Of a stretch of DNA of 64,000 nt, positions 1 through 64,000 are shown piece after piece; the first letter of the stretch is position 1, and the number at the start of each line of letters is the position of its first letter. The notes under the pieces are model-generated. The model ran no database searches, had not been told where the DNA came from, and saw nothing but the letters and a program-made list of their open reading frames with translations. The stretch spans positions 7,257,241 through 7,321,240 of the forward strand of contig OZ316899.1 in NCBI GenBank assembly GCA_973895155.1, written 5' to 3'. This DNA is from Marsupella aquatica (lineage: Eukaryota > Plantae > Marchantiophyta). Made by a program: the position numbers and the translations under genes.

Positions 1-125
1 CGAACTCCTAGAAGACAAGGAGAAATATGTCAAACATCTGCACGACACTCGCGTAGAAAATAAAGTGAGCCGAAAAACTGTTGATTCATTACAAACAAAA
101 TGATGTCAAAACATCCTTTACAAAA

Positions 126-227
126 TGGCCTCTTTGGCGTGTAAACGGTCCCGCAAAAATGACTATCAGACCTCTGGCCTCTTTGGTGTGTAAATGATCC
201 CGCAAAAAATGACTATCAGATCTCTGG
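126..227. repeat. ~49-bp tandem duplication
   Basis: tggcctctttgg(c/t)gtgtaaa...gactatcaga occurs at 126 and again at 175. Confidence 0.85.
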
Positions 228-389
228 AGATAGTCGTATGAGCCATTTGAGCTCATCATCATTCGGAGTCAAAACATTGTCCAGATTTAAGAAAACAATC
301 TGATCCGCTAGAAACATAAGAGAACCTTAACTCAAAGTATGCGAACACATGTGGCCATGAAGGCAACAATTGTTTTTTTCCAATTCAAT

Positions 390-770
390 TCATCGCACTT
401 TGGTATCCAATTGTCTTTCCCTCTCTCGGCCATCGGCCAGCTCCTGGCGCAAGTCATGAACTTGACAATCTCGAAACTTCTCCATCTCAAGAGAAGCTTT
501 CATGGACTTTGCCGCTACATCGCAAGTAGTCAAATGTTGGATCTGTGCCCATCGATACTTTGCAAACATCTGCTCCCGCTCGTATTCTATTGCTTCCTTT
601 TCATCCTCCAACGCTTTTTGGAGAATGGAATTCTCCATCAAACTCATATCAAAAGCAGAAATACTTTTTTGCAACAATCCCTCAATCTTCTCAAAATCGT
701 CCTTGCGATGAGCGCCTTCCTCTAGAAAAGTTGAAAGAACAAAGTCACATGAACAATGTTTTGATTCCAA
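390..770 (-). CDS. Putative coiled-coil ORF, probably an accessory exon of the adjacent DNA transposon
   Basis: 126-aa E/K/R/L-rich ORF, divergent from the transposase and lying inside the zone of the element's dispersed palindromes. No family recognised. Confidence 0.3.
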   Translation of the reverse strand: MESKHCSCDFVLSTFLEEGAHRKDDFEKIEGLLQKSISAFDMSLMENSILQKALEDEKEAIEYEREQMFAKYRWAQIQHLTTCDVAAKSMKASLEMEKFRDCQVHDLRQELADGRERERQLDTKVR

Positions 771-1267
771 ATGGTACTACCTCCGAACGAGGATTTAACA
801 CTCTACAGAACCTGAGTTTCTACACGACAGTCACGTAGAAATCCATTGTCTTCCAAGATTGGAGAAACGGTCTACGCGAGACTCGCGTAGAATTGAACAG
901 GAAATTCTAAATTCTAACATAAAGGCTCTCAAATAGAGAGTATGGGTCGATGAAAGAGACCCACTCTACACGACTCTCGTGTAGAGCAGACTCAAGTTTA
1001 GCACAATCCATAGAAAATAGAGAAATGCAGGTCATAATTACCTTTGAGCTTCCTCAATGCAGCCAGAGCAAGTAAGCCGGCATCATTTTCTGCCAAAGAA
1101 GTTGTCATTGCCTTCGCACGTGCGAACTCCTCCACGACAATGTCAAGCACTGACCAGTTGAGCAAAAACAAATAGAAAACACAAATGATCCAAGGTCCGA
1201 GGCCCGAGGTCCTTTTATAGTCCGAGGCGAGCGTGAAAGAGCGTGAAACAATCTGAGGGCCGAGCGT

Positions 1268-1291
1268 GAGAGAGAGAGAGAGAGAGAGAGA
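1268..1291. repeat. (GA)n microsatellite
   Basis: Run of gagagaga. Confidence 0.9.
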
Positions 1292-1579
1292 GCAAGAGAG
1301 AGCGTGATTGACAGAGAAAGAGAATGAGAGCGACAGCGAGCTGGAAAGCAACATATACCCCTTGCGGTCGCAACAATGATTGCGGTCGCTACCCGGCCGC
1401 CAAACCTGACACTCGGGATCTGGTGGAGGACGTGTCACTAACATGGCAAACCACCACCCGCCGCCAAACCAATCTGCATTTATGGAAATGGCTGCTCACC
1501 ACACTCCACGCCGCCACAAAAAAGTACTACACGACAATCTGGTAGAGTTGAAAGTCTGAAATTCTCGCACCCCCACTCA

Positions 1580-2542
1580 CTATATAACGTGACAGACCAC
1601 TTCGTGCAAGTCATTGTTTGAGATCTGACTCATTCGTGCCTTCAGTCCGAGGTGGGACTTTTGTTAAAGCGTGCTCTGTTGTTTCAGGTACTGCTCCTGT
1701 CATTTTCAATTTTGTTTTAGTGATTGTGTCAGTATGTGAATGTATTTGCTTGAGTCTTTCCCATTGGGATGTCGTTTAACTGTACAAGTTTTAAGAGCCT
1801 ATTAATGTTTATTCAGTAGTAATCTCTATTGAATTTTGGACTTTTGATTGTCTACACGAGCCTCGTGTTGTTCCCTTCGTCTATCCAAATACAACTTTCA
1901 ATAGAAAGTTCCTCTAAAAAGAATTCTCATTTCAGAATATCCATCTCTGTGTAGAAGTTTTAAGAGCCTACTAGTGTGTATTCAGTCGTAATCTCTATTG
2001 AATATTGGACTTTGGATTGTCTACACGAGCCTCGTGTTGTTCCCCTCGTCTATCCAAATACAACTTTCAATAGAAAGTTCCTCTAAGAAGAATTCTCATT
2101 TCAGAATATCCATCTCTGTGTAGAAGTTTTAAGAGCCTACTAGTGTGTATTCAGTCGTAATCTCTATTGAATATTGGACTTTGGATTGTCTACACGAGCC
2201 TCGTGTTGTTCCCCTCGTCTATCCAAATACAACGTTCCATAGAAAGTTTCTCTAAGAAGAATACTCATTTCAGAATATCCATCTCTGTGTAGAAGTTTCA
2301 AGAGCCTACTATTGTGTATTCAGTAGTAATCTCTATTGAATTTTGGATGTTTGATTGTCTACACGAGTCTCGTGTTGTTCCCCTTGTCTAAGATACAATA
2401 GAATTTTCTCTTCATTGCTTGTTTAAACTGGAGGTGAATTTTCAGGTCTGTGATATTTGCTTACATTCGAGTTAGAGATTTTCACACGAGCCTCGTGTAG
2501 GATGTTTTAAAAGATGTTTTTGTTGTAATCTTTTTTCCTCAG
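1580..2542 (+). promoter_or_regulatory. Putative TATA box and 5'UTR intron of the Sola-like transposase gene
   Basis: ctatataac at ~1580; donor cag|GTactg at 1688; acceptor ttttttcctcAG at 2542, 7 nt before ATG 2550. Confidence 0.45.
1781..2390. repeat. 169-bp tandem repeat (~3.6 units), each carrying the ctacacgagcctcgtgt palindrome
   Basis: Marker aagttt(t/c)aagagccta recurs at ~1786, 1955, 2124 and 2293. Confidence 0.92.
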
Positions 2543-2549
2543 ATCCAAA

Positions 2550-5500
2550 ATGGCTTCAAGAACGCAGCTTCTACCTGGAGAAGTTGTTCACTTGCTTATC
2601 AATGAACAACCAGTTGCTGGTGGAAAGGTTTTTTGTGTTCTACCTTTCGACACCTGCCACTCTGTGTTGCTTGGAGCAGAACGGATAAGTGTGGCAGTGG
2701 ACAATGCTTTCTTTCACCTCGCACAGCTGCCGTATCCACATCCGGGAGCTGATCTAGTAGGAGAGTCGGTGAACTCCGTTGTTTTGTGGGATCGGCAAGA
2801 TGTCCGCCATGCAAATGACATGAATCTTGGAGGTCAAACAGAGTCAGCTTATGTCATTGATGACCCAGTTGACAATATTGAAGGTAATTCTGAATCAACC
2901 ACCGGACTGGAGGGGACAGAGGTTTTTGCGGAGGATCTGAAAGATCGTAGCACATGGTTCAAAAAGTTTGCCCTTCTCTATGCGGACGACGGAGAAACCT
3001 TGCTCGCAAGAGGTTGCATCATAAACCCACATCCTCTTGCGTCCATTAACAACGAGCGAGTTGGGGAAGATCATGTTGGTGTGAATATTTTGAGTCTAGC
3101 TATTGAAGCTGGCTTGGGAAAAGTTCTGTTCCCTCAATTTGTTGACGGATCACCATGCACAGTTCGATGGCCAATCAACAAAACTAGGATTGAGCCTGGA
3201 ATGGAATGTCTTAGTGATCTTTTAGATCGGAATGATGGTAACGATGAGGGAGTTAGAATTCTCTCATATATCAAGCCAAAAAGGGGCTATAACAATCAAC
3301 AAAGAAATCCTCAAGATTCAAACCAGAAGGAGAGAAACCGACTCGAGAAAAGATGCAATCAAAAGATGTCTCGGGTGTCCATAGATACTCTTTATCGGGT
3401 TGATTGTTGCTCACAGAGTTGTTGTCGACGACAACTCCGTGAGACCGTCACTGACATTAGGGAAGAGTACTATGGTCTATCGCATGTTGAGCAACATACT
3501 TACGTGCTCAATCATCTTCACTGTCGTGACGATGAAACCATCGCCTCAGGCATGATTGTATTCAAGGGAAGCAGGATCTGCAAGGAAGCTTTCTGGAATA
3601 TTCATGGATTTTCTCGAGGAACATTTTACACAATGTATTCACGATACATGGAGGGGGCAAAAGTTGGTGTTCATGGGAATGAAGGGACCATCAAGACCAA
3701 AGACTACGTTGTGTTGTTCACAGAATCAATTCGAAGTATCCTGCAGAAATGTGCAGAACCAATGCCACATCTTCACAAAATTGGTGTTTCAGGCAAGCAG
3801 GAAGTTGTTTTCAGGGTTCCAATAAGTTACGGGAGGAAAGATGTTTTTGAAGAGGCTTGCGAGCTTAACAAAAACCTGGGTATTCATTCGCCCTCTCTCC
3901 CAACCTTCTACAAGCTTTTGGATAAATATTTCCCCAATTTCCAATTCCAAGATCGGAGCAACTTTGCAAAATGCGATCTCTGCACGACCATTAAAGAAAC
4001 ACTTCGGGGGGAGAAACGGGTGGATAAGATTTTAGAAATCAAGGCAAAGCGCGAACGGCACATGTTGGAACAACAATCACGCAGGAGTATGTACTATGCA
4101 GCAAAACTTGCAGCGGACCAGGAGCCCGACAAATATTTGTCTGTGATTCACGATAAAATGGATCAAGCCAAGACCGAAATCCCTAAAATGACTTCTACAC
4201 TCAAGAGCCAAGGAGGCAAATCAATCCCGCTACCAATGACGCTGACGGGGATGTTAACGCATGGATGCACATTTTGCCCTTTCTGGTTTGTGGGCAAGCG
4301 ATCCTGATTTTACAGTCTCTTCGCTTGCAGAGTTATTTCGTGATCTCGAATCGTTTGTGGGAGATAAGACCGGCAATTTAGCTCTCAACACCTCTGACGT
4401 CACAGATCCAATCTTTGTATCCCTCTTGGATCGGCGTGCCTTTGAGGTAGGATACCTCGAAACCAAAAAGATCTCTCTCGCTCACTTCGCAGGGCTTGGT
4501 GATAATGTGCCACACGAGAATCGCGTAGAGTCTTCAACATCCCTACCCTTCAAGGCGCTTCCTCGACACCTCCACCTTCAACTTGATAACTCGGGAAAGG
4601 ATAACAAGAACCAGACAGTTCTGGCTTTCTGTAGCGAGCTTGTTCTAAAAGGAGTGTTTGAGTCAGTAACTCTTTCCTTTTTGATGGTCGGGCACACTCA
4701 TGAGGATGTGGATGCCTTCTTCTCTAGAGTGGGGATAAGGATCTACAATCGAGAGCTTACCACATTTTTTGGTTTAATGGCGGAGGTTTGGGAGTGCGAG
4801 AAGAAACATCCGGTTCCCAGGTTCATCCGCGAAGTTGCATCTTACAAAGCTTATGTAGGACCATTTGTCAAAAGGATCCAGGGTCAATCAGCACCTGTTC
4901 AATTCTTGTTCTCAATGAAGGAGAATGTCCCAGTCTACCAATATCGAGAGAAAATTGATACGCCTTGGCTACCTACAAAGGGTCAAACAATTTGGTTGTT
5001 TGACTCAGAGAGAAACCAATACAAATTTCCAATTGGAAGTCCATATTCCAAGCAGATGGAGTCTTCTCACAAGCGGGCGAATGACATTTTGGAGTACTTG
5101 ATCCATTATATCTCATGGCTGAAGATTGCATGGAAGGATGTTACATCGGAGGGATATCGTCTCCAAAGTCCAGAGATTCAATACTGGGAAAACATTGTTT
5201 CTGTGTTTCAGGATACACTTTGCTCTCCTTTGCTAGCAGGGGTAGATTATCCATTACTTGATGGATTCTGGCCTCGAACGAACCATGGAACTGGGTATCG
5301 TCAGTATGGTTAGAATGTGGATACCAACCCAAGCGAAGACAATGGGGTGATGCATAATCTGGAAAGAGAGCTTCAAGAAGATGAAGAAGAGAGGCAAACA
5401 ATCTTTGTTGGACACCCTTCTGAGCGTGAGAGGTCAAGATTTAGTCCTCTGGAAGATATTAAAAAGAATATATTTGTTATTATTCGACCCACCGATGAAT

Positions 5501-5844
5501 TTGAAACCAGAATTCCGCAACGATTTTGGCTTGCAAAAGCAATCGATTGTGTCGTAAGAGATACCGACAACGCGAATGTTGGAGAGTTCCAAGTTGAATG
5601 GTGGCGCCCTCTTAATCGCAACAGTTTGGCAACCGAATCAGAAAGATATCGGGACTGCTTTAATTCAAAGCAAACGTGGGAAAGGGATCCCAATTACCTC
5701 ATTCCCCCAGTCACGAATGATTGGATGCTTGCAACTTCAACCATCACCGGATGGACATCAAAAGCGAAAGCAAAGGTAAAAGTTCCAGCGAGAGTTTTGG
5801 AAAGTGTGAAGGTTTACATTACAGAAACGATTGAGGAGAACTAA
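2550..5844 (+). pseudogene. Sola-like DDE transposase with two N-terminal En/Spm-TNP1-like domains; disrupted
   Basis: Motifs FAKCDLC, HDKMDQAK, LTGMLTHG, HLQLDNSGKDNKN and FLMVGHTHEDVDAFFS. Frameshift at ~4265. In-frame TAG at 5311-5313, with ORF 5317-5844 continuing the same frame. Superfamily assignment is from motif memory. Confidence 0.75.
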
Positions 5845-5909
5845 TATCCTTAACTCGACGCGAGACTCGCGTGGAAGACAATTGGCGATGCATGACACGT
5901 CCTAATTGT

Positions 5910-6620
5910 TGGGTTGAGGATTGTGGGAGAACAATAGGTGAGGTTGGAGCTGGTTTTTTCCAGTCACTTTCCGCACAAGGCTCGTGTAGGCCGGATTACT
6001 TAGCTCGAGGATCATATTGAGCTTCAAAAAGTGAAAGGTGTGTACATTCACTGCAATGGCGCGCATGTCGACCTTTGGCTCGTGTCCGTTGTGTCCACAA
6101 TGATGGTTTGGTGCCGGATCACGAGATTTTTTTGGGATGAGCTCAATTTCCTCCGTTATTGAGGTTAAACTGACAGGTGTTTTTGTATCATAATTGTGCT
6201 ACACGAGGCTCGCGTAGGATGTCATAATCAACTTATGACTTGAAAATCCCGGATCTCATCACACAGACCCATATTCACACGTAATGTATTTTGTCGGGTT
6301 GAGGACTGTGGGAGAACAATAGGCGAGGTTGGAGCTGGTTGGTTCCAGTTACTTTCCGCACGAGGCTCGTATAGGCCGGACTACCCAGCTCTAGGATCAT
6401 TATGACCTTCAGAAAGTGAAAGATGTGTACTTGGACTGAATTTCACTTTCACTGCAATGGTGCGCATGTTGACCTATGGCTCGGGTCTGTTGTGGCCACA
6501 ATGATGGTGTGGTGCCCGGTCACGGGTTTTTGTATCATAATTGTGCCACACGATGCTCGCGTAGGATGTCTTAATGAACTTATGACTTGCAAATCCCAGA
6601 TCTCATCACACACACCCTTA
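5910..6620. repeat. Imperfect direct duplication, ~385-bp spacing
   Basis: gggttgagga(t/c)tgtgggagaacaatagg at ~5911 and ~6296; both units end in atctcatcacaca. Confidence 0.85.
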
Positions 6621-6773
6621 TTCGAGAGGCTTGTTTCTCTCCTTCAAGTTATGCTTTGTGATGAACTTCTGGCTCAGTCTCCAACATCTCTCTCCTTCTG
6701 ATCAAATCTTCCTTTTCCAAATTGAGCGTTTGACAACCATTTTGGATCGTGGTGATTTTCCTTAACTTTCATA

Positions 6774-7259
6774 ATGGCACCTGGGAGACGAGTGAGGAGT
6801 CCTTCGGCATTACATGCGGAGAAGAGTTCTAGAGCATTACAGGTAGAGAATGCAAATGAGGAGCGGTCCAACTTCTCTGTGTGCTCGAAGCCATCCAATA
6901 GTTTTGACTCTGGAGTTGCTGCAAGAACAGAAACCATTCCTCCTCTTGGCAACCAAACTGTGGTTAGTCATGACAAGACAAACGACCAGGCACCTGTTGC
7001 AGATGAGGTGGAGGAGGAACAGAAAGAGATAGAGAAGAAGCCGACAAAGGCCGCGGAGGGGCAACAAAAGAGGATCCGTCGGGAGGAATGTCGGAAGATG
7101 AGGCGTCGTTGGAAGAGGGATCATTTGGCTGAGTATTACGGACCTTTGAAGAAGAAACGAAGCTCCGAGAGAAGTCTGAAGGAATGGGCAAGGGAAGAAT
7201 TTCTAGATAGCGATAATGCAGACTCCGATGAGTGGATGCCATCATCCTGGAACGATTGA
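6774..7259 (+). CDS. Hypothetical charged, NLS-rich ORF, probably a transposon accessory ORF
   Basis: 161 aa with ATG start, basic clusters (RRRWKR, KKKR) and an acidic tail. No homology recognised. Confidence 0.3.
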   Translation: MAPGRRVRSPSALHAEKSSRALQVENANEERSNFSVCSKPSNSFDSGVAARTETIPPLGNQTVVSHDKTNDQAPVADEVEEEQKEIEKKPTKAAEGQQKRIRREECRKMRRRWKRDHLAEYYGPLKKKRSSERSLKEWAREEFLDSDNADSDEWMPSSWND

Positions 7260-9964
7260 ATGAGGCATTCTGGAGTCAGCTCTCGGGAAGTGTTTTGGAG
7301 CTATTTTTTGTTCGGATGCGATCATCGCGTAGGAATTTGTTAGTTGATCGTGCATCATGTTTAGGTGTGAACAGAAAGTGCTTGCATTTTCCGCCTTAGT
7401 GTTTTCCGCTTGGGAGGCTTTGGTGTTTCTGAGCATGGGTGGTTGATATATTTCAGGGATGCCTACGCCGACATCAACCAGAATTTTTGTTAGGCACATA
7501 TGTTTCCTATGAATATACCAAGCTTATCTTTATGTGTACAAATGTGGAATGTTGTTTTGTTATGCAAATAGGATGTTGGTGCTCTTTCATTTGCAATCCC
7601 CTTGTTCTTTGCCCTTCTATTTCTGGAGCGACTTGGTCTTCGGCAGAGAGGAGCCTCTTTTCACACGACGCTTCTCCCTCTACGTGTGGGATGGGAGGAG
7701 AGAGTATAGAGACCCTTTGTTCTCACGATGCCTTCTCCTATTGCGTGTGTTGGTGGAGGAGAGTGGCTTGCGCTCGAGTGCGGATGAACAGCTTGTGCAA
7801 AGTCCTCCGTCTATCATACTCCTCCCTCACAACAAGACATGTAGAATTCTTGTATGCATCATTCTAGGCATCGATAAAGCTTGCAAAACTGCTTGCTAAA
7901 CTATATGCTCCTCTGGATTGTTACACTTGGTCCCGCCCACTTTTTATGATCATATGTTACTCTTCATTGAAGCTTTGAGTGCACCTATTGTTCCGTCGTG
8001 CCCCTTAGGTGTCAGGGCGACTCTTGTTGTTGAGCTTTTACTCTTTACTCTTGTGCGACTCTCTGGCCCTCGTCTTTTTGGGGCTTTTAGGGGTATGTTG
8101 TGCATGTTCTTTGTTGTGTGTGAGGCTACTTGTTCCCCCTTGTCGTGTGGGTTTTCGTGGCTGGTCTCTATCTATTAAAAAACTCATTGGGATGAAGTTA
8201 ACAACGTGTGAACCTAAGCCCCTTTTCTTATGTTATGTCTCAAAAGTTTGTACCAAATCACAACTTGAAGTTTCCAAAATTGGTGCTGAAGTATCCAGAA
8301 GAAAATTGGAATTGTTCAGAACCCTTATTTAAAACTCAAAAACTATGTTTTCAAATTTCTAAAAAGTAACATTCAATTTTCCAAAAGTACACTATCAAAA
8401 TTCCAAGTGGACTATAATATTCCAGAGTTAGTGAAAGTATTGATCAACGTATCCATTCGTCTTGAACTTGGAGACAAGATTGTCGATAGCTCCCAATTGC
8501 ACCTGGAGCGACCTCACCAAGTCCATGTTCATGAGTCAACAAAGTGGAATCCTAGGAGGTTCTTGCATGTCCCCCTTTCGTTCAACCCAAACAAAAGAGA
8601 GTGACGAGCAAGCACCTTGGAGAATGCATCCGGAATTTTGCTGCCTCCCATCGGAACACCGTGTGTGTCTTGAGACATGACTGCTCTTCTCGGTGTTTTC
8701 AGGCATGTGAAAAGAATTTGCCTCTCTACTATCGACCGAGTCACTCATCTGCTTGAGTTTGTAGTCTGTAGAGAGGAGGCGGAGAAAGAAGTTTGGGAGC
8801 GCGGCGAAGAAGAATGATCCATTGGTTCACCACTGGGCTTGATACCCCTGCAAAATTTTGCACGACTACTCCAAAGAGTGACCGCCATTGGGTACGGATG
8901 ACACTCCACGTACAAAAACACCGTACCAGCCTCCGCACCTCGACTGACCAAGCCGTGCAAAGTACAATGGAACGTTTGTAATACCGTCATCCGTTTCTAA
9001 ACGGGATATAATACTATCATTCGTATCGAAAGCAACCGGATTTTGGAACGTGTCATACGGTAATAGGAACAATACACAACGGTAATTAGTCGTACCAACG
9101 GATTCATTAACGACAATGTCTACTTAATTACAGATGGTTTAACGGAACCTAGCCTGAATGCACGGATGTTCCACGACAAATTTGGAACATTTTAGAACAC
9201 ATAAGGCGAACATTTGACAATTCAAGTTCAAGTTACCGTTAAACGGTAACTTTTGGTAGCAACCCTCGCTATCAAAACTACTCCATATTTATATCAATGA
9301 GATGAAGCCAACAACATGGTTAAATTTAGGTCAAATGACCTCCAGAACTAGATGTTAGAAACTCTAATTTTTGATAGCAAAGGTCGCTATCAAAAGACGT
9401 TATCACTTTCTCTAAATTTATAGGATATTTCAGTGATATGAGGTTCAATATGAATATTGTTAAGAATAGTTAATGGTAGCGATGATCGCTAGCAAAAGTT
9501 ATTGTTCTTTATTACCGTTGTATACCCATTGGAAGAATCTATCCGTTACTGTAAGTGTAAATTGATGACAGAGAATCCGATGGATATGTACGGTTGGTCG
9601 GCTTTCTTTGGGGTCATCGGTCGGGTTAAGGTTTGTTGGTCGGCCGTCTATGAAGGTTCCTGGCATTTTCCGCCTATCTTACGTTCTCCATGGAGGGTAG
9701 GTCCACACCTTGAGGGGTAAACTATTTGAGATGTCTATTCCATGATCGGTGATTCAATTGGTGATTTGCTTGATCTCGGTGATTCACTCGCTCTCGGTCT
9801 ATTCAGGGTTTAGGGCTCGCCCTCTGTGATTCTTGTCTCTCGCTCTCGGGAATTCAATCACAATCTCTCTTGGTGCTATAGGCGCTCGATCTCGGTGATA
9901 CCAGATGCCTACTATCGGTGATTCTCTCGTTGATTCTCCAGGAGCTCTGTGATATCTCTTACTT

Positions 9965-10471
9965 GTGTCACTATCATCTTTGCTCATGGACGGTATGGAG
10001 AGGATGATGCCCGATAATGGGAAGCGTCCCATTGTAGAGGAAGAGGAGACCACGGAGCAAGAGTCTGAGACGTATGTTTCTACCACTTTGGTCATCCGAA
10101 ATAGGAATAGCCTCCCACCAAATGAGGGAATGAGTCCAGGGGAGAGGAACATTCCATGGCTCAGGGATGAGCCCGCTCTTCCGTTCAAAGATCAGTTCTT
10201 CTTCCATGTTCGGTCCGATCCTACCACAATTTGGCCCCGTCATCTAGAGCTTCAAAAGCACGAGGTGTTGGGATCTCCTGATTTCCAAGATTCAAATTTT
10301 GCGAGCGGGAGCAGCCGAAGGCATGTCTACAGAGCCCCAAGTCGAACATTTAGTCAGAGGAGGGAGCATGGTTTCACCCAAGACATATACCGTCGAGCAG
10401 CTGGTGTCTCGGACGAAGAGATGTCTTCTAATTTGGCAAAGTCCCATCCTGATCTTGACCAGAAGGAGTAG
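9965..10471 (+). CDS. Hypothetical ORF upstream of the MULE transposase
   Basis: 168-aa ORF lying between MULE-associated palindromes (9250-10560). No family recognised. Confidence 0.25.
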   Translation: MSLSSLLMDGMERMMPDNGKRPIVEEEETTEQESETYVSTTLVIRNRNSLPPNEGMSPGERNIPWLRDEPALPFKDQFFFHVRSDPTTIWPRHLELQKHEVLGSPDFQDSNFASGSSRRHVYRAPSRTFSQRREHGFTQDIYRRAAGVSDEEMSSNLAKSHPDLDQKE

Positions 10472-11016
10472 GATCAATACTGGCAGATTCTTCATCTCTA
10501 GTGAGGCATAGTTTAGGTTAAGATACTGTGACAATTTTGGTAGCGATCTTTGCTAGCATCCAGTGTATGTTTTTTCCACGAAATATATAAAGAGTTTTAA
10601 ATTAACTTGTCTTTGTGTATCAATTGGACATCCTAACGAATACAAAACAAACGACAAAATATTTAATGCCACGGTTGTTACCGTTTCAAAATCTAAGAGT
10701 CATTCGAGGTTTCAACGGACAACGATTACCAATTTAGGGTTGAGGAACACCCCTTTCATTCTGTGACATTGTCCGACATTTCCATTGCACTCAATGTACG
10801 TTTTCCAAATGGCATCCCAAATCAGAATTGTGCGGGAGTCTACTGGAGATGTGATATTTCTTCTTGTTTTTTCATTGACTGGAGAGCAAATCGTGAGTGA
10901 AACTTATCTAGGTCAATGACTTGGATGTGAGGGGCCATTCATCCAAGATGTACTCAAGAGGAGGGAGGATCCATTTTGAGTCCTGCCCGGATTGAGCCTT
11001 CGAGTGTCCATAGCAT

Positions 11017-14000
11017 TTGACATGGAGCTTGAAAACTGGTTCTGTGTACTTTCTGGTTACAAAAATTGACCCATCGCCGGAGAGAGTAGAAGCAGACATT
11101 GATGTTTGTGAAATCAAAACTGAGTCTCTTGATAAAGTTTCTCCAATTTATCGAGTGAGTGCGTGTGATATGATATTGAGGGTTAAAGGCTCCAGTGAGA
11201 TATCTCGCTTTGTCCATAAGTTCTTGGAGTCGAGAGAGGATGTCAAACATGTTTGTCTTCCCAAAGATTACAATGGGGACTCAATTTTTGAGCTTCCTCC
11301 AATTGATTCATCCACTAAAAGAGGATCTGGGCTCAGATACATGGATCGAGAGAATGATTGCTATCGTTGGACTAGAATTATTCCAACTTCTGCGAATGTC
11401 TTTCCAAAAGATTTGTATCAGTTCGCAAAAGTCTGATGCTCTGGGTCCATTGAATGTCAAAATGGGAAGTGTGCATTCTTAGATAAGGGCAAAGGAAGGA
11501 ATCGAGTGTCCTAGGCTGGAAGGGCAAAAGGAGACCGAGTCCACAAGACTGGTGAAGCAGTTTCTCCCGGAGGAATAGTGTGTTTTCATCGTGACCAACC
11601 GCCTATATGTGTGGAGACGTGTTCCGCCTTAATGTTTTACATGTACCCACTTTCCTCGGTGGATAAGGGAAATGTGAGATTCATGTCGAGGCTTGCAATG
11701 CATGTTGGATACCACGTCCACCCACCGAATAGTTTTGTTTCGAAGGAGGCCATGATTGCTACAGAGTCGGTCATCCGAGACCATCATTTAGTGAACCCCC
11801 TGGCCACACCAGCTCAACTAAAAATTGATGCAACGGAGTCATTGATGTCACACTTGGCTCCGGAGAGTGCCGTTGGGATTTTTGTTCAAGGACATTCAGG
11901 ATATTTGGAGCTCATTGAGTGCTCTTGCGTCCAAAGAGAAGTTCCAAGCCATCTTGCGGAACGTGAAAATGGAGAATCCCTTGAAAAGGGAGTTTGACTC
12001 GATTCAGGACATGCAAAGGAACATTCATTTTCCTTACATCTAGAGATTTCTCTTCCCCGATCAAGGCTCTATTACTGATCGAGCTCATGTTTTCAAGATG
12101 AGCGTCAAAGGTCCGGGTTCTGGATTGGATATTCTTCAAAGAATGAGAAAAGGGGGTTCTCTGGAAGGATCATGGGTTAGTTTTGATGTTATGCATTGGA
12201 TTACTATTGGTTGGCTGACATTTAGTGCGCACGTTTATGATCATAATATCCGTGCCCTCTGCACAATATTTACTTGTGAGCTGAAGTTTGAATGTTGTGA
12301 ATCATTGTCTACGGCTTGGAGGTTGATGGTAAGTGTTGCATCTGAAAATGGTTTGCACGACATTACCATCCATGGTTTCATGGCAGATAATGCCACCGCA
12401 GGGTGGAATGCGGTTTGGAATGTATTCTGGCAGGGTCTCCCTAATCCAAAAAAAGAAAGGTCTGATGCTTTTCATTTCTTCCAATCACTCCGGAGGCATA
12501 CCCGTGAAGGTATTTTGGAAAAAAATCACGATGAGCATTATGCTTTATGGGACCGTTTGAGGAATGCCTCCACGTACGTCGAAGCTTACAAAATTTCTTC
12601 GGAGATCAAGGAGTGGTGGCAATCCGAGAATTGTATTCCAGGGAAACTTTGCTATATGCAAGGATGGATTTCTTGGTGGGTCGTTTGATGGAGACAGTGG
12701 GGGAACTATATCAGGCTGGTATGGTCTTAATCCCAACTCAATTTTTCATGGTCTTCTCATCAAAATATTGCAAGCGACCTTCGCTAACATCGGTGGAATC
12801 CGTTACTTATGTTGATTTTGCTGATATGTTTTGTTTCAGTTAGCGGACGCTCTGGAGTCTGCAAGAATGCCAAATTGCACTGGTTTGGAATCTGTCCACG
12901 CTTCCATGCGTGCTTCCCAACCCAAAAAGAAAGTGACTCTAGTGGAGGCTTGCAAAGTTGACTCCAATCGTGCTGCCTTCCAAGTTGCTTGCTACATCGG
13001 ATTTGAGTCCGGTGTGAGTAGAGGTACAGGGCCTACAATTTTTGAGCTTGCATTTTGCCATGCAGATATGGTTGGTTTTGCTTCCGCTCATGAGAAAGCA
13101 ACCAATTATTTGATGGAAGCTAATGGGAAGTTTGATCTTCTACGGACTGGGCCATTAAATGGTGATTTGCAAACAAAATCAACAAAGAGGAAGGGAATTG
13201 CGAGTGACAAAATCTCTGACCAGGACTCTCATTGACATGACACGGTTCTTCTTACATCCCTTGCTAAGACTGCGTCAAGGAGACAAAATCTAAACTCTAC
13301 TGAGTTTAGTCCTAATTATAAAAGAGGGCCGCCAACATCAATGGATCTGCCCGAGGGAGCTTCGATACCAGAGGTTGTCAATTTGTCTGAGAGTGAATCG
13401 TTTGAGGTCCTTTGGACTCCGCCCAGACACGTTGCTACTCGTTCAACTCCTACTCCTTCCCCTACACCTATAGTCCCACCGCTCGTTGCCGAGTCAAGTG
13501 CTTCATTGACATGCCATGAAGTAAGAGTTCCCCAAGGGAGTTGGTATATAGGTAGAATGTCTTCCAAAGGGGTCGGCCCAAAGTGCTGTGGGTTTCTTGG
13601 TAGGTCTGCAACTCGAGAGGAATGTCAAAATTCTGTGAAAAAAGTATCATTTCCAGACCCAAGGGGCCGCGTGGCTATTGCGGTTTTTGCTGCACACAGG
13701 ATTTTTGGATCAAACGTACCTCGAGTTACTTGGTTCTGTCCAAATAATGTTTGTTTTAGAGGAAACCCACGACGTTCCATTGTTTCCTTACCACCAATTC
13801 CTGATGTTTTGCCTATTATGCTAGGGACCAGTCTTGCTAGTGAGGAAATTACGTTCCTCATTGAGAAAGGGCTTTCCTTGGATTTAGGCATGCAAACTAA
13901 TCCCTTTGGAAGAGAACATGTGACAAATGTCTCCCCATCGGTGAGTGCCCCTTCACCTCTGGAGTTACAAATTAATGTCAGTACATTTTGTGAGATGGTA

Positions 14001-14414
14001 AACTTGAATGACCCGTTGCATCAATTTTCAAGTCAAAATGGGAAGTCAAATCGCATGAGGGTCACTCTTTTGTCAGAGCATTTGAAACGCATCAAATCAT
14101 TAGAGGAGGAGCAGATGCAAGTATTGACAGAGAACATCATTGAGTTGGGAAATGGTTGGGGAAAACAATTGTTTGTTACAACACACGAGACAGATGGAAG
14201 GATACCAAAAAGATACTGGGTCCAAGTTTGCTATTTTCCATCATGCTCCTGTGACGATTTCTTCAATCGCCATACACGAGGTCTTTCATATGTTCCGTGC
14301 AAACATTTATATTGGGTTTTTCATTATCGCTTTAATGTTAGTGTTCGAGAAGAAATTTATGTCAGCCAACCAGCCCTTAGCTTGTCTGAGGTGAGGTATA
14401 TTTTGAAGATGTAG
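11017..14414 (+). pseudogene. Mutator-like (MULE) DDE transposase with C-terminal SWIM zinc finger; multiple stops and frameshifts
   Basis: FDVMH..GWLTFSAHVYD, GFMADNA.AGWNAV, DAFHFFQSL..HT and SWIM CSCDDF..PCKH. Phase-0 GT-AG intron at 12719-12839 joins WGNYIRL to LADALES. Confidence 0.8.
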
Positions 14415-14991
14415 GGAAAAGTTGTATTGCATGAAAATTTGATTTTCATGCCTAGCCAAGAATTATATCCGGCTTATTATGAAAGTTTTTTTATTGTCCA
14501 TGAGTAGTTAATGTGTAAAGTTTTTGGAGTGATCAATGTTGGGGTCTAATATTGTTGGCGATCTTCGCTAACAATAAGTCTTCCTACAAAACATACCAAA
14601 TATGAGAGTGTGCCCGGTAATTGATACACTAAATCATTCGACTAATAACAATAAAATTTTTCCTAACATCGTTAGTATACCCTAACAAGAAAATGGGTGG
14701 ATTTGTTTTTTGATTTTTTAAATAAATATATATATTTTTTGGTCGACAACCTTTTTTTGCTAGCGCCCGACGCTGGTAATAGTAGCGCCCAAAGCTAGCC
14801 AAAAATGTTGCATTGTTAATTCTTTTTGAAAATGACATTTTTTTGGAGACATATCTAAATTATCAATTTTCTTGGTAAGAGTAATTTTTTCCTAGTAATA
14901 GCATATTAAAAACAAGCAAAAAAATTCTTGTTTACCTGTTTCCTGTCTCCATTGCTATACCCAACCCTACGGCGGACCGCTACCTCTAACT

Positions 14992-15485
14992 TGTCAGGCT
15001 CAACCCCTCGAGTGGCTGACTAATCAAAACCGACAAAAACCCTTCTCCTTAGCTCAGAAAACCTCCAAAACTGACTAGCTACTCAACTAGTCACACTCTA
15101 GCTCACAAGAAACTTGGGCCTAGACCAACGAGACTTGATGCTCGAAGGCCCAAGACTCAAAGCTCAAAGCCAACACCAAATCCAAACTGAATCACCTCTT
15201 AGAATTTGAAACCTCTTCAAACAATCATCAGCAGCGAACAACCCCAATGAGCCGCAAGTTAAGCCTTAAGTAGCTTCCAAAATCACCTTTCTTGCCCCAG
15301 CCAACTGCCATCAGTGAGGCTCACCCAAACACCAAACCTGGCAATGATGAGTCACCAAACATGAAGCCTTATCTCATCCAAACAAGCAACTTGTCCAAGT
15401 CAGCATACCCGTGAGTGACCAGCAATGGCTCACCCATCAGCCACTGTAAAGGGACATTCCTTTGCAAAAATGTTTTGGTATGACA
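14992..15485 (-). repeat. 3' LTR of degenerate Gypsy element A
   Basis: TGTCA...TGACA inverted termini; purine tract ggggggagga directly upstream on the minus strand (15486-15495). Confidence 0.75.
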
Positions 15486-15587
15486 TCCTCCCCCAAAAAA
15501 TCTGAGCAGCCTCCAATCTGCTCCAATCCATCAGATTTCTTCTAAGTCAGAATCAGAACTTGAACCATGCGCTTGGACCACTTTCTC

Positions 15588-18167
15588 CTAAAGAAACTGA
15601 AAACCGAAGCCTTCAGACTCAGCCTTAGTCACTCCACTTTCAAGAAACTCAAAGTCTAACTCATCACAATCCGTATTGGTCACTTTCCCTTTGAAACTCA
15701 AGTCCGTTGGATGCACCTGGACTAGCGCCTCATCTTCAAATTCACTCAAGTCAGAACTTGAGTCCATCCCTTTCTTGGTCCTCCTCTTGAAGATCTTCAC
15801 TCTCTTCCCTGCGTAAGGTACTTGGTGAACGGTTCCATCCAGCTCTCAAATAGTATAGGTTGCATTTGAATGAATAGCGACCACCACATATGGACCTTGC
15901 CACCTTTGAGCAAACTTGTTTTGGCTCAAGTGTTGCTTGTCCAACTTGCTCTGGTGAATCAGAACCCAATCCCCTTCCCTTAACCAAGACAGGCCTCAAC
16001 TGATGAGTCTTGTCAAACCTAACCTTGTTCCTTAGCCTTGCCATCTTCAATTGCTTCCGAGCCACCTCAATCTTAGCAGGTAACAAATTGAAGTGTTCAA
16101 TCCTTTGGGACAACAACTCCTCTCTCAAAACTTTGTCGTTCCAACCAACCAGTCGCCAGCTACAAACATCTTCTTTGAGTGGCATCATTGGTAAGTGTCC
16201 AGTAAGTAGCTCAACCAGAATGTACTTGGTCACTAAGCTACAAGTCATCCGATCAGTTAACAGAGCAAGTGGAAGAAGGCTTGACTACCTGCCCAGATCC
16301 CCATCACAAGCCTTTGCCAAAGCACTCACAATCTGAATGTGCCCTCTTTCAGATTTCCCATTGCCTTCCGGATTGTAACTCAAAGTCAACTTCAGTTTGA
16401 TGCGGTATTGGTCAAAAAACTCTTGCGCTTCCTTGGAGCTGAGCTCCCCCCTATCAGCCCTGATCCTTGTAAAGCATCCATGCCTTGCAATAATGTCTTC
16501 AAGTATAAACTGACAAATAGCAGCGGTAGTATTTGGAGCCATTGCTCTCCCTTCCACATAAGAAGACAAGTCTTCTCTCGCCAAAACCAAGTATCTCGCC
16601 CCATTGCTCTCTCTTGGCATGTACACCACATCAATAGCCCATTGAAAGTGTAGCGCCACTGGGTAAGTCGGAACCAATCCATCTCTATGTCAGATCCTTG
16701 AGTAGAACTGGCAAATCTCACAGGTCTCCACATAGTCTTGAACAGCCAAGTATAAACCTGGCCACCAGTACAACTTCCTGATTCTCTCGTAAGTTGAATG
16801 CACCCATTTGTGTCCACCCATGTCAGCATCATGGCACTCTTTGAGAATTCAATCCTTCTCATCCTTGGTATCATAAACCCCTCATGAATTATTTTTTCTT
16901 TGTATATGTGTACTAGGTTATGAGGCATTACCCCCAAGTGAAGCCATGGAACCCCTGGGCCAGCCTGGCCTGGGGATTATGAAATTTGAATGAGAAGTAG
17001 GGTAAGTGCAACCTGCAGATAGTGACAGATCACACTTTTACTGTTTAAAACTGAACTGAATGTTGAGTAAAAATTCACTCAAGCTTTACGCTTGGTAACT
17101 CATCCCCACTTGGGGATAATGGATGTAACCCCCTCGGGCTCAGCGCCCTCTAGTATTACATACCATTACCCCCTCTTGGGGATGGGTTACCCTACACCAC
17201 AACCCTTTGCAACAACTGACCTGGGTCCTCCTACCTTTGCCACAAGTAGCCCTCTCTCAATAAGAACTTGTAAGATCTTTTTCGGATCTTGACAAACTCT
17301 TGGTAGCTCCACTCTGGTTGCTTCTCCAAAGTACTGATGTGTTGCCCAATATCCAACAACTCTCCCAAACAAAGTTCTTCCTTGAACTCTAGACTTCCAA
17401 CACCTTCGGTTCCGGTCACCTCGCCAACTCTTGTCGCTACCTCATTTCCAAACCTTGCTCTCAATAGCATGTCGGCAACCGGATTATCCTTTCCCGCAAT
17501 GTGACTTAGCTCAGGGTTAAACATCCAAATGAAAGCAATCCACCTGAGCATCGCTATGTCAGGTGTGTCATAGTTTGCTATCATTCCCAACAACAATTGG
17601 CAATCAGTCTCAACCACCACTGGTGCCCCAATCAAATAGTTCCTCTCCTGATTGAGTGCCACTTTGGCACCCCAAAGCATGCTTCCTTTGCCTTTCCGTA
17701 AAATGTTTTGCCCCAAACCTGATGGCAGACCTTTCACCATTCTTGTCATCTTGCCCAATAGCCCACCCAGCTGCAAATGGACTCGCATCAATAGTCATTA
17801 TCAATGGTCGCCCACTCTCATAGTCTGTAGCTTGGAGAACTGGCGGACTCATGAGGGCACTCTTTAGCTTGGCCATTGCTTTGCTATGCTCTAGTAACCA
17901 TCTCCACTTAACCTTCTTCCTTAATAGCTCATAGAGTGGGTCTGCCAGGTGCGAGAAGTGAGGGATCCAGATCTTATAGAAGACAAAAGCACTTAGAAAC
18001 CTTTGAACTTCCGGCACCAATTTGCAATCCTTCATTTCACTAATAGCTCTCACCTTGTCCATGTTCGACTTCCTTCCATAAGATCCGCACATCTGCCCGA
18101 CGACTTTCACCTCTTTCATCCCAAATTCAGACTTCTTCCCCAAAAGAGTGACTCCCACATCGATCAG
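15588..18167 (-). pseudogene. Gypsy element A pol remnant (RT C-terminus, RNase H, integrase)
   Basis: TIDASPFAAGW, ETDCQLL, HIAGKDNPVADML, WAIDVVYMP, RADRGE and YNPEGNGKSERGH across broken ORFs. Cut at 18168 by family X. Confidence 0.85.
16901..17196. mobile_element. Small TGTA..TACA insertion interrupting pol (solo-LTR-like)
   Basis: Non-coding block between the RNase H and integrase zinc-binding regions. No matching TSD found. Confidence 0.35.
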
Positions 18168-20109
18168 TGTGACGCCGCCAGCACGGCTAGTAATAAGGAA
18201 TCCGGCTTAACTTGTGCTAAGCACATACAAAGTGGACTTAGTAGTCCATAGTTATTAGCATAGCAACACAAAATCAGTTAGTCGTGATGGTTAGGACAAG
18301 TTTAGTCAATAAAGAGCATTCACGCTTGGGCTGGCAATGCACCGCCGGATTACGAGCATGTTATGGCCGTCTACCTTGGATCCATATAATTGATCCGAGA
18401 GGCGGCCCTTTGACACGCCCTGACAGACCTGAGGAGTGGTTGGTACACTTTAAGCATGAGGGACTCGGCCTATCAGAGGCAAGAGGGGCCGATCGGTTGA
18501 TGCCCCACAAGGGTATAAAAGGCGAGCCCTTCCCCACCTCTTAATCGTCAGTTCACTCCTCACACCAACTTTGTTACCAGCTCCTCCGTCTCCCTTAGCA
18601 ACCAAGCACACCTTGCCATATGACCGGCCCTATCCTGTCCAGCTCAGCTGTCCGGTTTTGGTATCAATTCCTTGCAATAGGAAGCCATCTTGCCACTTTT
18701 CTTGTTGATATCAATCCGCGGAGGTATGCCATTGAGAAGCATTTTGAACGCCGAGTCTGTTTGCTAGGCCGTTCCCATTGGATCTGTCATTTTGGACTCA
18801 ACTTTGAAAGCAACGACTGTAAGGACAAAGGGATCTCCAAGCTCTTCTTTGACAAAGATAAGTACATCGGCTTCGAGGAAGCCATCCTCCCCCTCCCTGA
18901 CAAGGTCTTCCAAATTCCAGGTACCATTGACCTACAACAACACCACTTCAACGAGATTTCTGCCAAAGCCCAGGCACTCGCCCAACCAAGACATACCACA
19001 ACCCAGGTGTATGGTTCAACCTCGGCTTCTATGGCACCCATCCTCCCCAAAAACAGCCAAACGCCGCCTTGGCCTCACTCAAGCCGCTCCCCACCACCGG
19101 TCGCACCGCCCGCTTGGGTACGATCCATGGTAAACACGGTGAACATAAGCTTGGAGGATGAAGAGGTTCATCCACCCTCGTCCGGAGACCACCAGGGACG
19201 CACCAACACGGGACAGGTAACACATCGCCATCCTCACAAGCCCAAACCCAAGAGGCGGTTTTGGTGGACAACACGGTGATGGTTGCAGCACCGGCACCAG
19301 TTCTAACGGTGGTAGCACTACCTCTGCTGGATAGGGAAGATGGGGAGATGTTCCCTTCTACGAGCCACCCCCGGGAACCAATCTCAAGGTAGGAAGAGGA
19401 AGGAGTTGGCTACAGTATCCAGCTTACCCATGGCCACCGTCGTAGTAGCCAAGTTGATCATGCATTGCATGGGGGAGAATGTCCACAAGAACATCCTCCA
19501 CCCAAAGCATGCGGCTTACCTGAAGACCCAAGGGTTTGAACACCTTGTCACCCTCCCTTGGAACACTTGCAAGTACTACGGGCAAGATATGATGGAGTTC
19601 ATCCAGAACTTTGACGAGGCCTGCCAACAAACCCGCGCGGATGGACGGGTAATGTCCCTGAACAAAGAGCGACTAAAGCTCATCTTCGGCCTACCCAAGG
19701 GACCAAATCGGGTGGAATCACGAGCCCCAAGGGGCAAAGGAGCAAAGTACCAATCATCTAGCTTCCCGACTGAGGGTTTGGTGGACAACAACTTTCTGAT
19801 CAGGACATGCCTCATCCCGGAGATTGCAGAGTGGCTGGTGTTTTAGCGTTACGCCATCCACATGATGGAGCCGCGGGGTGAGATATCCGCCGCCCAGGTG
19901 ATCCAAGTCAAGAACTACCGGCGAAGTGGGCTTCTTTCTTTGTCAAGAAGTTCCACGAGGAGATGGAACGACGAAGGAAGACCTTGTACCTTGGGGGAAA
20001 GGCCTACCTCGCAAGCCACATCAAGATCATCATCAAGTGGTACGCCCAGTTTGACCAACAAACCCTCCCAAGGTGAAATGAGCCCAAACTCACCCTGCCC
20101 AGGTGGGTC
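18168..20109 (+). mobile_element. Family X copy 1: 5' end (TGTGACG), TATA box and degenerate ORF
   Basis: Abrupt TG start inside Gypsy A RT; gggtataaaa at ~18512; ORF pieces 18620-20109 (HCMGENVHK..MEFIQNFD..IFGLP) homologous to 53764-54633. Cut by CACTA. Confidence 0.7.
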
Positions 20110-23100
20110 CACTAGAAGAAAACCTGTGTTTTACTACTACAGGCCCTGCAACTACTTTGCCTAAATAACTCATACGTGGTGCCAAACACTGTTTTTTTAA
20201 TGGGTTGTAATAATCTGCATTTTATTACTCTACTTAGAACTATGTTACCTTAATCACTGATTACAACTCTCCTTTTTGCCACTAAAACTTACATCACTTG
20301 AATTAGAGTTGTATATTACACAAATTTGCAAATCACTACAATCCACCGTCCACTACACCGTCGATGTTTACAACTCTATTTTCAACTAAGATTTTACCAC
20401 TGGCAGAAACCACTACAAATACAAATACCACCAATATTTGAATGGTAAAGGTGCTTTTTCAATAAACTCCCAATCAAGTGAATCATTTCCAAGTGATCTC
20501 AATTACTTGAAATAATGTCATTTGTGAACACACCTATTGTTACTATAAATATCACCAATAGTGGAGTCACAAATGAATTTTGTCAAAGTAACTTTAAAAT
20601 ATTTTAGTGACAAGGACATTTTTACAAACAACTTAAGATTGAGTGGATTATTTGTCACTGTCCAAAAGTCTTTAAATAAAGTCATTATTATCACATATTG
20701 TACAACTACAAATGTCACTCATATTAGAGTCCAATAAATATCATTTGATGCAACTTTAGACCAAGTGTCACATTCTCCATAGTCCAAAATCACTCTAAAG
20801 AATGTCATTCTCTTCATACATTTTATTAACTCCAAATGCCACTAAGAGTAGAGTGCCAATGCAGGGCCTTGCAAATGACTTGAAATGAAGTGGATCATCT
20901 TCCATTCTCAGAAATCACTATAAATAATGTCATTCTTTAAATACATTTTGCAACTACAAATGCCACCAGCATTAGAGTGTCAAAACAATTTTGACAATTG
21001 ACTAAAAATTGGGCAGATTATTTTGTGATGTCCAAAACCTCTCCCAATGATGTCATTATCAACAAACATTTTCAGTCAAGATATGCATGCCACCCGAATT
21101 ACAATGGCAAACGAATTATATTTTACAACTTGTACCCAAACCACTACAGAACAGGTGGTTATAGGGTTTTGGGCACCTGTCACTTGAAATACCACCGTGT
21201 TTTGAGTTGGGAAAATTATGTGTTTAAACTTGCCATGAATTGCATTTATATGTACCAGCCCAAACCACTTCACATAAGGTCGTTTCGAGCCCTCACCTTT
21301 TGGCAACTACAAATTACACCCGTATTTGAGTCATGCAACACACATTGGTGCGACCACTTGCTATGAACTAGTGCTAAAAGGAGTGAATTGTGTGGACGCA
21401 TCACATAAGCTCCATATTTGTAATTCCGTAGAGTCTTGGAGTGATTTGGGTGGAGTTCATGATGTTCCATAACTTGTGTGCCTCAAATCTCTTCACCTTG
21501 GCATTTTATCCGTCACAACCTCATTGTTGTTGCTATAACTAGTTGGCACACATGATGGGGGTGTCCCACGGCTTCACCATGGGGTGGCTAACACAGAGGA
21601 ATTGTGATGGCGGCGGGCCCAACCCTCCTCCTTTAATGATGGCCCTCTGAGAATTGTCACAAGGTGGATCCACTTCTCATTATCCATTGTAAGTTTGTCA
21701 CTCCCCAAATCACTAAAAACTCTGTTCTTCAAAACCCTCATTTCTAGCGACTAACATTATCACTCAAGCTGGGGTGGTAAATCACGCATCCCTCTAAACA
21801 ACTTCTCATAAAGTGGTAGTCCTAGGGTGAGTACGTATTGGTCCCAAACCATTACAAATGAGGTGGTTTTAGGGTTTAGGGCAAATGCAACTTAAGATAC
21901 CACCGTTATTTGAGTTGAGAAGTAAATTGGGTGTGAACACTTGCAGTCAAGTGCATTTGAGTGTACCAGCCCAATTGACTCAAAAAAAGGTCCTTTGAGG
22001 CCCTCGCCTTTTGGCGACTACAAATTGCACCCGTATTTGAGTCATGCAACACACTTTAGTGCAATCACTTGCCATGAACTAGTGCTAAAAGAAGTGAATT
22101 GTGTGGACGCATCACATAAGCTCCATCGTTGTAATTCCGTAGAATCTTGGAGTGATTTGTGTGGAGTTCATGATGTTCCATCACTTGTATGCCTCAAAGT
22201 TCTCCACCTTGGCATTTTATGCGTCCCAACCTCATTGTTGTTGTTATAACTAGTTGGCACACGTGATGGGGGTGTCCCACGGCTTCACCATGGGGTGGCT
22301 AACACGGAGGAATTGTGATGGCGGCGGGCCCAACCCTCCTCCTTTAATGATGGCCCTCCGAGAATTGTCGCAAGGTGGATCCACTTCTCATTATCCATTG
22401 TAAGCTTGTCACTCTCCAAATCACTAAAAACTCTGTTCTTCAAAGCCCTCATTTCTAGTGACTAACATTATCACTCAAGCTGGGGTGGTACATCACGCAT
22501 CCCTCTAAACAACTTCTCATAAAGTGGTAGTCCTAGGGTGAGTACGTATTGGTCCCAAACCATTACAAATGAGGTGGTTTTAGGGTTTAGGGCAAATGCA
22601 ACTTAAGATACCACCATTGTTTGAGTTGAGAAGCAAATTGGGTGTGAACACTTGCAATCAAGTGTATTTATATGTACCAGCCCAATTGACTCGAAAAAAG
22701 GTCCTTTGAGGCCCTCGCCTTTTGGCGACGACAAATTGCACCCGTATTTGAGTCATGCAACACACTTTAGTGCGACCACTTGCCATGAACTAGTGCTAAA
22801 AGGAGTGAATTGTGTGGACGCATCACATAAGCTCCATCTTTGTAATTCCGTAGAGTTTTGGAGTGATTTGGGTAAAGTTCTTGTGTGCCTCAAATATCTC
22901 CACCTTGCCATTTTATGCGTCACAACCTCATTGTCGTTGCTATAACTAGTTGGCACACATGATGGGGGCGTCCCACTGCTTCACCATGGGGGGGCTAACA
23001 TGGAGGAATTGTGATGGTGGCGGGTCCAACCCTCCTCCTTTCATGGTGGCCCTCCGAGAATTGCCGCAAGGTGGATCCACTTCTCATTATCCACTGTAAG

Positions 23101-23500
23101 TTTGTCACTCCCCAAATCACTAAAAACTCTGTTCTTCAAAGCCCTCATTTCTAGCGACTAACACTATCACTCAAGTTGGGGTGATACATCACGCATGCCT
23201 TTGAACAACTTATTGTGAAGTGGTAGTCCCAGGGTGATGGTTGTTCACAAACCACTGCAAATGAGGTGATTTTAGGGTTTAGGGCAAATGCAACTTAAGA
23301 TACCACCGTTATTTGAGTTGAGAAGTTAAATTGGATGTGAACACTTGCAATCAAGTGCATTTGAATGTACCAGCCCAATTGACTCGAAAAAAGGCCCTTT
23401 TGAGCCCTCACTTCTTGTGGATTGAAGGTGAATGACTTGCACTTCTGGACCTAGCTTCACTCCATGATTGACAAATTGAGCACTAGATTTAGATAGGATA
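20110..23500. mobile_element. CACTA (En/Spm) element end, non-coding
   Basis: CACTAGAAGAAAA terminus at exactly the point where homology to family X stops; many subterminal actacaa/cacta motifs. Right boundary uncertain. Confidence 0.7.
21130..23410. repeat. ~711-bp tandem repeat (~3.2 units)
   Basis: tgtaccagccc at ~21251, 21962, 22673 and 23366; units carry a (degenerate) ttttagggtttaggg. Confidence 0.92.
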
Positions 23501-24669
23501 TCTCTTTGCAAATCGAGCAGAATCTTTATTTTTAGTTGATTCAAATTTAGGTAGGCTATGTCTTTGCACAGAAAACATAAATCTTTGTTTTTACTTGATT
23601 CTAGGGAGTGCCCTCGTTTTCTCTTTTGTCATATTGAGTATAAACTTAAGAATCAATATAAAGTTCCTTGATTAATTTTTCTCTTTTGTTATTTAATGTA
23701 GGTTTAATTTGCACTCATTGTCTTTTTATTCCTTTACTCTTCATAATTTAATAGATTCTTTCCCCCTTTTCAATTTAAAAAGTCATTTAGTGAGGGTTTC
23801 CACTCGTTGCCCTTTCATTTGCTTACTATTCACTCTTTATTGAAATCATATTTTTCTATTTTTCAATAAAAAGTTGATGTTTTCATGTTTTCACTCTATC
23901 TCCATTTATTTATTTTTCTCTTTGGCTCAGTCCAAGAATAATTAAAATCAGATTCCTTTTTTGGGTGATTTTTTTTAATTGCGCAAAGTCAGATGGCAGG
24001 TCTAATTTGCAACATATATTCCAAAAGACCACATATGCAATATTGCGTAAACAATCCTAGTGGCCAGGTGAATATATATGTTAGAACCCTCTTCCCCCAA
24101 TATCATTTATTTAGGTCAAAACTCGCTAGCCAATGATATAATATATCCTTCTAGCATACAAAACCTCGGATCATTGACAAAAAACCGACTCGGGCCAAAT
24201 GGGGAAACGCAAGAGAGAAGAGGGGTATGTGGAGCGGCTTGCTCTTGCTCAGCTCGGAACCTTTCCTTGAGCGCATAGATTGAAGCTTGCACCGCAAGCT
24301 ATGGAAAGGTTGAGGGTTTTGTGGCTTGGCCCTCCAATAGTTGAGTTGTGAGAGGGCGAGAAGAAGACGAGAGCTCAAAGAGTTGGGATATACCAAGTCT
24401 TCTACGTGGTAACTGTCATTCAGCCTGTTGGCCGCGATAGTTTGTTCCTGGTTTTCCAGTTTTGTTGTGGTGCGTTATGCTCAATTCATGAAACGAGCAG
24501 TCAGCGGGCAGCGACAATGCAGAGCCGACAACCACTTTCATGAGTGCCGCAAGGTGGGTTTTCTTTGCTTTCCTCTTCTATTCTTGGCTGTCAGTCTATT
24601 CTTCACCCCATCTCTTAATGCATTTTTCCGCGCGTCTTCTGTCTTTGGAAGACCAAGTGTTTGGGCATT

Positions 24670-25724
24670 GGCACATGACAAAATCCAGAGCTCTACTTCC
24701 AAGGGAATCTGGTGGAATTTGTGAGGACCTACAAATACCTTGGGGTGGAGTTCTCTCAAAACTTGAGTTGGGCCTCATGTGTAAAATCTAGGGCTGCCAA
24801 TGGGTACAGAGCTTTTTATGCATTCATGAACAAATGCAAAAGAGCTGGTCTACACACTTGGAGGTTAAGGAAACATCTCTTTGGAGCTTTGGTGAAACCA
24901 GTCATTCTTTATGGAGCACCAATTTGGGGAGCAGGTGTGTCTAAATCTGGGTGGCAACAGATTGAGGGGCTGCAAAAGCTATTTCTTGAGATGGAGCTTG
25001 GGATCAAGTCACAAACCCATATGCACTTACACTTGCAGAGGCAGGCTTGTTTCCTTTGGAGGTGGAGGCACTCTTCCACACACTCAAATACATCATGCGT
25101 GTAAGAGAGTTGGAGGAAAACAGATTTCCTTTTCATGCCTTGCGCTCATCTTCAGCTAAAGGGTGGTATGCAGATGTGTGCAGGTGGGCCCATGCTTGGG
25201 ATTTTCCTGAACATGAATGGCCAACACACCCAACCAAGCTAAGAGCAAAACTTGAGCAAAAGGCTTTGCACAAACTTTGGCATGAACCTAGCCCACGGCA
25301 GCAATACTACATGAGAGATGTGAACCCCATGAAGAAATATCGAGAACAAGAATACTTATCTAGCACTATCTCAGTACAACTTAGACACCTTATTGCTCAG
25401 TATAGACTAAGCTCACACCACCTTGAAGTAGAACAAGGGAGATGGAAGGATATTGACAGGAAAAAGAGGGTTTGTCAACTATGTGATAGCTCTAGTATAG
25501 AGAATGAATATCATGTATTCATTGCTTGCAAGTTTTATGAGGGGGTTAGGATGGCATCTCAAATCTTGGTGAAAGATTTGTATGCATTGTTTGGTCTGCC
25601 CCCTCAGCAACTTGGAAGATATGTCTTTGCGGTGGATAGGGAAAGGAGAATAGGTTTGGAAAATCTTTCAGGGCTCTCTAGGTCCATAGGGCTCTCTAGG
25701 TCCATAGTTTCTTTGAGGACATAG
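24670..25724 (+). mobile_element. 5'-truncated non-LTR retrotransposon, RTEX-like C-terminus
   Basis: YKYLGVEF, LVKPVILYGAPIWG and LIAQYRLSSHHLEVEQGRW..RVCQLC..ENEYHVFIAC; frameshift at ~25040. Confidence 0.7.
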
Positions 25725-26004
25725 TTGTCCTCTTCTGAGCAATCTCTTTTGGTTGCTCTTTTCTTTGATTGCATTGTACTTTACTTTTTGTGGCAGCTCC
25801 TTTGACTTTCATGGTCCCGGAGCTTATAATACATTTCCATTACCAGTTTTCCTTGTTATTGAAAGTGTTGGAAAAGGGCTCCATATCTTTATAAAACATC
25901 CAAATTAGCGTTCACTGAAATGCTTACATAATGGAGCCCACCATTCCATCTTAAATTTCAGACAAACTATAGGCAAAATATAGGCCATTCTAACAAGATG
26001 CACT

Positions 26005-27052
26005 TTATTTAATCGTCAAGATGTATCCATACTTTGCCCGTTTTTGGCTAGCGCCAAGCGCTAACCACAGGACACACTTCTTTTTGGAGACAAAACTCCT
26101 ATCTCTTTTGCCCATTAGAAAAGATAAATGCCATTTAGAGTTGTTCAACATTCCCAAATTGTCTAAATGTCCATTTGATATTGTCGACCAAGTAGGTAAC
26201 GGACTTTGCCCAATGTGGGAACTGGTTTGACTTGATAATATCGGATCATGAAGATCCAACTTCAACACATTCCTAAATACCCAATATAGATATTTGCAAG
26301 GCATGTAGGGTTTTTTGTAAATGTGTCGACGGTAAAAATCCTCACACGAGCAACAAGGGAAACAACAAATCTGAACCCAATAAGAGGTTGCAGTCCTCTC
26401 ATGTTCATGTGTTCTAATACAATATTGTTTTCCCCAAGCATTCCCACTCATGACATCTCTCTTGCATATCAATCTCATTATTTCTTTTTCAGATGCTTCA
26501 ATCTTCTTGTAATGTGTTTGAGTTAGATTCACTCTTTGCAAGCACTTCCTTCCATTCCTTGAGGGACATCTCAAAATGGGGTCTGCCAAATTGATCATCT
26601 CCTCGAACAGATTCACATCAATGCGTAACTTGGATGAGGATGGCTCCTGAGAACCTTCCCCTCTCTCTCCTTTCACAATTAGTTCTTGTTCTCTCAAGAA
26701 TTGGATCTCGCCCTCCTGAAGATTGGTCCCTCTCGCAATGGGAAGAATGGATGGTACATTGGGAATGTTTGAAACACCTCTTCTTTGTGACATTTGTTAT
26801 TTGGGCAAAACCATATCTGGTCTGAGTGGGGCTCTAAACTAAAAAGTCTACATCCTCTCACTGATATTTCCACAACTCCTTCTGGATTTGGACACCCAAT
26901 CTTCTTTACTCAATTTTGACATTCATTTTGGCTCCCTCTCCAACCAAGGGTTCCATTGCAAGCAAGACCAGCACCACATTTTGAAGTTTGTCAGAGATGC
27001 CACACCTAGAGCTTTATCACTTTCCATGGGGAGAAGAGAGTCTTCAGGCGCG
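26005..27052 (-). pseudogene. MULE copy 2, C-terminal part with SWIM finger
   Basis: YWVQICCFPCCSCEDF..PCKYLYWVF and WFCPNN, homologous to 13341-14414. Confidence 0.8.
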
Positions 27053-27659
27053 TGTCGTGCGCATACACATCGCTACACATCATACATCGCTTGTCACATA
27101 CATCCAAACATAGTCATATTGCCACATCACAAACACCAGAGAATGGAATACAAGTGAAACTCATGTCCACACATGTCCAAAACCCACAATAATCTCAATA
27201 CAATTGGCACAACGATCCCGGTCAACAATACCCCATTGATCCCGCACCGATCCGATCACACACGTATCTCAAGCCAACGCACCTTGCACTACTCAAGGAA
27301 TCCACGTTACACAAACAAAGCTCACAACCACCATAGCCACTCAAGATCCTCTCTCTCTCCAAGGCTCAACATTGAAAGATGACCTTTCAATGCCTCACAA
27401 GTGAGAAGTACCCTCTCACACAAACCTGACGGAACCTTATCGGCTCATATAGCACACATACCAAACATACAGATCTAGATAGTACGATACACTCTAACAC
27501 TACCTAGAATGGTGTGACAGCTGTCGTGCGCATACACATCGCTACACAACATACATCGCTTGTCACATACATCCAAACATAGTCACACTGCCACATCACA
27601 AACACAAGAGAATGGAATACAAGTGGAACTCATGTCCACACATGTCCAAAATCCACAAT
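27053..27659 (-). repeat. 3' terminal repeat complex, + strand order A(27053-27190)-B-C(27326-27519)-gc-A(27522-27659)
   Basis: Two 138-bp A copies; C matches 41446-41637; G-tract (gctaggggggcg on minus) abuts the inner A. Confidence 0.92.
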
Positions 27660-27832
27660 CGCCCCCCTAGCTGGGAGTAAGGTCCCCTAACTCTAGCTAG
27701 CCATGAGTTCTACAAGGTTGATATACACCTTTTTAGGTGTGAAGATCAGGAGGCCGGGTGCAAGTGAGCCCCATCGATCACCTACCTGCAATCCATATCT
27801 GCCAAGAGAACACAAATGATAACTAGTCGGCT

Positions 27833-29320
27833 TCATCGACACTGAGGACACAACCATGATCCACTAGGAATCACCTACAATGGTGGTGTCAAACATGATA
27901 TGTGTCATCCTCTAGAACACTTATCACAAATCAACATAGTAGTTGCTCCCTGAGCACATCCACACAACATACATTTCAAGCCAGCACGAACATGTGCCAA
28001 GCTTGGATATACTGTACCGTCAATGTTGGGAAGGTGACATGGTGCACAGTTGCGCACATGATCCTTCCAAACCATACCATCGCGTCCCTCCAACATCAGG
28101 ACACCAGAAGGCAACACTTCACGCACACGTAAGATTGTCCGGCCTGCGGTCACATCAAGTATTGTGGGTGCTGTCTGCTGCAAATAAACATAATCACCAG
28201 GATGAAATCGTCGAATGCTTGCACACGCGGTAACCTCCTCCACGAATAGTGGCATATCTCAAAGTATCACGATGTTGGGCAATGGCAAGGTTGTCAAAAG
28301 CCATGGGCATCACTCTCTGAAATACCCGTGCTCTCTCTAAACACACCTTGATCCAAACATCAGGATCATCCAAGTTCACAACTGGTGCAGCATCACGACA
28401 AATAGTTGCTGGCAAATCTGGCTCTCTACCATAGAGCAAAAAGTAAGGTGAGAAGGATGCAAGTGATGCTTGCCGACTGAAACGGTAGCCCATAGCTAAC
28501 CAAGGTAGCTGGAGATCCCAATCTCCCAGATGACCAACCTGCAAGCCATACTTACGCAATCCTCTCTTCATAGTTTGCACAACTCTCTCAGCTAATCCAC
28601 CTGCCTCAGGATGATCACAAGAGGTAGTACGATGATCAATCAGAGCTTGTTCACACAAACTCTCAAACTCTCCACGGAACTCAGTTCCCTGATCAGTCAA
28701 CACCTCAGTTGGTGCTCCAAAATGACTAAGTACATGATCCAAAAATGTAGCAGCAACTCCTCCACTGGCTTTATCTGGCAACGCCACTAGCTCAATCCAC
28801 TTGGAGAAGTGCTCCACCATGACCAAAACATACCGATTATGACGTTGCGTAAGAGGTAATGGACCAGCAAAATCCAAACTCCAACGATATCCCAAACCCA
28901 TGATCGGCAATGGGTGCAACTAGGGAGTGGGAATATTAAATGATGCTCTCACTCTATCACATACCACAAACTTAGCTATCAACTGCTGGACATGAGTGTG
29001 CATACCACGCCACCAATACTGTGTCTGCAGCAAGCTATAAGTACGCTTCACACCAAAGTGACCCAACTCCTCGTGTGCATGTCGCACCAAATATACTCGT
29101 TGTGATGGTTTTGGTACCACCAACACCCTACCATCATGCGGTACTCTCAAAAGATGGTTTCCCTCCCATCGAAACCTCTTGGCTCTCTGTAGAACCTTGT
29201 CACGTTCTTTGGCATCAACAATGCCAACAATAGAACCATTGCGCAGATATTCCAACACTCTCACATCATTGTGAATATCTTGTTGTCCAGAAGTTACCTC
29301 ACCAACATCCACATCTGAAG
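27833..29320 (-). pseudogene. Integrase (HHCC + DDE) and C-terminal PHD finger
   Basis: HEELGHFG..C.VC, WSLDFAGP, TDQGTEF, GLAERVVQT and CMLC..MLICDKC..WH..C..W.C..C. Confidence 0.9.
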
Positions 29321-29325
29321 ACTCA

Positions 29326-30879
29326 TCATCCACTCCATCCAATGAGGTAGAGTCCACAGCCATTGTATGCTGGCACCCAACAAAGAAAGGCAGATGCATG
29401 CCATCCTGGCACCATCTTCTTATCTAACTCATTATGCCATCTCGCTCCAGTCTCATCCTGCTGACTAGTACATGGATTGCGGCTTAATCCATCTGCATCC
29501 AAGTTCACTTTTCCAGGCCTATGCACCACCTGGAAATCATACTCCTGTAACAACAATGCCCATCGTGCAAGCTTCCCTGTAAGCTTGTCAGACTCCATTA
29601 ACCACTTAAGAGGCTGATGATCAGTGATCAAGGTGAAGGGGTTACCAAACAAGTAGCAACAAAAGTGTGCAACAGCCCACACTGCTGCCAAACACTCTCC
29701 CTCATAAGAGCTATACTTAGTCTCTGCTGAATTGTTTGATCTACTAACATAAGCCACAACAAACTCATTCCCCTCATCATCCTTCTGAGTCAGCACTGCT
29801 CCAAGTCCTACTCCACTCCAATCAGTGTGTAGCTGAAATGGTCTGCCTGAAATGGGTCTTCTCAAAATAGGGGATGATGCCAAACTTTGCTTCAACTCCT
29901 GAAAGGCATGCTCCTGGTCATCACCCCAAATCCATTCCTGATCCAACTTAGTGAGTATGGTCAAAGGTTTAGCAAGCTGGCTAAATCCTTTAACATACCT
30001 CCTATAGTAGCTCGCCAATCCCAAGAACGCACGAACTCTACTCACATCAGTAGGACAAGTAATCTGTGTAATGGCCTCCACTTTAGTCTGCTGTACATCC
30101 AATCCCTCTGGGTATATAGTGTGGCCCAAATACTCAATCTGTTCTTGGAAGAACTTACACTTGCTAGGATGGAGTTTCAACCCATGTGCTCTCAATCTCT
30201 CCAACACAATCTACAAGTGCTGCTGATGTTCTTCCACAGTAGAAGAATAGACCAAAATATCATCAATATAACATCTGACAAAATCCAAACCTGCAAGGAT
30301 TCGATCCATGACTCTTTGGAACTCAGCTGGTGCATTCTTCAACCCAAATGGTAAGAATAACCACTGATACAAACGATCTTTGCCATAAGAATCAATCCCC
30401 CAGAATGTTGTCTTGGACCTATCAGCATGCCTAATTGGAAGCTGATGGTACCCTGCCCTCAGATCCAATGAACTGAAAACCTTTGCATGCCCCACAGCAT
30501 CAAAGATCTCCTCAGGTGTGGGCATGGCATATCTATCAGATTTTGTCTGGCGATTAATGGGTCTGTAATCACCACACATGCGCCTATCTGTGTAATTGCC
30601 ATGCACATCCTTCTTGGTTGGCATCACTGTGGTAGATGCATACTCCCCATATGAAATCTCCACCAATCCAGCCTCCAATAAATCTTGAGTTCTGCTTTGA
30701 ATCAGAGCTCTCTCCATGTCATTGTAATGGTATGGCCTACAAAAGATTGGCGCATCACTAGCCAATTCAATCTGAATACCAAGACCCTTTAATGTCCCCA
30801 AATCCTTCATGCTAAATGCAAAACAATTCCAGTAACTCTTCAGGAATTGATGCATGCAACGTCTCTCCTCCCCTGTCAA
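29326..30879 (-). pseudogene. Gypsy reverse transcriptase and RNase H
   Basis: RMCGDYR, LDLRAGYHQ, PFGLKNAP, YIDD, HTDWS and TDHQPL; stop at 30211. Confidence 0.93.
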
Positions 30880-31149
30880 CTTAGGGCCAAGCTATGGTTC
30901 CCAACTCTCCACCAAATCCCTAATATCTCTTTGTAGGGTAGAAGAGATAGCTGATGATTGTTATTTAGTAGTAGATTGAGCAGTCCCTTCCTGCTCAACA
31001 ATCTGTCCAGCCTTGGCCAATCGTGCCATAGGTCCATGGACCGTCTGCTCACCCCCAACTGTGGTTAGTATTGTCTCAGTGGACCGCAAGCTCACCAAGG
31101 GACAATCAGTAATTCTAGCATAGCGCATCCGCAACCGTTCAGCTACTCC

Positions 31150-32110
31150 CAAGCTGATAATCCAAGTCAAACAATTCAGATCCATTGCTTGACCAAGAAC
31201 CTGGCGCCACAAACCCTCTGACACAGAGGCAACTGCAGTGGTGCCAGTAAAAAATCCCATAGCACGCTCTCTCTCATCAGCAGTAGGCTCCACTAACTGC
31301 TGGAGAGCTGTGTCCCACACAAGTCCAGGGCCACCTGCTCTTAATGCATATGAAGCAGAGTGGCTTACAAGAGTGGGTAATGCACAACATGGGCGCCCAA
31401 CTGCATTGACCATTGCCAATGGAGGTCTATCAGGTTGGGTCACACCCTGTGCACAATGCCCTGGATCCAAAATATCATCCACCACTAAGGCTAGTGAGCG
31501 TGGAATGCTGTCAAATGCGCGCTTCAGCACCTCACATGGGATCAAATTGGTCCACCACAAGCGTGGACGATGTGCACGGGAACCCACACGTGCAACATCC
31601 AATAACACAACAAGTCCAATCCAAGACCTCACCTGGTGAATACTGGCAACAAGCCGACTATGATCATCACCTAACAATGGCACATTCTCCAAAATGTATG
31701 CTGGAGATTGTGTCTGATGTAGCTAGAGATGACGCAGCACCAGTAACATTTCACAAAACAATGCAGAGCGTGGATCATGAAGTCCATGCCCAACGCCGGC
31801 TCTAGATTGGCCCTGACATGGCCAATCAACAATCACCAAATCAATGGGGCCAACACGATGCAGATGATCCGCGCCCAGCAATGAAATATCAGTAGGTAGT
31901 GCATGCTGATAACCACGAACAGCATCCACTGGCAGCAACTATGGATATCTATCCACCAACATAGCCACATGTTGCAATGAGACCCTCTGTGCTGTCTCAT
32001 CTGTATCCACATACAAATAACGACGCACAGGAATTCCTGCCTGAAGAACAGCAGCCAATCCAGTGCTAATCCCACCAAAAAGATCCAACAAACAAATACC
32101 CTCCGATGGA
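31150..32110 (-). pseudogene. C5 cytosine methyltransferase domain (DNMT3-like) in the pol frame
   Basis: Motif I LLDLFGGISTG, IV WPCQG, V GL.DPRSALF, VI LENV, VIII AHRPRLWWTNL, IX ERERAMGF and X LGQAMD, all in one frame with TAG stops. Confidence 0.88.
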
Positions 32111-32181
32111 TACTGCCAAGCAATAGGAGTGGTGTCCAATGGTGAAAGAGTCACAAGTCCATCTGCAAGAGACTGCTCTGC

Positions 32182-34858
32182 TCATGACTTTGGTGTAAAA
32201 GCATGACGCCATGCATCATGTACCAATCGTGCTGCTGTCTGTGGCAAGGCCTGTGCATTGCCCCACACTAGTGGCACAACACTGCCAATAGGTAATCCTC
32301 GCATGATGTGCTCCTCATGTGACTCCTCCAATGGTGGAACATCTGTTGCATGTGCATTACCCTCAATCAAATCATCAGGTCCAGCAATTAGACCACTGAA
32401 TGCTACCAAAGACAATGGTGTGGATTTAGGGCCTCCCATAAGTCCACTAAATCTCACTGGCAATTTGCTCAATTGAGCATCTCCTAACTGCCAATCAGGT
32501 CTATATGACATTGATTCCTCCAAAAAATCAAGAATAAATCCCATGGGGTAGAGCATTGTACATCCCACCAACACATCATATGACTCTGCCTTAGTCAGAA
32601 TAGCTCGCACCTGTATCTATGAGCTATCTGTGGTATGACCTTCCTGAATCCTCAAATCAAGAGGTCTCCTGGTAATGTGCTGTGTAGGTGTAGGTCCCCC
32701 CAATGAAGTCTGAATGGGAAAGGGACAATCCTCCAAATCCTCTGGACGCAATCCCAATCCACGTATGACAGACTTTCCCAACATCAAGGGCTGAGCACCA
32801 GTATCCAGTAACACCCTCTCTGGCTAGTATACTGCTCCAGAAAGCCCAACTAATCAAAAGATACCACTCCGATTATCCAATGATACAACACTAGGTTTAA
32901 ACCTAGTCCTCTCAAATGCAGGGCGTGCTGGTAAATCCACCAAGCTCACTGCTGCTGCATGCCATGTCTCACTAGTAGCAATAGGTGGCATGGTCTTCAC
33001 TGCATCAACATTGCAAGTTGCTTCTGCATGGGAAGCAACCACTGGAGTGTCCTCACAGAGTGTAGCTACCAATCTGAACACTTCTGTAGGACCAACTCCC
33101 AAGTTCAGCATGTCTGTCGCTGAAAATAATGGGGTGCGTACTATGGTAGTAGCCGCCCCCAGCAGGGTACCTGTCATCCCTGCTGCATCACTACCTGATT
33201 CTACCAACTTACCCACGCCAGGGTTTGTCCGAATCGGGTTCATAGAGGCAGTCTGAACTGTCTCTGACAATGTAAAAGACTGAGGAAACTTTGTTTGCCG
33301 ACGTGCATCCCCCTTTGTGGATCTAACTCCACTACTGCTCCTCAGGGCTCAAGAGCTTTAGCTGCCCCACGTGTCAAAGCTGCTGATGCATCAATATGTG
33401 CAGTGCCACACAGAATCCCATGGTGGCAAGGTCTCCATCAGCTCCATAAGATGTGGAAGGACCATGGGATGTGGAAGGTCCATAGGATGTAGATGCCCCA
33501 TCACCAGAAGTAGGTCTCATCTGAGAACTAGCCATGGAAGCTAGCTGTTGCTCCAATTGAGCAATCTTAGCATCCTTTGGATCTATGGTTACAGTAGGGG
33601 CAGCGTCACCTCCCTGTCTCCCTACATGTGGCATGCCACGACCACGTCCACCACCTCTACCTCCTCCTCCTCTTCCTTGATCATGTGTACGGGATCCTCC
33701 TCTTCGTAACTCAAGGTGGAGTGAGAAACACCTATCCTTGGTGTGTCCAGGAGCTCCACAGTGATCACACTGTCGCTGATTAGGCGTTGATGCTCCCCCT
33801 GATCCTCTATGATCTGGGCAATATCTCTGTGCATGATCCCCACCACAGGTCCAACATCCTGACTGCTGTCCAACATAAGAGGGCACAGGTCTCTGGCTGG
33901 TAGACTCTCGTGCAGTAGGCTTCTCCCTCTGGCTCTTCCGTGCAGTAGGCTGTGGTGTGGATGTAGATGCAACCTTTGGTGCTTCCTTGGCAAATCCGGA
34001 AGTCACCACCTTCTCATTCACCATATTGAGCTCAATACGCTCAAAAAGGGTAAAAACAACTACTAATGTGGGATCTGCATCCCTAAGCAGGGTGACATCT
34101 CTCACTCTGCGTCGCAATTCTCTTTTCAAAATTGCATACCAAAACTAGACTGCCTGAGCCTTTGTCACTCCCTTGGTGACAGTGATCAATCTGCGCATAC
34201 GAGTGTATGCCTCACATAGACTCTCTCCAATTTTGCGCTGGAACTCCTAGAGACCCTTCAACTTATCAGCTCTCACACCCTGATAGTTTTGCTTCGGTAC
34301 CTCAAAGAATTCCACCACAGGGTTAAATACTGGTGCAACTCCAGTTCTTGTCACAATCGCACCGGCAGGAGTAGCGGTGGATGATGCTGGAGTGCTGCTG
34401 GTGGATGGTGTGCCACTCTGGCTAGTGCTGCTAGAAGAAGCAGCAGCTGTGGCAATGGGTTGGGCAGCCGCACTAGTGCCATAGGTGATGGACACGTAAT
34501 TAGGCGACCAATGCTGCCTCCATGCCTCAATCTCAACCAAATGAGCCTTCTGAAACCCATGGTAGTCATCCATGGGTGGCCCCTCCAAATGCTGAAATAA
34601 TCCCTTCCATGCCATGAAAGGGGTAAACAACGTGGCGTTACGCAATGTCTGCATATTGCACCACGTATCAAACTCTTGGATGAAGTCATCCAGATCAATT
34701 GTGCCAACTGCACCAGAGCATTGTCGTGGGCCCTTTGTAGCCCCGTACATCTTGTCCATATCCCACAACAAAGGTACAACCACCTGATGACGAGGAGAAC
34801 TGGTCATTGAGTCCTCGTCGGAATCACTATCTGAAGCTGCACTGCTGACTGCTACCAA
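32182..34858 (-). pseudogene. gag (two CCHC knuckles, RG-rich tract) and aspartic protease
   Basis: CWTCGGDHAQRYC, CDHCGAPGHTKDRC, VLLDTGA and DVLVG. Confidence 0.85.
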
Positions 34859-35407
34859 TGCCGCTGGCCAAAATTACGCCCCACTCTGAGTGAAACCGGT
34901 CCGTCGTCCATCGGGTAACCCAGCAGCACCAGAAGAATCCGTGGTGACCAACCTAACCGAATCTATATGATAACCCTAAGGGAAATCTGTCCTTGTCAGC
35001 AACACAAACACTCACCATGGTGTATTGGGCATCACTCCAACATCACCAGGAGAGAAATACGTAGCACAACTAGAATATCCGGTTGCAAACCCGGATCACT
35101 CCTATAGAATCAAGCGCCCACGCCAAACTAACATGGTGCATAAACAGGAAGCATATGTGGAGAGGATCCAATCAACAAGAAGAGATCCACAATAACTCTC
35201 CACATCAATAGTGATCATACATCAATCAAACAATGTTCATAATGTTCAATGTGGGGCCTTCATAATAGGCCTCCAATGTTCAATGTCGTAGCTAAGGATC
35301 CATGCACAATTGGTTCAATCCATGCATCTAGATGGATTCAGAAGCATCAAAAACCTTCAGGGAGCTTATGATTTGCCCCAAAATGGCAATCTAAACAAAC
35401 TAGTATG

Positions 35408-35571
35408 TGTTGTGTGACAATGGAGAGACTTGCAACTCGCTATTGTGTTCCATTATGGGTGTGACTTATATAGTCACCATAGGGTTACATGTTGGGGTTG
35501 GTGTTAACCCATGTTACCCCTTCAGGATAGGGTTAGGGGTTAACCATGGTCTAGAGTAAATGGTTACAACA
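35408..35571 (-). repeat. Copia 3' LTR
   Basis: TGTTGT..ACAACA, identical to 41032-41195. Confidence 0.95.
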
Positions 35572-35933
35572 CTTCCCCTTGGAGAGTTTAGGGGTATAAA
35601 ATCACCACACTACTAACCCTATGTTTATTTTTGGTGCTACCCCATTAAAACCTTCTGCTTTCTTCATAAGGAAAAAGGGTTCTAGCCACCATTAGTAGGA
35701 TTTTCTTAAATTTGCACTAAGGTGAGTCTACCTTATAATTTGTCCAAATGTAAAGTTTAATTTGGGTCCCCTATTACTAAAACTACTTCCCCTTAGTTTA
35801 AATGGGGTGTTTACGATAATAATTATTCTATCTTGTATTGGTATGAAAAATCGTATTCTGTCTATGTATACAGGAACGAAAGTTTTAGGTTGCATCGTCG
35901 TCGAGTCGGCTGTCGTCTGTCGGCTCGAGCTGC

Positions 35934-38900
35934 TCATTCAAACTGTGGAGTTTCTCTCGTTTGTGTGTCGACGGGCAGGCGCAATGTCGACAATCTTGTC
36001 ATGCCGATCGCTGCTACGTGCTTTCGATGGAGGCTGGCGGGTAATGGCTTCGTGAATAGATCAGCACAGTTCTCCTGGGAGCTCTTCCAGTGCACATTGA
36101 TGTGCTGCCCTATCTGTTCATGGGTAAAGAAAAATTTTGGGTCGATATGCTTCGTGCGGTCTGTCTTCATATATCCTGCATTGATTTGGTCCACGCAAGC
36201 TTTGTTATCTTCATGGATAATCGTCGGTTTGGTGAGTAGTGGCTTACCAGTATTCTTGCGGATGTGGTTTATGATGTTTCGAAGCCATAGCGCTTCTCTT
36301 GTTGCTTCGTAAAGAGCTATTACTTCTGAATGATTGGACGATGTGGTAGTCAAGGTTTGTTTTGTACTGCGCCATGATATTGCTGTGTTGCCTTGCAAGA
36401 AGACATAACCAGTCTGAGATTTCGAGTCATGCGGATCGGATAGATATCCAGCGTCCGCGTATCCTTGCAGTTCATCCGGGTTATCATTGGCGAAATACAG
36501 GCCCATATCCATGGAGCCTTGAAGATAACGAAATAGTCGTTTGATGCCGTTCCAGTGGCGAATAGTAGGTTGGGCGCTATGTCGTGCCAAGAGACTCACT
36601 GCAAATGAAATGTCGGGACGGGTGTTGTTCGCCAGATAGAGGAGAGCTCCGATTGCAGATAAATAAGGCTTGTCTGCATCAAGAAGTGGTTCATTTTCTT
36701 GTCTCCTTCTAAACATATCTTTAGTGGTGTCCAGGGATCGCATCTCCATGGGAGTCGAGACTGAGTAAGCATTTTGCATGTTAAACTGTCGAAGAATTTT
36801 CTTTGTGTAAGTTGATTGACTAATAAACATACTTTGTGGCAGGTGGTCGAACTGTAGACCGAGGCAATACGTCGGTTCTCCCAGTTCTTTCATTTCGAAG
36901 ATGCCCTTCATTGTATTAATAGTCTGCTTTAATAGCTTGGGGGTGCCGAACAGATTGACGTCATCAACATATAGTGCTAATATCACGAACTCAGGTGCTA
37001 GGTGTTTTATAAAAATGCAAGGGGCGAGGTCGTCATTTATAAAGCCAAGAGTCTGCATCTTAGTTTTGAATGTCTGATACCAGATGCGTCCGCTCTGTTT
37101 CAGTCCGTTTATTGATTTAAGGACTTGCACAGCAAATGCCTGCTGTCCAGTCCCATATTTACCTGGGTACTGGAGTGGTTCTTTGAGTGTGTTGCCACTG
37201 CTCAACACTAGGCCTTTAATGTCATCATCAGGGACAATCTGTCGAAGTCCCGACTTCATGTCCTGACTTAGGGTATGTATATTCTTCCCCTGGATGTGCT
37301 CTACCACTCTTTCGAGCAATTCCTTTGGAGCTTTCATATATATTTCGGAGTCTAAGACTCCATATAGGTACGCAGTTACCACATCCATGAGTATGTTTTT
37401 GAGTTTATGCTTTCTTGAAAAAGATATTAAGTACCTAAAGGTAGTTACATCCATAACTGGCGAATAGGTTAAATCGTAATCCCTTCCAGGGATTTGGGTG
37501 TAGCCTTTCGCTACAAGCCTTGCTCGATATCTTATGACATCTCCTTGGGCATTGCGTTTTCTAACGAATATAAAACGACTATCTGTATAGTCATTCTTTG
37601 GTTGTACAACCTTAACTGGGCCGAATACTTGTCTTTTGATTAATGCGTCCATTTCTGTATTGATAGCCTCTCTCCACTGTGGCCAATCGGGCCTTTTCTG
37701 TGCTTCTTTGATTGTATAGGGATCAGGTGTATCATTTGAGATGGATTGGGCTATATGATAAGCAAACTGCTCGTCTATTATTGTGTTTGATCGAGCATAA
37801 ATGTGTCCTGTGTGTGTGTATTGAATAGACATTTCTTCATTATCTGGTGCCCTCTTTTTCTCTGGTTCGATACTGACCAGATTAAATGTGGTTTCAGTAT
37901 TTACCGTTTGTGTACGTCTCTGGCGAGGGCGAGAATCAGTGGATCCTAGTGGGCGTCCTCTCTTCGCCTTAGGTAAGGTTTCCTTTGCTTGAGTTGGCAG
38001 CAGCTGAATCCGAGCTGGGGTATTGACTGCTTCAACATGTGATCTGGTCACATTTGCTGCGTCATTGAAAGCGTCAGGAATCTTTTCCAACATTTCGTGG
38101 AGATGTAATAAGCGCCTTACCTCCTCGTCTGCACTTTGAGTTCTTGGATCTTGATTGAGTAGATTTCTGCTATTCCAATTGAGCTGTACTGGTGTTATGT
38201 CGTGTGATGTAGTTGGCGCCTTAAGTAATGAGGGGAAAATTTCCTCATAGAAATGGCAGTCAGTGTGTCTTGCTTTAAATACATCAGCTGTGCTAGGTTC
38301 CAGATAGCGGATAAGAGACGAGGAGTCATGGCCAATATAAATACCTTCTCTCCTCTGTGGGCCAAGTTTGGATCGATGTGGCCCAAGGATGGGTACCATC
38401 ACTTTACATCCGAATACTCTAATGTGTGAAAGGTCAGGGGGTAAACCGAATGCAAGGTGATGAGGGGTTTTAGTATTAAATGCTGACGGCCGATACTTAA
38501 GCAAAGTTGTTGCATGGAGGACAGCGTGTCCCCATGCTGAAGGTGGTAGTTTAGAGTTCAATAGAAGTGGCCTTGTTATCATTTGAATCCTTTTTATGAC
38601 TGACTCTGCTATGCCGTTCTGGAAATGGACGTAAGGAACTGAGTATTCAATGTCGATCCCCGCTGTCATACAGAAGTCGTCAAATGCTCTGGAGGTAAAT
38701 TCCCCTGCCCCGTCCACTCGCAATTTCTTAATTGGACAATCTGGGAATTGTACTCGAAGTTTTAATAAGTTGGCTAAGATTCTGGCAAAGACCAGGTTAC
38801 GAGTAGAAATTAATGAAACGTGGAGCCATTTAGTTGAAGAGTCTACAATGGCTAAAAAATATCTGAAAGGCCCACTTGGAGGGTGTATTGGCCCGCAGAC

Positions 38901-40574
38901 ATCAGCATTTAGACGTTCCAGGAATTTAGGGATAGTATAGATGGTCTTTTGTGTAGCTGGGCGTGTACTCAGCTTCCCCTGAGAACATGCAAGACATTGC
39001 TTATGATTTATAGATGGACGCACTCCTTTAGGGATTCCTCGTGAGTCCTTGATGATGCGACGGTACATATTTATTCCCGGGTGCCCCAGTCGACAGTGCC
39101 AGAGGTATGTAAGATTATTTGATTCTGCTGTGGCATAGTTCGCTGTTATTGGGGCTGCATATAAACCCGGGGGTATTAGAGGTAGTATCTCTTTGATTTG
39201 AATTCCATCTGTGGTCATGGCTACTATTTGCAAAGTAGGTTTCTGCTGGATCATTGCTGTGCGGAGTTGATAATTATTAGCAACAATGTCTTTGAAGCTA
39301 ATCAAATTTCGAGTAGCTTTTGGTGCAAAGATAGCTGCTTCGATGTTAATGACTGTTCCTTGGGGAAATTTGACAGTAGCCTTTCCTGTTCCTTCCTCAA
39401 TCTTATTCGTACCTGATATGGTTGTCATTATCCTGGCAGATGGAGTGATATCTTGGAAATAACTCCTATCTTTTAGGATAGTGTGGGATGTCCCACTATC
39501 AATGATACCTAAATTGGGATCGTTGGAGGAGGGATATGGTGGCTCTTCTGTCACCAGATGAGCTTCAGCGTTGGATTGGTCTATCGTATCATTTTCTTCT
39601 CGATAAGATGGTAGCTCCTCTTCCAATTCCATATAGTTGCCATCTGGATTTTGCTTTAACTTAGCTCTTGCTTCTGAGTGCCTCTTAGCCGCTTGGTCAG
39701 AAGCCCAGCAGTCTTTCTTTAGGTGGCCAATTTTTCCACATCTATAACACATTCGGTCTTCTCGTGTGTTGTCAGATGATTGGGCGTGACCTCTGCCGCG
39801 TCCTCTTCCTCTACCCCGGCCACGGCTTCTGCTGCCTTGACCTCTAGTATTTTCATACTGATTTCCCCTTCCACTATAATTTGAGTTGCGACCTCGTCCT
39901 CTATATCCACCTCTTTGTGTACCCCGGCCTCTTATATTTCGTTGTTGGTCTTCTGGGGCATTGTAATTAATTTCTGGTTTCTGTGGTATAGGTGCAGTGC
40001 CTGGTGGTCGTTTCCTTGCATTCTGTATAGAGACAATTTGTTGTTTCTCCTCTACTAGGAGATGTGCAATTAAGTTAGAATAAGTTGTGAATTGCATATT
40101 CCTGTATTGAGTTCCCAAGGCGATGTTGGCCTCTGGGAAAGTACTCAACGTTTTATCGATTTTGTCTAAGTCTGCAACTGGGTGGCCACACATCTCCAAT
40201 TGAGATGTAATACGAAATAGAGAACTATTATAATTTGCTATAGAAGTATGATCCATGACACGTAGATTAAACCAATCCCTGCGGGCTTCTGGGAGCCAGA
40301 CCTCTCGCATATGGTCAAATCGAGCTTTTAATTTGTCCCATAATAGACGGGGATTAAGATCACTCATATATTGTGTCTTCAGTGATGGTGTCAAATGCTG
40401 TCTAAGTAGAAATACAGCTTTGGCCTTCTGTTGCAATGTTAAATTGTCATCAGTAATTAATGTATCCTCTAGTTGTATTGATGCGAAGTAGGTCTCTACA
40501 TCTATTGACCAGGTTAAGTAATTATTGCCATCTGCCAATAGGGCTGGAAAGTGTAATTTCTCCAGGGTGGCCAT
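35934..40574 (-). CDS. Copia gag-pol polyprotein (gag, CCHC, protease, integrase, RT, RNase H)
   Basis: CYRCGKIGHLKKDC, IIDSGTS, LWHCRLGH, VDGAGEF, NGIAES, YVDD, YADA, HEDNKA and ADLFTK; uninterrupted. Confidence 0.96.
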   Translation of the reverse strand: MATLEKLHFPALLADGNNYLTWSIDVETYFASIQLEDTLITDDNLTLQQKAKAVFLLRQHLTPSLKTQYMSDLNPRLLWDKLKARFDHMREVWLPEARRDWFNLRVMDHTSIANYNSSLFRITSQLEMCGHPVADLDKIDKTLSTFPEANIALGTQYRNMQFTTYSNLIAHLLVEEKQQIVSIQNARKRPPGTAPIPQKPEINYNAPEDQQRNIRGRGTQRGGYRGRGRNSNYSGRGNQYENTRGQGSRSRGRGRGRGRGRGHAQSSDNTREDRMCYRCGKIGHLKKDCWASDQAAKRHSEARAKLKQNPDGNYMELEEELPSYREENDTIDQSNAEAHLVTEEPPYPSSNDPNLGIIDSGTSHTILKDRSYFQDITPSARIMTTISGTNKIEEGTGKATVKFPQGTVINIEAAIFAPKATRNLISFKDIVANNYQLRTAMIQQKPTLQIVAMTTDGIQIKEILPLIPPGLYAAPITANYATAESNNLTYLWHCRLGHPGINMYRRIIKDSRGIPKGVRPSINHKQCLACSQGKLSTRPATQKTIYTIPKFLERLNADVCGPIHPPSGPFRYFLAIVDSSTKWLHVSLISTRNLVFARILANLLKLRVQFPDCPIKKLRVDGAGEFTSRAFDDFCMTAGIDIEYSVPYVHFQNGIAESVIKRIQMITRPLLLNSKLPPSAWGHAVLHATTLLKYRPSAFNTKTPHHLAFGLPPDLSHIRVFGCKVMVPILGPHRSKLGPQRREGIYIGHDSSSLIRYLEPSTADVFKARHTDCHFYEEIFPSLLKAPTTSHDITPVQLNWNSRNLLNQDPRTQSADEEVRRLLHLHEMLEKIPDAFNDAANVTRSHVEAVNTPARIQLLPTQAKETLPKAKRGRPLGSTDSRPRQRRTQTVNTETTFNLVSIEPEKKRAPDNEEMSIQYTHTGHIYARSNTIIDEQFAYHIAQSISNDTPDPYTIKEAQKRPDWPQWREAINTEMDALIKRQVFGPVKVVQPKNDYTDSRFIFVRKRNAQGDVIRYRARLVAKGYTQIPGRDYDLTYSPVMDVTTFRYLISFSRKHKLKNILMDVVTAYLYGVLDSEIYMKAPKELLERVVEHIQGKNIHTLSQDMKSGLRQIVPDDDIKGLVLSSGNTLKEPLQYPGKYGTGQQAFAVQVLKSINGLKQSGRIWYQTFKTKMQTLGFINDDLAPCIFIKHLAPEFVILALYVDDVNLFGTPKLLKQTINTMKGIFEMKELGEPTYCLGLQFDHLPQSMFISQSTYTKKILRQFNMQNAYSVSTPMEMRSLDTTKDMFRRRQENEPLLDADKPYLSAIGALLYLANNTRPDISFAVSLLARHSAQPTIRHWNGIKRLFRYLQGSMDMGLYFANDNPDELQGYADAGYLSDPHDSKSQTGYVFLQGNTAISWRSTKQTLTTTSSNHSEVIALYEATREALWLRNIINHIRKNTGKPLLTKPTIIHEDNKACVDQINAGYMKTDRTKHIDPKFFFTHEQIGQHINVHWKSSQENCADLFTKPLPASLHRKHVAAIGMTRLSTLRLPVDTQTRETPQFE

Positions 40575-41018
40575 AGTATCTCAAATCTGTAACAAATCAC
40601 TGTCCGCGTTCTGATTAATATCAAATCTATGTCGTTCTCAATTACTTCAATCACTCGTGCCTTTTTATCCACGGGATTTTCCTTGGCGATAAAAGAAACT
40701 CAGGATTTCCGTGGCGGAACAATAAGATATAAAAAAAATTGAGTCGAATTTGAACGGGAAAACACTATTTCAAAGTGATTCATGCCTCTCCGATAGTGTC
40801 ACTAATCAATTATATACGGATTGTGTGTTTTCCGTAAGGATTCGTGGACTATTCAGAGGATCCGAAGTTTAAATTATGGTGTGATTTGAATCGGTGGCAG
40901 TTACTGATGTGGGGTGGGGCTAAAAACGCAACATTGGAAGTCAATTTCTTTGTCTGAAAGCCGTACTCCAATTATCCTACCTTAACTCCAAACTGTAAAA
41001 AAAAAAATTAGATGCTAT

Positions 41019-41031
41019 CGCGCTGATAACG
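41019..41031 (-). promoter_or_regulatory. Primer binding site, internal (half) tRNA-iMet type
   Basis: CGTTATCAGCGCG immediately after the 5' LTR. Confidence 0.8.
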
Positions 41032-41195
41032 TGTTGTGTGACAATGGAGAGACTTGCAACTCGCTATTGTGTTCCATTATGGGTGTGACTTATATAGTCA
41101 CCATAGGGTTACATGTTGGGGTTGGTGTTAACCCATGTTACCCCTTCAGGATAGGGTTAGGGGTTAACCATGGTCTAGAGTAAATGGTTACAACA
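41032..41195 (-). repeat. Copia 5' LTR
   Basis: Identical to 35408-35571. Confidence 0.95.
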
Positions 41196-41445
41196 GTATG
41201 TGTATAAAATGCCTAAGTGCTCATTCCATTAACATCAAAGTGGAAAGGAGTGTGTGTACACAAGAGCACTTGAGAACCACATAGTTAAGCGCATGGGGAA
41301 GGAATAGCTTTGGGATGGGTGACCTCTCACTTGTAGTTATGCACCAAATTGGCCGCTCCAAAATCAGCAGCTTGCAACTACTCCTCACGTACCAGCTTGT
41401 TGGCTCCTGCTTCGCCCTCACGCCCCTCGTCCTGAGTTGCCTCGA

Positions 41446-41637
41446 AGCCACCATAGCCACTCAAGATCCTCTCTGTCCAAGGCTCAACATTGAAAGATGA
41501 CCTTTCAATGCCTCACAAGTGAGAAATACCCTCTCACACAAACCTGACGGAACCTTATCGGCTCATATAGCACACATACCAAACATACGGATCTAGATAG
41601 TACGATACACTCTAACACTACCTAGAATGGTGTGACA
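41446..41637 (-). repeat. 5' terminal repeat C of the DNMT-Gypsy element
   Basis: Matches only 27326-27519; A and B are absent at this end. Confidence 0.92.
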
Positions 41638-42560
41638 CGCGGCCTCAGCTTCATGTCTGACGGGAGAAACACACGAGCTTGTCATTTGACGTGAGGTGTT
41701 TTCAGGACCACGACCTCCTCATAATCTTCACTTTCACTTTGAGACAAATTAACAACGCCACTTCCACTAGCAAAAGGCATGGAAGACATCTTCTCAACGT
41801 CTATGGAATGAAGGTTTCTCCTTTTCAAACCTCTTGTATTTGGTGAAGTCACAAGGATAGTATCATGTTTGTGAGAGTCTTGTGCCGAGACATTCCCAGT
41901 TGCATGTCCTTTTTGTTTCACTGATCAAGTTATCATTGGGGTTATCATGTCTCCATTCAATAGAACAGTTCTTTCCAAATCAAATTCAGTTGCTTGGAAA
42001 GAAGTAGATTGGTGGCTTCTTCAAATAGACATGGAGACCCTGCCATGTCTACGGATCTGAAAGCCAGCTCAAAGATAGTTGGTCCAATTCCCCTATGTAA
42101 TCCTCGACCGTATGCAGTGTAAGTTGCAATCTGGCATACGGCTCTGTTTTGGTCAGTTTTGCATCCCTCCAAGAGGCCAACCTGCTTCTTCATTTTCCAA
42201 GCTTGCACGCTTGTGTGCATTGATTCCAAACTAGTACAATTTGGAATCATCCCAACCTCCTCAGCACTCTTGCTTTGTGACAAGAAATGAATAGAAATAT
42301 TTAGTGTATTATAAACAAAAGTACTTAACAATATGTATTGGATTCATGTCAATGTGGATGAACTCTTAACCTTAGTAGCGCGTGGTGCTATTAAATATGC
42401 AGTGTAAATGCCATGGCTGCAGTTCCATTTTGAACCACATTCTAATCTCACAATGTGCACAAAATTCCAGATTTTACATTAGCGCTTGGCGCTACTATTT
42501 TGAACAGGAGCAGGGGACGTGTCGTTCACATTTTCCAAAGTAGCATCGGGCGCTATAATT
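41638..42560 (-). pseudogene. MULE copy 2, upstream part (DDE core exon not seen)
   Basis: MIPNCTSLESMH..EGCKTD.NRA..G.GPTIFELAF matches 12840-13235; tagcg..cgcta palindromes continue to ~42557. Confidence 0.75.
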
Positions 42561-42579
42561 AGAAATATTTATTTCTATT

Positions 42580-45500
42580 TGTTGTAACCCAAGTCAACCC
42601 ACGGTCAAGTCTACTGCAGTCAAGCTAGTCATAACCGCCTAACTACCTAGCTACCTAAGGAACCATATGTGCTGGTTGGACAATGAATGAAGCATTAGTT
42701 GTTGACACACCACAACAAGTTATCAGGACGAGGCTCCTTGCCTTAATTTTTTCCTCCCTTCATTTTTTTTACTCAGATCCTTCGGTCCGTCAATGAAATT
42801 CATCTTCGGGACACTTTAGGGATGGCAGACAATACAATGAAATAAGGAGACATAGAGGATTTAGGACCATCGAAGAATTGAGGAACCAAAATAGGGTCAT
42901 GGACTATTGAGATCGATCATTCATCAATAGACCACCTACAGAACCACTGCAGAGAGACAGGGTACCAAATGCCAAAATCATAAGAGAATCACAAACAAGT
43001 ACTCGGTCGCAAGAAGACGCGGGCAACCAGAACCATCAGGAGAATATACGCAAGCCAACAAAGAGCTCACCAACTTTGATTTACATAGAAAGAATGGCCA
43101 TACGAAAGTATTGTTGATCCTACACATTTAGAAGGATGTCAATCCCCATGAACCCCATCGAAAAACTCCTATTCCAAGCCCTCAATATAGATGGCGCTAA
43201 TTACTTATCCTGGACCTTAGACGTAGAAGCACACCTTGCAGCTAAGGATCTCCAGGACATGATCATAACAGATGCAGGGATAACTTTGTAGCAAAAGGCA
43301 AAAGCCTTGATACTAATTCGACACCACTTAGGCAACTCCCTAAAATGGCAATACATGAATGAATTCAATCCACGAGCACTCTGGGACGAGCTTCAAGCCC
43401 GCTTTGACCACACTCAAACCATTTACCTGCCAGCTGCGCGACATGACTGGATCAATTTGAGAGTTCAAGATTACGAGACAATTGCAGATTACAATAGTGA
43501 GCTATTCAGAATCGTAGCCCAATTGGCAATTTGTGGTCAGCCAGTAAACGATGCAGAGCAAATTGAAAAGATGCTATCTACTCTACATTCCGCCAATCTA
43601 ATACTCTCGATGTAGTACCAGAATATGGCATTCACCAAATACTCCAAACTAATCCCCCACATGCTTTTGGTTGAGAAGCACCAGTTCCTATTACTACAGA
43701 ATGCACAAAAGCGACCCCCAGGAACCCTCCCCCCACAAACAACTCCATAAATCAACTATGCAACACCACAAAGGGGAGAGGGAACATCTTATCAAGGCCA
43801 AGGAGGTAGTAGAGGGAGAGGCCCCTACAAGGGTTGAGGAACTAACTTCCAACGTGGTGGAAGAGGAAACTTCTCACGTGGACGAGGACGAGGTTGATAC
43901 CAATATAATGGAGAGAGCTTGAGAAGCACCTGGAAACAAGATAACAATAATCAGCCCCAGACAAAGTTCAACCAAGAGCAATACAACCCATGAGATAAAA
44001 TCAAAAAACCTCCTCTCTATTTTTGCTGCGGAACTAAAGGGCACATCCTGAAAACATGTCGAGCCCCCACACCCCTAGTGGCACTCTATAAGAAAAGCAT
44101 CACAACAAATGAACCTGAAACGTATGGAACATTTATGGACTCTACGGAGATCCTGCCACAAGGAATCCCATAAAAACACCAGATGACCCTTCCTACTGTA
44201 TAGTAGACAGCAGCACTTCACATTCTATCTTGTAAAATAAAGAATACATCACACACATAACATTATCACAACAAAAGGTAACAACCATAATGGGCCAACA
44301 TCAATTGGAGGAAGGATATGGACCGGCAACAATGATTCTACCTCAAGGGACAACCATAAAATACACTCAGCTATTTACTCACCCAGAGCAACAAGAAATC
44401 TGATAAGTTTTGGAGACATATATAGTAAGAGCCAACAACCTGCATATAGAGACGGGAACCTCAAATGAACAAGAAGTTCAACACATAACATTTAAGACAC
44501 CAACGGAAAAAGGAATCCTGGAGACACTAAGTGCAACCCCTCCCGGATTTTACGTCACAAACATACAAAGCTTCCATAAACTCACAATAACATTGTTACC
44601 AAGATTTGGCACAGGAGGCTTGGCCACCCTGGCCTTAACATGTTTCAGAGGTTTATTAAACAAACCAAGGGCATACCTACCATGGTAGACCCCACATCCA
44701 TGCACGAGCCGTGCCTAGCATGCTCACAGGGAAAACTGATAATTTGGCCTTCCCCATCAACAACGGAAAGCCAAATCCCCAACTTTTTGGAGCAAATACA
44801 CGTTGATGTCTGCGGACCCATAGACCCCCCCAATGGCCCATTTTGTTTCTTCCTAGTAGTCATAGACGCATCTACAAAATGGTCCCAATTTCATTCCTAT
44901 CCACACAAAATTTAGTGTTCTCTCGTCTCCTATCTCATATCCTAAAACTGAGAGCACAATTTCCGGATAACCACATTTGGACACTCAGAGTAGATAACGC
45001 AAGGGAGTTTACCTCTAAAACTTTCAAAGAATTTTGTACTGCTACAGGAATAGACGTGCAGTACCCGGTCCCCCACGTCCACTTCCAAAATGGGACTGCA
45101 GAATCCTTGATAAAACGCCTCCAGATAATTGCTCGGCCACTATTAATGCAAAGTAATCTCCCCACAACAGCATGGGGACATGCAATTCTCCACTTGGCTG
45201 AGCTATAGACCATCAGCGTTCAACTCTAGCTCACCCCACCACCTGGCATTTGGCAATATTCTGAATGTCTCCCACCTGAGGACGTTTGGTTGCCAAGTAA
45301 TGGTGCCAATCTTGGGCCCTAAGCGAACGAAGATGGGCCCTCAGAGGCAACCAGGCATATATACTGGATGCGACTCTGCATCAATTATTCTCTACTTGGA
45401 ACCAACCACATCCAATGTATTCAAAGCTCGCTTTGTAGACTGCCATTTCTTTGAAGACACCTTCCCTAGATTACATATGAAACAGCAAATGGATAAAGAC

Positions 45501-46790
45501 GAGGTGCTCACCTGGCAAATCCAATCTGCATTTTGGAATGATCCTTGAACCAGCCATTCAAACACAAAAGTTTAACGAATTCTGCACCTCGCAAAAATGG
45601 TAGAACAGCTACCAGACTCTTTTGTAGATGCTGCAAAAATGACTAGATCTCACATACCGGTGGCAAATGCACCATCAAGAATACAGATGGAAATTCAACC
45701 CGCCACAGTGGCAGCACCAAGAGCCAAGCGAGGCCGCCCACTAGGCTCTGGAGACAAACAACCCAGGCAGAGGAGGGAAACCCCCTCCAGAGAGGCAACA
45801 CCAATTAATAGGGCCCCTACCTCTCCACAGCCTGAGACACAAGAAGATAACAAAGAGATTTCCATCAACAACAGCAGCACAGGGCACATATGGGACAGAC
45901 AGCAAATAATACTAGATGAACACTTTGCCTTCCACATATCTCAACAAATAGAAGAAGACTTACCTGATCCGAGGACAATCCCAGAAGCACAAACCCACCC
46001 AGAATGGCCAGAGTGGGAGAAAGCTATTCACCTAGAATTGGACTCACTTATATCACGCCAAGTGTTTGGCCCAATACCCCAGGTACACACCTGACGGGAT
46101 ACAAATGGACTTTTGTGAAGAAGCGCAATGCAACTTAGGGGCAGTGGTCAGGCACAAGGCCCGATTAGTGGCTAAGGGGCTTACTCAAATCCAAGACCGG
46201 GACTACGACCTCACATATTCCCCAATAATGGATGTAATCACTTACCACTACCTGATCACCTTTTCCCAGCATCACAACTTATCGATGCATCAAATAGACA
46301 TAGTGACAGCTTATTTATATGGCCATCTGGAATACAGTAATTCACATGGAGGCACCACCCAAACTGATACAACGAGTGAAACACCACTGTAAGGGGGAGC
46401 AAATACACCAAGAACCACATAAGCATACACACAACACCTTTGACCACGCCAATGCAGCAGTACTTAATAAAACAGCAAAATCAATAACATTGGGAGCTTC
46501 TTTAAAGCAAGAGTTGAAAAAAAATTAAAAAATTAAAAATTAAAAGTTGAAAAAGAAAAATCTTACCACACGAACTCCTTTTGCAAAACAAGTACTCCGT
46601 TCAATGTATGGCCTGAAACAAAGCGGCCTGACATGGTATAAGAGATTTAAATCATAAATGCTAGCAATGGGATTCATGAATGCTGATATAACACCATGCC
46701 TCTTTATTAAGTGAGAAGGAAGCAAACTCATTATCATCGCCATATATGTAGATGACTTGAACTTATTTGGCACCAGCAAAATCATTCTGG
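42580..46790 (+). mobile_element. Degenerate, 3'-truncated Copia related to the intact one
   Basis: LTR 42580-42717 (TGTTGT..ACAACA); PBS-like agttatcaggacg; broken gag/INT/RT ending just after YVDD. Confidence 0.88.
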
Positions 46791-48330
46791 AATCATCCTA
46801 GAAACTAAGTCCTTCCCCCTCATGAACCAAGATAATTTGCTCTGCCCCTTTGATTTCAGGATAGTGTCCATCGCACTCGCGAACTGGATACATCGGAACC
46901 CTTTCAGGGACATTAGTTTGAAGCCATGAATTTCTTCCCTCACCTTTGGAAGTGTCCAAGATGTCGATGACATTGACGTGTGTCACGCCAAAAGATTCAT
47001 CCTTAATTGGATTTTGGCTTAGGCGGCCATAAACTCCGTAAATATTGAGGGTTCGGGCAAGGAGGGATGTGCGGACGGTACTTTATTCCCGTAACTTGAT
47101 ACTAAATGTGCCAAACCATATCCTTACACACATCATAGGTATAATTTGTATTCCGGCGCCGGAACGTACCTTAAGTCGATAGCTAGTTTGACCCTGGCTC
47201 AAGGACTTCTAAGCCTTCGTGCTATCCGCCTTCGATCCAATAATAACCGCTATCCGCAACCAACACCCCATGCCCAGCTCGTATAGCGCGTTCGGCCAAG
47301 CATTCTTTACCCGTACACAAGATTTACAATTGCAACAGTATTCACAACATACAATCTTGATTTACACAAAGGAAATAGTGGGGAACAGACTTTACTTCAG
47401 AATCCGTTTATGCACATACACACGGTTGACTCGACTTCTTCTAAATAACCAGGCCCAACGGCAAAGACGCGTACACTACAATGGAGCCCGGCTCCGCACT
47501 TGCCCAATGAGTTGAGTTGTACCCTCAATCCTTGGAGCTCAATTATGCACAAAGGCTGGGACTCCTCGCACATCCTGCGGATACCCATTTTTGAACCTAA
47601 ACCCCCCCAGGCTGCCTCTACCGGGGGTGCACTAAATACTAAGAGCCGTGGCTAGAAGTGGTCACGTGCTTGAGTTCTAGCCTATGCTAATCCTAGCTAA
47701 ATGCCAGTCTGCTAAATGGTTTGTCGTTACCCTAAGATGCTACGCTAAGGAAAGTTGTCAGAGCCGCTCTAACTAGTTTTGGCGCTCGTCGGTAGTGTCC
47801 TACTTTTGTGGCTAAATCTACGCTACTCTAAACTATTAGCGTCGCCTAATGTCTGGCTCGCTTGCTAGATCCACCCGAGTGGGACTTGGATCGGCCGTCC
47901 TGCTGCTTCCTCAGCTTGTCGACGTCTTGCTTGAGGATCTGGACCTGGCCATGAGAGAATCATTCTCTCTTTACCACATCCATCTCCTTCGTGGCCTCCT
48001 GGCACGCCTCTTCCAACTGCTGACCGTCGCTCGTCAGGTTGATCACCAGTTGGTCTTGTTTAGCTGCTTCTACTTGAAGCCATACCACCGCCGCCTTTAG
48101 GGCATCCACCTTGGCCGTATCCCATTGGGCCCGAACGTCGGCCTTCTCTAGGTCCTTCTGCCAGATTATGGCTTGCCCCTTCAAGCTGTCAATTTGGGCT
48201 GAGAGTCGTAAGATTTTGGCATCTTTTCCGGATCCGGCCTGCTCGACCAAGGCTAACTTGGCTTTGGTGTTGGCAACCTGGGCGAGGGTGGTTGTAAGCT
48301 GAGGACAGAGACGCTCTAACTTGGTATCTT

Positions 48331-51300
48331 CCTGGGAAAATATTTTTTATAATAAAAGGTGAGACCGCGAAAACCCCACGGCCGGGGGGAAGCAAACAGC
48401 CCCATAGATAAATCAGAACAACTCCCTCAGGGAGGCCAGCGGCAAAAGCAAAGGCCAGAATCACAATAAAAAAAAGGGGGGACTAAACCTAGTGGCCCAA
48501 AATGTGAGTGACCCATACATCATGTCAACTTCTAGAGCCCTAGAGCCGGTAAAGCGAGGTATCCCATTCGACCTCTTCCAATAGCTATCACTCCTAGACC
48601 AGCAACGCAGCCACAGAGGTGACTCTGCCAGTACTCCTAGCAAACCACTATCGTCGTTCTAAAGCTATGAGATCCCTAGCCTTAGCCAGTCTGATGCGCC
48701 GCCCACCAATGGGGAGGCACCAGCCCGCAGCCCGCAAGTGAGTCTCGGTTTCCGATAGGACCAGCCCAAAATCAAATACTCGGATCACCTTTTTCTCAAA
48801 AATCTGCTCATTTCGTCCCATCCATAGAGCCCACAGCATTTGATAATGCAGGAAAAGGCAGGCAGATTGGGTGTGTGTTCTGGAATCAGTAGCAACAAGG
48901 AGTTCCAGGCTACCCCAACCCTTGCCAAACAGTTGTCTCAAGGAGCTGGACTCTCCGATTCCCCAACAGAGCATGGCGTGAGCACAGCCAAAGAAAAGGT
49001 GGGGGATGCTTTCAATTCTCCCAGGGCAAACATGGCATATACCTGAGCCTGCACCAATCTTAGCAGCCCAAGATCCCGTGAAGAGACCACCAACTATCAA
49101 GCGCCAAATGAATGTTTTTGCCCTGGAAGACAAATCAGAAGTCCAAATTCGAGTCCAGACAGAATTCCATTCTGTTTCCGATCGCCTGCATCCCCAAATT
49201 CGATTCCATCTCTCAAAGTCAGTGCTTTTGTCCCTCAAGAGTTCGTAAGCTCGCTGGTTGTTAATTCGAAAGGACTTTGAGAAATCCCGAGTGTCAGCCC
49301 AGCGCCACTGCCTAGCACCCGGTTCCAGGTCCAGCCAGCAGGAGTGGCCACGATGGATGACATCCAGTATGAGTGCACACTGTGACTTACATTCTTCAGA
49401 GACACCTCTAAGATAATGCCAGCGACAAGAAAGGTCGATCCATACCCCTGAGCCCCCAGACCAGCAGTCAGCTATTTTCCTGATTCCTAGTCTCCCTAAG
49501 GTCTTTGTGACCTCCTCCAAATCAGTGACCGGCCAGGAGTGGGGCCCGGCGAGACATCGAATAGAGTCCTGAATGCTCCATCTGCCAGGTATACCGTCCA
49601 CACCGGGCACAAAAGAGAGGCCACGCCTTAAGGCCTCCCATGCCATCCACAGGCCCCATGTGTAAGGCATTCCTCCGCTAGCCCGTGGCGAACACATCAG
49701 TAACTTATCCTGGAAAGTGTAATTGTTCCGACGTATCACCTTGTAAAGCCTCCAGCCCATGAGATCAAGGTAGCCTGCAGCAATAGCGACCATTCAGCAG
49801 TGGGGCAATCCAGAGCCTTCATGAACCATTGGGTAAGTAGAGCCTCAGAGTGAGTGCGGAAGTCTTTGAAACCAAGTCCGCCATTTGTTTTAGGCCTTGC
49901 CATCTTCGTCCAGGCCACCAGAGGAGTCTTCTTGTTCCCCTCATGATTATAGCCCCACAGAAAGTCCCTGCAAAGCGCCACCAATTTCTTTGCCAGCCCA
50001 ACAGATGATCGCAAGTGCATCACATGGTAGATAGGGATAGCCAACAAAACCTGTTTAATCAGCAGAGTCCTTCCTGTGAATGAGATCAGTTTGTTAGCCC
50101 AGGAAGCCAATCTCTTAGCGATCTTGTCTAAACAGAATTTGTGAATTTGATCCGCCCCAAGCTCTAGTCCGAATGGCGCCCCAAGATAGATCTGCAGCTC
50201 TCCTGCTTTGCTGATCCTGCATTCAGTTTTGCTTAGCCATTCTGGAATGCGCTCAAGCGCGAATGGTATGATAATCGATTTTTGGAGATTCAGTCTAGCA
50301 CCAGACGCGCACTCATAGCAGGCCAGCGCTGCTTTAGCCTCAGAGAATGCAGTCTCACATGCAGGGATAAACATTCCAACATCGTCTGCAAAGAGTCTGA
50401 AGCAGATAGTACATTGTTCGCTGATCTTGACTCCCTGCACTCTTCCTTCTTTGATCTCTGAATCTAAGAACGTCATTAGCGGTTGGGTGGACAGCACAAA
50501 GAGTAAGGGAGAGAGGGGGCAGCCCTGCCTCACCCCCCTACGCAACACAATTGCCTCTGAGATAAGCCCATTCACAGCCACCCGTGAAGAAGCCGTCGAG
50601 AGCAAAGCTTGAACTAGCTGAATGGTCCAACTATTGAACCCGAGGAGAAGCATTGTTTCCCACAAGTAATCGTGATTTACCCTGTCAAAAGCTTTTTCGA
50701 AGTCTAGCTTCAGAAAGAGTGTCGGACATCTTGTCTTCCGAGCCCATTCGCTAGTGAGCCATGCTACCGATATATTCTCTAAGATGTGACGGCCAGGGAT
50801 GAACCCAGTTTGCTGCTTGTTAATCAACTTAGGGATGACCAGTTGCATCCGGGCAGCCAAAAGCTTAGCAATCAATTTATAAATCGTATTTAGCATGGTC
50901 AGTGGTCTCCAATCTTTCAAGAATCTTTTGTCCTCTTTCTTGGGTATCAGCTTGATAATGCCCAGCTTGATGCTTGCCGCTAGCTTGCCTGTTAACCAGT
51001 AGTCTTGTATCATCTCCAGCAAATCCGTGTAAATATAATCCCAGCCTGCCCTGAAGACCTCTGCCGTTAGTCCGTCTGGTCCTGGAGTCTTATCAAGTGG
51101 GAGAGACCAAAGTCCATCTTTAACCTCTTTTACCGATGGGATTTCTTCCATCATGCGAATCTCAGCTGCAGTAAGAGAGTGTCTTGTTTTCTCCAGCAGC
51201 CGCTTCTGAGCAGCCAAACAATCCTGGTGTTCCGAGTAAGAAAGTGACTCAGGGGAGTATAGATTGTTGCAGTGCTTTTCCACTTCTCTCATTATCAGCG

Positions 51301-53184
51301 CTGGGTCCACTATGGTCAAGTCATCCTCCCTTTGCAGGAAGGACATCTTCTCTCGGTCTCGTTTGGCTTTAATCGTAGCGAAATAGAATTTAGTGCTTTC
51401 TTCCCCTTCTCCAAGCCATTTAATTCGTGCCAATCTTCTGCCTAGCATCGCTTCCTCCATTTCAGCCAGGTGAAGCTGATCTTCCGCCAGGACGTACTCC
51501 GTCACTGTTTCCTCAGAGTTAAATTCTTCTAACGTCTCCTTCAGATTCCGTAGTTGGGCTCTTAAGAAGTTCATTTCTTCTTCCTTCTTCTTTGGTAGCG
51601 CCTGTATTTCCTTGTAAGCCTTCCGTAGTGAGCTGCAAGCTATGGCAAATCTCGCGTGTGGATCCCTAGCATTGTCCTTTCCGGTCCTCCAGGCAGCTTC
51701 GAGCTTCTCCCTGTTTTCCTCTTTTCTCAGTACAGTGGGGTCAGCCTTAAAGAGGTGAACCCGGTCCAACCCTTTGCACTCCCCAGCCTCCTGGAGTCGA
51801 AGTTCCAACAGGATAGGGTCATGATCAGAAAGCGTGGACCCACCATCATGCATGAGGCAGACCGGACCACAGACCCACCAGCCTCCATCGCTAACGTAGA
51901 AGCGATCCAACCTTGATTGCATCAGCTCCTCTCCTCTCCACCTCCTCCATGTGAATAGAGAACCAGACTTTAGCCCTCCGATCTTCATTGCATCCACCAG
52001 ATCAAACCTGGTTGTCAGGAAGCGCCAAAATTCTGATTCCAGCCCCCTAATAAGCGAAGATCCTCCCGTTGAGTCCGCACGATCTTCTGTCATGTTGAAA
52101 TCCCCGCATATAATCCAATACGCCTGAGGTAGAGCCAATTTGAGTTCATGCCATACAGCCGCTCGAGATCTGGCTGAGTTTGGTGCATAAATGTTGGCAA
52201 TTCCAATCGGCCCTTTCTTATGTTCTAGAATTACCCATACAACTCTTCCTAAATCTAAGATTCCCTGATTAAGCACCTTCCACTTCGGGTGAATAGATAG
52301 CGTCGATCCCCCTCTGCCCTCCTCTGGTTCAGACATAAAGTGGTGGTAATCAGGTAGAATTGCTCGAAGTGCTATTTCTAATCTAAAGCTATCTGTCTTG
52401 ACTTCTTGAAGAGCCAGTGCTCCAAGTGGAGCAGTTAATCCTTTTATCCACTGTTTGACTAGTTGTTTCCTATTTGGTTCACCTAACCCACATACATTCC
52501 ATGAAGCCATTCTCAGCCGGTCCTCCATCTTCTTAGAGCGCAAGGAGGCTCCCAGAATTCAAAGTTAGCGAATAGATACGGGGGCGCCCTCCAGGAGAAG
52601 CACCCCCCCCACCACTCATGGGCGTTGAAGGCCGTGAGGACACAGTATAGCCATTCTTATCAGTGGGTCGAATAGCCAGGTTCTTCAGAGGCGAGGTCCT
52701 CCCTTCCGATCTACCATCCGCAGATCTAGGTCTCTCCTTGTCCCAGCGTCCTTGCTCCCGATCGATCCCTTCCAATTGCTCCTCAGAACCTGCATCCATC
52801 AGATTATCGTGTGAGAACAGGAGAGAACGTTGCTTTTTCCCTTCTAATTTCTCTTTATTAATCTTTTCTCTCTGGGGTTTCCTCATTTCCTGCTTTCGTG
52901 CGCGCGCCTTAGCCTGGCTCCGGAGGATGTATTCGTCATATTCAGACATCTCAATATCTGAGTCCCCGTGATAGGAGAACGCTTCCTCTCCTCCAGCGCT
53001 TGAGTTAGGAGTAGCAGGGATTTGTCCAGACGGCTTTACAGTTCGTCCTAAGGGCACAGGTTCAAAGCTCGATGCTCCCGGGTCAAGTCTTCCCATGGGA
53101 CGACTTACAGTGTTGCTTTCCTTCGAGGCATTCCCTGAGACTTGTAGAGGTGCAATGGACCTGTAGTCTGTTCCCTCGCGAGGG
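48331..53184 (-). mobile_element. L1-clade LINE, 5'-truncated in ORF1
   Basis: 13-bp TSD aacttggtatctt at 48318-48330 and 53185-53197; short A run near the 3' end. Confidence 0.92.
48648..52543 (-). pseudogene. LINE ORF2 (APE endonuclease, RT, zf-RVT) with one frameshift at ~49760
   Basis: SWNVCGL, LQE, GDFN, SRLDRF, SDH, PGPDG, LDFEKAFD, RQGCPLSP, FADD and CHVC..ESIPHLFFGC. Confidence 0.93.
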
Positions 53185-54709
53185 AACTTGGTATCTTGGC
53201 CAAAGGCTTCATTTAAGAGTTTGGTTACCTCATCCTGATATCGCTCAATCTTCACTGTGGCTTTAGCATGAGCCCGTCCTGCCTTCATTGCCGCCACCAG
53301 CTCCTCACTGAAGAAATAGGCCACCTTGCTGGCCATGAACTCCCCCATCTCTTGGCTAATTTGTTGGGAGAAGTCTCCCAGCAGTCCGTTCAAATATGTG
53401 CCCAATGCAAAGAGTTCCAGGTTCACCAAGTTGTGCCCACTCGGGTTCGGGCAAGCGCAGACCTCTACTCAGGAAGAGGCGAGGGTTGTTACGTTCAGCT
53501 TGGAGGCAGGATGGTTAGAGGGGGCAAGGCGCCCAACAAGAGGGTCAACTGGCATTGGTGCGGATGGTACCGCAGTTTCCTCCCATCTAATGGACTCGGG
53601 CTTAGGGCCAACTTCCTCCTGCTCAACGGTCACTACAAGGGCCTGGTCTATCTAGGGTTGCAATTACCGCCAAATCTAGCACCAAAGAAGGTGCCTCAAT
53701 GGCTGGTGGTGGGGCTGGGGTGGGTACTACTGGTGCTAGAGCCCGGGCTTTGGGCTGGGGACGTCATGCTAGCGCCGGAAAGACCCACCGGGACGGGGTG
53801 AGCTCAAGCTCGTTGAGCCGCGGGAGGGTTTGTTGTTCAAAACGGGCGTACCACTCGATAATAATCTCAATGTGGCTTGCAAGGTACGCCTTCCCACCAA
53901 GATACAAGGTCTTTCTTTGTCGGTCCACCTCCTCGTGGAACTTCTTGACAAAGAAGGAAACCCAATTTCTAGGCCGATCGTTCTCGACCTGGATCACCTG
54001 AGCGGCAGATATCTCTCCCCGCGGCTCCATCATGTGGAGGGCATAACATCGAAACTCCAACCGCTCCGCAATCTATGGGATGAGGCATGTCCTCATCAGG
54101 AATCCGTTGTCCACCAAACCCTTAGGCAGGAAGCTCGAGGATTGGTACTTTGCTCCCTTGCCACCTAGGGCCCGTGACTCCACCCGTATTTGATCCTCGG
54201 GTAGGCCAAAAATGAGCTTAAGCCGCTCCTCATTTAAAGACATTACCCGTCCATGCGCACGGGTCTGTTGGCAGGCCTCGTCAAAGTTTTGGATGAACTC
54301 CATCATGTCTTGCCCGTAGTACTTGCAAGTGTTCCAAGGGAGGGCGGCGAGGTGTTCAAACCCCTGGGTCTTCAGGTATGCTACATGCTTTGGATGGAGG
54401 ATTTTCTTGTGAACATTCTCCCCCATGCAATGCATGGTCAACTTGGCCACAGCGATGATGGCCACGGATAAACCGGATACTGCAACCAACTCCTTCCTCT
54501 CCCTTCCCCGAGAGTTGTTCCAGGGATGGCTCGTAGAAGAGGACATCTCCCCGTCTTCCCTATCTGGTAGGGGTAGCGCAACCGCAATCAAAACTGGTGT
54601 CGGGGTCACAACGGTCACCGTTGTCGTGGGCATTCTTTGTTTAGTAAGTTCCTCCTAAGTATAGCTTAGTAGTATAGGATAGTAGTTTGAATTCTCGCAT
54701 TATATGTAG

Positions 54710-54942
54710 TCTATAGTGTGCATGCTATAGTGTACGGTCTACAGTGTGCATGCTATAGTGTATGGTCTACAGAGTGCATGCTACAGTACACGGTCTACAG
54801 TATGCATGCTACAATGTATGATCTACAGTGTGCATGCTATAGTGCAAGACCTACAGTGTACATGCTACAGTGGACAATCTACAACATGCATGCTACAGTG
54901 TACAATCTATAGTGTGCATGCTACAGTGTACTACCTATAGTT
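54710..54942. repeat. 28-bp minisatellite (~8 units)
   Basis: gtgtgcatgcta(t/c)agtgtacggtctaca repeated with variation. Confidence 0.92.
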
Positions 54943-54989
54943 GCTCCACTCACGTAACTACAGTACTAGCACACTTACTTGCCTTGGAT

Positions 54990-55460
54990 GTGTGACACAT
55001 GGCTTCCATCCGTGTGCCATGCTTGATCCGTGTGCTTGAGGTGTGAGCACTATAAATAAAGAGGAGAGGGGCTCTCTCCCCTCACTCCCCATCTTTCATC
55101 AACTAAGTTGTGAAGCCTTAAGAATCCATTGGACTTGATGACCTCCTCTATGAATATAACCCTTATGAAGTAGACCCACTCATACACGTTTGCTTAGAGC
55201 TTTGGCTCAGCCAAAGATATTTTGTATGAGTTGGACCTTCAAAAAATGTTATCATTTGATAGGAGATGGTTATTAAGTCCTAAAGAGTTGCAAAGTGCTC
55301 AACAATACCTTAACATCATATGCTCCTTTTGGGTGAAATCTTTATGAAGTAGACCCACGCATGCACGTTGGCTTGGAGCTTAGCTCAATCAGTGGTAATT
55401 TGTATGCGTTGGACCTTCAAATAGTGTTTTCATTCAAAAGATGATAAACTTATTAAGATA
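54990..55460 (+). other. LTR/promoter-like fragment with internal ~179-bp duplication
   Basis: ctataaata at ~55050 followed by a GA/CT tract; ttatgaagtagacccac at ~55163 and ~55342. Confidence 0.4.
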
Positions 55461-55464
55461 AACT

Positions 55465-57395
55465 GGGTGCACCATTGGGGGTGGAGCTGCAGAAGGATCA
55501 TTTACATCGCTTTGTTATGATAAAATTGGTGCACGCTTGTCATCTTGGGCCAACAAGCTACTGTCATTCTCTGGGAGGATCCTCTTGATCAGACACATCT
55601 TACAAGCGATACCCATTTATCATTTTATGTTCTTGAAAGTCTCTGACGGCCTGGCAAGGAAATTGATAGCACTATATCGGGATTTTTTGTGGGGCTACAA
55701 CTCTGAAGGAGGCAGAAGGGTACCTCTGGTCTCTTGGGCTAGAATGGCTAGGCCTAGGATGGATGGGGGCCTAGGGCTGAAAGACTTTTGTTGCCACTCG
55801 GACACTCTTCTCTCTAAATGGTTTACGGGAGCACTGGACTCCCTGGCACGGAATGGATCTGCCTCTTTGCAGAAAATCTGAAATAGGTTAGTTGGATGAA
55901 TTTTAAGTGGATCAGGAGGAATAAATATTCTTTCAAGGATAAAATGTTGCTTTGCTTTCCACGATCATTTAATGGCTTTACATATACTCGAGGATTATGG
56001 AAAGCTTGGATGCAATTAAGACCTCATCTGATCTTTTCCCCAATGGATTTAATGCCTGGCAGGTGGAATGTAATGGATACACTACGCTGCCTTGAGGGCT
56101 TTCAGTCGTGGCCTAATGCGGATTTTACGGCGGTAACAGTGCTCTGTGGACACTTGGGCATACGCAGTATCCAAGATCTTTGGTCAGTTGAGTTGCAAAC
56201 GTGGCGTGATTTGGTTGCACAACTGGCACACATTAGAGGGTTCTCTGCACGTGAGCGAGGCTGTTGCAGTGAGTTTCTAGAGAAGGTTATAGAGATTGAT
56301 GGATGTTGTATGCACTATGTCACTGGAGCTCGATGTTGGCGATGGGCGGATCATCTGGCCCCTATGAATGCCTTTCAAATTACCAACAGGCGGGCTTACT
56401 CTCTACTTAGCCCTACTGTGGAGGATTTTCTTAGTCTGAATTGCACTTGGGGCAGCACAAAATTGGCAGGTGAATGGAAGGCAACCTGGATTGGGCTGTG
56501 GAGATCCGATCTATCCTCACGGGCAAAAACTTTTGTCTGGAGAGTCCTAGCCTCCGGATTATTTACAGGAATCCGAGCAGCCCGCATAGGCAAGGGAGAT
56601 GGATTTTGCAAGCTGTGTAGCGGTGTCACTGAAACCATGCCCCACCTCTTTTCCCAGTGTGTGCATGCCCGCAAATGTTGGGCATTAAGTGCTAGGTGCT
56701 TCCAAGGCACCTTTCCTGATTACTCGAGTAGGATGTTATCCATGCTGGATCTAACACTAGGTAGAGAACACAGAACAGTTGCAAATCTATTCATTTTTTA
56801 CCAGATCCTCTGGTCATTGTGGTTAGGACAGAATGTACATGAGTTTCAGGCGAATGGTTGTAGGAAATTTGATCTTAGATTCCTATTATCAGAGGCAGCC
56901 GATCATGTTACTGCGGTGGGCTTGAGCTTGCCCTGGGCAGGCGGCGCACAAGAATGATGCGTGTTAAAGAGCTTATTAATCAGGAGAGAGTGGTGTGGCT
57001 GCGTAGTCGTCAGGTTTGGATCACGTCTGGCTGAGGTCTTTTTGGATCTCAGGGACGAAGTATATTGTCGCCTTGGTTTCTGGCTGATGGCTCGGGCATT
57101 TGTGTGCAGTGCATAGCTGGTTAGTTTGCCTTGCTCTGTATTGGCCCTTGGAGGGCTTGGGTATAGGAGAGCTGTGTATAGCTGGTTAGTTTGCCTTGAT
57201 AGATATTGGCCCCCTGAATTCTGGGCGTGCATGATATGCTTGGCTTGCTGTTGGCCCCCACTGATTTGGGGCAAACACAATCTGCGTCACTGGCTGTCCT
57301 TCATATTGGACGTGGCTGTTTTTGGTTTTTCGGTGCTGTGGGCTACATCCCCCTGCCACGGGGTCTTTCGTGGTTATAGTAATAAAAGAAAACAA
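55465..57395 (+). mobile_element. 5'-truncated L1-clade LINE (RT C-terminus, zf-RVT, 3'UTR)
   Basis: WANKLLSFSGR, GGLGLKD and CKLC..ETMPHLFSQC; homologous to 48648-50180. Confidence 0.88.
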
Positions 57396-57459
57396 ACTTC
57401 AAGGAAACTTATTAAGATAAACATCTGCATGTATATACTTAGAGTTTTTCCTTGCAACA

Positions 57460-58486
57460 TTTTATAATTTTTAATAATTTTGGCCACGAAAACCCCGTGA
57501 CGGAGGAAACACAAAGAACCATCAAGCAAGGCATTTCAGCCCCAAGAGACACACAGAAAAGCCAATCGCATCCATGCAACCAAAAGCATACCAGAAGGGA
57601 CCTAGAGCAGGCCACAACCCGCCTCAGTCAGGCCGCAGTCCCCATCAGAAAAACCTATCCGCTGTGTCGCCACCCCCTTACTTCCTACCCCAATGTAATC
57701 CATACATCCCTACGTCGCAGCCATTCAATTCTTTCCCTATTAATCATTTCCTTAGCCCGCAAAAGTCACGTTTTCCGGTTACAAGCAGGCAGTGTCAATA
57801 GTATTGCAGAGACATGGTCAACCGCCTCTGAAAGGATGAATCTGAAATCCAACCTTCTGCTCCCACTTGCCTGAAACATGTGCTCATTGCGCCCCAACCA
57901 TAATGCCCAAAGCATCTGAAAGAGCACAATCATCATTACAGTCTTGCCATGGTGCCTTCCAATCGCAAGATCAACAAGTCTCATCAACCCCCCGGGATAA
58001 CCTGCAAATAAACCGCCAAATCCTAGTGAACAGAGAGCCCAGCATTTCTGTGCATGGATATAGTCCATAAATAAATGCGGGATAGTCTCCAGTATCATCG
58101 GGCATAGCTTACACTCTCCATTACCTTTACCTATCTTTACAGCTCTCACACCAATGAACAATCCTAATGCAATAACTCTCCACATAAAGGTTCTGGCACG
58201 CATTGACATGCCTGAACCCCATATTCCAGCCCAACAATCATTCCATTCCCGCTCCGTTTTACTACTCCCCCACGTCCTGTTCAGGCTTGGCTGATCCTCC
58301 ATACAAGGTTGAAGTAATTGATATGCCCTCCTGTTGGGGATCTTAAAGCACTTCAATGAGGCAGGATTGTCAGCCCAAGACCAGCATTGAGGGCCCGGTT
58401 CAAACCCCCACTCACATCGTGGAATTGAGTACACTGCCTCCAAGAATCTTCTACTCAGAATTTGATTCTCAAGTGTGAATCCCCTC
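57460..58486 (-). mobile_element. L1-clade LINE 3' fragment, tail-to-tail with the previous one, interrupted by DNMT-Gypsy copy 2
   Basis: zf-RVT CKLCPMILETIPHLF; same 3' hairpin as the other L1s. Confidence 0.85.
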
Positions 58487-61400
58487 TGTTGTGCGCATAC
58501 ATATCGCTACACAACATACATCGCTTGTCACATACATCCAGACATAGTCACACTGCCACATCACAAACACAAGAGAATGGAATACAAGTGGAACTCATGT
58601 CCACACATGTCCAAAACCCACAATAATCTCCATACAATCGGCACAACGATCCCGGTCAACAATACCCCATTGATCCCGCACCGATCCGATCACACACGTA
58701 TGTCAAGCCAACGCACCTTGCACTACTCAAGGAATCCACGTTACACAAGCAGAGCTCACAGCCACCATAGCCACACTTAAGCTCCTCTCTCTCCAAGGCT
58801 CAACATTGAAAGATGACCTTTCAATGCCTCACAAGTGAGAAGTACCCTCTCACACAAACCTGACGGAACCTTATTGGCTCCAATAGCACTCATACCAACG
58901 TACATACTCTAATAGCACGATATACTACTACACTACTCAGAATGGTGTGACAGCTGTCGTGCGCATACATATCGCTACACAACATACATCGCTTGTCACA
59001 TACATCCAGACATAGTCACACTACCACATCACAAACACAAGAGAATGGAATACAAGTGGAACTCATGTCCACACATGTCCAAAACCCACAATCGCCCCCC
59101 TAGCTGGGAGTAAGGTCCCCTAACTCTAGCTAGTCATGAGTTCTACAAGGTTGATATACACCTTTTTAGGTGTGAAGATCAGGAGGCTGGGTGCAAGTGA
59201 GCCCCATCGATCACCTACCTGCAATCCATATCTGCCAAGAGAACACAAATGATAACTAGTCGGTTTCACCGACAGTGAGGACACAACCATGATCCACTAG
59301 GAATCACCTGCAATGGTGGTGTCAAACATGACATGTGCCATCCTCTAGAACACTTATCACAAATCAACATAGTAGCTGCTCCCTGAGCAGATCCACACAA
59401 CATACATTTCAAGCCAGCACGAACATGTGCCAAGCTTGGATCTATTGTACCATCAATGTTGGGAAGGTGACATGGTGCACAGTTGCGCACATGATCCTTC
59501 CAAACCATACCATCGCGTCCCTCCAACATCAGGACACCAGAAGGCAACACTTCACGCACACGTAAGATTGTCTGGCCTGCGGTCACATCAAGTGTCGTGG
59601 GTGCTGTCTGCTGCAAATAAATATAATCACCAGGATGAAATCGCCAAATGCTTGCACGGTAACCTCCTCCACGAATAGTGGCATACCTCAAAGTATCACG
59701 ATGTTGGGCAATGGCAACGTTGTCAAAAGCCATGGGCATCACTCTCTGAAATACCCGTGCTCTCTCTGAACACACCTTGACCCAAACATCAGGATCATCC
59801 AAGTTCACAACTGATGCAGCATCACGACGAATAGCTGCTGGCAAATCTTGCTCTCTACCATAGAGCAAAAAGTAAGGTGAGAAGGATGCAAGTGATGCTT
59901 GCCGACTGAAATGGTAGCCCATAGCTAACCAAGGTAGCTGGAGATCCCAATCTCCCAGATCACCAACCTGCAAGCCATACTTACGCAATCCTCTCTTCAC
60001 AGTTTGCACAACTCTCTCAGCTAATCCATCTGCCTCAGGATGATCACGAGAGGTAGTACGATGATCAATCAGAGCTTGTTCACACAAACTCTCAAACTCT
60101 CCACGGAACTCAATTCCCTGATCAGTCAACACCTCAGCTGGTGCTCCAAAATGACTGAGTACACAATCCAAAAATGTAGCAGCAACTCCTCTACTGGCTT
60201 TATCTGGCAACGCCACTAGCTCAATCCACTTGGAGAAGTGCTCCACCATGACCAAAACATACCAATTATGATGTTGAGTAAGAGGTAATGGACCAGCAAA
60301 ATCCAAACTCCAACGATATCCCAAACCCATGATTGGCAACGGGTGCAACTGGGGAGTGGGAGCATTAAATGATGCTCTCACTCTATCACATACCACACAC
60401 TTAGCTATCAACTGCTGGACATGAGTGTGCATACCACGCCACCAATACTGTGTCTGCAGCAAGCTGTAAGTGCGCTTTACACCAAAGTGACCCAACTCCT
60501 TGTGCGCATGTCGCACCAAATGTACTCTCTGTGATGGTTTTGGGACCACCAACACTCTACCATCATGCAGTACTCTCAACAGATGGTTTCCCTCCCATCA
60601 AAACCTCTTGGCTCTCTGTAGAACCCTGTCACGTTCCTTGGCATCAACACTGCCAACAATAGAACCACTACGTAGATATTCCAACACTCTCACATCATTG
60701 TGAATATCTTGCTGTCCAGTAGTTACCTCACCAACATCCACATCTGAAGACTCATCATCCACTCCATCCAATGAGGTAGAGTCCATAGATCCACTGTATG
60801 CTGACACCCAACAAAGAAAGGCAGATGCATGCCATCCTGACACCATCTCCTTATCTAACTCATCATGCCATCTAGCTCCAGTCTCATCTTGCTGACTGGT
60901 ACATGGATTGCGGCTTAATCCATCTACATCCAAGTTCACTTTTCCAGGCCTATGCACCACCTGGAAATCATACTCCTGTAACAACAATGCCCATCGTGCA
61001 AGCTTCCCTGTAAGCTTGTCAGACTCCATTAACCACTTAAGAGGCTGATGATCAGTGATCAAGGTGAAGGGTTACCAAACAATAGCAACAAAAGTGTGCA
61101 ACAGCCCACACTGCTGCCAAACACTCTCCCTCATAAGAGCTATACTTAGCCTCTGCTGAATTGTTTGATCTATTGGCATAAGCCACAACAAACTCATTCC
61201 CCTCATCATCCTTCTGAGTCAGCACTGCTCCAAGTCCTACTCCACTCCAATCAGTGTGTAGCTGAAATGGTCTACCTGAAATGGGTCTTCTCAAAATAGG
61301 GGATGATGCCAACCTTTGCTTCAACTCCTGAAAGGCATGCTCATGGTCATCACCCCAAATCCATTCCTAATCCAACTTAGTGAGTATGGTCAAAGGTTTA

Positions 61401-62519
61401 GCAAGCTGGCTAAATCCTTTAACATACCTCCTGTAGTAGCTCGCCAATCCCAAGAATGCACAAACTCTACTCACATCAGTAGGACAAGGAATCTGTGTAA
61501 TGGCCTCCACTTTAGTCTGCTGTACACCCAATCCCCCTGGGTACATAGTGTGGCCCAAATACTCAATCTGGTCTTGGAAGAACTTACACTTGCTAGGATG
61601 AAGCTTCAACCCATGTGCTCTCAATCTCTCCAACACAGTCTGCAAGTGCTGCTGATGTTCTTCCACAGTAGAAGAATAGACCAAAATATCATCAATATAA
61701 CATCTGACAAAATCCAAACCTGCAAAGATTCGATCCATGACTCTCTGAAACTCAGCTGGTGCATTCTTCAACCCAAATGGTAAGAATAACCACTGATACA
61801 AACAATCTTTGCCATAAGAATCAATCCCCCAGAATGTTGTCTTGGACCTGTCAGCATGCCTAATTGGAAGCTGATGGTACCCTGCCCTCAGATCCAATGA
61901 ACTGAAAACCTTTGCATGCCCCACAGCATCAAAGATCTCCTCAGGTGTGGGCATGGCATATCTATCAGATTTTGTCTGGCGATTAATGGGTCTGTAATCA
62001 CCACACATGCGTCTATCTGTGTAATTGCCATGCACATCCTTCTTGGCTGGCATCACTGTGGCAGATGCATACTCCCCATATGAAATCTCCACCAATCCAG
62101 CCTCCAACAAATCTTGAGTTTTGCTTTGAATTAGAGCTCTCTCCATGTCACTGTAACGGTATGGCCTACGAAAGATTGGCGCATCACTAGCCAATTCAAT
62201 CTGAATACTAGGACCCTTTAATGTCCCCAAATCTTTCATGCTAAATGCAAAACAATTCCAGTAACTCTTCAGGAATCAATGCATGCGACGTCTCTCCTCC
62301 CCTGTCAACTTAGGGCCAAGCTGTGGTTCCCAACTCTCCACCAAATCCCTAATATCTCTTTGTAGAGTAGAAGAGATAGCCGATGATTGCTATTTAGCAG
62401 TAGATTGAGCAGTCCCTTCCTGCTCAACAATCTGTCCAGCCTTGGCCAATCCTGCCATAGGTCCATGGACTGTCTGCTCGCCCCCAGCTGTGGTCAGTAC
62501 TGTCTCAGTGGACCGCAAG
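58487..62519 (-). mobile_element. DNMT-Gypsy family copy 2 (3' half: RT, RH, INT-PHD, split repeats)
   Basis: Colinear with 27053-31090; A(58487-58624)-B-C(58760-58952)-gc-A(58955-59092); cut at 62520 just before the DNMT region. Confidence 0.92.
59266..60579 (-). CDS. Integrase-PHD open segment of pol
   Basis: 437-aa open frame ending CMLCGSAQGAATMLICDKCSRGWHMSCLTPPLQVIPSGSWLCPHCR. Confidence 0.85.
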   Translation of the reverse strand: MRVLHDGRVLVVPKPSQRVHLVRHAHKELGHFGVKRTYSLLQTQYWWRGMHTHVQQLIAKCVVCDRVRASFNAPTPQLHPLPIMGLGYRWSLDFAGPLPLTQHHNWYVLVMVEHFSKWIELVALPDKASRGVAATFLDCVLSHFGAPAEVLTDQGIEFRGEFESLCEQALIDHRTTSRDHPEADGLAERVVQTVKRGLRKYGLQVGDLGDWDLQLPWLAMGYHFSRQASLASFSPYFLLYGREQDLPAAIRRDAASVVNLDDPDVWVKVCSERARVFQRVMPMAFDNVAIAQHRDTLRYATIRGGGYRASIWRFHPGDYIYLQQTAPTTLDVTAGQTILRVREVLPSGVLMLEGRDGMVWKDHVRNCAPCHLPNIDGTIDPSLAHVRAGLKCMLCGSAQGAATMLICDKCSRGWHMSCLTPPLQVIPSGSWLCPHCR

Positions 62520-64000
62520 TGTCACGTCGTCGGCTGCGGCCTTAACTCAGACTTCAGCTTAGACGGGCACATCCCTCGTAAAACCTGAGGGTTCGGGCAG
62601 GAAGGGAAGCACGTAATGCACCTTATTCTCGTAAACTAGCGCTAAGTGCGCATACTGCTAAATACAGACACCTCCTAGGTATGGTTTGTGTTCCGCCGCC
62701 GGAACGTACCTTAGTCGATAGCAGGATCGACCCCGACTTAAGGGCTTCTAAGCCTTCGTGCTGTCCGCCTTTGATCCGGATTCAATGATACAGGTCCTCA
62801 ACCCGTGCTCGCAACCACTTACCCGCAGGCTGCACCTTGTGCATGTCTCGGGTAGTGCGTTCGGCCTGGCGCTGCCACCCATATACGAGAAACCCACACA
62901 CATACACGTGCACATGCATACAATCTCGATTTACACGAAGGAAAATGATGGGAAAGGATTTTACTACAAAGGGAACATATGCGTACACTTAGTTGACCCG
63001 ACAGCCCCAAAATGAACAGGTTCAAGGCCGAGGGTGCACACTACAACGGAGTCCGGCTCCGCACTCGCCCGACGAGCTTAGTCCTACCCCCTCCCCTTGG
63101 TACTCTTTCATTCCCAGAGGTCGGGACTCCCTGCACATACCGCGGACGTCCAACTCTGCAACTAAAAACCCCCCCTTGCCTCTACCGAGGGGTGCACTAA
63201 ATACTAAGGGACGAGGGACGGGGTGTCCTCTCGCCAAAGATTCGCTGACTAAGGTCCTAACTAAGCTGACAGTCAGGCCGGAAAACGACTATGTCTTATT
63301 AGAAGATCCTAATCTACGCAGGCTGGACAGCATGGCAGCGCTGCTGTACCTAAGGTAGGTGCCTGTCCCAAGAGCCTGACTAAGCCAGTCCTAATCCTAA
63401 TCTATTCCTACTCCGCTGCTAATGCCTGGCACGCTTGCCAGAGCCGCCCGAATGGGAGCGGCCATCCCGCTGCCTTCGAAGCCTGTCATTGTCCGCCTTG
63501 AGGAGTTGGACCTGGTCCAGCAGAGATCGTTCTCTCGCCTCGCCGCGTCCGTCTCCTCTGCTGCCTCCTGACATGCCTCCTCCAGCTGCTGGGCGTCACT
63601 CGTCAGTTTACCCGCCAGCTGGTCCTGCTTCTCGGCCTCGGTTTGGAGCCACGCCACCTCGGCCTGCAGCGTGGCTAACTCCGCCGTGTCCCGCTGGGCT
63701 CGTTCCTCGGCCTCCTCCAGGTCTTTCTGCCAGGTGACGGTTTGATTCTTCAAACTGTCAATCTGGTTCCGGAGTCGTGTAATCTCGGCCTCGTTCCCAG
63801 CTTTGGCCTGTTCGGCTAGGGCGGTAAGAGCGTGTGCCTTTGCTAACAACTCATTGGCGGCTGCAATCTTGGGTCGTAGTTGCAGAAGCTCAGCCTCTTG
63901 AGCTGCAACTTTGTTCTTTAGGTACACGGACTCCACCCGATACCGCTCTATCCTCTGAAGGGCCTCTGACTGGGCCCGACCTGCCTTTACTGCGGCAACC
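62520..64000 (-). mobile_element. Family X copy 3 (terminus and coiled-coil ORF; continues beyond the window)
   Basis: Starts TGTCACG where homology to copy 1 breaks (ggaccgcaag|); ORF 63397-64000 VAAVKAGRA..IERY matches 53200-53300. Confidence 0.8.

Follow-up and report, generated by a model that had tools for sequence, protein, structure and literature searches.

An internal junction of abutted termini in a bryophyte Ty3/Gypsy element as a candidate site of integrase opening

How a retroelement comes to carry its own two ends, joined to each other, in its interior is the question raised by positions 27516-27525 of the 64-kb stretch of Marsupella aquatica DNA that we analyzed (the window). 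The original prediction held that the palindrome GACA-GC-TGTC found there consists of the two termini of an element placed head-to-tail around a 2-bp spacer (27520-27521), and that an identical palindrome lies at 58949-58958. We found that GACAGCTGTC has exact matches at these two places only in the window, and that the two are homologous copies of one another. As a bare motif, GACAGCTGTC is at chance level, with three matches against 2.29 expected when one mismatch is allowed, and it is the context that makes the junction real. Comparison of the window with itself revealed that the junction is the seam of a 138-bp repeat (B) with a second repeat (A) and that, read on the minus strand, it consists of the 3' end of copy 1, GC, and the 5' start of copy 1. 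Copy 1 is a full-length Gypsy element on the minus strand (27053-41637), arranged as A1-gag-PR-DNMT-RT-RH-IN-PHD-PPT-B1-GC-A2-B2, with decayed ORFs. It begins with TGTCACACC at 41637 and finishes with CACGACA at 27053, and these are its true termini because a 4-bp target-site duplication (TSD), CGCG on the plus strand at 27049-27052 and 41638-41641, fixes them. The 5' and 3' termini delimited by this exact duplication are the two halves of the junction, as had been claimed. The predicted cleavage geometry also agrees with the sequence, in which a cut after CA on both strands would leave CA-3'OH ends with 2-nt 5'-GC overhangs. Together, these findings establish the head-to-tail junction as a real feature of a Gypsy element.

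The repeats on either side of the junction lie on the minus strand in both copies. In copy 1, a polypurine tract (PPT) at 27660-27671, the motif of which is also present in relatives, adjoins B1 (27522-27659), which extends from the PPT to CGACA; beyond the spacer follow A2 (27191-27519, 329 bp) and B2 (27053-27190), the 3' terminus. B2 matches B1 at 95.7% over their full extents (27053-27190 and 27522-27659). A1, the 5' terminus (41448-41637), matches the first 192 bp of A2 (27328-27519) at 97.4%. A1 is shorter than A2, and at the 5' end of copy 1 both the final 137 bp of A and the primer site that would be expected there are missing, probably through a deletion in that copy; by analogy with relatives, we infer that the last 137 bp of A2 represent U5. 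The 3' part of copy 2 occupies 58487-62519, with likeness to copy 1 ending at 62519, and its 5' end was not found within the 64-kb window. Its 3' end is the same as that of copy 1 and comprises B1 (58955-59092), A2 (58625-58952) and B2, again the 3' terminus (58487-58624). This end adjoins a LINE-like fragment, and LINE-like ORFs (endonuclease, RT and zf-RVT) are present in the window at 48648-53429 and 55896-58443.

Pfam matches in the element include RT, RNase H, an integrase with H2C2, and a PHD finger. In copy 1, RT and RNase H (29329-30909) and integrase with PHD (27836-29363) are broken, and stops break the Dnmt3-like C5 cytosine methyltransferase domain (31141-32100); all lie on the minus strand. 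The minus-strand ORF at 59266-60579 in copy 2 had been named as the integrase, and it is indeed open, with an intact H2C2 domain, DDE (rve) core and PHD finger. The relative L033, whose integrase is 67% identical, is intact and also has a protease and a C5 methylase; PF00145 was matched in L033 and L034, and the best solved matches of the methylase are DNMT3A/B. The window fragment 30964-31722 alone had no methylase match in Pfam or PDB, and the window methylase was recognized via L033 as a broken homologous stretch at about 31141-32100. Liverworts, Sphagnum and Klebsormidium are the sources of the named homologues. A nested Copia element (35408-41195, minus strand), which is outside the system, sits in the 5' leader of copy 1; it is young and intact, with identical 164-bp LTRs, a 5-bp TSD of GTATG and a 1546 aa ORF.

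The order gag-PR-RT-RH-IN, a Ty3-like RT (best solved match Ty3 Gag-Pol, E 4e-98), the DDE integrase, TG...CA ends, the short TSD and a PPT 5' of B1 are all traits of Ty3/Gypsy elements, as is a primer site 3' of A1, which is present in relatives only and absent in copy 1. The trait that is missing is a complete LTR at each end, the 5' end having A only and the 3' end having B-NN-A-B or B. No Pfam match to a tyrosine recombinase was obtained in the ORFs scanned from the window element and its relatives, and no chromodomain was found in the element, which has the PHD finger instead. The element is thus a Ty3/Gypsy element with a DDE integrase, a Dnmt3-like methylase and a PHD finger. Membership of the DIRS order (PAT/Ngaro) was rejected, the split direct repeats being present and the tyrosine recombinase not. 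Phygy elements combine a 4-bp NCGN TSD, a tRNA-Trp primer site and two LTRs; membership here was also rejected, as the TSD is 4 bp but not NCGN and the site after A1 is complementary to the element's own A. The second D and the E of the integrase are separated by 34 residues, not 35, in 68/68 proteins in which the motif was found, a spacing that reads as a lineage mark near the active site. An in-frame TAG followed by CAA/CAG divides gag-PR-DNMT from RT-RH-IN-PHD and is conserved (window 62390-62392, minus strand; L033 5083-5085; L034 4661-4663; many other loci). This context resembles the leaky stop context of plant viruses, and by analogy the methylase would be made at Gag levels, with Pol produced through readthrough of the TAG.

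To see how far the junction is conserved, we scanned metagenomes for relatives, kept the best 80 of 215 loci and merged loci with the same flank before counting forms. Among these, 13 have a long 3' end, B-NN-A-B, and 23 stop after B1. The spacer measures 2 bp in 18/18 intact junctions (the 13 long loci, L072, L033, L034 and the two window copies), and reads GC in nine, AC in six, GT in two and AT in one. The invariance expected of the spacer therefore holds for its length but not for its sequence, and since the sequence varies in relatives, a perfect palindrome is not needed. Within the window family itself, the AC variant makes up about 15% of contig depth at 27521 in public runs, a figure of depth and not of copy number. 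L001, L033 and L034 keep GACA-GY-TGTCA in repeats that are otherwise unalignable, and one further copy (L040/L041) has lost the junction by deletion. The junction was found at independent loci with distinct flanks and is spanned by contigs in two public runs from two studies. The B end meets many different flanks in public runs (56 and 47+12 contigs) and must therefore be a true terminus. At window positions 58629 and 27195, several contigs per run diverge a few bases past the start of B into diverse sequence; these could be variable seams, other subfamilies or cases of B as an end.

Eleven relatives retain both ends; their 4-bp TSD is exact in seven (three long and four short forms), has one mismatch in two (both short) and is unmatched in two. 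The permuted form A-B-NN-A...B was seen at 0/14 5' ends, counting relatives and window copy 1. Repeats within a copy share variants, at 5.75 versus 2.25 between copies for A and 1.5 versus 0.78 for B, the B signal of homogenization being weak and coming mostly from L046. Short and long forms (19 and 12, respectively) did not differ in age by mean distance (P=0.48) or terminal branch (P=0.16), a result that speaks neither for nor against an origin of the short forms by recombination; these may stem from B-B recombination or from assembly. L007 looks chimeric with L006. Viral contigs held no integrase relative and no junction match, prokaryote genomes held no junction match, and no RNA data set holding the element was listed among the public runs.

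In relatives, B1 starts 2 nt after the conserved PPT, and a complete, CA-terminated A1 is followed directly by CTCAAAGAACT. This sequence is complementary to a stretch that lies 168 nt into A, exactly so in 9/16 loci and with 1-4 mismatches in 7/16, and a TATA-like box lies about 31 nt upstream of the complementary stretch. L033 has a different 15-nt stretch after A1, whose complement lies at offset 172 in the A repeat of L033 itself, 29 nt downstream of TATAAT. The predicted probability of RNA pairing is 0.8-1.0 in L008 and L033, and in L077, with a mismatch, the predicted fold differs and pairing is 0.2 or less. In L033, the join of A with the primer site may have arisen because A1 and A2 were collapsed in assembly. 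No primer site of the window family itself was seen in copy 1 or among the contig joints listed. Self-priming of Tf1 relies on about 11 nt of complementarity to the start of the RNA, and the primer site after A1 has what appears by analogy to be this layout. Because the PPT marks the start of B and the self-priming site marks the end of A, the LTR made by reverse transcription is likely to be B-NN-A, with the integration ends in its middle. The original prediction had cast the junction as a template for joining the termini; it appears instead to be the middle of an ordinary LTR that extends from the PPT to the primer site. A copy of the primer site just upstream of the predicted RNA start forms a hairpin in repeat A of the window (27370-27392, minus strand), L008 and L033, the copy 1 transcript being predicted, by analogy with relatives, to start near 27380; such a structure might make the 3' copy of the primer sequence inaccessible in the RNA.

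The usual view is that an LTR element integrates by way of the trimmed ends of its linear cDNA. In the window element, the ends joined to the chromosome are not those expected from reverse transcription, and we favor a model in which the DDE integrase opens the internal CA-NN-TG junction rather than trimming cDNA ends. Judged from sequence patterns, this model as a whole seems somewhat more probable than not, and the opening of the junction taken alone is the firmer part of it. Transcription would begin near the middle of A1, and roughly the first 11 bases of the RNA would pair with the site after A1 to prime the minus strand; ordinary strand transfers would then yield a linear cDNA, [B-NN-A]-internal-PPT-[B-NN-A]. 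Integrase would cut after CA on both strands at the junction in the 5' LTR copy, and the two new ends would be inserted with a 4-bp stagger, in keeping with the ends and 4-bp duplications observed. The original cDNA ends (the end of A and the start of B) would be joined, either in a 2-LTR circle before insertion or in later repair, to give A...B-NN-A|B, the product that is seen. Opening of a 1-LTR circle would produce the short form A...PPT-B, which is predicted to be a dead end. Because of the 0/14 count of permuted 5' ends, the model requires some asymmetry: possibly the 5' junction becomes double-stranded first, while the 3' copy awaits about 8 kb of plus-strand synthesis.

The same count led us to reject a symmetric 2-LTR circle opened at random. 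The circular intermediate originally proposed thus survives as a possible covalent circle but not in its symmetric form. The companion idea that abutted ends form a reactive junction gains from the fixed 2-bp spacer across unrelated repeats and from foamy virus integrase, which cuts likewise in the accessible text of PMC1180852. On a wider scale, there may be a lineage of charophyte and bryophyte Gypsy elements with mid-LTR integration sites, integrating only by internal junction opening, in which all live insertions would be 2-LTR molecules in circularly permuted form, a generalization that we offer tentatively and with slightly more doubt than belief.

Some copies carry what may be footprints of such a route. 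L072 and L074 are one insertion in two assemblies, which reads PPT-B-GC-A-CTCAAAGAACT, continues with the initial 180 nt of A in reverse complement and halts exactly at GACA, with unrelated DNA beyond. With differences at about 10/176 sites between its two arms, the structure is not a hairpin newly created by the assembly. The best reading is of a plus strand that, having copied the primer, folded back on itself and was then integrated at the inverted junction, in which case the right end of its cDNA would be A with a copy of the primer, not B; this fold-back evidence comes from a single insertion. The A|B seam consists of the end of A, the 2 nt following the PPT and TG in 10/12 copies, the precise product that joining of two cDNA ends would be expected to give, and a mostly variable seam was rejected. 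The imprecise seams are those of L006, which is 1 nt longer, and L024, where a filler of 20 nt ends with a remnant resembling a PPT. In the window family, 6/6 skip-joints begin at most 14 nt from the start of B and remove 159-251 nt of A; all are of low depth and were seen over a short reference stretch only. About 7.7 kb upstream of its integrase match, L073 contains a small rearranged element that joins a primer-site region, in inverted orientation, to the 3' leader, PPT and B.

Two other routes to the same product merit consideration, and we regard each as unlikely. In one, similar to that of DIRS and Ngaro elements, the RNA would extend into B2, B-GC-A would template the joining of the termini into a circle, and integrase would open the new junction. 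The A-B-A-B layout is the same as that of PAT and Ngaro, and the 10/12 precise seams are what inheritance would give, while the absence of permuted forms is explained only if the new junction is cut selectively. However, a primer site after A1 and a PPT before B1 delimit a normal LTR and exclude B2 from what is copied, L072 has a primer copy and not B after its 3' A, and circles were not recovered even for DIRS-1, according to the accessible text of PMC7192593. The other, equally unlikely route is linear: template switches would produce a cDNA reading GC-TGTC...GACA-GC, which would undergo ordinary 2-nt trimming, and the junction would only store the ends. Such a route requires no circle and predicts no permuted form, and the precursor of Mo-MLV is proven to be linear DNA in the accessible part of PMC11054761. 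On the other hand, signals for priming or stopping are absent from the junction, the positions marked by the PPT and primer site lie elsewhere, the invariant 2-bp spacer shared by 18/18 junctions would be unneeded, and the fold-back copy finishes exactly at the internal GACA.

Insertion in tandem, with an A-B mini-element placed beside an A...B element, is improbable to a much greater degree. Short A...PPT-B forms do occur with their own TSD (four exact, two near), but the junction carries only the fixed 2 bp without a 4-bp duplication, and a single TSD brackets the whole long form, evidence that largely refutes this reading. Moreover, variants are common to the repeats within one copy, and the short form is without the 3' repeat required for strand transfer. 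Least probable by far is a chance palindrome or an assembly artifact. The 10-mer with one mismatch is at chance level, and some metagenome loci may be chimeric, yet the junction is present in both window copies, at loci with distinct flanks and in contigs of two public runs, and the TSD-defined ends refute this explanation. The internal opening of the junction by integrase thus remains the reading that we prefer.

Among DNA transposons, IS30, IS21 and IS911 provide a precedent in which a DDE enzyme works on paired ends with a short, fixed spacer between them. Their junctions are made from DNA by the transposase, unlike the window junction, which is likely to be remade by reverse transcription. 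In retroviruses, foamy virus integrase cuts the palindrome of 2-LTR circles into ends with 2-nt 5' overhangs (PMC1180852), and cleavage of the 2-LTR junction by HIV-1 integrase is reported in PMC1905944. As far as the accessible text of these papers goes, the likeness extends to a palindromic CA-NN-TG junction, cutting of both strands and 2-nt 5' overhangs; the viral junction is a by-product of cDNA end joining, whereas that of the window element is written inside the LTR. A claim of integration through an internal junction, made in 1984, was dropped once linear DNA proved active, as the accessible portion of PMC11054761 recounts. The Panganiban-Temin experiments resemble the present case in that integration was through a junction placed within the genome; their junction was engineered, and the idea was set aside for Mo-MLV, whereas the window element would be a natural, conserved case.

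Split direct repeats are otherwise tied to tyrosine recombinase elements in the accessible text of PMC4157794 and PMC7192593. PAT, Ngaro and TOC-type elements described there share the A1-B1-A2-B2 order and an internal joint of the termini, but they use a tyrosine recombinase, while the window element has a DDE integrase, TG...CA ends, a PPT and 4-bp TSDs. Tf1-type self-priming is named in the accessible text of PMC6317226, and as in Tf1/sushi and Tcn1, the primer site lies right after the end of U5 and is complementary to the predicted RNA start; those elements have full LTRs at both ends, in contrast to the window element, which has a PHD finger and in which no chromodomain was found.

The closest known likeness is KnitGypsy-Dnmt3 of Klebsormidium nitens (De Mendoza et al.), for which a figure legend in the accessible text of PMC5890265 gives DIRS-type repeats with Gypsy domains. 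It shares Gypsy domains, a Dnmt3-related methylase and DIRS-like A-B-A-B repeats with the window element, in which the methylase differs in preceding a conserved in-frame stop. Identity between the window integrase and an integrase-PHD protein of K. nitens is 54-56%, although that protein may not be KnitGypsy-Dnmt3 itself, and kinship was gauged by pairwise integrase identity only. The junction sequence, TSD, primer site and mechanism of KnitGypsy-Dnmt3 were not found in the text of PMC5890265 that is accessible, nor did the accessible supplement text match KnitGypsy, junction or TSD. The repeat layout is therefore already known in passing, while three points appear to be undescribed, namely the position of the integration ends within the LTR, the site for self-priming and the route by junction opening; a paper on the junction or mechanism was not found in the searchable literature, subscription journals and repeat-database reports aside, and a prior description is possible.

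If integrase does open the junction, an in vitro side activity of retroviral integrases would be the normal route of an abundant natural element, split direct repeats would be explained without a recombinase, and such elements would escape tools that require two equal LTRs. If the lineage as a whole proves to behave in this way, it would supply a natural, obligate circle-junction route, long rejected for retroviruses, and a simple origin for A-B-A-B split repeats, perhaps those of PAT and Ngaro too.

Elsewhere in the window, a group of features at 2550-5844, 1781-2390 and 21135-23417 includes two ORFs, one of 585 aa and one of 350 aa with DUF7869, which lie next to a 169-bp tandem repeat, together with a separate tandem repeat of about 710 bp. 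These ORFs and tandem repeats are possibly other mobile elements.

Follow-up and report, generated by a model that had tools for sequence, protein, structure and literature searches.

Split direct repeats are known from retrotransposons of the DIRS order (PAT, Ngaro and VIPER, as well as SymbioDIRS-Dnmt3), which have the same A1-internal-B1-A2-B2 order as the family described here. However, the DIRS-order elements carry a tyrosine recombinase and leave no target-site duplication (TSD), while the present family has an rve integrase and 4-bp TSDs. TOC1 of Chlamydomonas, reportedly described by Day and colleagues in 1988, is said to be the classic case of an LTR-like repeat split between both ends and to have been filed later with DIRS/PAT-like elements. 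TOC1 is non-autonomous and tied to tyrosine-recombinase elements, unlike the present family. Levin's work reportedly established that reverse transcription of Tf1, an element with ordinary LTRs and a chromodomain, is self-primed; our family instead has a PHD finger and a DNA methyltransferase (DNMT), and the kinship with Tf1 lies at the Ty3/Gypsy level. The junction of 2-LTR circles in PFV and HIV-1 is palindromic (..CA-NN..-TG..), is made of the DNA ends and is cleaved by integrase (PMC1180852, PMC1905944). A junction of the same kind occurs in our family, but there it is encoded inside every copy, within the would-be LTR, whereas in PFV and HIV-1 it is formed only in circles, between the LTRs.

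The closest published element is KnitGypsy-Dnmt3 of the alga Klebsormidium nitens, for which the legend of Fig. 4c gives DIRS-type repeats together with Gypsy domains, and whose polyprotein includes a Dnmt3-type methyltransferase (de Mendoza et al., 2018, Nat Commun 9:1341, PMC5890265). As the element is presented there, these three traits are common to it and to our family, although the element studied here resides in a liverwort and its copy is decayed. A sequence-only reading of the locus had known of no described DDE retrotransposon with this layout. This does not hold, as KnitGypsy-Dnmt3 is in print and the Klebsormidium lineage has the same termini and junction. The passages of that paper dealing with the element give no mechanism, target duplications, junction palindrome or self-priming (PMC5890265). 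Our literature searches returned no account of the family from a liverwort, and KnitGypsy-Dnmt3 was the only DDE element of such a layout that they brought up. To judge from its sequence, the liverwort element thus appears to belong to a rare kind reported once before, in Klebsormidium. The conserved junction palindrome, the TATA box in the repeat X and the complementarity between the predicted transcript start and the sequence after the 5' X are new.

The window, i.e., the whole stretch of 64,000 nt analyzed from Marsupella aquatica, probably holds an old, decayed copy (copy 1) and a second, 5'-truncated copy (copy 2) of a Ty3/Gypsy lineage (Table 1). The integrated form of copy 1 does not have two equal LTRs. 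Its 5' end consists of X only and its 3' end of A-GC-X-A, where A is a 138-bp repeat and X comprises the blocks called C and B in the sequence-only reading. In coding sense, the element reads X(5')...PPT-A-GC-X-A (PPT, polypurine tract) and runs from TG to CA, with the outer ends TGTCAC...ACGACA. The two A copies are 95.7% identical over their whole length, and the C copies (27328-27519 and 41446-41637) are 97.4% identical over 192 bp; by alignment C extends to about 201 bp, and the homology stops near that position. These coordinates and identities confirm that split direct repeats take the place of two equal LTRs, and the proposed TG..CA bounds were verified by reading CGCG at both flanks. 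At the inner A-GC-X junction (..acgaca gc tgtcac..) the sequence forms a conserved palindrome, GACAGCTGTC. Within copy 1, B (about 27191-27327) is present in the 3' block only. Since B resembles the distal X of Marchantia, the 5' copy has probably lost it. The claim that the 5' repeat is C alone is correct for copy 1 and incorrect for the relatives, where the whole X is repeated. A candidate homology between B and the sequence 3' of the 5' C was rejected because its local alignment score was matched by 176 of 500 shuffles.

Table 1. Features of the two copies and the nested Copia element (window coordinates in plus-strand numbering; the coding sense of the element is the minus strand)
Feature	Position	Strand	Remark
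5' TSD CGCG	41638-41641	-	read directly; same as 27049-27052
5' copy of X (C only), begins TGTCAC	41437-41637	-	97.4% identical to 27328-27519
TATA-like CTATATGA in 5' X	about 41563-41570	-	
Candidate self-primer site ACAAGTGAGA, weak	41325-41334	-	complementary to X positions 114-123
Leader, first part, up to Copia insertion	41201-41436	-	
Ty1/Copia with CATAC duplications	35402-41200	-	Pfam gag, zf-CCHC, rve, RVT_2
Copia LTRs	35407-35571 and 41031-41195		165 bp each, 100% identical
Copia gag-pol ORF, intact	35934-40574	-	1546 aa
Leader, second part, and gag-like region	33374-35401	-	broken ORFs
Protease and DNMT3-like methyltransferase region, decayed	31141-33297	-	36% identity to L027 ORF1 residues 532-1257
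Protease (PR) remnant	32617-32814	-	Asp_protease_2 E=5e-4
DNMT remnant	31723-31938	-	DNA_methylase E=2.5e-4, 21.0 bits vs cut-off 22
RT	30211-30879	-	within 28194-30879, several broken ORFs
RNase H	29326-30207	-	
Integrase zinc finger	28920-29399	-	
rve core	28194-28919	-	
Polypurine tract aggggggc	27661-27668	-	directly 5' of inner A
Inner A, end = ..GCACGACA	27522-27659	-	U3 start in reverse-transcription sense
Palindromic junction GACA-GC-TGTC	27516-27525	-	composed of both integrated element ends
3' copy of X (C+B)	27191-27519	-	
TATA-like CTATATGA in 3' X	about 27445-27452	-	
Terminal A, end = ..ACGACA at element 3' end	27053-27190	-	
3' TSD CGCG	27049-27052	-	read directly
Copy 2, 5'-truncated	58487-62519	-	
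Copy 2 RT ORF	61367-62239	-	
Copy 2 integrase-PHD ORF	59266-60579	-	
Copy 2 inner A	58955-59092	-	
Copy 2 X, then GC	58625-58952	-	
Copy 2 terminal A	58487-58624	-	

The 14.6-kb span of copy 1 includes a young, intact 5.8-kb Copia element (35407-41195), which sits in the Gypsy leader between CATAC target duplications and had been overlooked before. The host Gypsy element is therefore about 8.8 kb long. Copy 2 is 95.6% identical to 27053-31090 and has the same A-GC-X-A block, so the 3' layout does recur as claimed. The homology between the two copies ends exactly at the element end, which shows that they are separate insertions. Copy-specific variants in the repeats were also borne out: at A columns 84 and 123 both A's of a copy have the same variant, which differs between the copies, and in the first 80 nt of C the 5' and 3' repeats of copy 1 have the same base at about 16 sites at which copy 2 has another.

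For comparison, 87 related loci (labelled L001 etc.) were fetched from Marchantia, Riccia, Klebsormidium and metagenomes. An exact look-up of four window proteins gave no hits and thus added no copies of this very family. The Marchantia and Riccia loci come from chromosome-scale assemblies; on the metagenome contigs, the repeats were assembled from short reads, and some of the loci represent the same locus twice. Judged by domain matches, the lineage codes for gag and protease, RT and RNase H, as well as for a DNMT3-like cytosine methyltransferase; its DDE integrase bears a PHD finger at the C terminus. The Gypsy pol of copy 1 is split into many ORFs, and its protease/DNMT region aligns with ORF1 of the intact relative L027 at 36% identity over 762 residues. 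Its gag-like region is homologous to residues 216-437 of the same ORF, with a weak CCHC match. The intact L027 has a DNA methylase domain (PF00145, E=1.8e-13) in a stretch most like DNMT3A/B, and the polyproteins of L086 and L087 also include a DNMT3-type methyltransferase. The PHD finger is found in the integrase ORF of copy 2, and the window integrase shares 72-80% of its residues with proteins of liverworts and 51-54% with those of Klebsormidium. Both the methyltransferase and the PHD finger had escaped the sequence-only reading.

That reading had called the element Gypsy-type with a DDE integrase and no tyrosine recombinase, and both points stand. Pfam gives the order PR-RT-RH-INT, including an rve core, in the window and L027, target duplications are present, and the closest solved protein to the intact L027 pol is the Ty3 Gag-Pol 7q5b (4e-98), with PFV integrase also matched. 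While the repeat layout by itself would suit a tyrosine-recombinase element of DIRS, Ngaro or PAT type with a Gypsy-like pol, such an identity is scarcely credible. No Phage_integrase domain (PF00589) was found in the 2417 aa that the intact L027 encodes, and no tyrosine recombinase is among the families recorded for the L086 (2358-aa) and L087 (2352-aa) products; all three have the rve integrase, and the 4-bp target duplications are absent from DIRS-order elements.

The PPT-A-NN-X-A block was found in 24 of the fetched loci, representing about 14 independent insertions, and the same 3' block is present in Marchantia, Riccia and Klebsormidium. Perfect 4-bp TSDs flank six insertions (CGCG in the window, and AAGG, CATA, TCTC, TACA and TGTG), where they abut the X start (TGTCA) and the A end (GACA). 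Linear DNA with those ends must thus have been inserted by integrase. About ten 5' ends of relatives have a complete X and no A, so that the layout is a family trait and the proposed refutation, by which most members should have two full C-B-A LTRs, fails. The X|A joint is base-exact. The palindromic junction is conserved in Klebsormidium, Marchantia, Riccia, L024, L086 and L087, and its motif GACAGCTGTCA persists even between lineages in which A and X have diverged beyond alignment. The polypurine motif of copy 1 lies at the same place in most of the 3' blocks listed for relatives and in L083. In pairwise comparisons, the fetched K. nitens loci share the integrase-PHD (51-54% identity), the PPT-A-GC-X-A block and the GACAGCTGTCA junction with the window family; these contigs begin in pol or integrase, i.e., downstream of any DNMT. 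A small TRIM-like A-X-A element nested in a Gypsy was rejected as an explanation, as X is found again at the 5' end and different lineages have kept the block.

These comparisons bear on two simpler accounts. The only 5' end in the window looks truncated, with B missing, and C-B-A begins with TG and ends with CA, as expected of an ordinary element with C-B-A as its LTR, a 5' LTR truncated after insertion and an extra A from local duplication. We consider this very improbable, since the 5' ends of relatives have no A even though their X is complete, target duplications lie directly at the X start, the PPT adjoins the inner A and not X, and both Klebsormidium and the liverworts have retained the extra A with its GC spacer. 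The layout could also be secondary and derive from a normal element, through unequal recombination, the formation of tandem arrays or errors of assembly. L086 is indeed a head-to-tail array, in the contig of L027 the 3' X passes over into the leader, and L052 and L071 are rearranged. However, the same layout with clean TSDs recurs in independent insertions, in the chromosome-scale Marchantia and Riccia assemblies and twice in the window, and a base-exact X|A joint is hard to reconcile with such events, which leaves this account at least as improbable as the previous one. For Marchantia L002, Riccia L001 and the Mp_7g09570 copy (L084) no 5' ends were found, these being truncated or replaced, and at K. 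nitens L085 partial copies are piled up, with no clean 5' end.

X contains a TATA box, and in relatives the sequence about 30 nt past it is complementary to the sequence starting at the end of the 5' X. This complementarity of the predicted transcript start spans 15-24 nt in three lineages (L012, L086 and L087) and lies between TATA+28 and +44. All 15 of 15 positions pair in L012, the 15-nt complement of L086 starts at TATA+31, and the 24-nt complement of L087 ends at the X end; the latter two beat all 500 shuffles. Minimum-energy and centroid folds likewise pair the predicted transcript start with the primer site. This would resemble Tf1/sushi elements, where the transcript start is complementary to a primer site next to U5 and a tRNA-type TGG is also missing. 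ARAGORN found no tRNA genes among L001-L013, L083 and L084, and no tRNA-type TGG follows the X end. The reported lack of a convincing tRNA primer site may be explained, in the relatives, by their self-priming signature. The primer site in the window is tentative, as only 10 nt match perfectly and the chance expectation is estimated at about 0.1. With this short match and a 5' X that lacks B, the evidence for self-priming comes from the relatives.

We favor the reading that the integrated copy is a two-LTR provirus circularly permuted at the palindrome. Transcription would start inside the 5' X and end in the 3' X, and the 5' end of the RNA itself would prime the minus strand, as in Tf1. Given a self-primed start and a PPT before the inner A, reverse transcription should yield a normal LTR, A-GC-X, at both cDNA ends, with U3 corresponding to A-GC-proximal X and R-U5 to distal X. 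The X|A joint of the 3' block would then be the exact U5|U3 joint of the cDNA ends, and the inner A-GC-X junction the att-att palindrome of the integrase. In the simplest case, the cDNA ends are joined (as a circle or a head-to-tail copy), and integrase opens the joined molecule by a CA|GC cut on both strands, made in the palindrome that adjoins the primer site. We infer these steps, including how the permutation arises, from the DNA alone rather than from observed RNA ends, cDNA or circles. As both A's and both X's would be remade from single templates in each cycle, they should be alike within an element and drift between lineages. A1 and A2 are 96-98% identical within elements, and A is only 71-79% identical to that of other lineages; in the old liverwort-type burst, the own partner is not always the closest A (5/14), so that this nearest-neighbor test is informative between lineages only.

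With two identical palindromes in a symmetric two-LTR circle, opening at random would be expected to yield the mirror form X-A-GC-X...A as well. No mirror form was seen in about ten liverwort-type 5' ends, and only an older copy in L087 resembles it. Also at odds with the favored reading are about 15 loci with just one A at the end, which may stem from A x A deletion or represent another kind of product. The single permutation would be accounted for by a DIRS/PAT-style route, in which a near full-length transcript is copied end to end with no circular or joined intermediate, the inner A-GC-X junction is no more than a spare template for the nucleotides lost at both ends, and integrase inserts the linear DNA. 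The layout is exactly the A1-internal-B1-A2-B2 of split-direct-repeat elements, and both window copies retain B in their 3' blocks. However, the PPT before the inner A and the self-primer after the 5' X set the strand starts at the A start and X end and not at the integrated ends, and the terminal X-A of the RNA is out of reach for any cDNA primed there. We therefore regard this route as unlikely, although clearly less so than the other alternatives, and retain the permuted two-LTR provirus. The fuller proposition, that a Ty3/Gypsy lineage predating the charophyte/land-plant split uses self-primed LTR cDNA, a joined-end intermediate and a DDE integrase opening an att-att palindrome within the LTR, is put forward tentatively, as somewhat doubtful in its entirety.

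In this family, split direct repeats, which are held to be a hallmark of tyrosine recombinases, coexist with a DDE integrase and target duplications. The conserved 10-bp palindrome made from both ends, the exact U5|U3 joint and the predicted self-priming site are handles on how the layout is regenerated, and bear on whether joined-end DNA can be a normal integrase substrate, which is disputed for retroviral 2-LTR circles. If true, the proposed route would parallel the DIRS/PAT strategy with a DDE integrase, and the family would be the first retrotransposon with circle-junction cleavage as its normal integration route. LTR finders will miss or mis-annotate such elements in bryophyte and charophyte genomes and, since the family carries a DNMT3-like gene, its distribution alters the methyltransferase gene counts of these genomes.

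Repeat finding and self-comparison confirmed the split repeats that the sequence-only reading had described for the Gypsy element at 27053-41637 (copy 1), namely A and C, with B in the 3' block only. In coding sense, the sequence read directly gives a 3' end of G-tract, A, GC, C, B and A, and the outer termini are TGTCAC...ACGACA with CGCG on both flanks. The homology between copies 1 and 2 ends exactly at the element end, which shows two insertions and not a segmental duplication, and LINE-type ORFs lie in the flank of copy 2. About 16 variants are common to the two X copies of copy 1 (X being C plus B) against copy 2. The first ~80 nt of X differ by ~20% between the copies, though these are 95.6% identical overall. 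Beyond 62519, where copy 2 breaks off, 62520-64000 is 66% similar to 47017-48253, and another repeat family therefore probably interrupts copy 2.

Features of the window and of related loci (L-numbers denote fetched relatives)
Feature	Coordinates	Strand	Remarks
Repeat A	27053-27190 and 27522-27659	minus	138 bp, 95.7% identity; repeat finding and self-comparison
Repeat C	27328-27519 and 41446-41637	minus	192 bp, 97.4% identity; repeat finding and self-comparison
Segment B	between C and terminal A	minus	in 3' block only
Copy 2	58487-62519	minus	95.6% match to 27053-31090; 3' block as in copy 1
X starts compared	copy 1 27440-27519 and 41558-41637; copy 2 58873-58952		copy 1's pair agree mutually
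DNMT3-like C5 cytosine methyltransferase	L027 976-8226; L086 3196-10272; L087 10001-17059; window 31141-33297		between protease and RT
Ty1/Copia nested in Gypsy leader	35402-41200	minus	including CATAC duplications; third repeat pair
Nearly intact LINE	48648-53429	minus	endonuclease + RT ORF 935 aa, then zf-RVT ORF
Further LINE fragments	55896-56957 and 57766-58443		adjoining Gypsy copy 2
Tandem repeats	1781-2390, 21135-23417
Inverted pair	19273-20109 / 53782-54621
DUF7869 ORF	4261-5313

The same layout recurs in relatives. Loci were fetched from Riccia, Marchantia and Klebsormidium, together with 80 metagenome contigs of bryophyte-like sequence and two contigs that encode intact polyproteins. 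At 24 loci (~14 independent once resampled loci were removed), a polypurine tract, A (~115 bp), two bases, X (~340 bp) and A follow ~180 bp past the integrase stop. The 3' block reads ..aggggggcg-A-..gcacgaca gc tgtcatg..-X-A in Marchantia and ..ggagggg-A-..ggcgaca gc tgtcatgcc..-X-A in Klebsormidium, where both A copies are identical. The whole of X is repeated ~8.3 kb upstream, without A, at the ~10 5' ends for which the loci include enough flank. Target duplications of 4 bp lie immediately outside the start of X and the last A (AAGG, CATA, TCTC, TACA and TGTG, and CGCG in the window), and indicate insertion of the DDE type. The outcome that the earlier reading had named as fatal to its interpretation, most members having two full LTRs, is therefore not borne out.

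At about 15 loci the 3' end consists of one A, beyond which the flank is unrelated; two of these loci have a 5' X and a duplication. The single-A loci may have arisen by A x A deletion or be direct products. Contig L086 (1-18357; ENA ERZ25067493, ctg159469_5x_c, a name ending in _c) holds 2.2 head-to-tail units of an intact relative, joined through A-GC-X, with a period of 8262 bp and 99.8% identity between units, and represents either a genomic tandem array or multimeric/circular DNA. In three further contigs (L052 3361-3900, L053 and L071), 14 nt of primer-site sequence come after the 3' X, and then inverted X 1-180; this arrangement may represent a foldback or a head-to-head pair of elements.

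The 5' X is complete in relatives. The sequence after the 5' C of copy 1 resembles neither B nor the X of any relative. B is similar to the distal part of the Marchantia X, with a score reached by 0 of 300 shuffles. The simplest reading of these alignments is that B was lost from the 5' X of copy 1 after insertion.

Many separate ORFs make up the broken pol region of copy 1; in order, they cover RT, RNase H, an integrase zinc finger and the rve core. Copy 2 retains an integrase ORF of 437 aa with a C-terminal PHD finger, which is 72-80% identical to proteins of Marchantia polymorpha, Riccia sorocarpa and Calypogeia fissa and 51-54% identical to Klebsormidium nitens proteins. These identities make a liverwort origin of the window almost certain. 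In L027, an intact relative, a 1369-aa ORF combines an aspartyl protease with a C5 DNA methyltransferase domain (E=1.8e-13) that most resembles DNMT3A/B. After one in-frame stop, a second ORF of 1047 aa holds RT-RNase H-integrase-PHD, and its nearest solved relative is Ty3 Gag-Pol. This single stop between the gag-PR-DNMT and RT-RH-INT-PHD ORFs (5083-5085) could reflect read-through control or a recent mutation; L086 and L087 each carry all domains within one ORF of ~2350 residues. The window is 36% identical to the protease-methyltransferase part of L027 and retains weak Pfam remnants of both domains. Annotated Marchantia genes, e.g., Mp_4g09160 and MARPO_0091s0058, belong to this methyltransferase-bearing family. 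No tyrosine recombinase was found in any family member examined.

Four points limit how the element could replicate. The polypurine tract always adjoins the inner A, so plus-strand DNA should start at the beginning of A. X holds a TATA box, and sequence ~30 nt downstream is complementary to a stretch starting at the last base(s) of the 5' X (15/15 in L012, 15 nt from TATA+31 in L086, 24 nt in L087). The L086 and L087 values lie above all shuffles; the equivalent match in the window copy is only 10 nt, and chance is possible. The predicted pairing is kept though the sequences diverge between lineages, and both complementary sites pair in the minimum-energy and centroid folds. A transcript start complementary to the primer site is the design of Tf1-type self-priming, which would explain why no tRNA site was seen. 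With such self-priming, transcription would begin within X, and U5 would end where X ends. Three lineages each have a short hairpin immediately upstream of the predicted transcript start or overlapping it (L012 ~1835-1858, L086 10802-10824, L087 ~9738-9764), and its 5' arm repeats primer-site sequence.

Reverse transcription would then build an ordinary LTR, A-GC-X, in which case the X|A joint of the 3' block, which is base-exact, is the joint of U5 end and U3 start. The inner A-GC-X junction is a palindrome, GACA-GC-TGTC (GACAGCTGTC), built from the two integrated termini and kept in lineages whose A and X cease to align. From these features we infer that the integrated form is a two-LTR provirus circularly permuted at the palindrome. 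By the simplest route, the cDNA ends would be joined and integrase would then cut CA|GC on both strands, yielding termini like those of processed viral DNA. For PFV and HIV-1, published work documents that integrase cleaves palindromic LTR-LTR junctions (PMC1180852, PMC1905944). Within elements, the inner and the terminal A share 96-98% identity, against 71-79% between lineages, and the likeness of A pairs and of X pairs within elements fits regeneration from a single template.

However, opening of a symmetric circle should also give, from its other palindrome, the mirror form X-A-GC-X...A, and none occurs among the liverwort-type 5' ends examined. The only mirror-order case is L087 8593-18801, where X-A-GC-X is an older copy: a young element of the usual layout apparently inserted 4 bp inside its A-GC-X palindrome, with an imperfect right duplication missing three bases. 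A DIRS-like route without joined ends is less likely and would be at odds with where the primer sites lie. Each step of replication, including the favored joining and cutting of ends, is deduced from DNA.

The earlier reading treated 27053-41637 as a single element and overlooked the nested Copia, without which the host Gypsy measures ~8.8 kb. This Copia is young and, judging from its sequence, may still be active: its 165-bp LTRs (35407-35571 and 41031-41195) are 100% identical, it is flanked by a CATAC duplication, and its 1546-aa gag-pol ORF is uninterrupted (35934-40574, minus strand). Elsewhere in the window, the tandem repeats have periods of ~169 bp and ~710 bp, the inverted pair spans 840 bp at 83% identity, and the ORF with DUF7869 (E=2e-36) probably belongs to another transposon.

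The substance of the sequence-only interpretation stands, but its novelty does not. No described DDE retrotransposon with split repeats had been known to it; KnitGypsy-Dnmt3 of Klebsormidium nitens is a precedent, with repeats of the DIRS type noted in the legend of Fig. 4c (de Mendoza et al., 2018; PMC5890265). Our literature search returned no later paper using this name, no liverwort description and no mechanism. The Gypsy element of the window appears to belong, as a liverwort copy now decayed, to a KnitGypsy-Dnmt3-like lineage. The published case of the DNMT3-like methyltransferase is from Klebsormidium only. As far as we found, no publication describes the repeats as a permuted LTR, nor the palindromic junction, the target duplications or the self-priming signature, and these features make the mechanism testable.

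Follow-up and report, generated by a model that had tools for sequence, protein, structure and literature searches.

Analysis of a 64,000-nucleotide stretch of the Marsupella aquatica genome, hereafter the window, identified a decayed Ty3/Gypsy retrotransposon that carries, ahead of its reverse transcriptase (RT), a C5 cytosine methyltransferase domain assignable to the DNMT3 type. The domain lies at the end of the first open reading frame (ORF1), in front of an in-frame stop codon that is conserved across the family. On balance, we favor a reading in which this DNMT3-like enzyme is packaged at the level of Gag, the RT is produced by readthrough of the stop, and the enzyme likely methylates cDNA.

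The element and its methyltransferase domain

The coding domains from gag to a PHD finger span positions ~34873 to 27835 on the minus strand, and their sequences place the element as a decayed Ty3/Gypsy retrotransposon with the order gag-PR-DNMT followed by RT-RH-integrase-PHD. The gag, with a zinc-knuckle region (33420–34873, start not fixed), is frameshifted in this copy relative to the aspartic protease (LLDTGA; 32600–32853; a weak Pfam match, E 0.0018); the two share one frame in the relatives P0155, P0156 and L015. The methyltransferase domain (31138–32103) is the last folded domain of ORF1 and is followed by a 58-codon tail (30964–31137), whose last residue is also the last in the related proteins P0003 and P0155. 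ORF2 contains the RT (30043–30720), an RNase H (29470–29928), a DDE integrase with H2C2 finger and core (28194–29110) and the PHD finger, C-terminal on the integrase (27835–27975). These coordinates, all on the minus strand, confirm an earlier placement of the domain between protease and RT.

At the 3' end of the element, a polypurine tract (27661–27672) immediately precedes repeat B1 (27522–27659), which ends in CACGACA and is followed after 2 nt by repeat A2 (27191–27519, starting TGTCAC), the first 192 nt of which are a 97% match to the 5' repeat. Repeat B2 (27053–27190; 95.7% identical to B1) forms the 3' end of the element (...CA) and a partial repeat A1 (41448–41637) its 5' end (TG...), all on the minus strand, with a CGCG target-site duplication at 27049–27052 on the 3' side and 41638–41641 on the 5' side. 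The terminal layout is A-coding-B-A-B, not two complete identical end LTRs, in the window copy and in L034, L043, L046, L047 and L049 (27 loci self-compared, five with both repeats visible). Duplications of 4 bp were found in five of the six elements with both ends (the window copy, L034, L043, L046 and L049; not L047). This layout fits a circularly permuted LTR with an integrase cut at the B-A joint. CGCG hinted at a preference for CG-rich targets, but the other duplications (AAGG, CATA, GGTC and CCAA) led to its rejection. Inspection of L034 and L046 by eye showed no tRNA primer-binding site, and the 5' repeat in the window is only partial. The inner B-A joint reads CACGACA, 2 nt, TGTCA in every family examined (27520–27521 in the window; 8652–8666 in L015; L034, L043 and L046) and resembles integrase ends paired head to head.

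Read on the minus strand, and sharing the frame of protease and RT, the methyltransferase domain contains motif I (LDLFGGISTG, 32088–32059), motif IV (VDWPCQG, 31830–31810), motif VI (ILENV, 31695–31681), motif VIII (AHRPRLWWTNL, 31575–31543), motif IX (ERERAMGF, 31275–31252) and a motif X-like LGQAMD (31197–31180). The motifs stand in canonical order and the catalytic cysteine is present; the motif numbers follow general usage for C5-methyltransferases. The preliminary description had already read the domain as a DNMT3-like enzyme with canonical motifs, a reading that is supported here. With X at the two premature stops, the query 32181–31137 matched PF00145 at E 6.3e-6, passing the curated cut-off, and the domain retrieved human DNMT3A as its top solved-structure match (E 1.9e-7). 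A 9-row profile of the domain scored DNMT3A at 83 bits, DNMT3B at 75, DRM at 39, bacterial enzymes at 30 or less and DNMT2 at 27–28, with no DNMT1 among its 57 matches. The AlphaFold2 model of the domain of L015, a stop-free relative, had a pLDDT of 91.4, and all 30 of its matches listed were to DNMT3A, DNMT3B or DNMT3C. The ESM Atlas gave generic PF00145 clusters only. The domain is not a DRM, because its motif order is canonical where that of DRM is permuted; nor is it a plant DNMT3 of the host type outlined in the accessible text of PMC6453930, because no DUF3444 follows it, PF00145 being the sole Pfam match in the 572-residue region. By these sequence comparisons the domain is of DNMT3 type, nearer to DNMT3 than to DRM, DNMT1, DNMT2 or the bacterial enzymes.

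The window copy is dead, as had been supposed: its main frames hold 14 listed stops (the family stop and the final one not counted) plus frameshifts. Two of the premature stops lie inside the domain (31941 and 31725). Motif IV reads DWPC where GWPC had been expected; in alignment A1 the first column of this motif holds G in 19/23 relatives, another residue in 2/23 and a gap in 2/23.

The window's second family copy (58486–62519 on the minus strand; 95.6% identity) is interrupted by a different element directly 3' of its methyltransferase, and this truncation leaves it uninformative on whether the domain was present. The intruding element (62520–64000) ends ...GTGACA and has a 66% similar stretch at 47017–48253. 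A young, unrelated Copia element (35408–41195, minus strand) is nested in the leader of the first copy, with identical 164-bp LTRs, a GTATG duplication and an uninterrupted 1548-residue ORF. The window also holds an L1-type LINE (48648–53468; a 940-residue endonuclease-RT frame plus zf-RVT), tandem arrays at 21130–23417, 1781–2390 and 54682–54961 with units of ~711, 169 and 28 bp, and, within 2529–5313, a 592-codon open frame that has no Pfam match and adjoins a DUF7869 frame. No host gene was recognized among the 25 window ORFs scanned, and Rfam gave 0 matches.

Relatives of the element and selection on the domain

The domain recurs in other copies, being present in the loci, proteins and contigs of relatives. 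Named protein relatives came from Marchantia polymorpha, M. paleacea, Riccia sorocarpa, Calypogeia fissa, Sphagnum fallax, S. troendelagicum and Closterium, with Scenedesmus as a named relative of a more distant type; the closest protein match was 83–84%. The M. polymorpha relatives (60–70% identity) are annotated as hypothetical genes, and a bryophyte gene model with PF00145 may stand for the ORF1 of a retroelement and not for a host methyltransferase. In metagenome data, 311 of 600 pattern matches were confirmed and 80 kept. Related contigs spanned 30/30 bins of 30500–32900 in 4/4 runs, and most of their depth lacked the window stops at 31725 and 32184 (40 of 283 differences listed; depth is not copy number). 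There was no relative among viral contigs (0/47 pattern matches); the protein searches returned no host DNMT3 or DRM sequence and, among the matches listed, no Klebsormidium-labelled protein. A domain HMM search returned 524 clusters (50% identity) at E ≤ 1e-30, only part of which were checked as retroelement-borne; methyltransferases of this kind in retroelements are less rare than the preliminary description had stated.

A domain tree built from 99 rows (270 or more aligned residues each) grouped the window sequence with those from liverworts and Sphagnum in a clade of 30 rows (SH-aLRT 100), inside none of those genera. The RT-RH and methyltransferase trees (18 rows) were broadly congruent; in these trees the elements with the domain before RT formed one branch (98/96), and those with the domain after RNase H lay outside it. 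The methyltransferase lies between RNase H and integrase in P0037, P0039, P0041, P0042, P0044, P0051–P0053 and P0267, one of which is named Scenedesmus. The same position was found in 16 of 21 long HMM hits scanned (some with G-patch), which were taken mostly for length from the 150 best. In a sister family (L041, L046 and L049), motif IV reads GWEC, the repeats are split in the same way and RT is not preceded by a stop.

The strength of selection was gauged by Nei-Gojobori estimates of dN/dS, a check that had been suggested at the outset. Most between-family pairs gave domain values of 0.087–0.15, most with dS near saturation, and three pairs were saturated. The values were 0.12 for L015/L017 (dS 0.26), 0.087 for L041/L046 (dS 0.16), 0.09–0.11 against L025, 0.13–0.15 for the window copy against four Sphagnum-like loci (dS 1.65–1.85) and 0.23–0.24 for the window copy against L015 and L025. 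Decayed close copies gave 0.29–0.71 for the domain and 0.19–0.48 for RT. These estimates indicate that the domain is under purifying selection. Neither outcome that the preliminary description named as a refutation, absence of the domain elsewhere or a lack of such selection, was thus obtained.

The conserved stop and the proposed role of the enzyme

An in-frame stop followed by a characteristic hexamer lies between methyltransferase and RT (30955–30963, minus strand), reading TAA CAA TCA in the window copy and TAG CAA TCA in the second copy (62392–62384); related contigs also have TAG. The stop codon (30963–30961) is in frame with RT and closes the Gag-PR-DNMT frame. The preliminary description had put the domain in the pol frame and taken stops as signs of decay. 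The frame is indeed that of protease and RT, but because the stop is conserved family-wide, the domain ends ORF1 instead of lying inside a continuous pol frame, and the stop itself is no mark of decay.

At position 30961, related-contig depth was essentially all for the other stop codon, TAG, in 4/4 runs (19, 33, 6 and 1 contigs), and no other letter was listed at the 3% threshold for 30955–30960 and 30962–30963 in 4/4 runs. Sphagnum-like loci have a stop at the homologous codon in 31 of 32 aligned, with TAR CAA CCC in 29/32. Among database proteins of the clade, 53/58 lack RT, RNase H and integrase, the other five being NCBI gene models, and 38 of the 44 that could be scored end 58–145 residues past the domain. 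The stop clade had a support of 89/86 on the RT-RH tree, and the stop looks derived, with modest support, because the sister family and several others have none.

The letters after the stop match CAR-YYA exactly in four of five context groups, and the fifth (Sphagnum-like, CAA CCC) matches at 5/6 positions. The hexamers are CAA TCA in the window copy and L025 (TAG CAA TCA), CAG TTA in L015 and L017 (TAG CAG TTA in L017) and CAA CCA in L037 (CAA TAG CAA CCA, on a short contig with no RT on it). By chance, CAR-YYA follows TAA or TAG in 48 of 16,941 triplets in the loci (0.28%); only this background count comes from the known-context pattern tally, the conservation count coming from the alignment tally. 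The encoded amino acids differ between groups (Q-S, Q-L, Q-P), and synonymous sites are near saturation. The linkers (417, 474, 597 and 606 nt) each keep the frame. In the accessible text of PMC2754532 and PMC2194720, CAR YYA is the established TMV readthrough signal; one assay in plants gave ~20% readthrough product (PMC2754532). On the 3' side of the stop, six sequences showed no RNA structure in common: their folds differed, and z ranged from +0.13 to −2.93. The uninterrupted L015 has a 1369-codon gag-PR-DNMT frame, TAG CAG TTA and a 1047-codon RT-RH-integrase-PHD frame, in which the first Met comes more than 110 codons in, inside RT; codons 23–116 of this ORF2 are strongly selected (dN/dS 0.07–0.12). 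From these sequence features, the conserved stop is probably passed by TMV-type readthrough. Given the conserved in-frame stop, CAR-YYA and the lack of an AUG before RT in L015, Pol is likely made by readthrough and the methyltransferase at the level of Gag. An excess of enzyme over RT would not be required in all relatives, because the sister family L041/L046 has no stop.

In the reading that we favor, ORF1 (Gag-PR-methyltransferase) would be the abundant product, leaving the enzyme in excess over the copying machinery, and occasional readthrough would yield RT-RNase H-integrase-PHD. The methyltransferase would be packaged at Gag level, freed by the protease inside the particle and would methylate new cDNA before or at integration; new copies would then arrive methylated and could escape or pre-empt host surveillance, which is the likely benefit. 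The PHD finger of the integrase is most like those of CHD4, PHF12, PHF21A, KDM5 PHD1, ATXR5 and UHRF1. Such fingers mostly read H3 tails unmethylated at K4. Because it builds on this likeness, the idea that the finger reads such tails and steers insertion into silent chromatin is only a weak prediction.

As to the substrate, we lean towards the element's own cDNA. The observed/expected CpG ratio is 0.33 in the element, against 0.35 for a further Ty3 remnant, 0.10 for an old LINE and 0.55–0.70 for the least decayed relatives; since these values do not set the element apart from other elements, CpG depletion gives no footprint of self-methylation. CpG depletion likewise lent no support for SymbioDIRS-Dnmt3, though its enzymes are active and methylate CG de novo, according to the accessible text of PMC5890265. 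Transitions between the two window copies (CG 29, CHG 45 and CHH 57, against 152, 277 and 1414 sites) fit host CG and CHG methylation. With expression unchanged, the enzyme might instead act on nuclear DNA of the host or of rival elements or on element RNA, or bind DNA without catalysis. The lack of a CpG footprint is compatible with this, as are the variants GWEC, GFEC and TWEC at motif IV in several relatives, the inactivity in yeast of the Klebsormidium enzyme, a result that its authors call inconclusive (PMC5890265, accessible text), and a Gag-level amount that would be far beyond the need of one cDNA. We consider it rather unlikely, as the catalytic cysteine is kept in 21/21 relatives with residues there and EN in 21/23 (alignment A1), and fusion to Gag would point to the particle, the site of cDNA synthesis. 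A leaky stop predicts the amount of enzyme relative to RT and so bears on whether only the element's own cDNA or also the host genome is reached.

Routes to RT other than readthrough were also weighed. Splicing could remove the stop, with the TAG as a 3' splice site or in an optional intron, and the methyltransferase would still end ORF1. Ogre offers a precedent, with an intron that splits GAG-PROT from RT-RH-INT (PMC6317226, accessible text); TAG fits YAG, the Sphagnum-like group has a T run ahead of it, and the two frames are joined in five NCBI gene models. Yet these joins lie at differing places, none at the TAG, the 22 nt upstream of the stop are only 27–41% T, the conserved letters sit 3' of the stop and match CAR-YYA, and Ogre has a 274-bp spacer between its ORFs where the present family has a single in-frame stop between open frames, all of which makes splicing improbable. 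ORF2 might also be translated on its own, through reinitiation or through an internal promoter, the proposal made for parts of Tca2; this appears about as improbable as splicing, or slightly more so. Reinitiation is possible in the Sphagnum-like group, L017, L025 and the window copy because a Met lies between stop and RT: an ATG two codons after the stop in 31/32 Sphagnum-like loci (GTG in one), which have the imperfect hexamer CAA CCC, and a Met at codons 5 (L017), 14 (L025) and about 36 (window copy). Against it, L015 has no Met before RT, the hexamer is conserved while the Met position is not, and a free RT-integrase would need another route into the particle.

The broken window copy and the second copy (cut there and showing no methyltransferase) might suggest a neutral passenger, whether a fragment taken up from a host gene or an insertion nested there by chance. 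This is hardly credible, and the evidence refutes it: the domain keeps its position across dozens of loci and proteins and is under purifying selection, the RT and DNMT trees are broadly congruent, and related contigs cover all 30 bins in every run.

Comparison with known systems

The question of why a retrotransposon keeps an enzyme of the class that silences it dates from 2018; part of the difficulty is that the hosts known so far do not serve as genetic models and that the Klebsormidium enzyme showed no activity in yeast. The relatives in Marchantia polymorpha offer a place to test it. We tentatively propose, with less confidence than the reading above, that one DNMT3-like enzyme was carried from chlorophytes to land plants by an old PHD-bearing Ty3 clade of the green lineage and shifted from the stretch separating RNase H and integrase to a site ahead of RT, with a leaky TMV-type stop arising in one branch, capsid-level loading, and either pre-methylated cDNA or host methylation in trans as the outcome. 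The Marchantia copies allow a direct test of this proposal.

A Gypsy-borne DNMT3 has been published for Klebsormidium (PMC5890265), and a streptophyte Gypsy-DNMT3 is cited in a 2026 preprint; the 2018 survey table (PMC5890265) lists no liverwort or Sphagnum. In the literature covered, which included few subscription papers and neither the 2018 supplementary figures nor the preprint supplements, we found no report of a Gypsy-borne DNMT3 in land plants or chlorophytes, nor of a CAR-YYA stop in DNMT3-bearing Gypsy elements.

KnitGypsy-Dnmt3 of Klebsormidium nitens (PMC5890265) resembles the present element in its Gypsy domain set, its unrearranged DNMT3-type domain under purifying selection and its DIRS-like repeats (Fig. 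4c legend). Its DNMT reportedly shares the Pol ORF with RT and RNase H, whereas here the domain ends ORF1 before the stop; the sister family L041/L046 shares the same-ORF feature and the window clade does not. The relatives found here reach liverworts, Sphagnum, Closterium and a chlorophyte, KnitGypsy-Dnmt3 being compared by description only. SymbioDIRS-Dnmt3 of Symbiodinium (PMC5890265) is likewise a retroelement with a DNMT3, an A-coding-B-A-B layout and two domain positions among relatives, but it has a tyrosine recombinase, unlike the DDE integrase, TG..CA ends and 4-bp duplications seen here. Membership in DIRS/PAT/Ngaro (tyrosine recombinase, no target duplication) was rejected on the DDE integrase and the 4-bp duplications, and membership in Troyka (CG..CG ends and 3-bp duplications; PMC12440569) on the TG..CA ends and 4-bp duplications.

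EpiLTRs/DAM-LTRs (bioRxiv 10.64898/2026.05.21.726589) are LTR elements too and pair a chromatin reader with a DNA methyltransferase; theirs is a sister of DNMT4 and accompanied by DAM and a chromodomain, in contrast to the DNMT3-like domain and PHD finger here. Host plant DNMT3 (PpDNMT3a/b; PMC6453930) and DRM share the DNMT3-type catalytic domain with the element, whose enzyme differs in having no DUF3444, no introns and unpermuted motifs and in being embedded in a retroelement. The in-frame stop followed by CAR-YYA resembles TMV type I readthrough (PMC2754532), which here is predicted from sequence. In-frame stops between retroelement ORFs occur likewise at the gag-pol junctions of Tca2 and MuLV, and stop suppression in SIRE1 (PMC2194720); these known stops lie at gag/protease or pol/env, whereas the present one separates protease-methyltransferase from RT.
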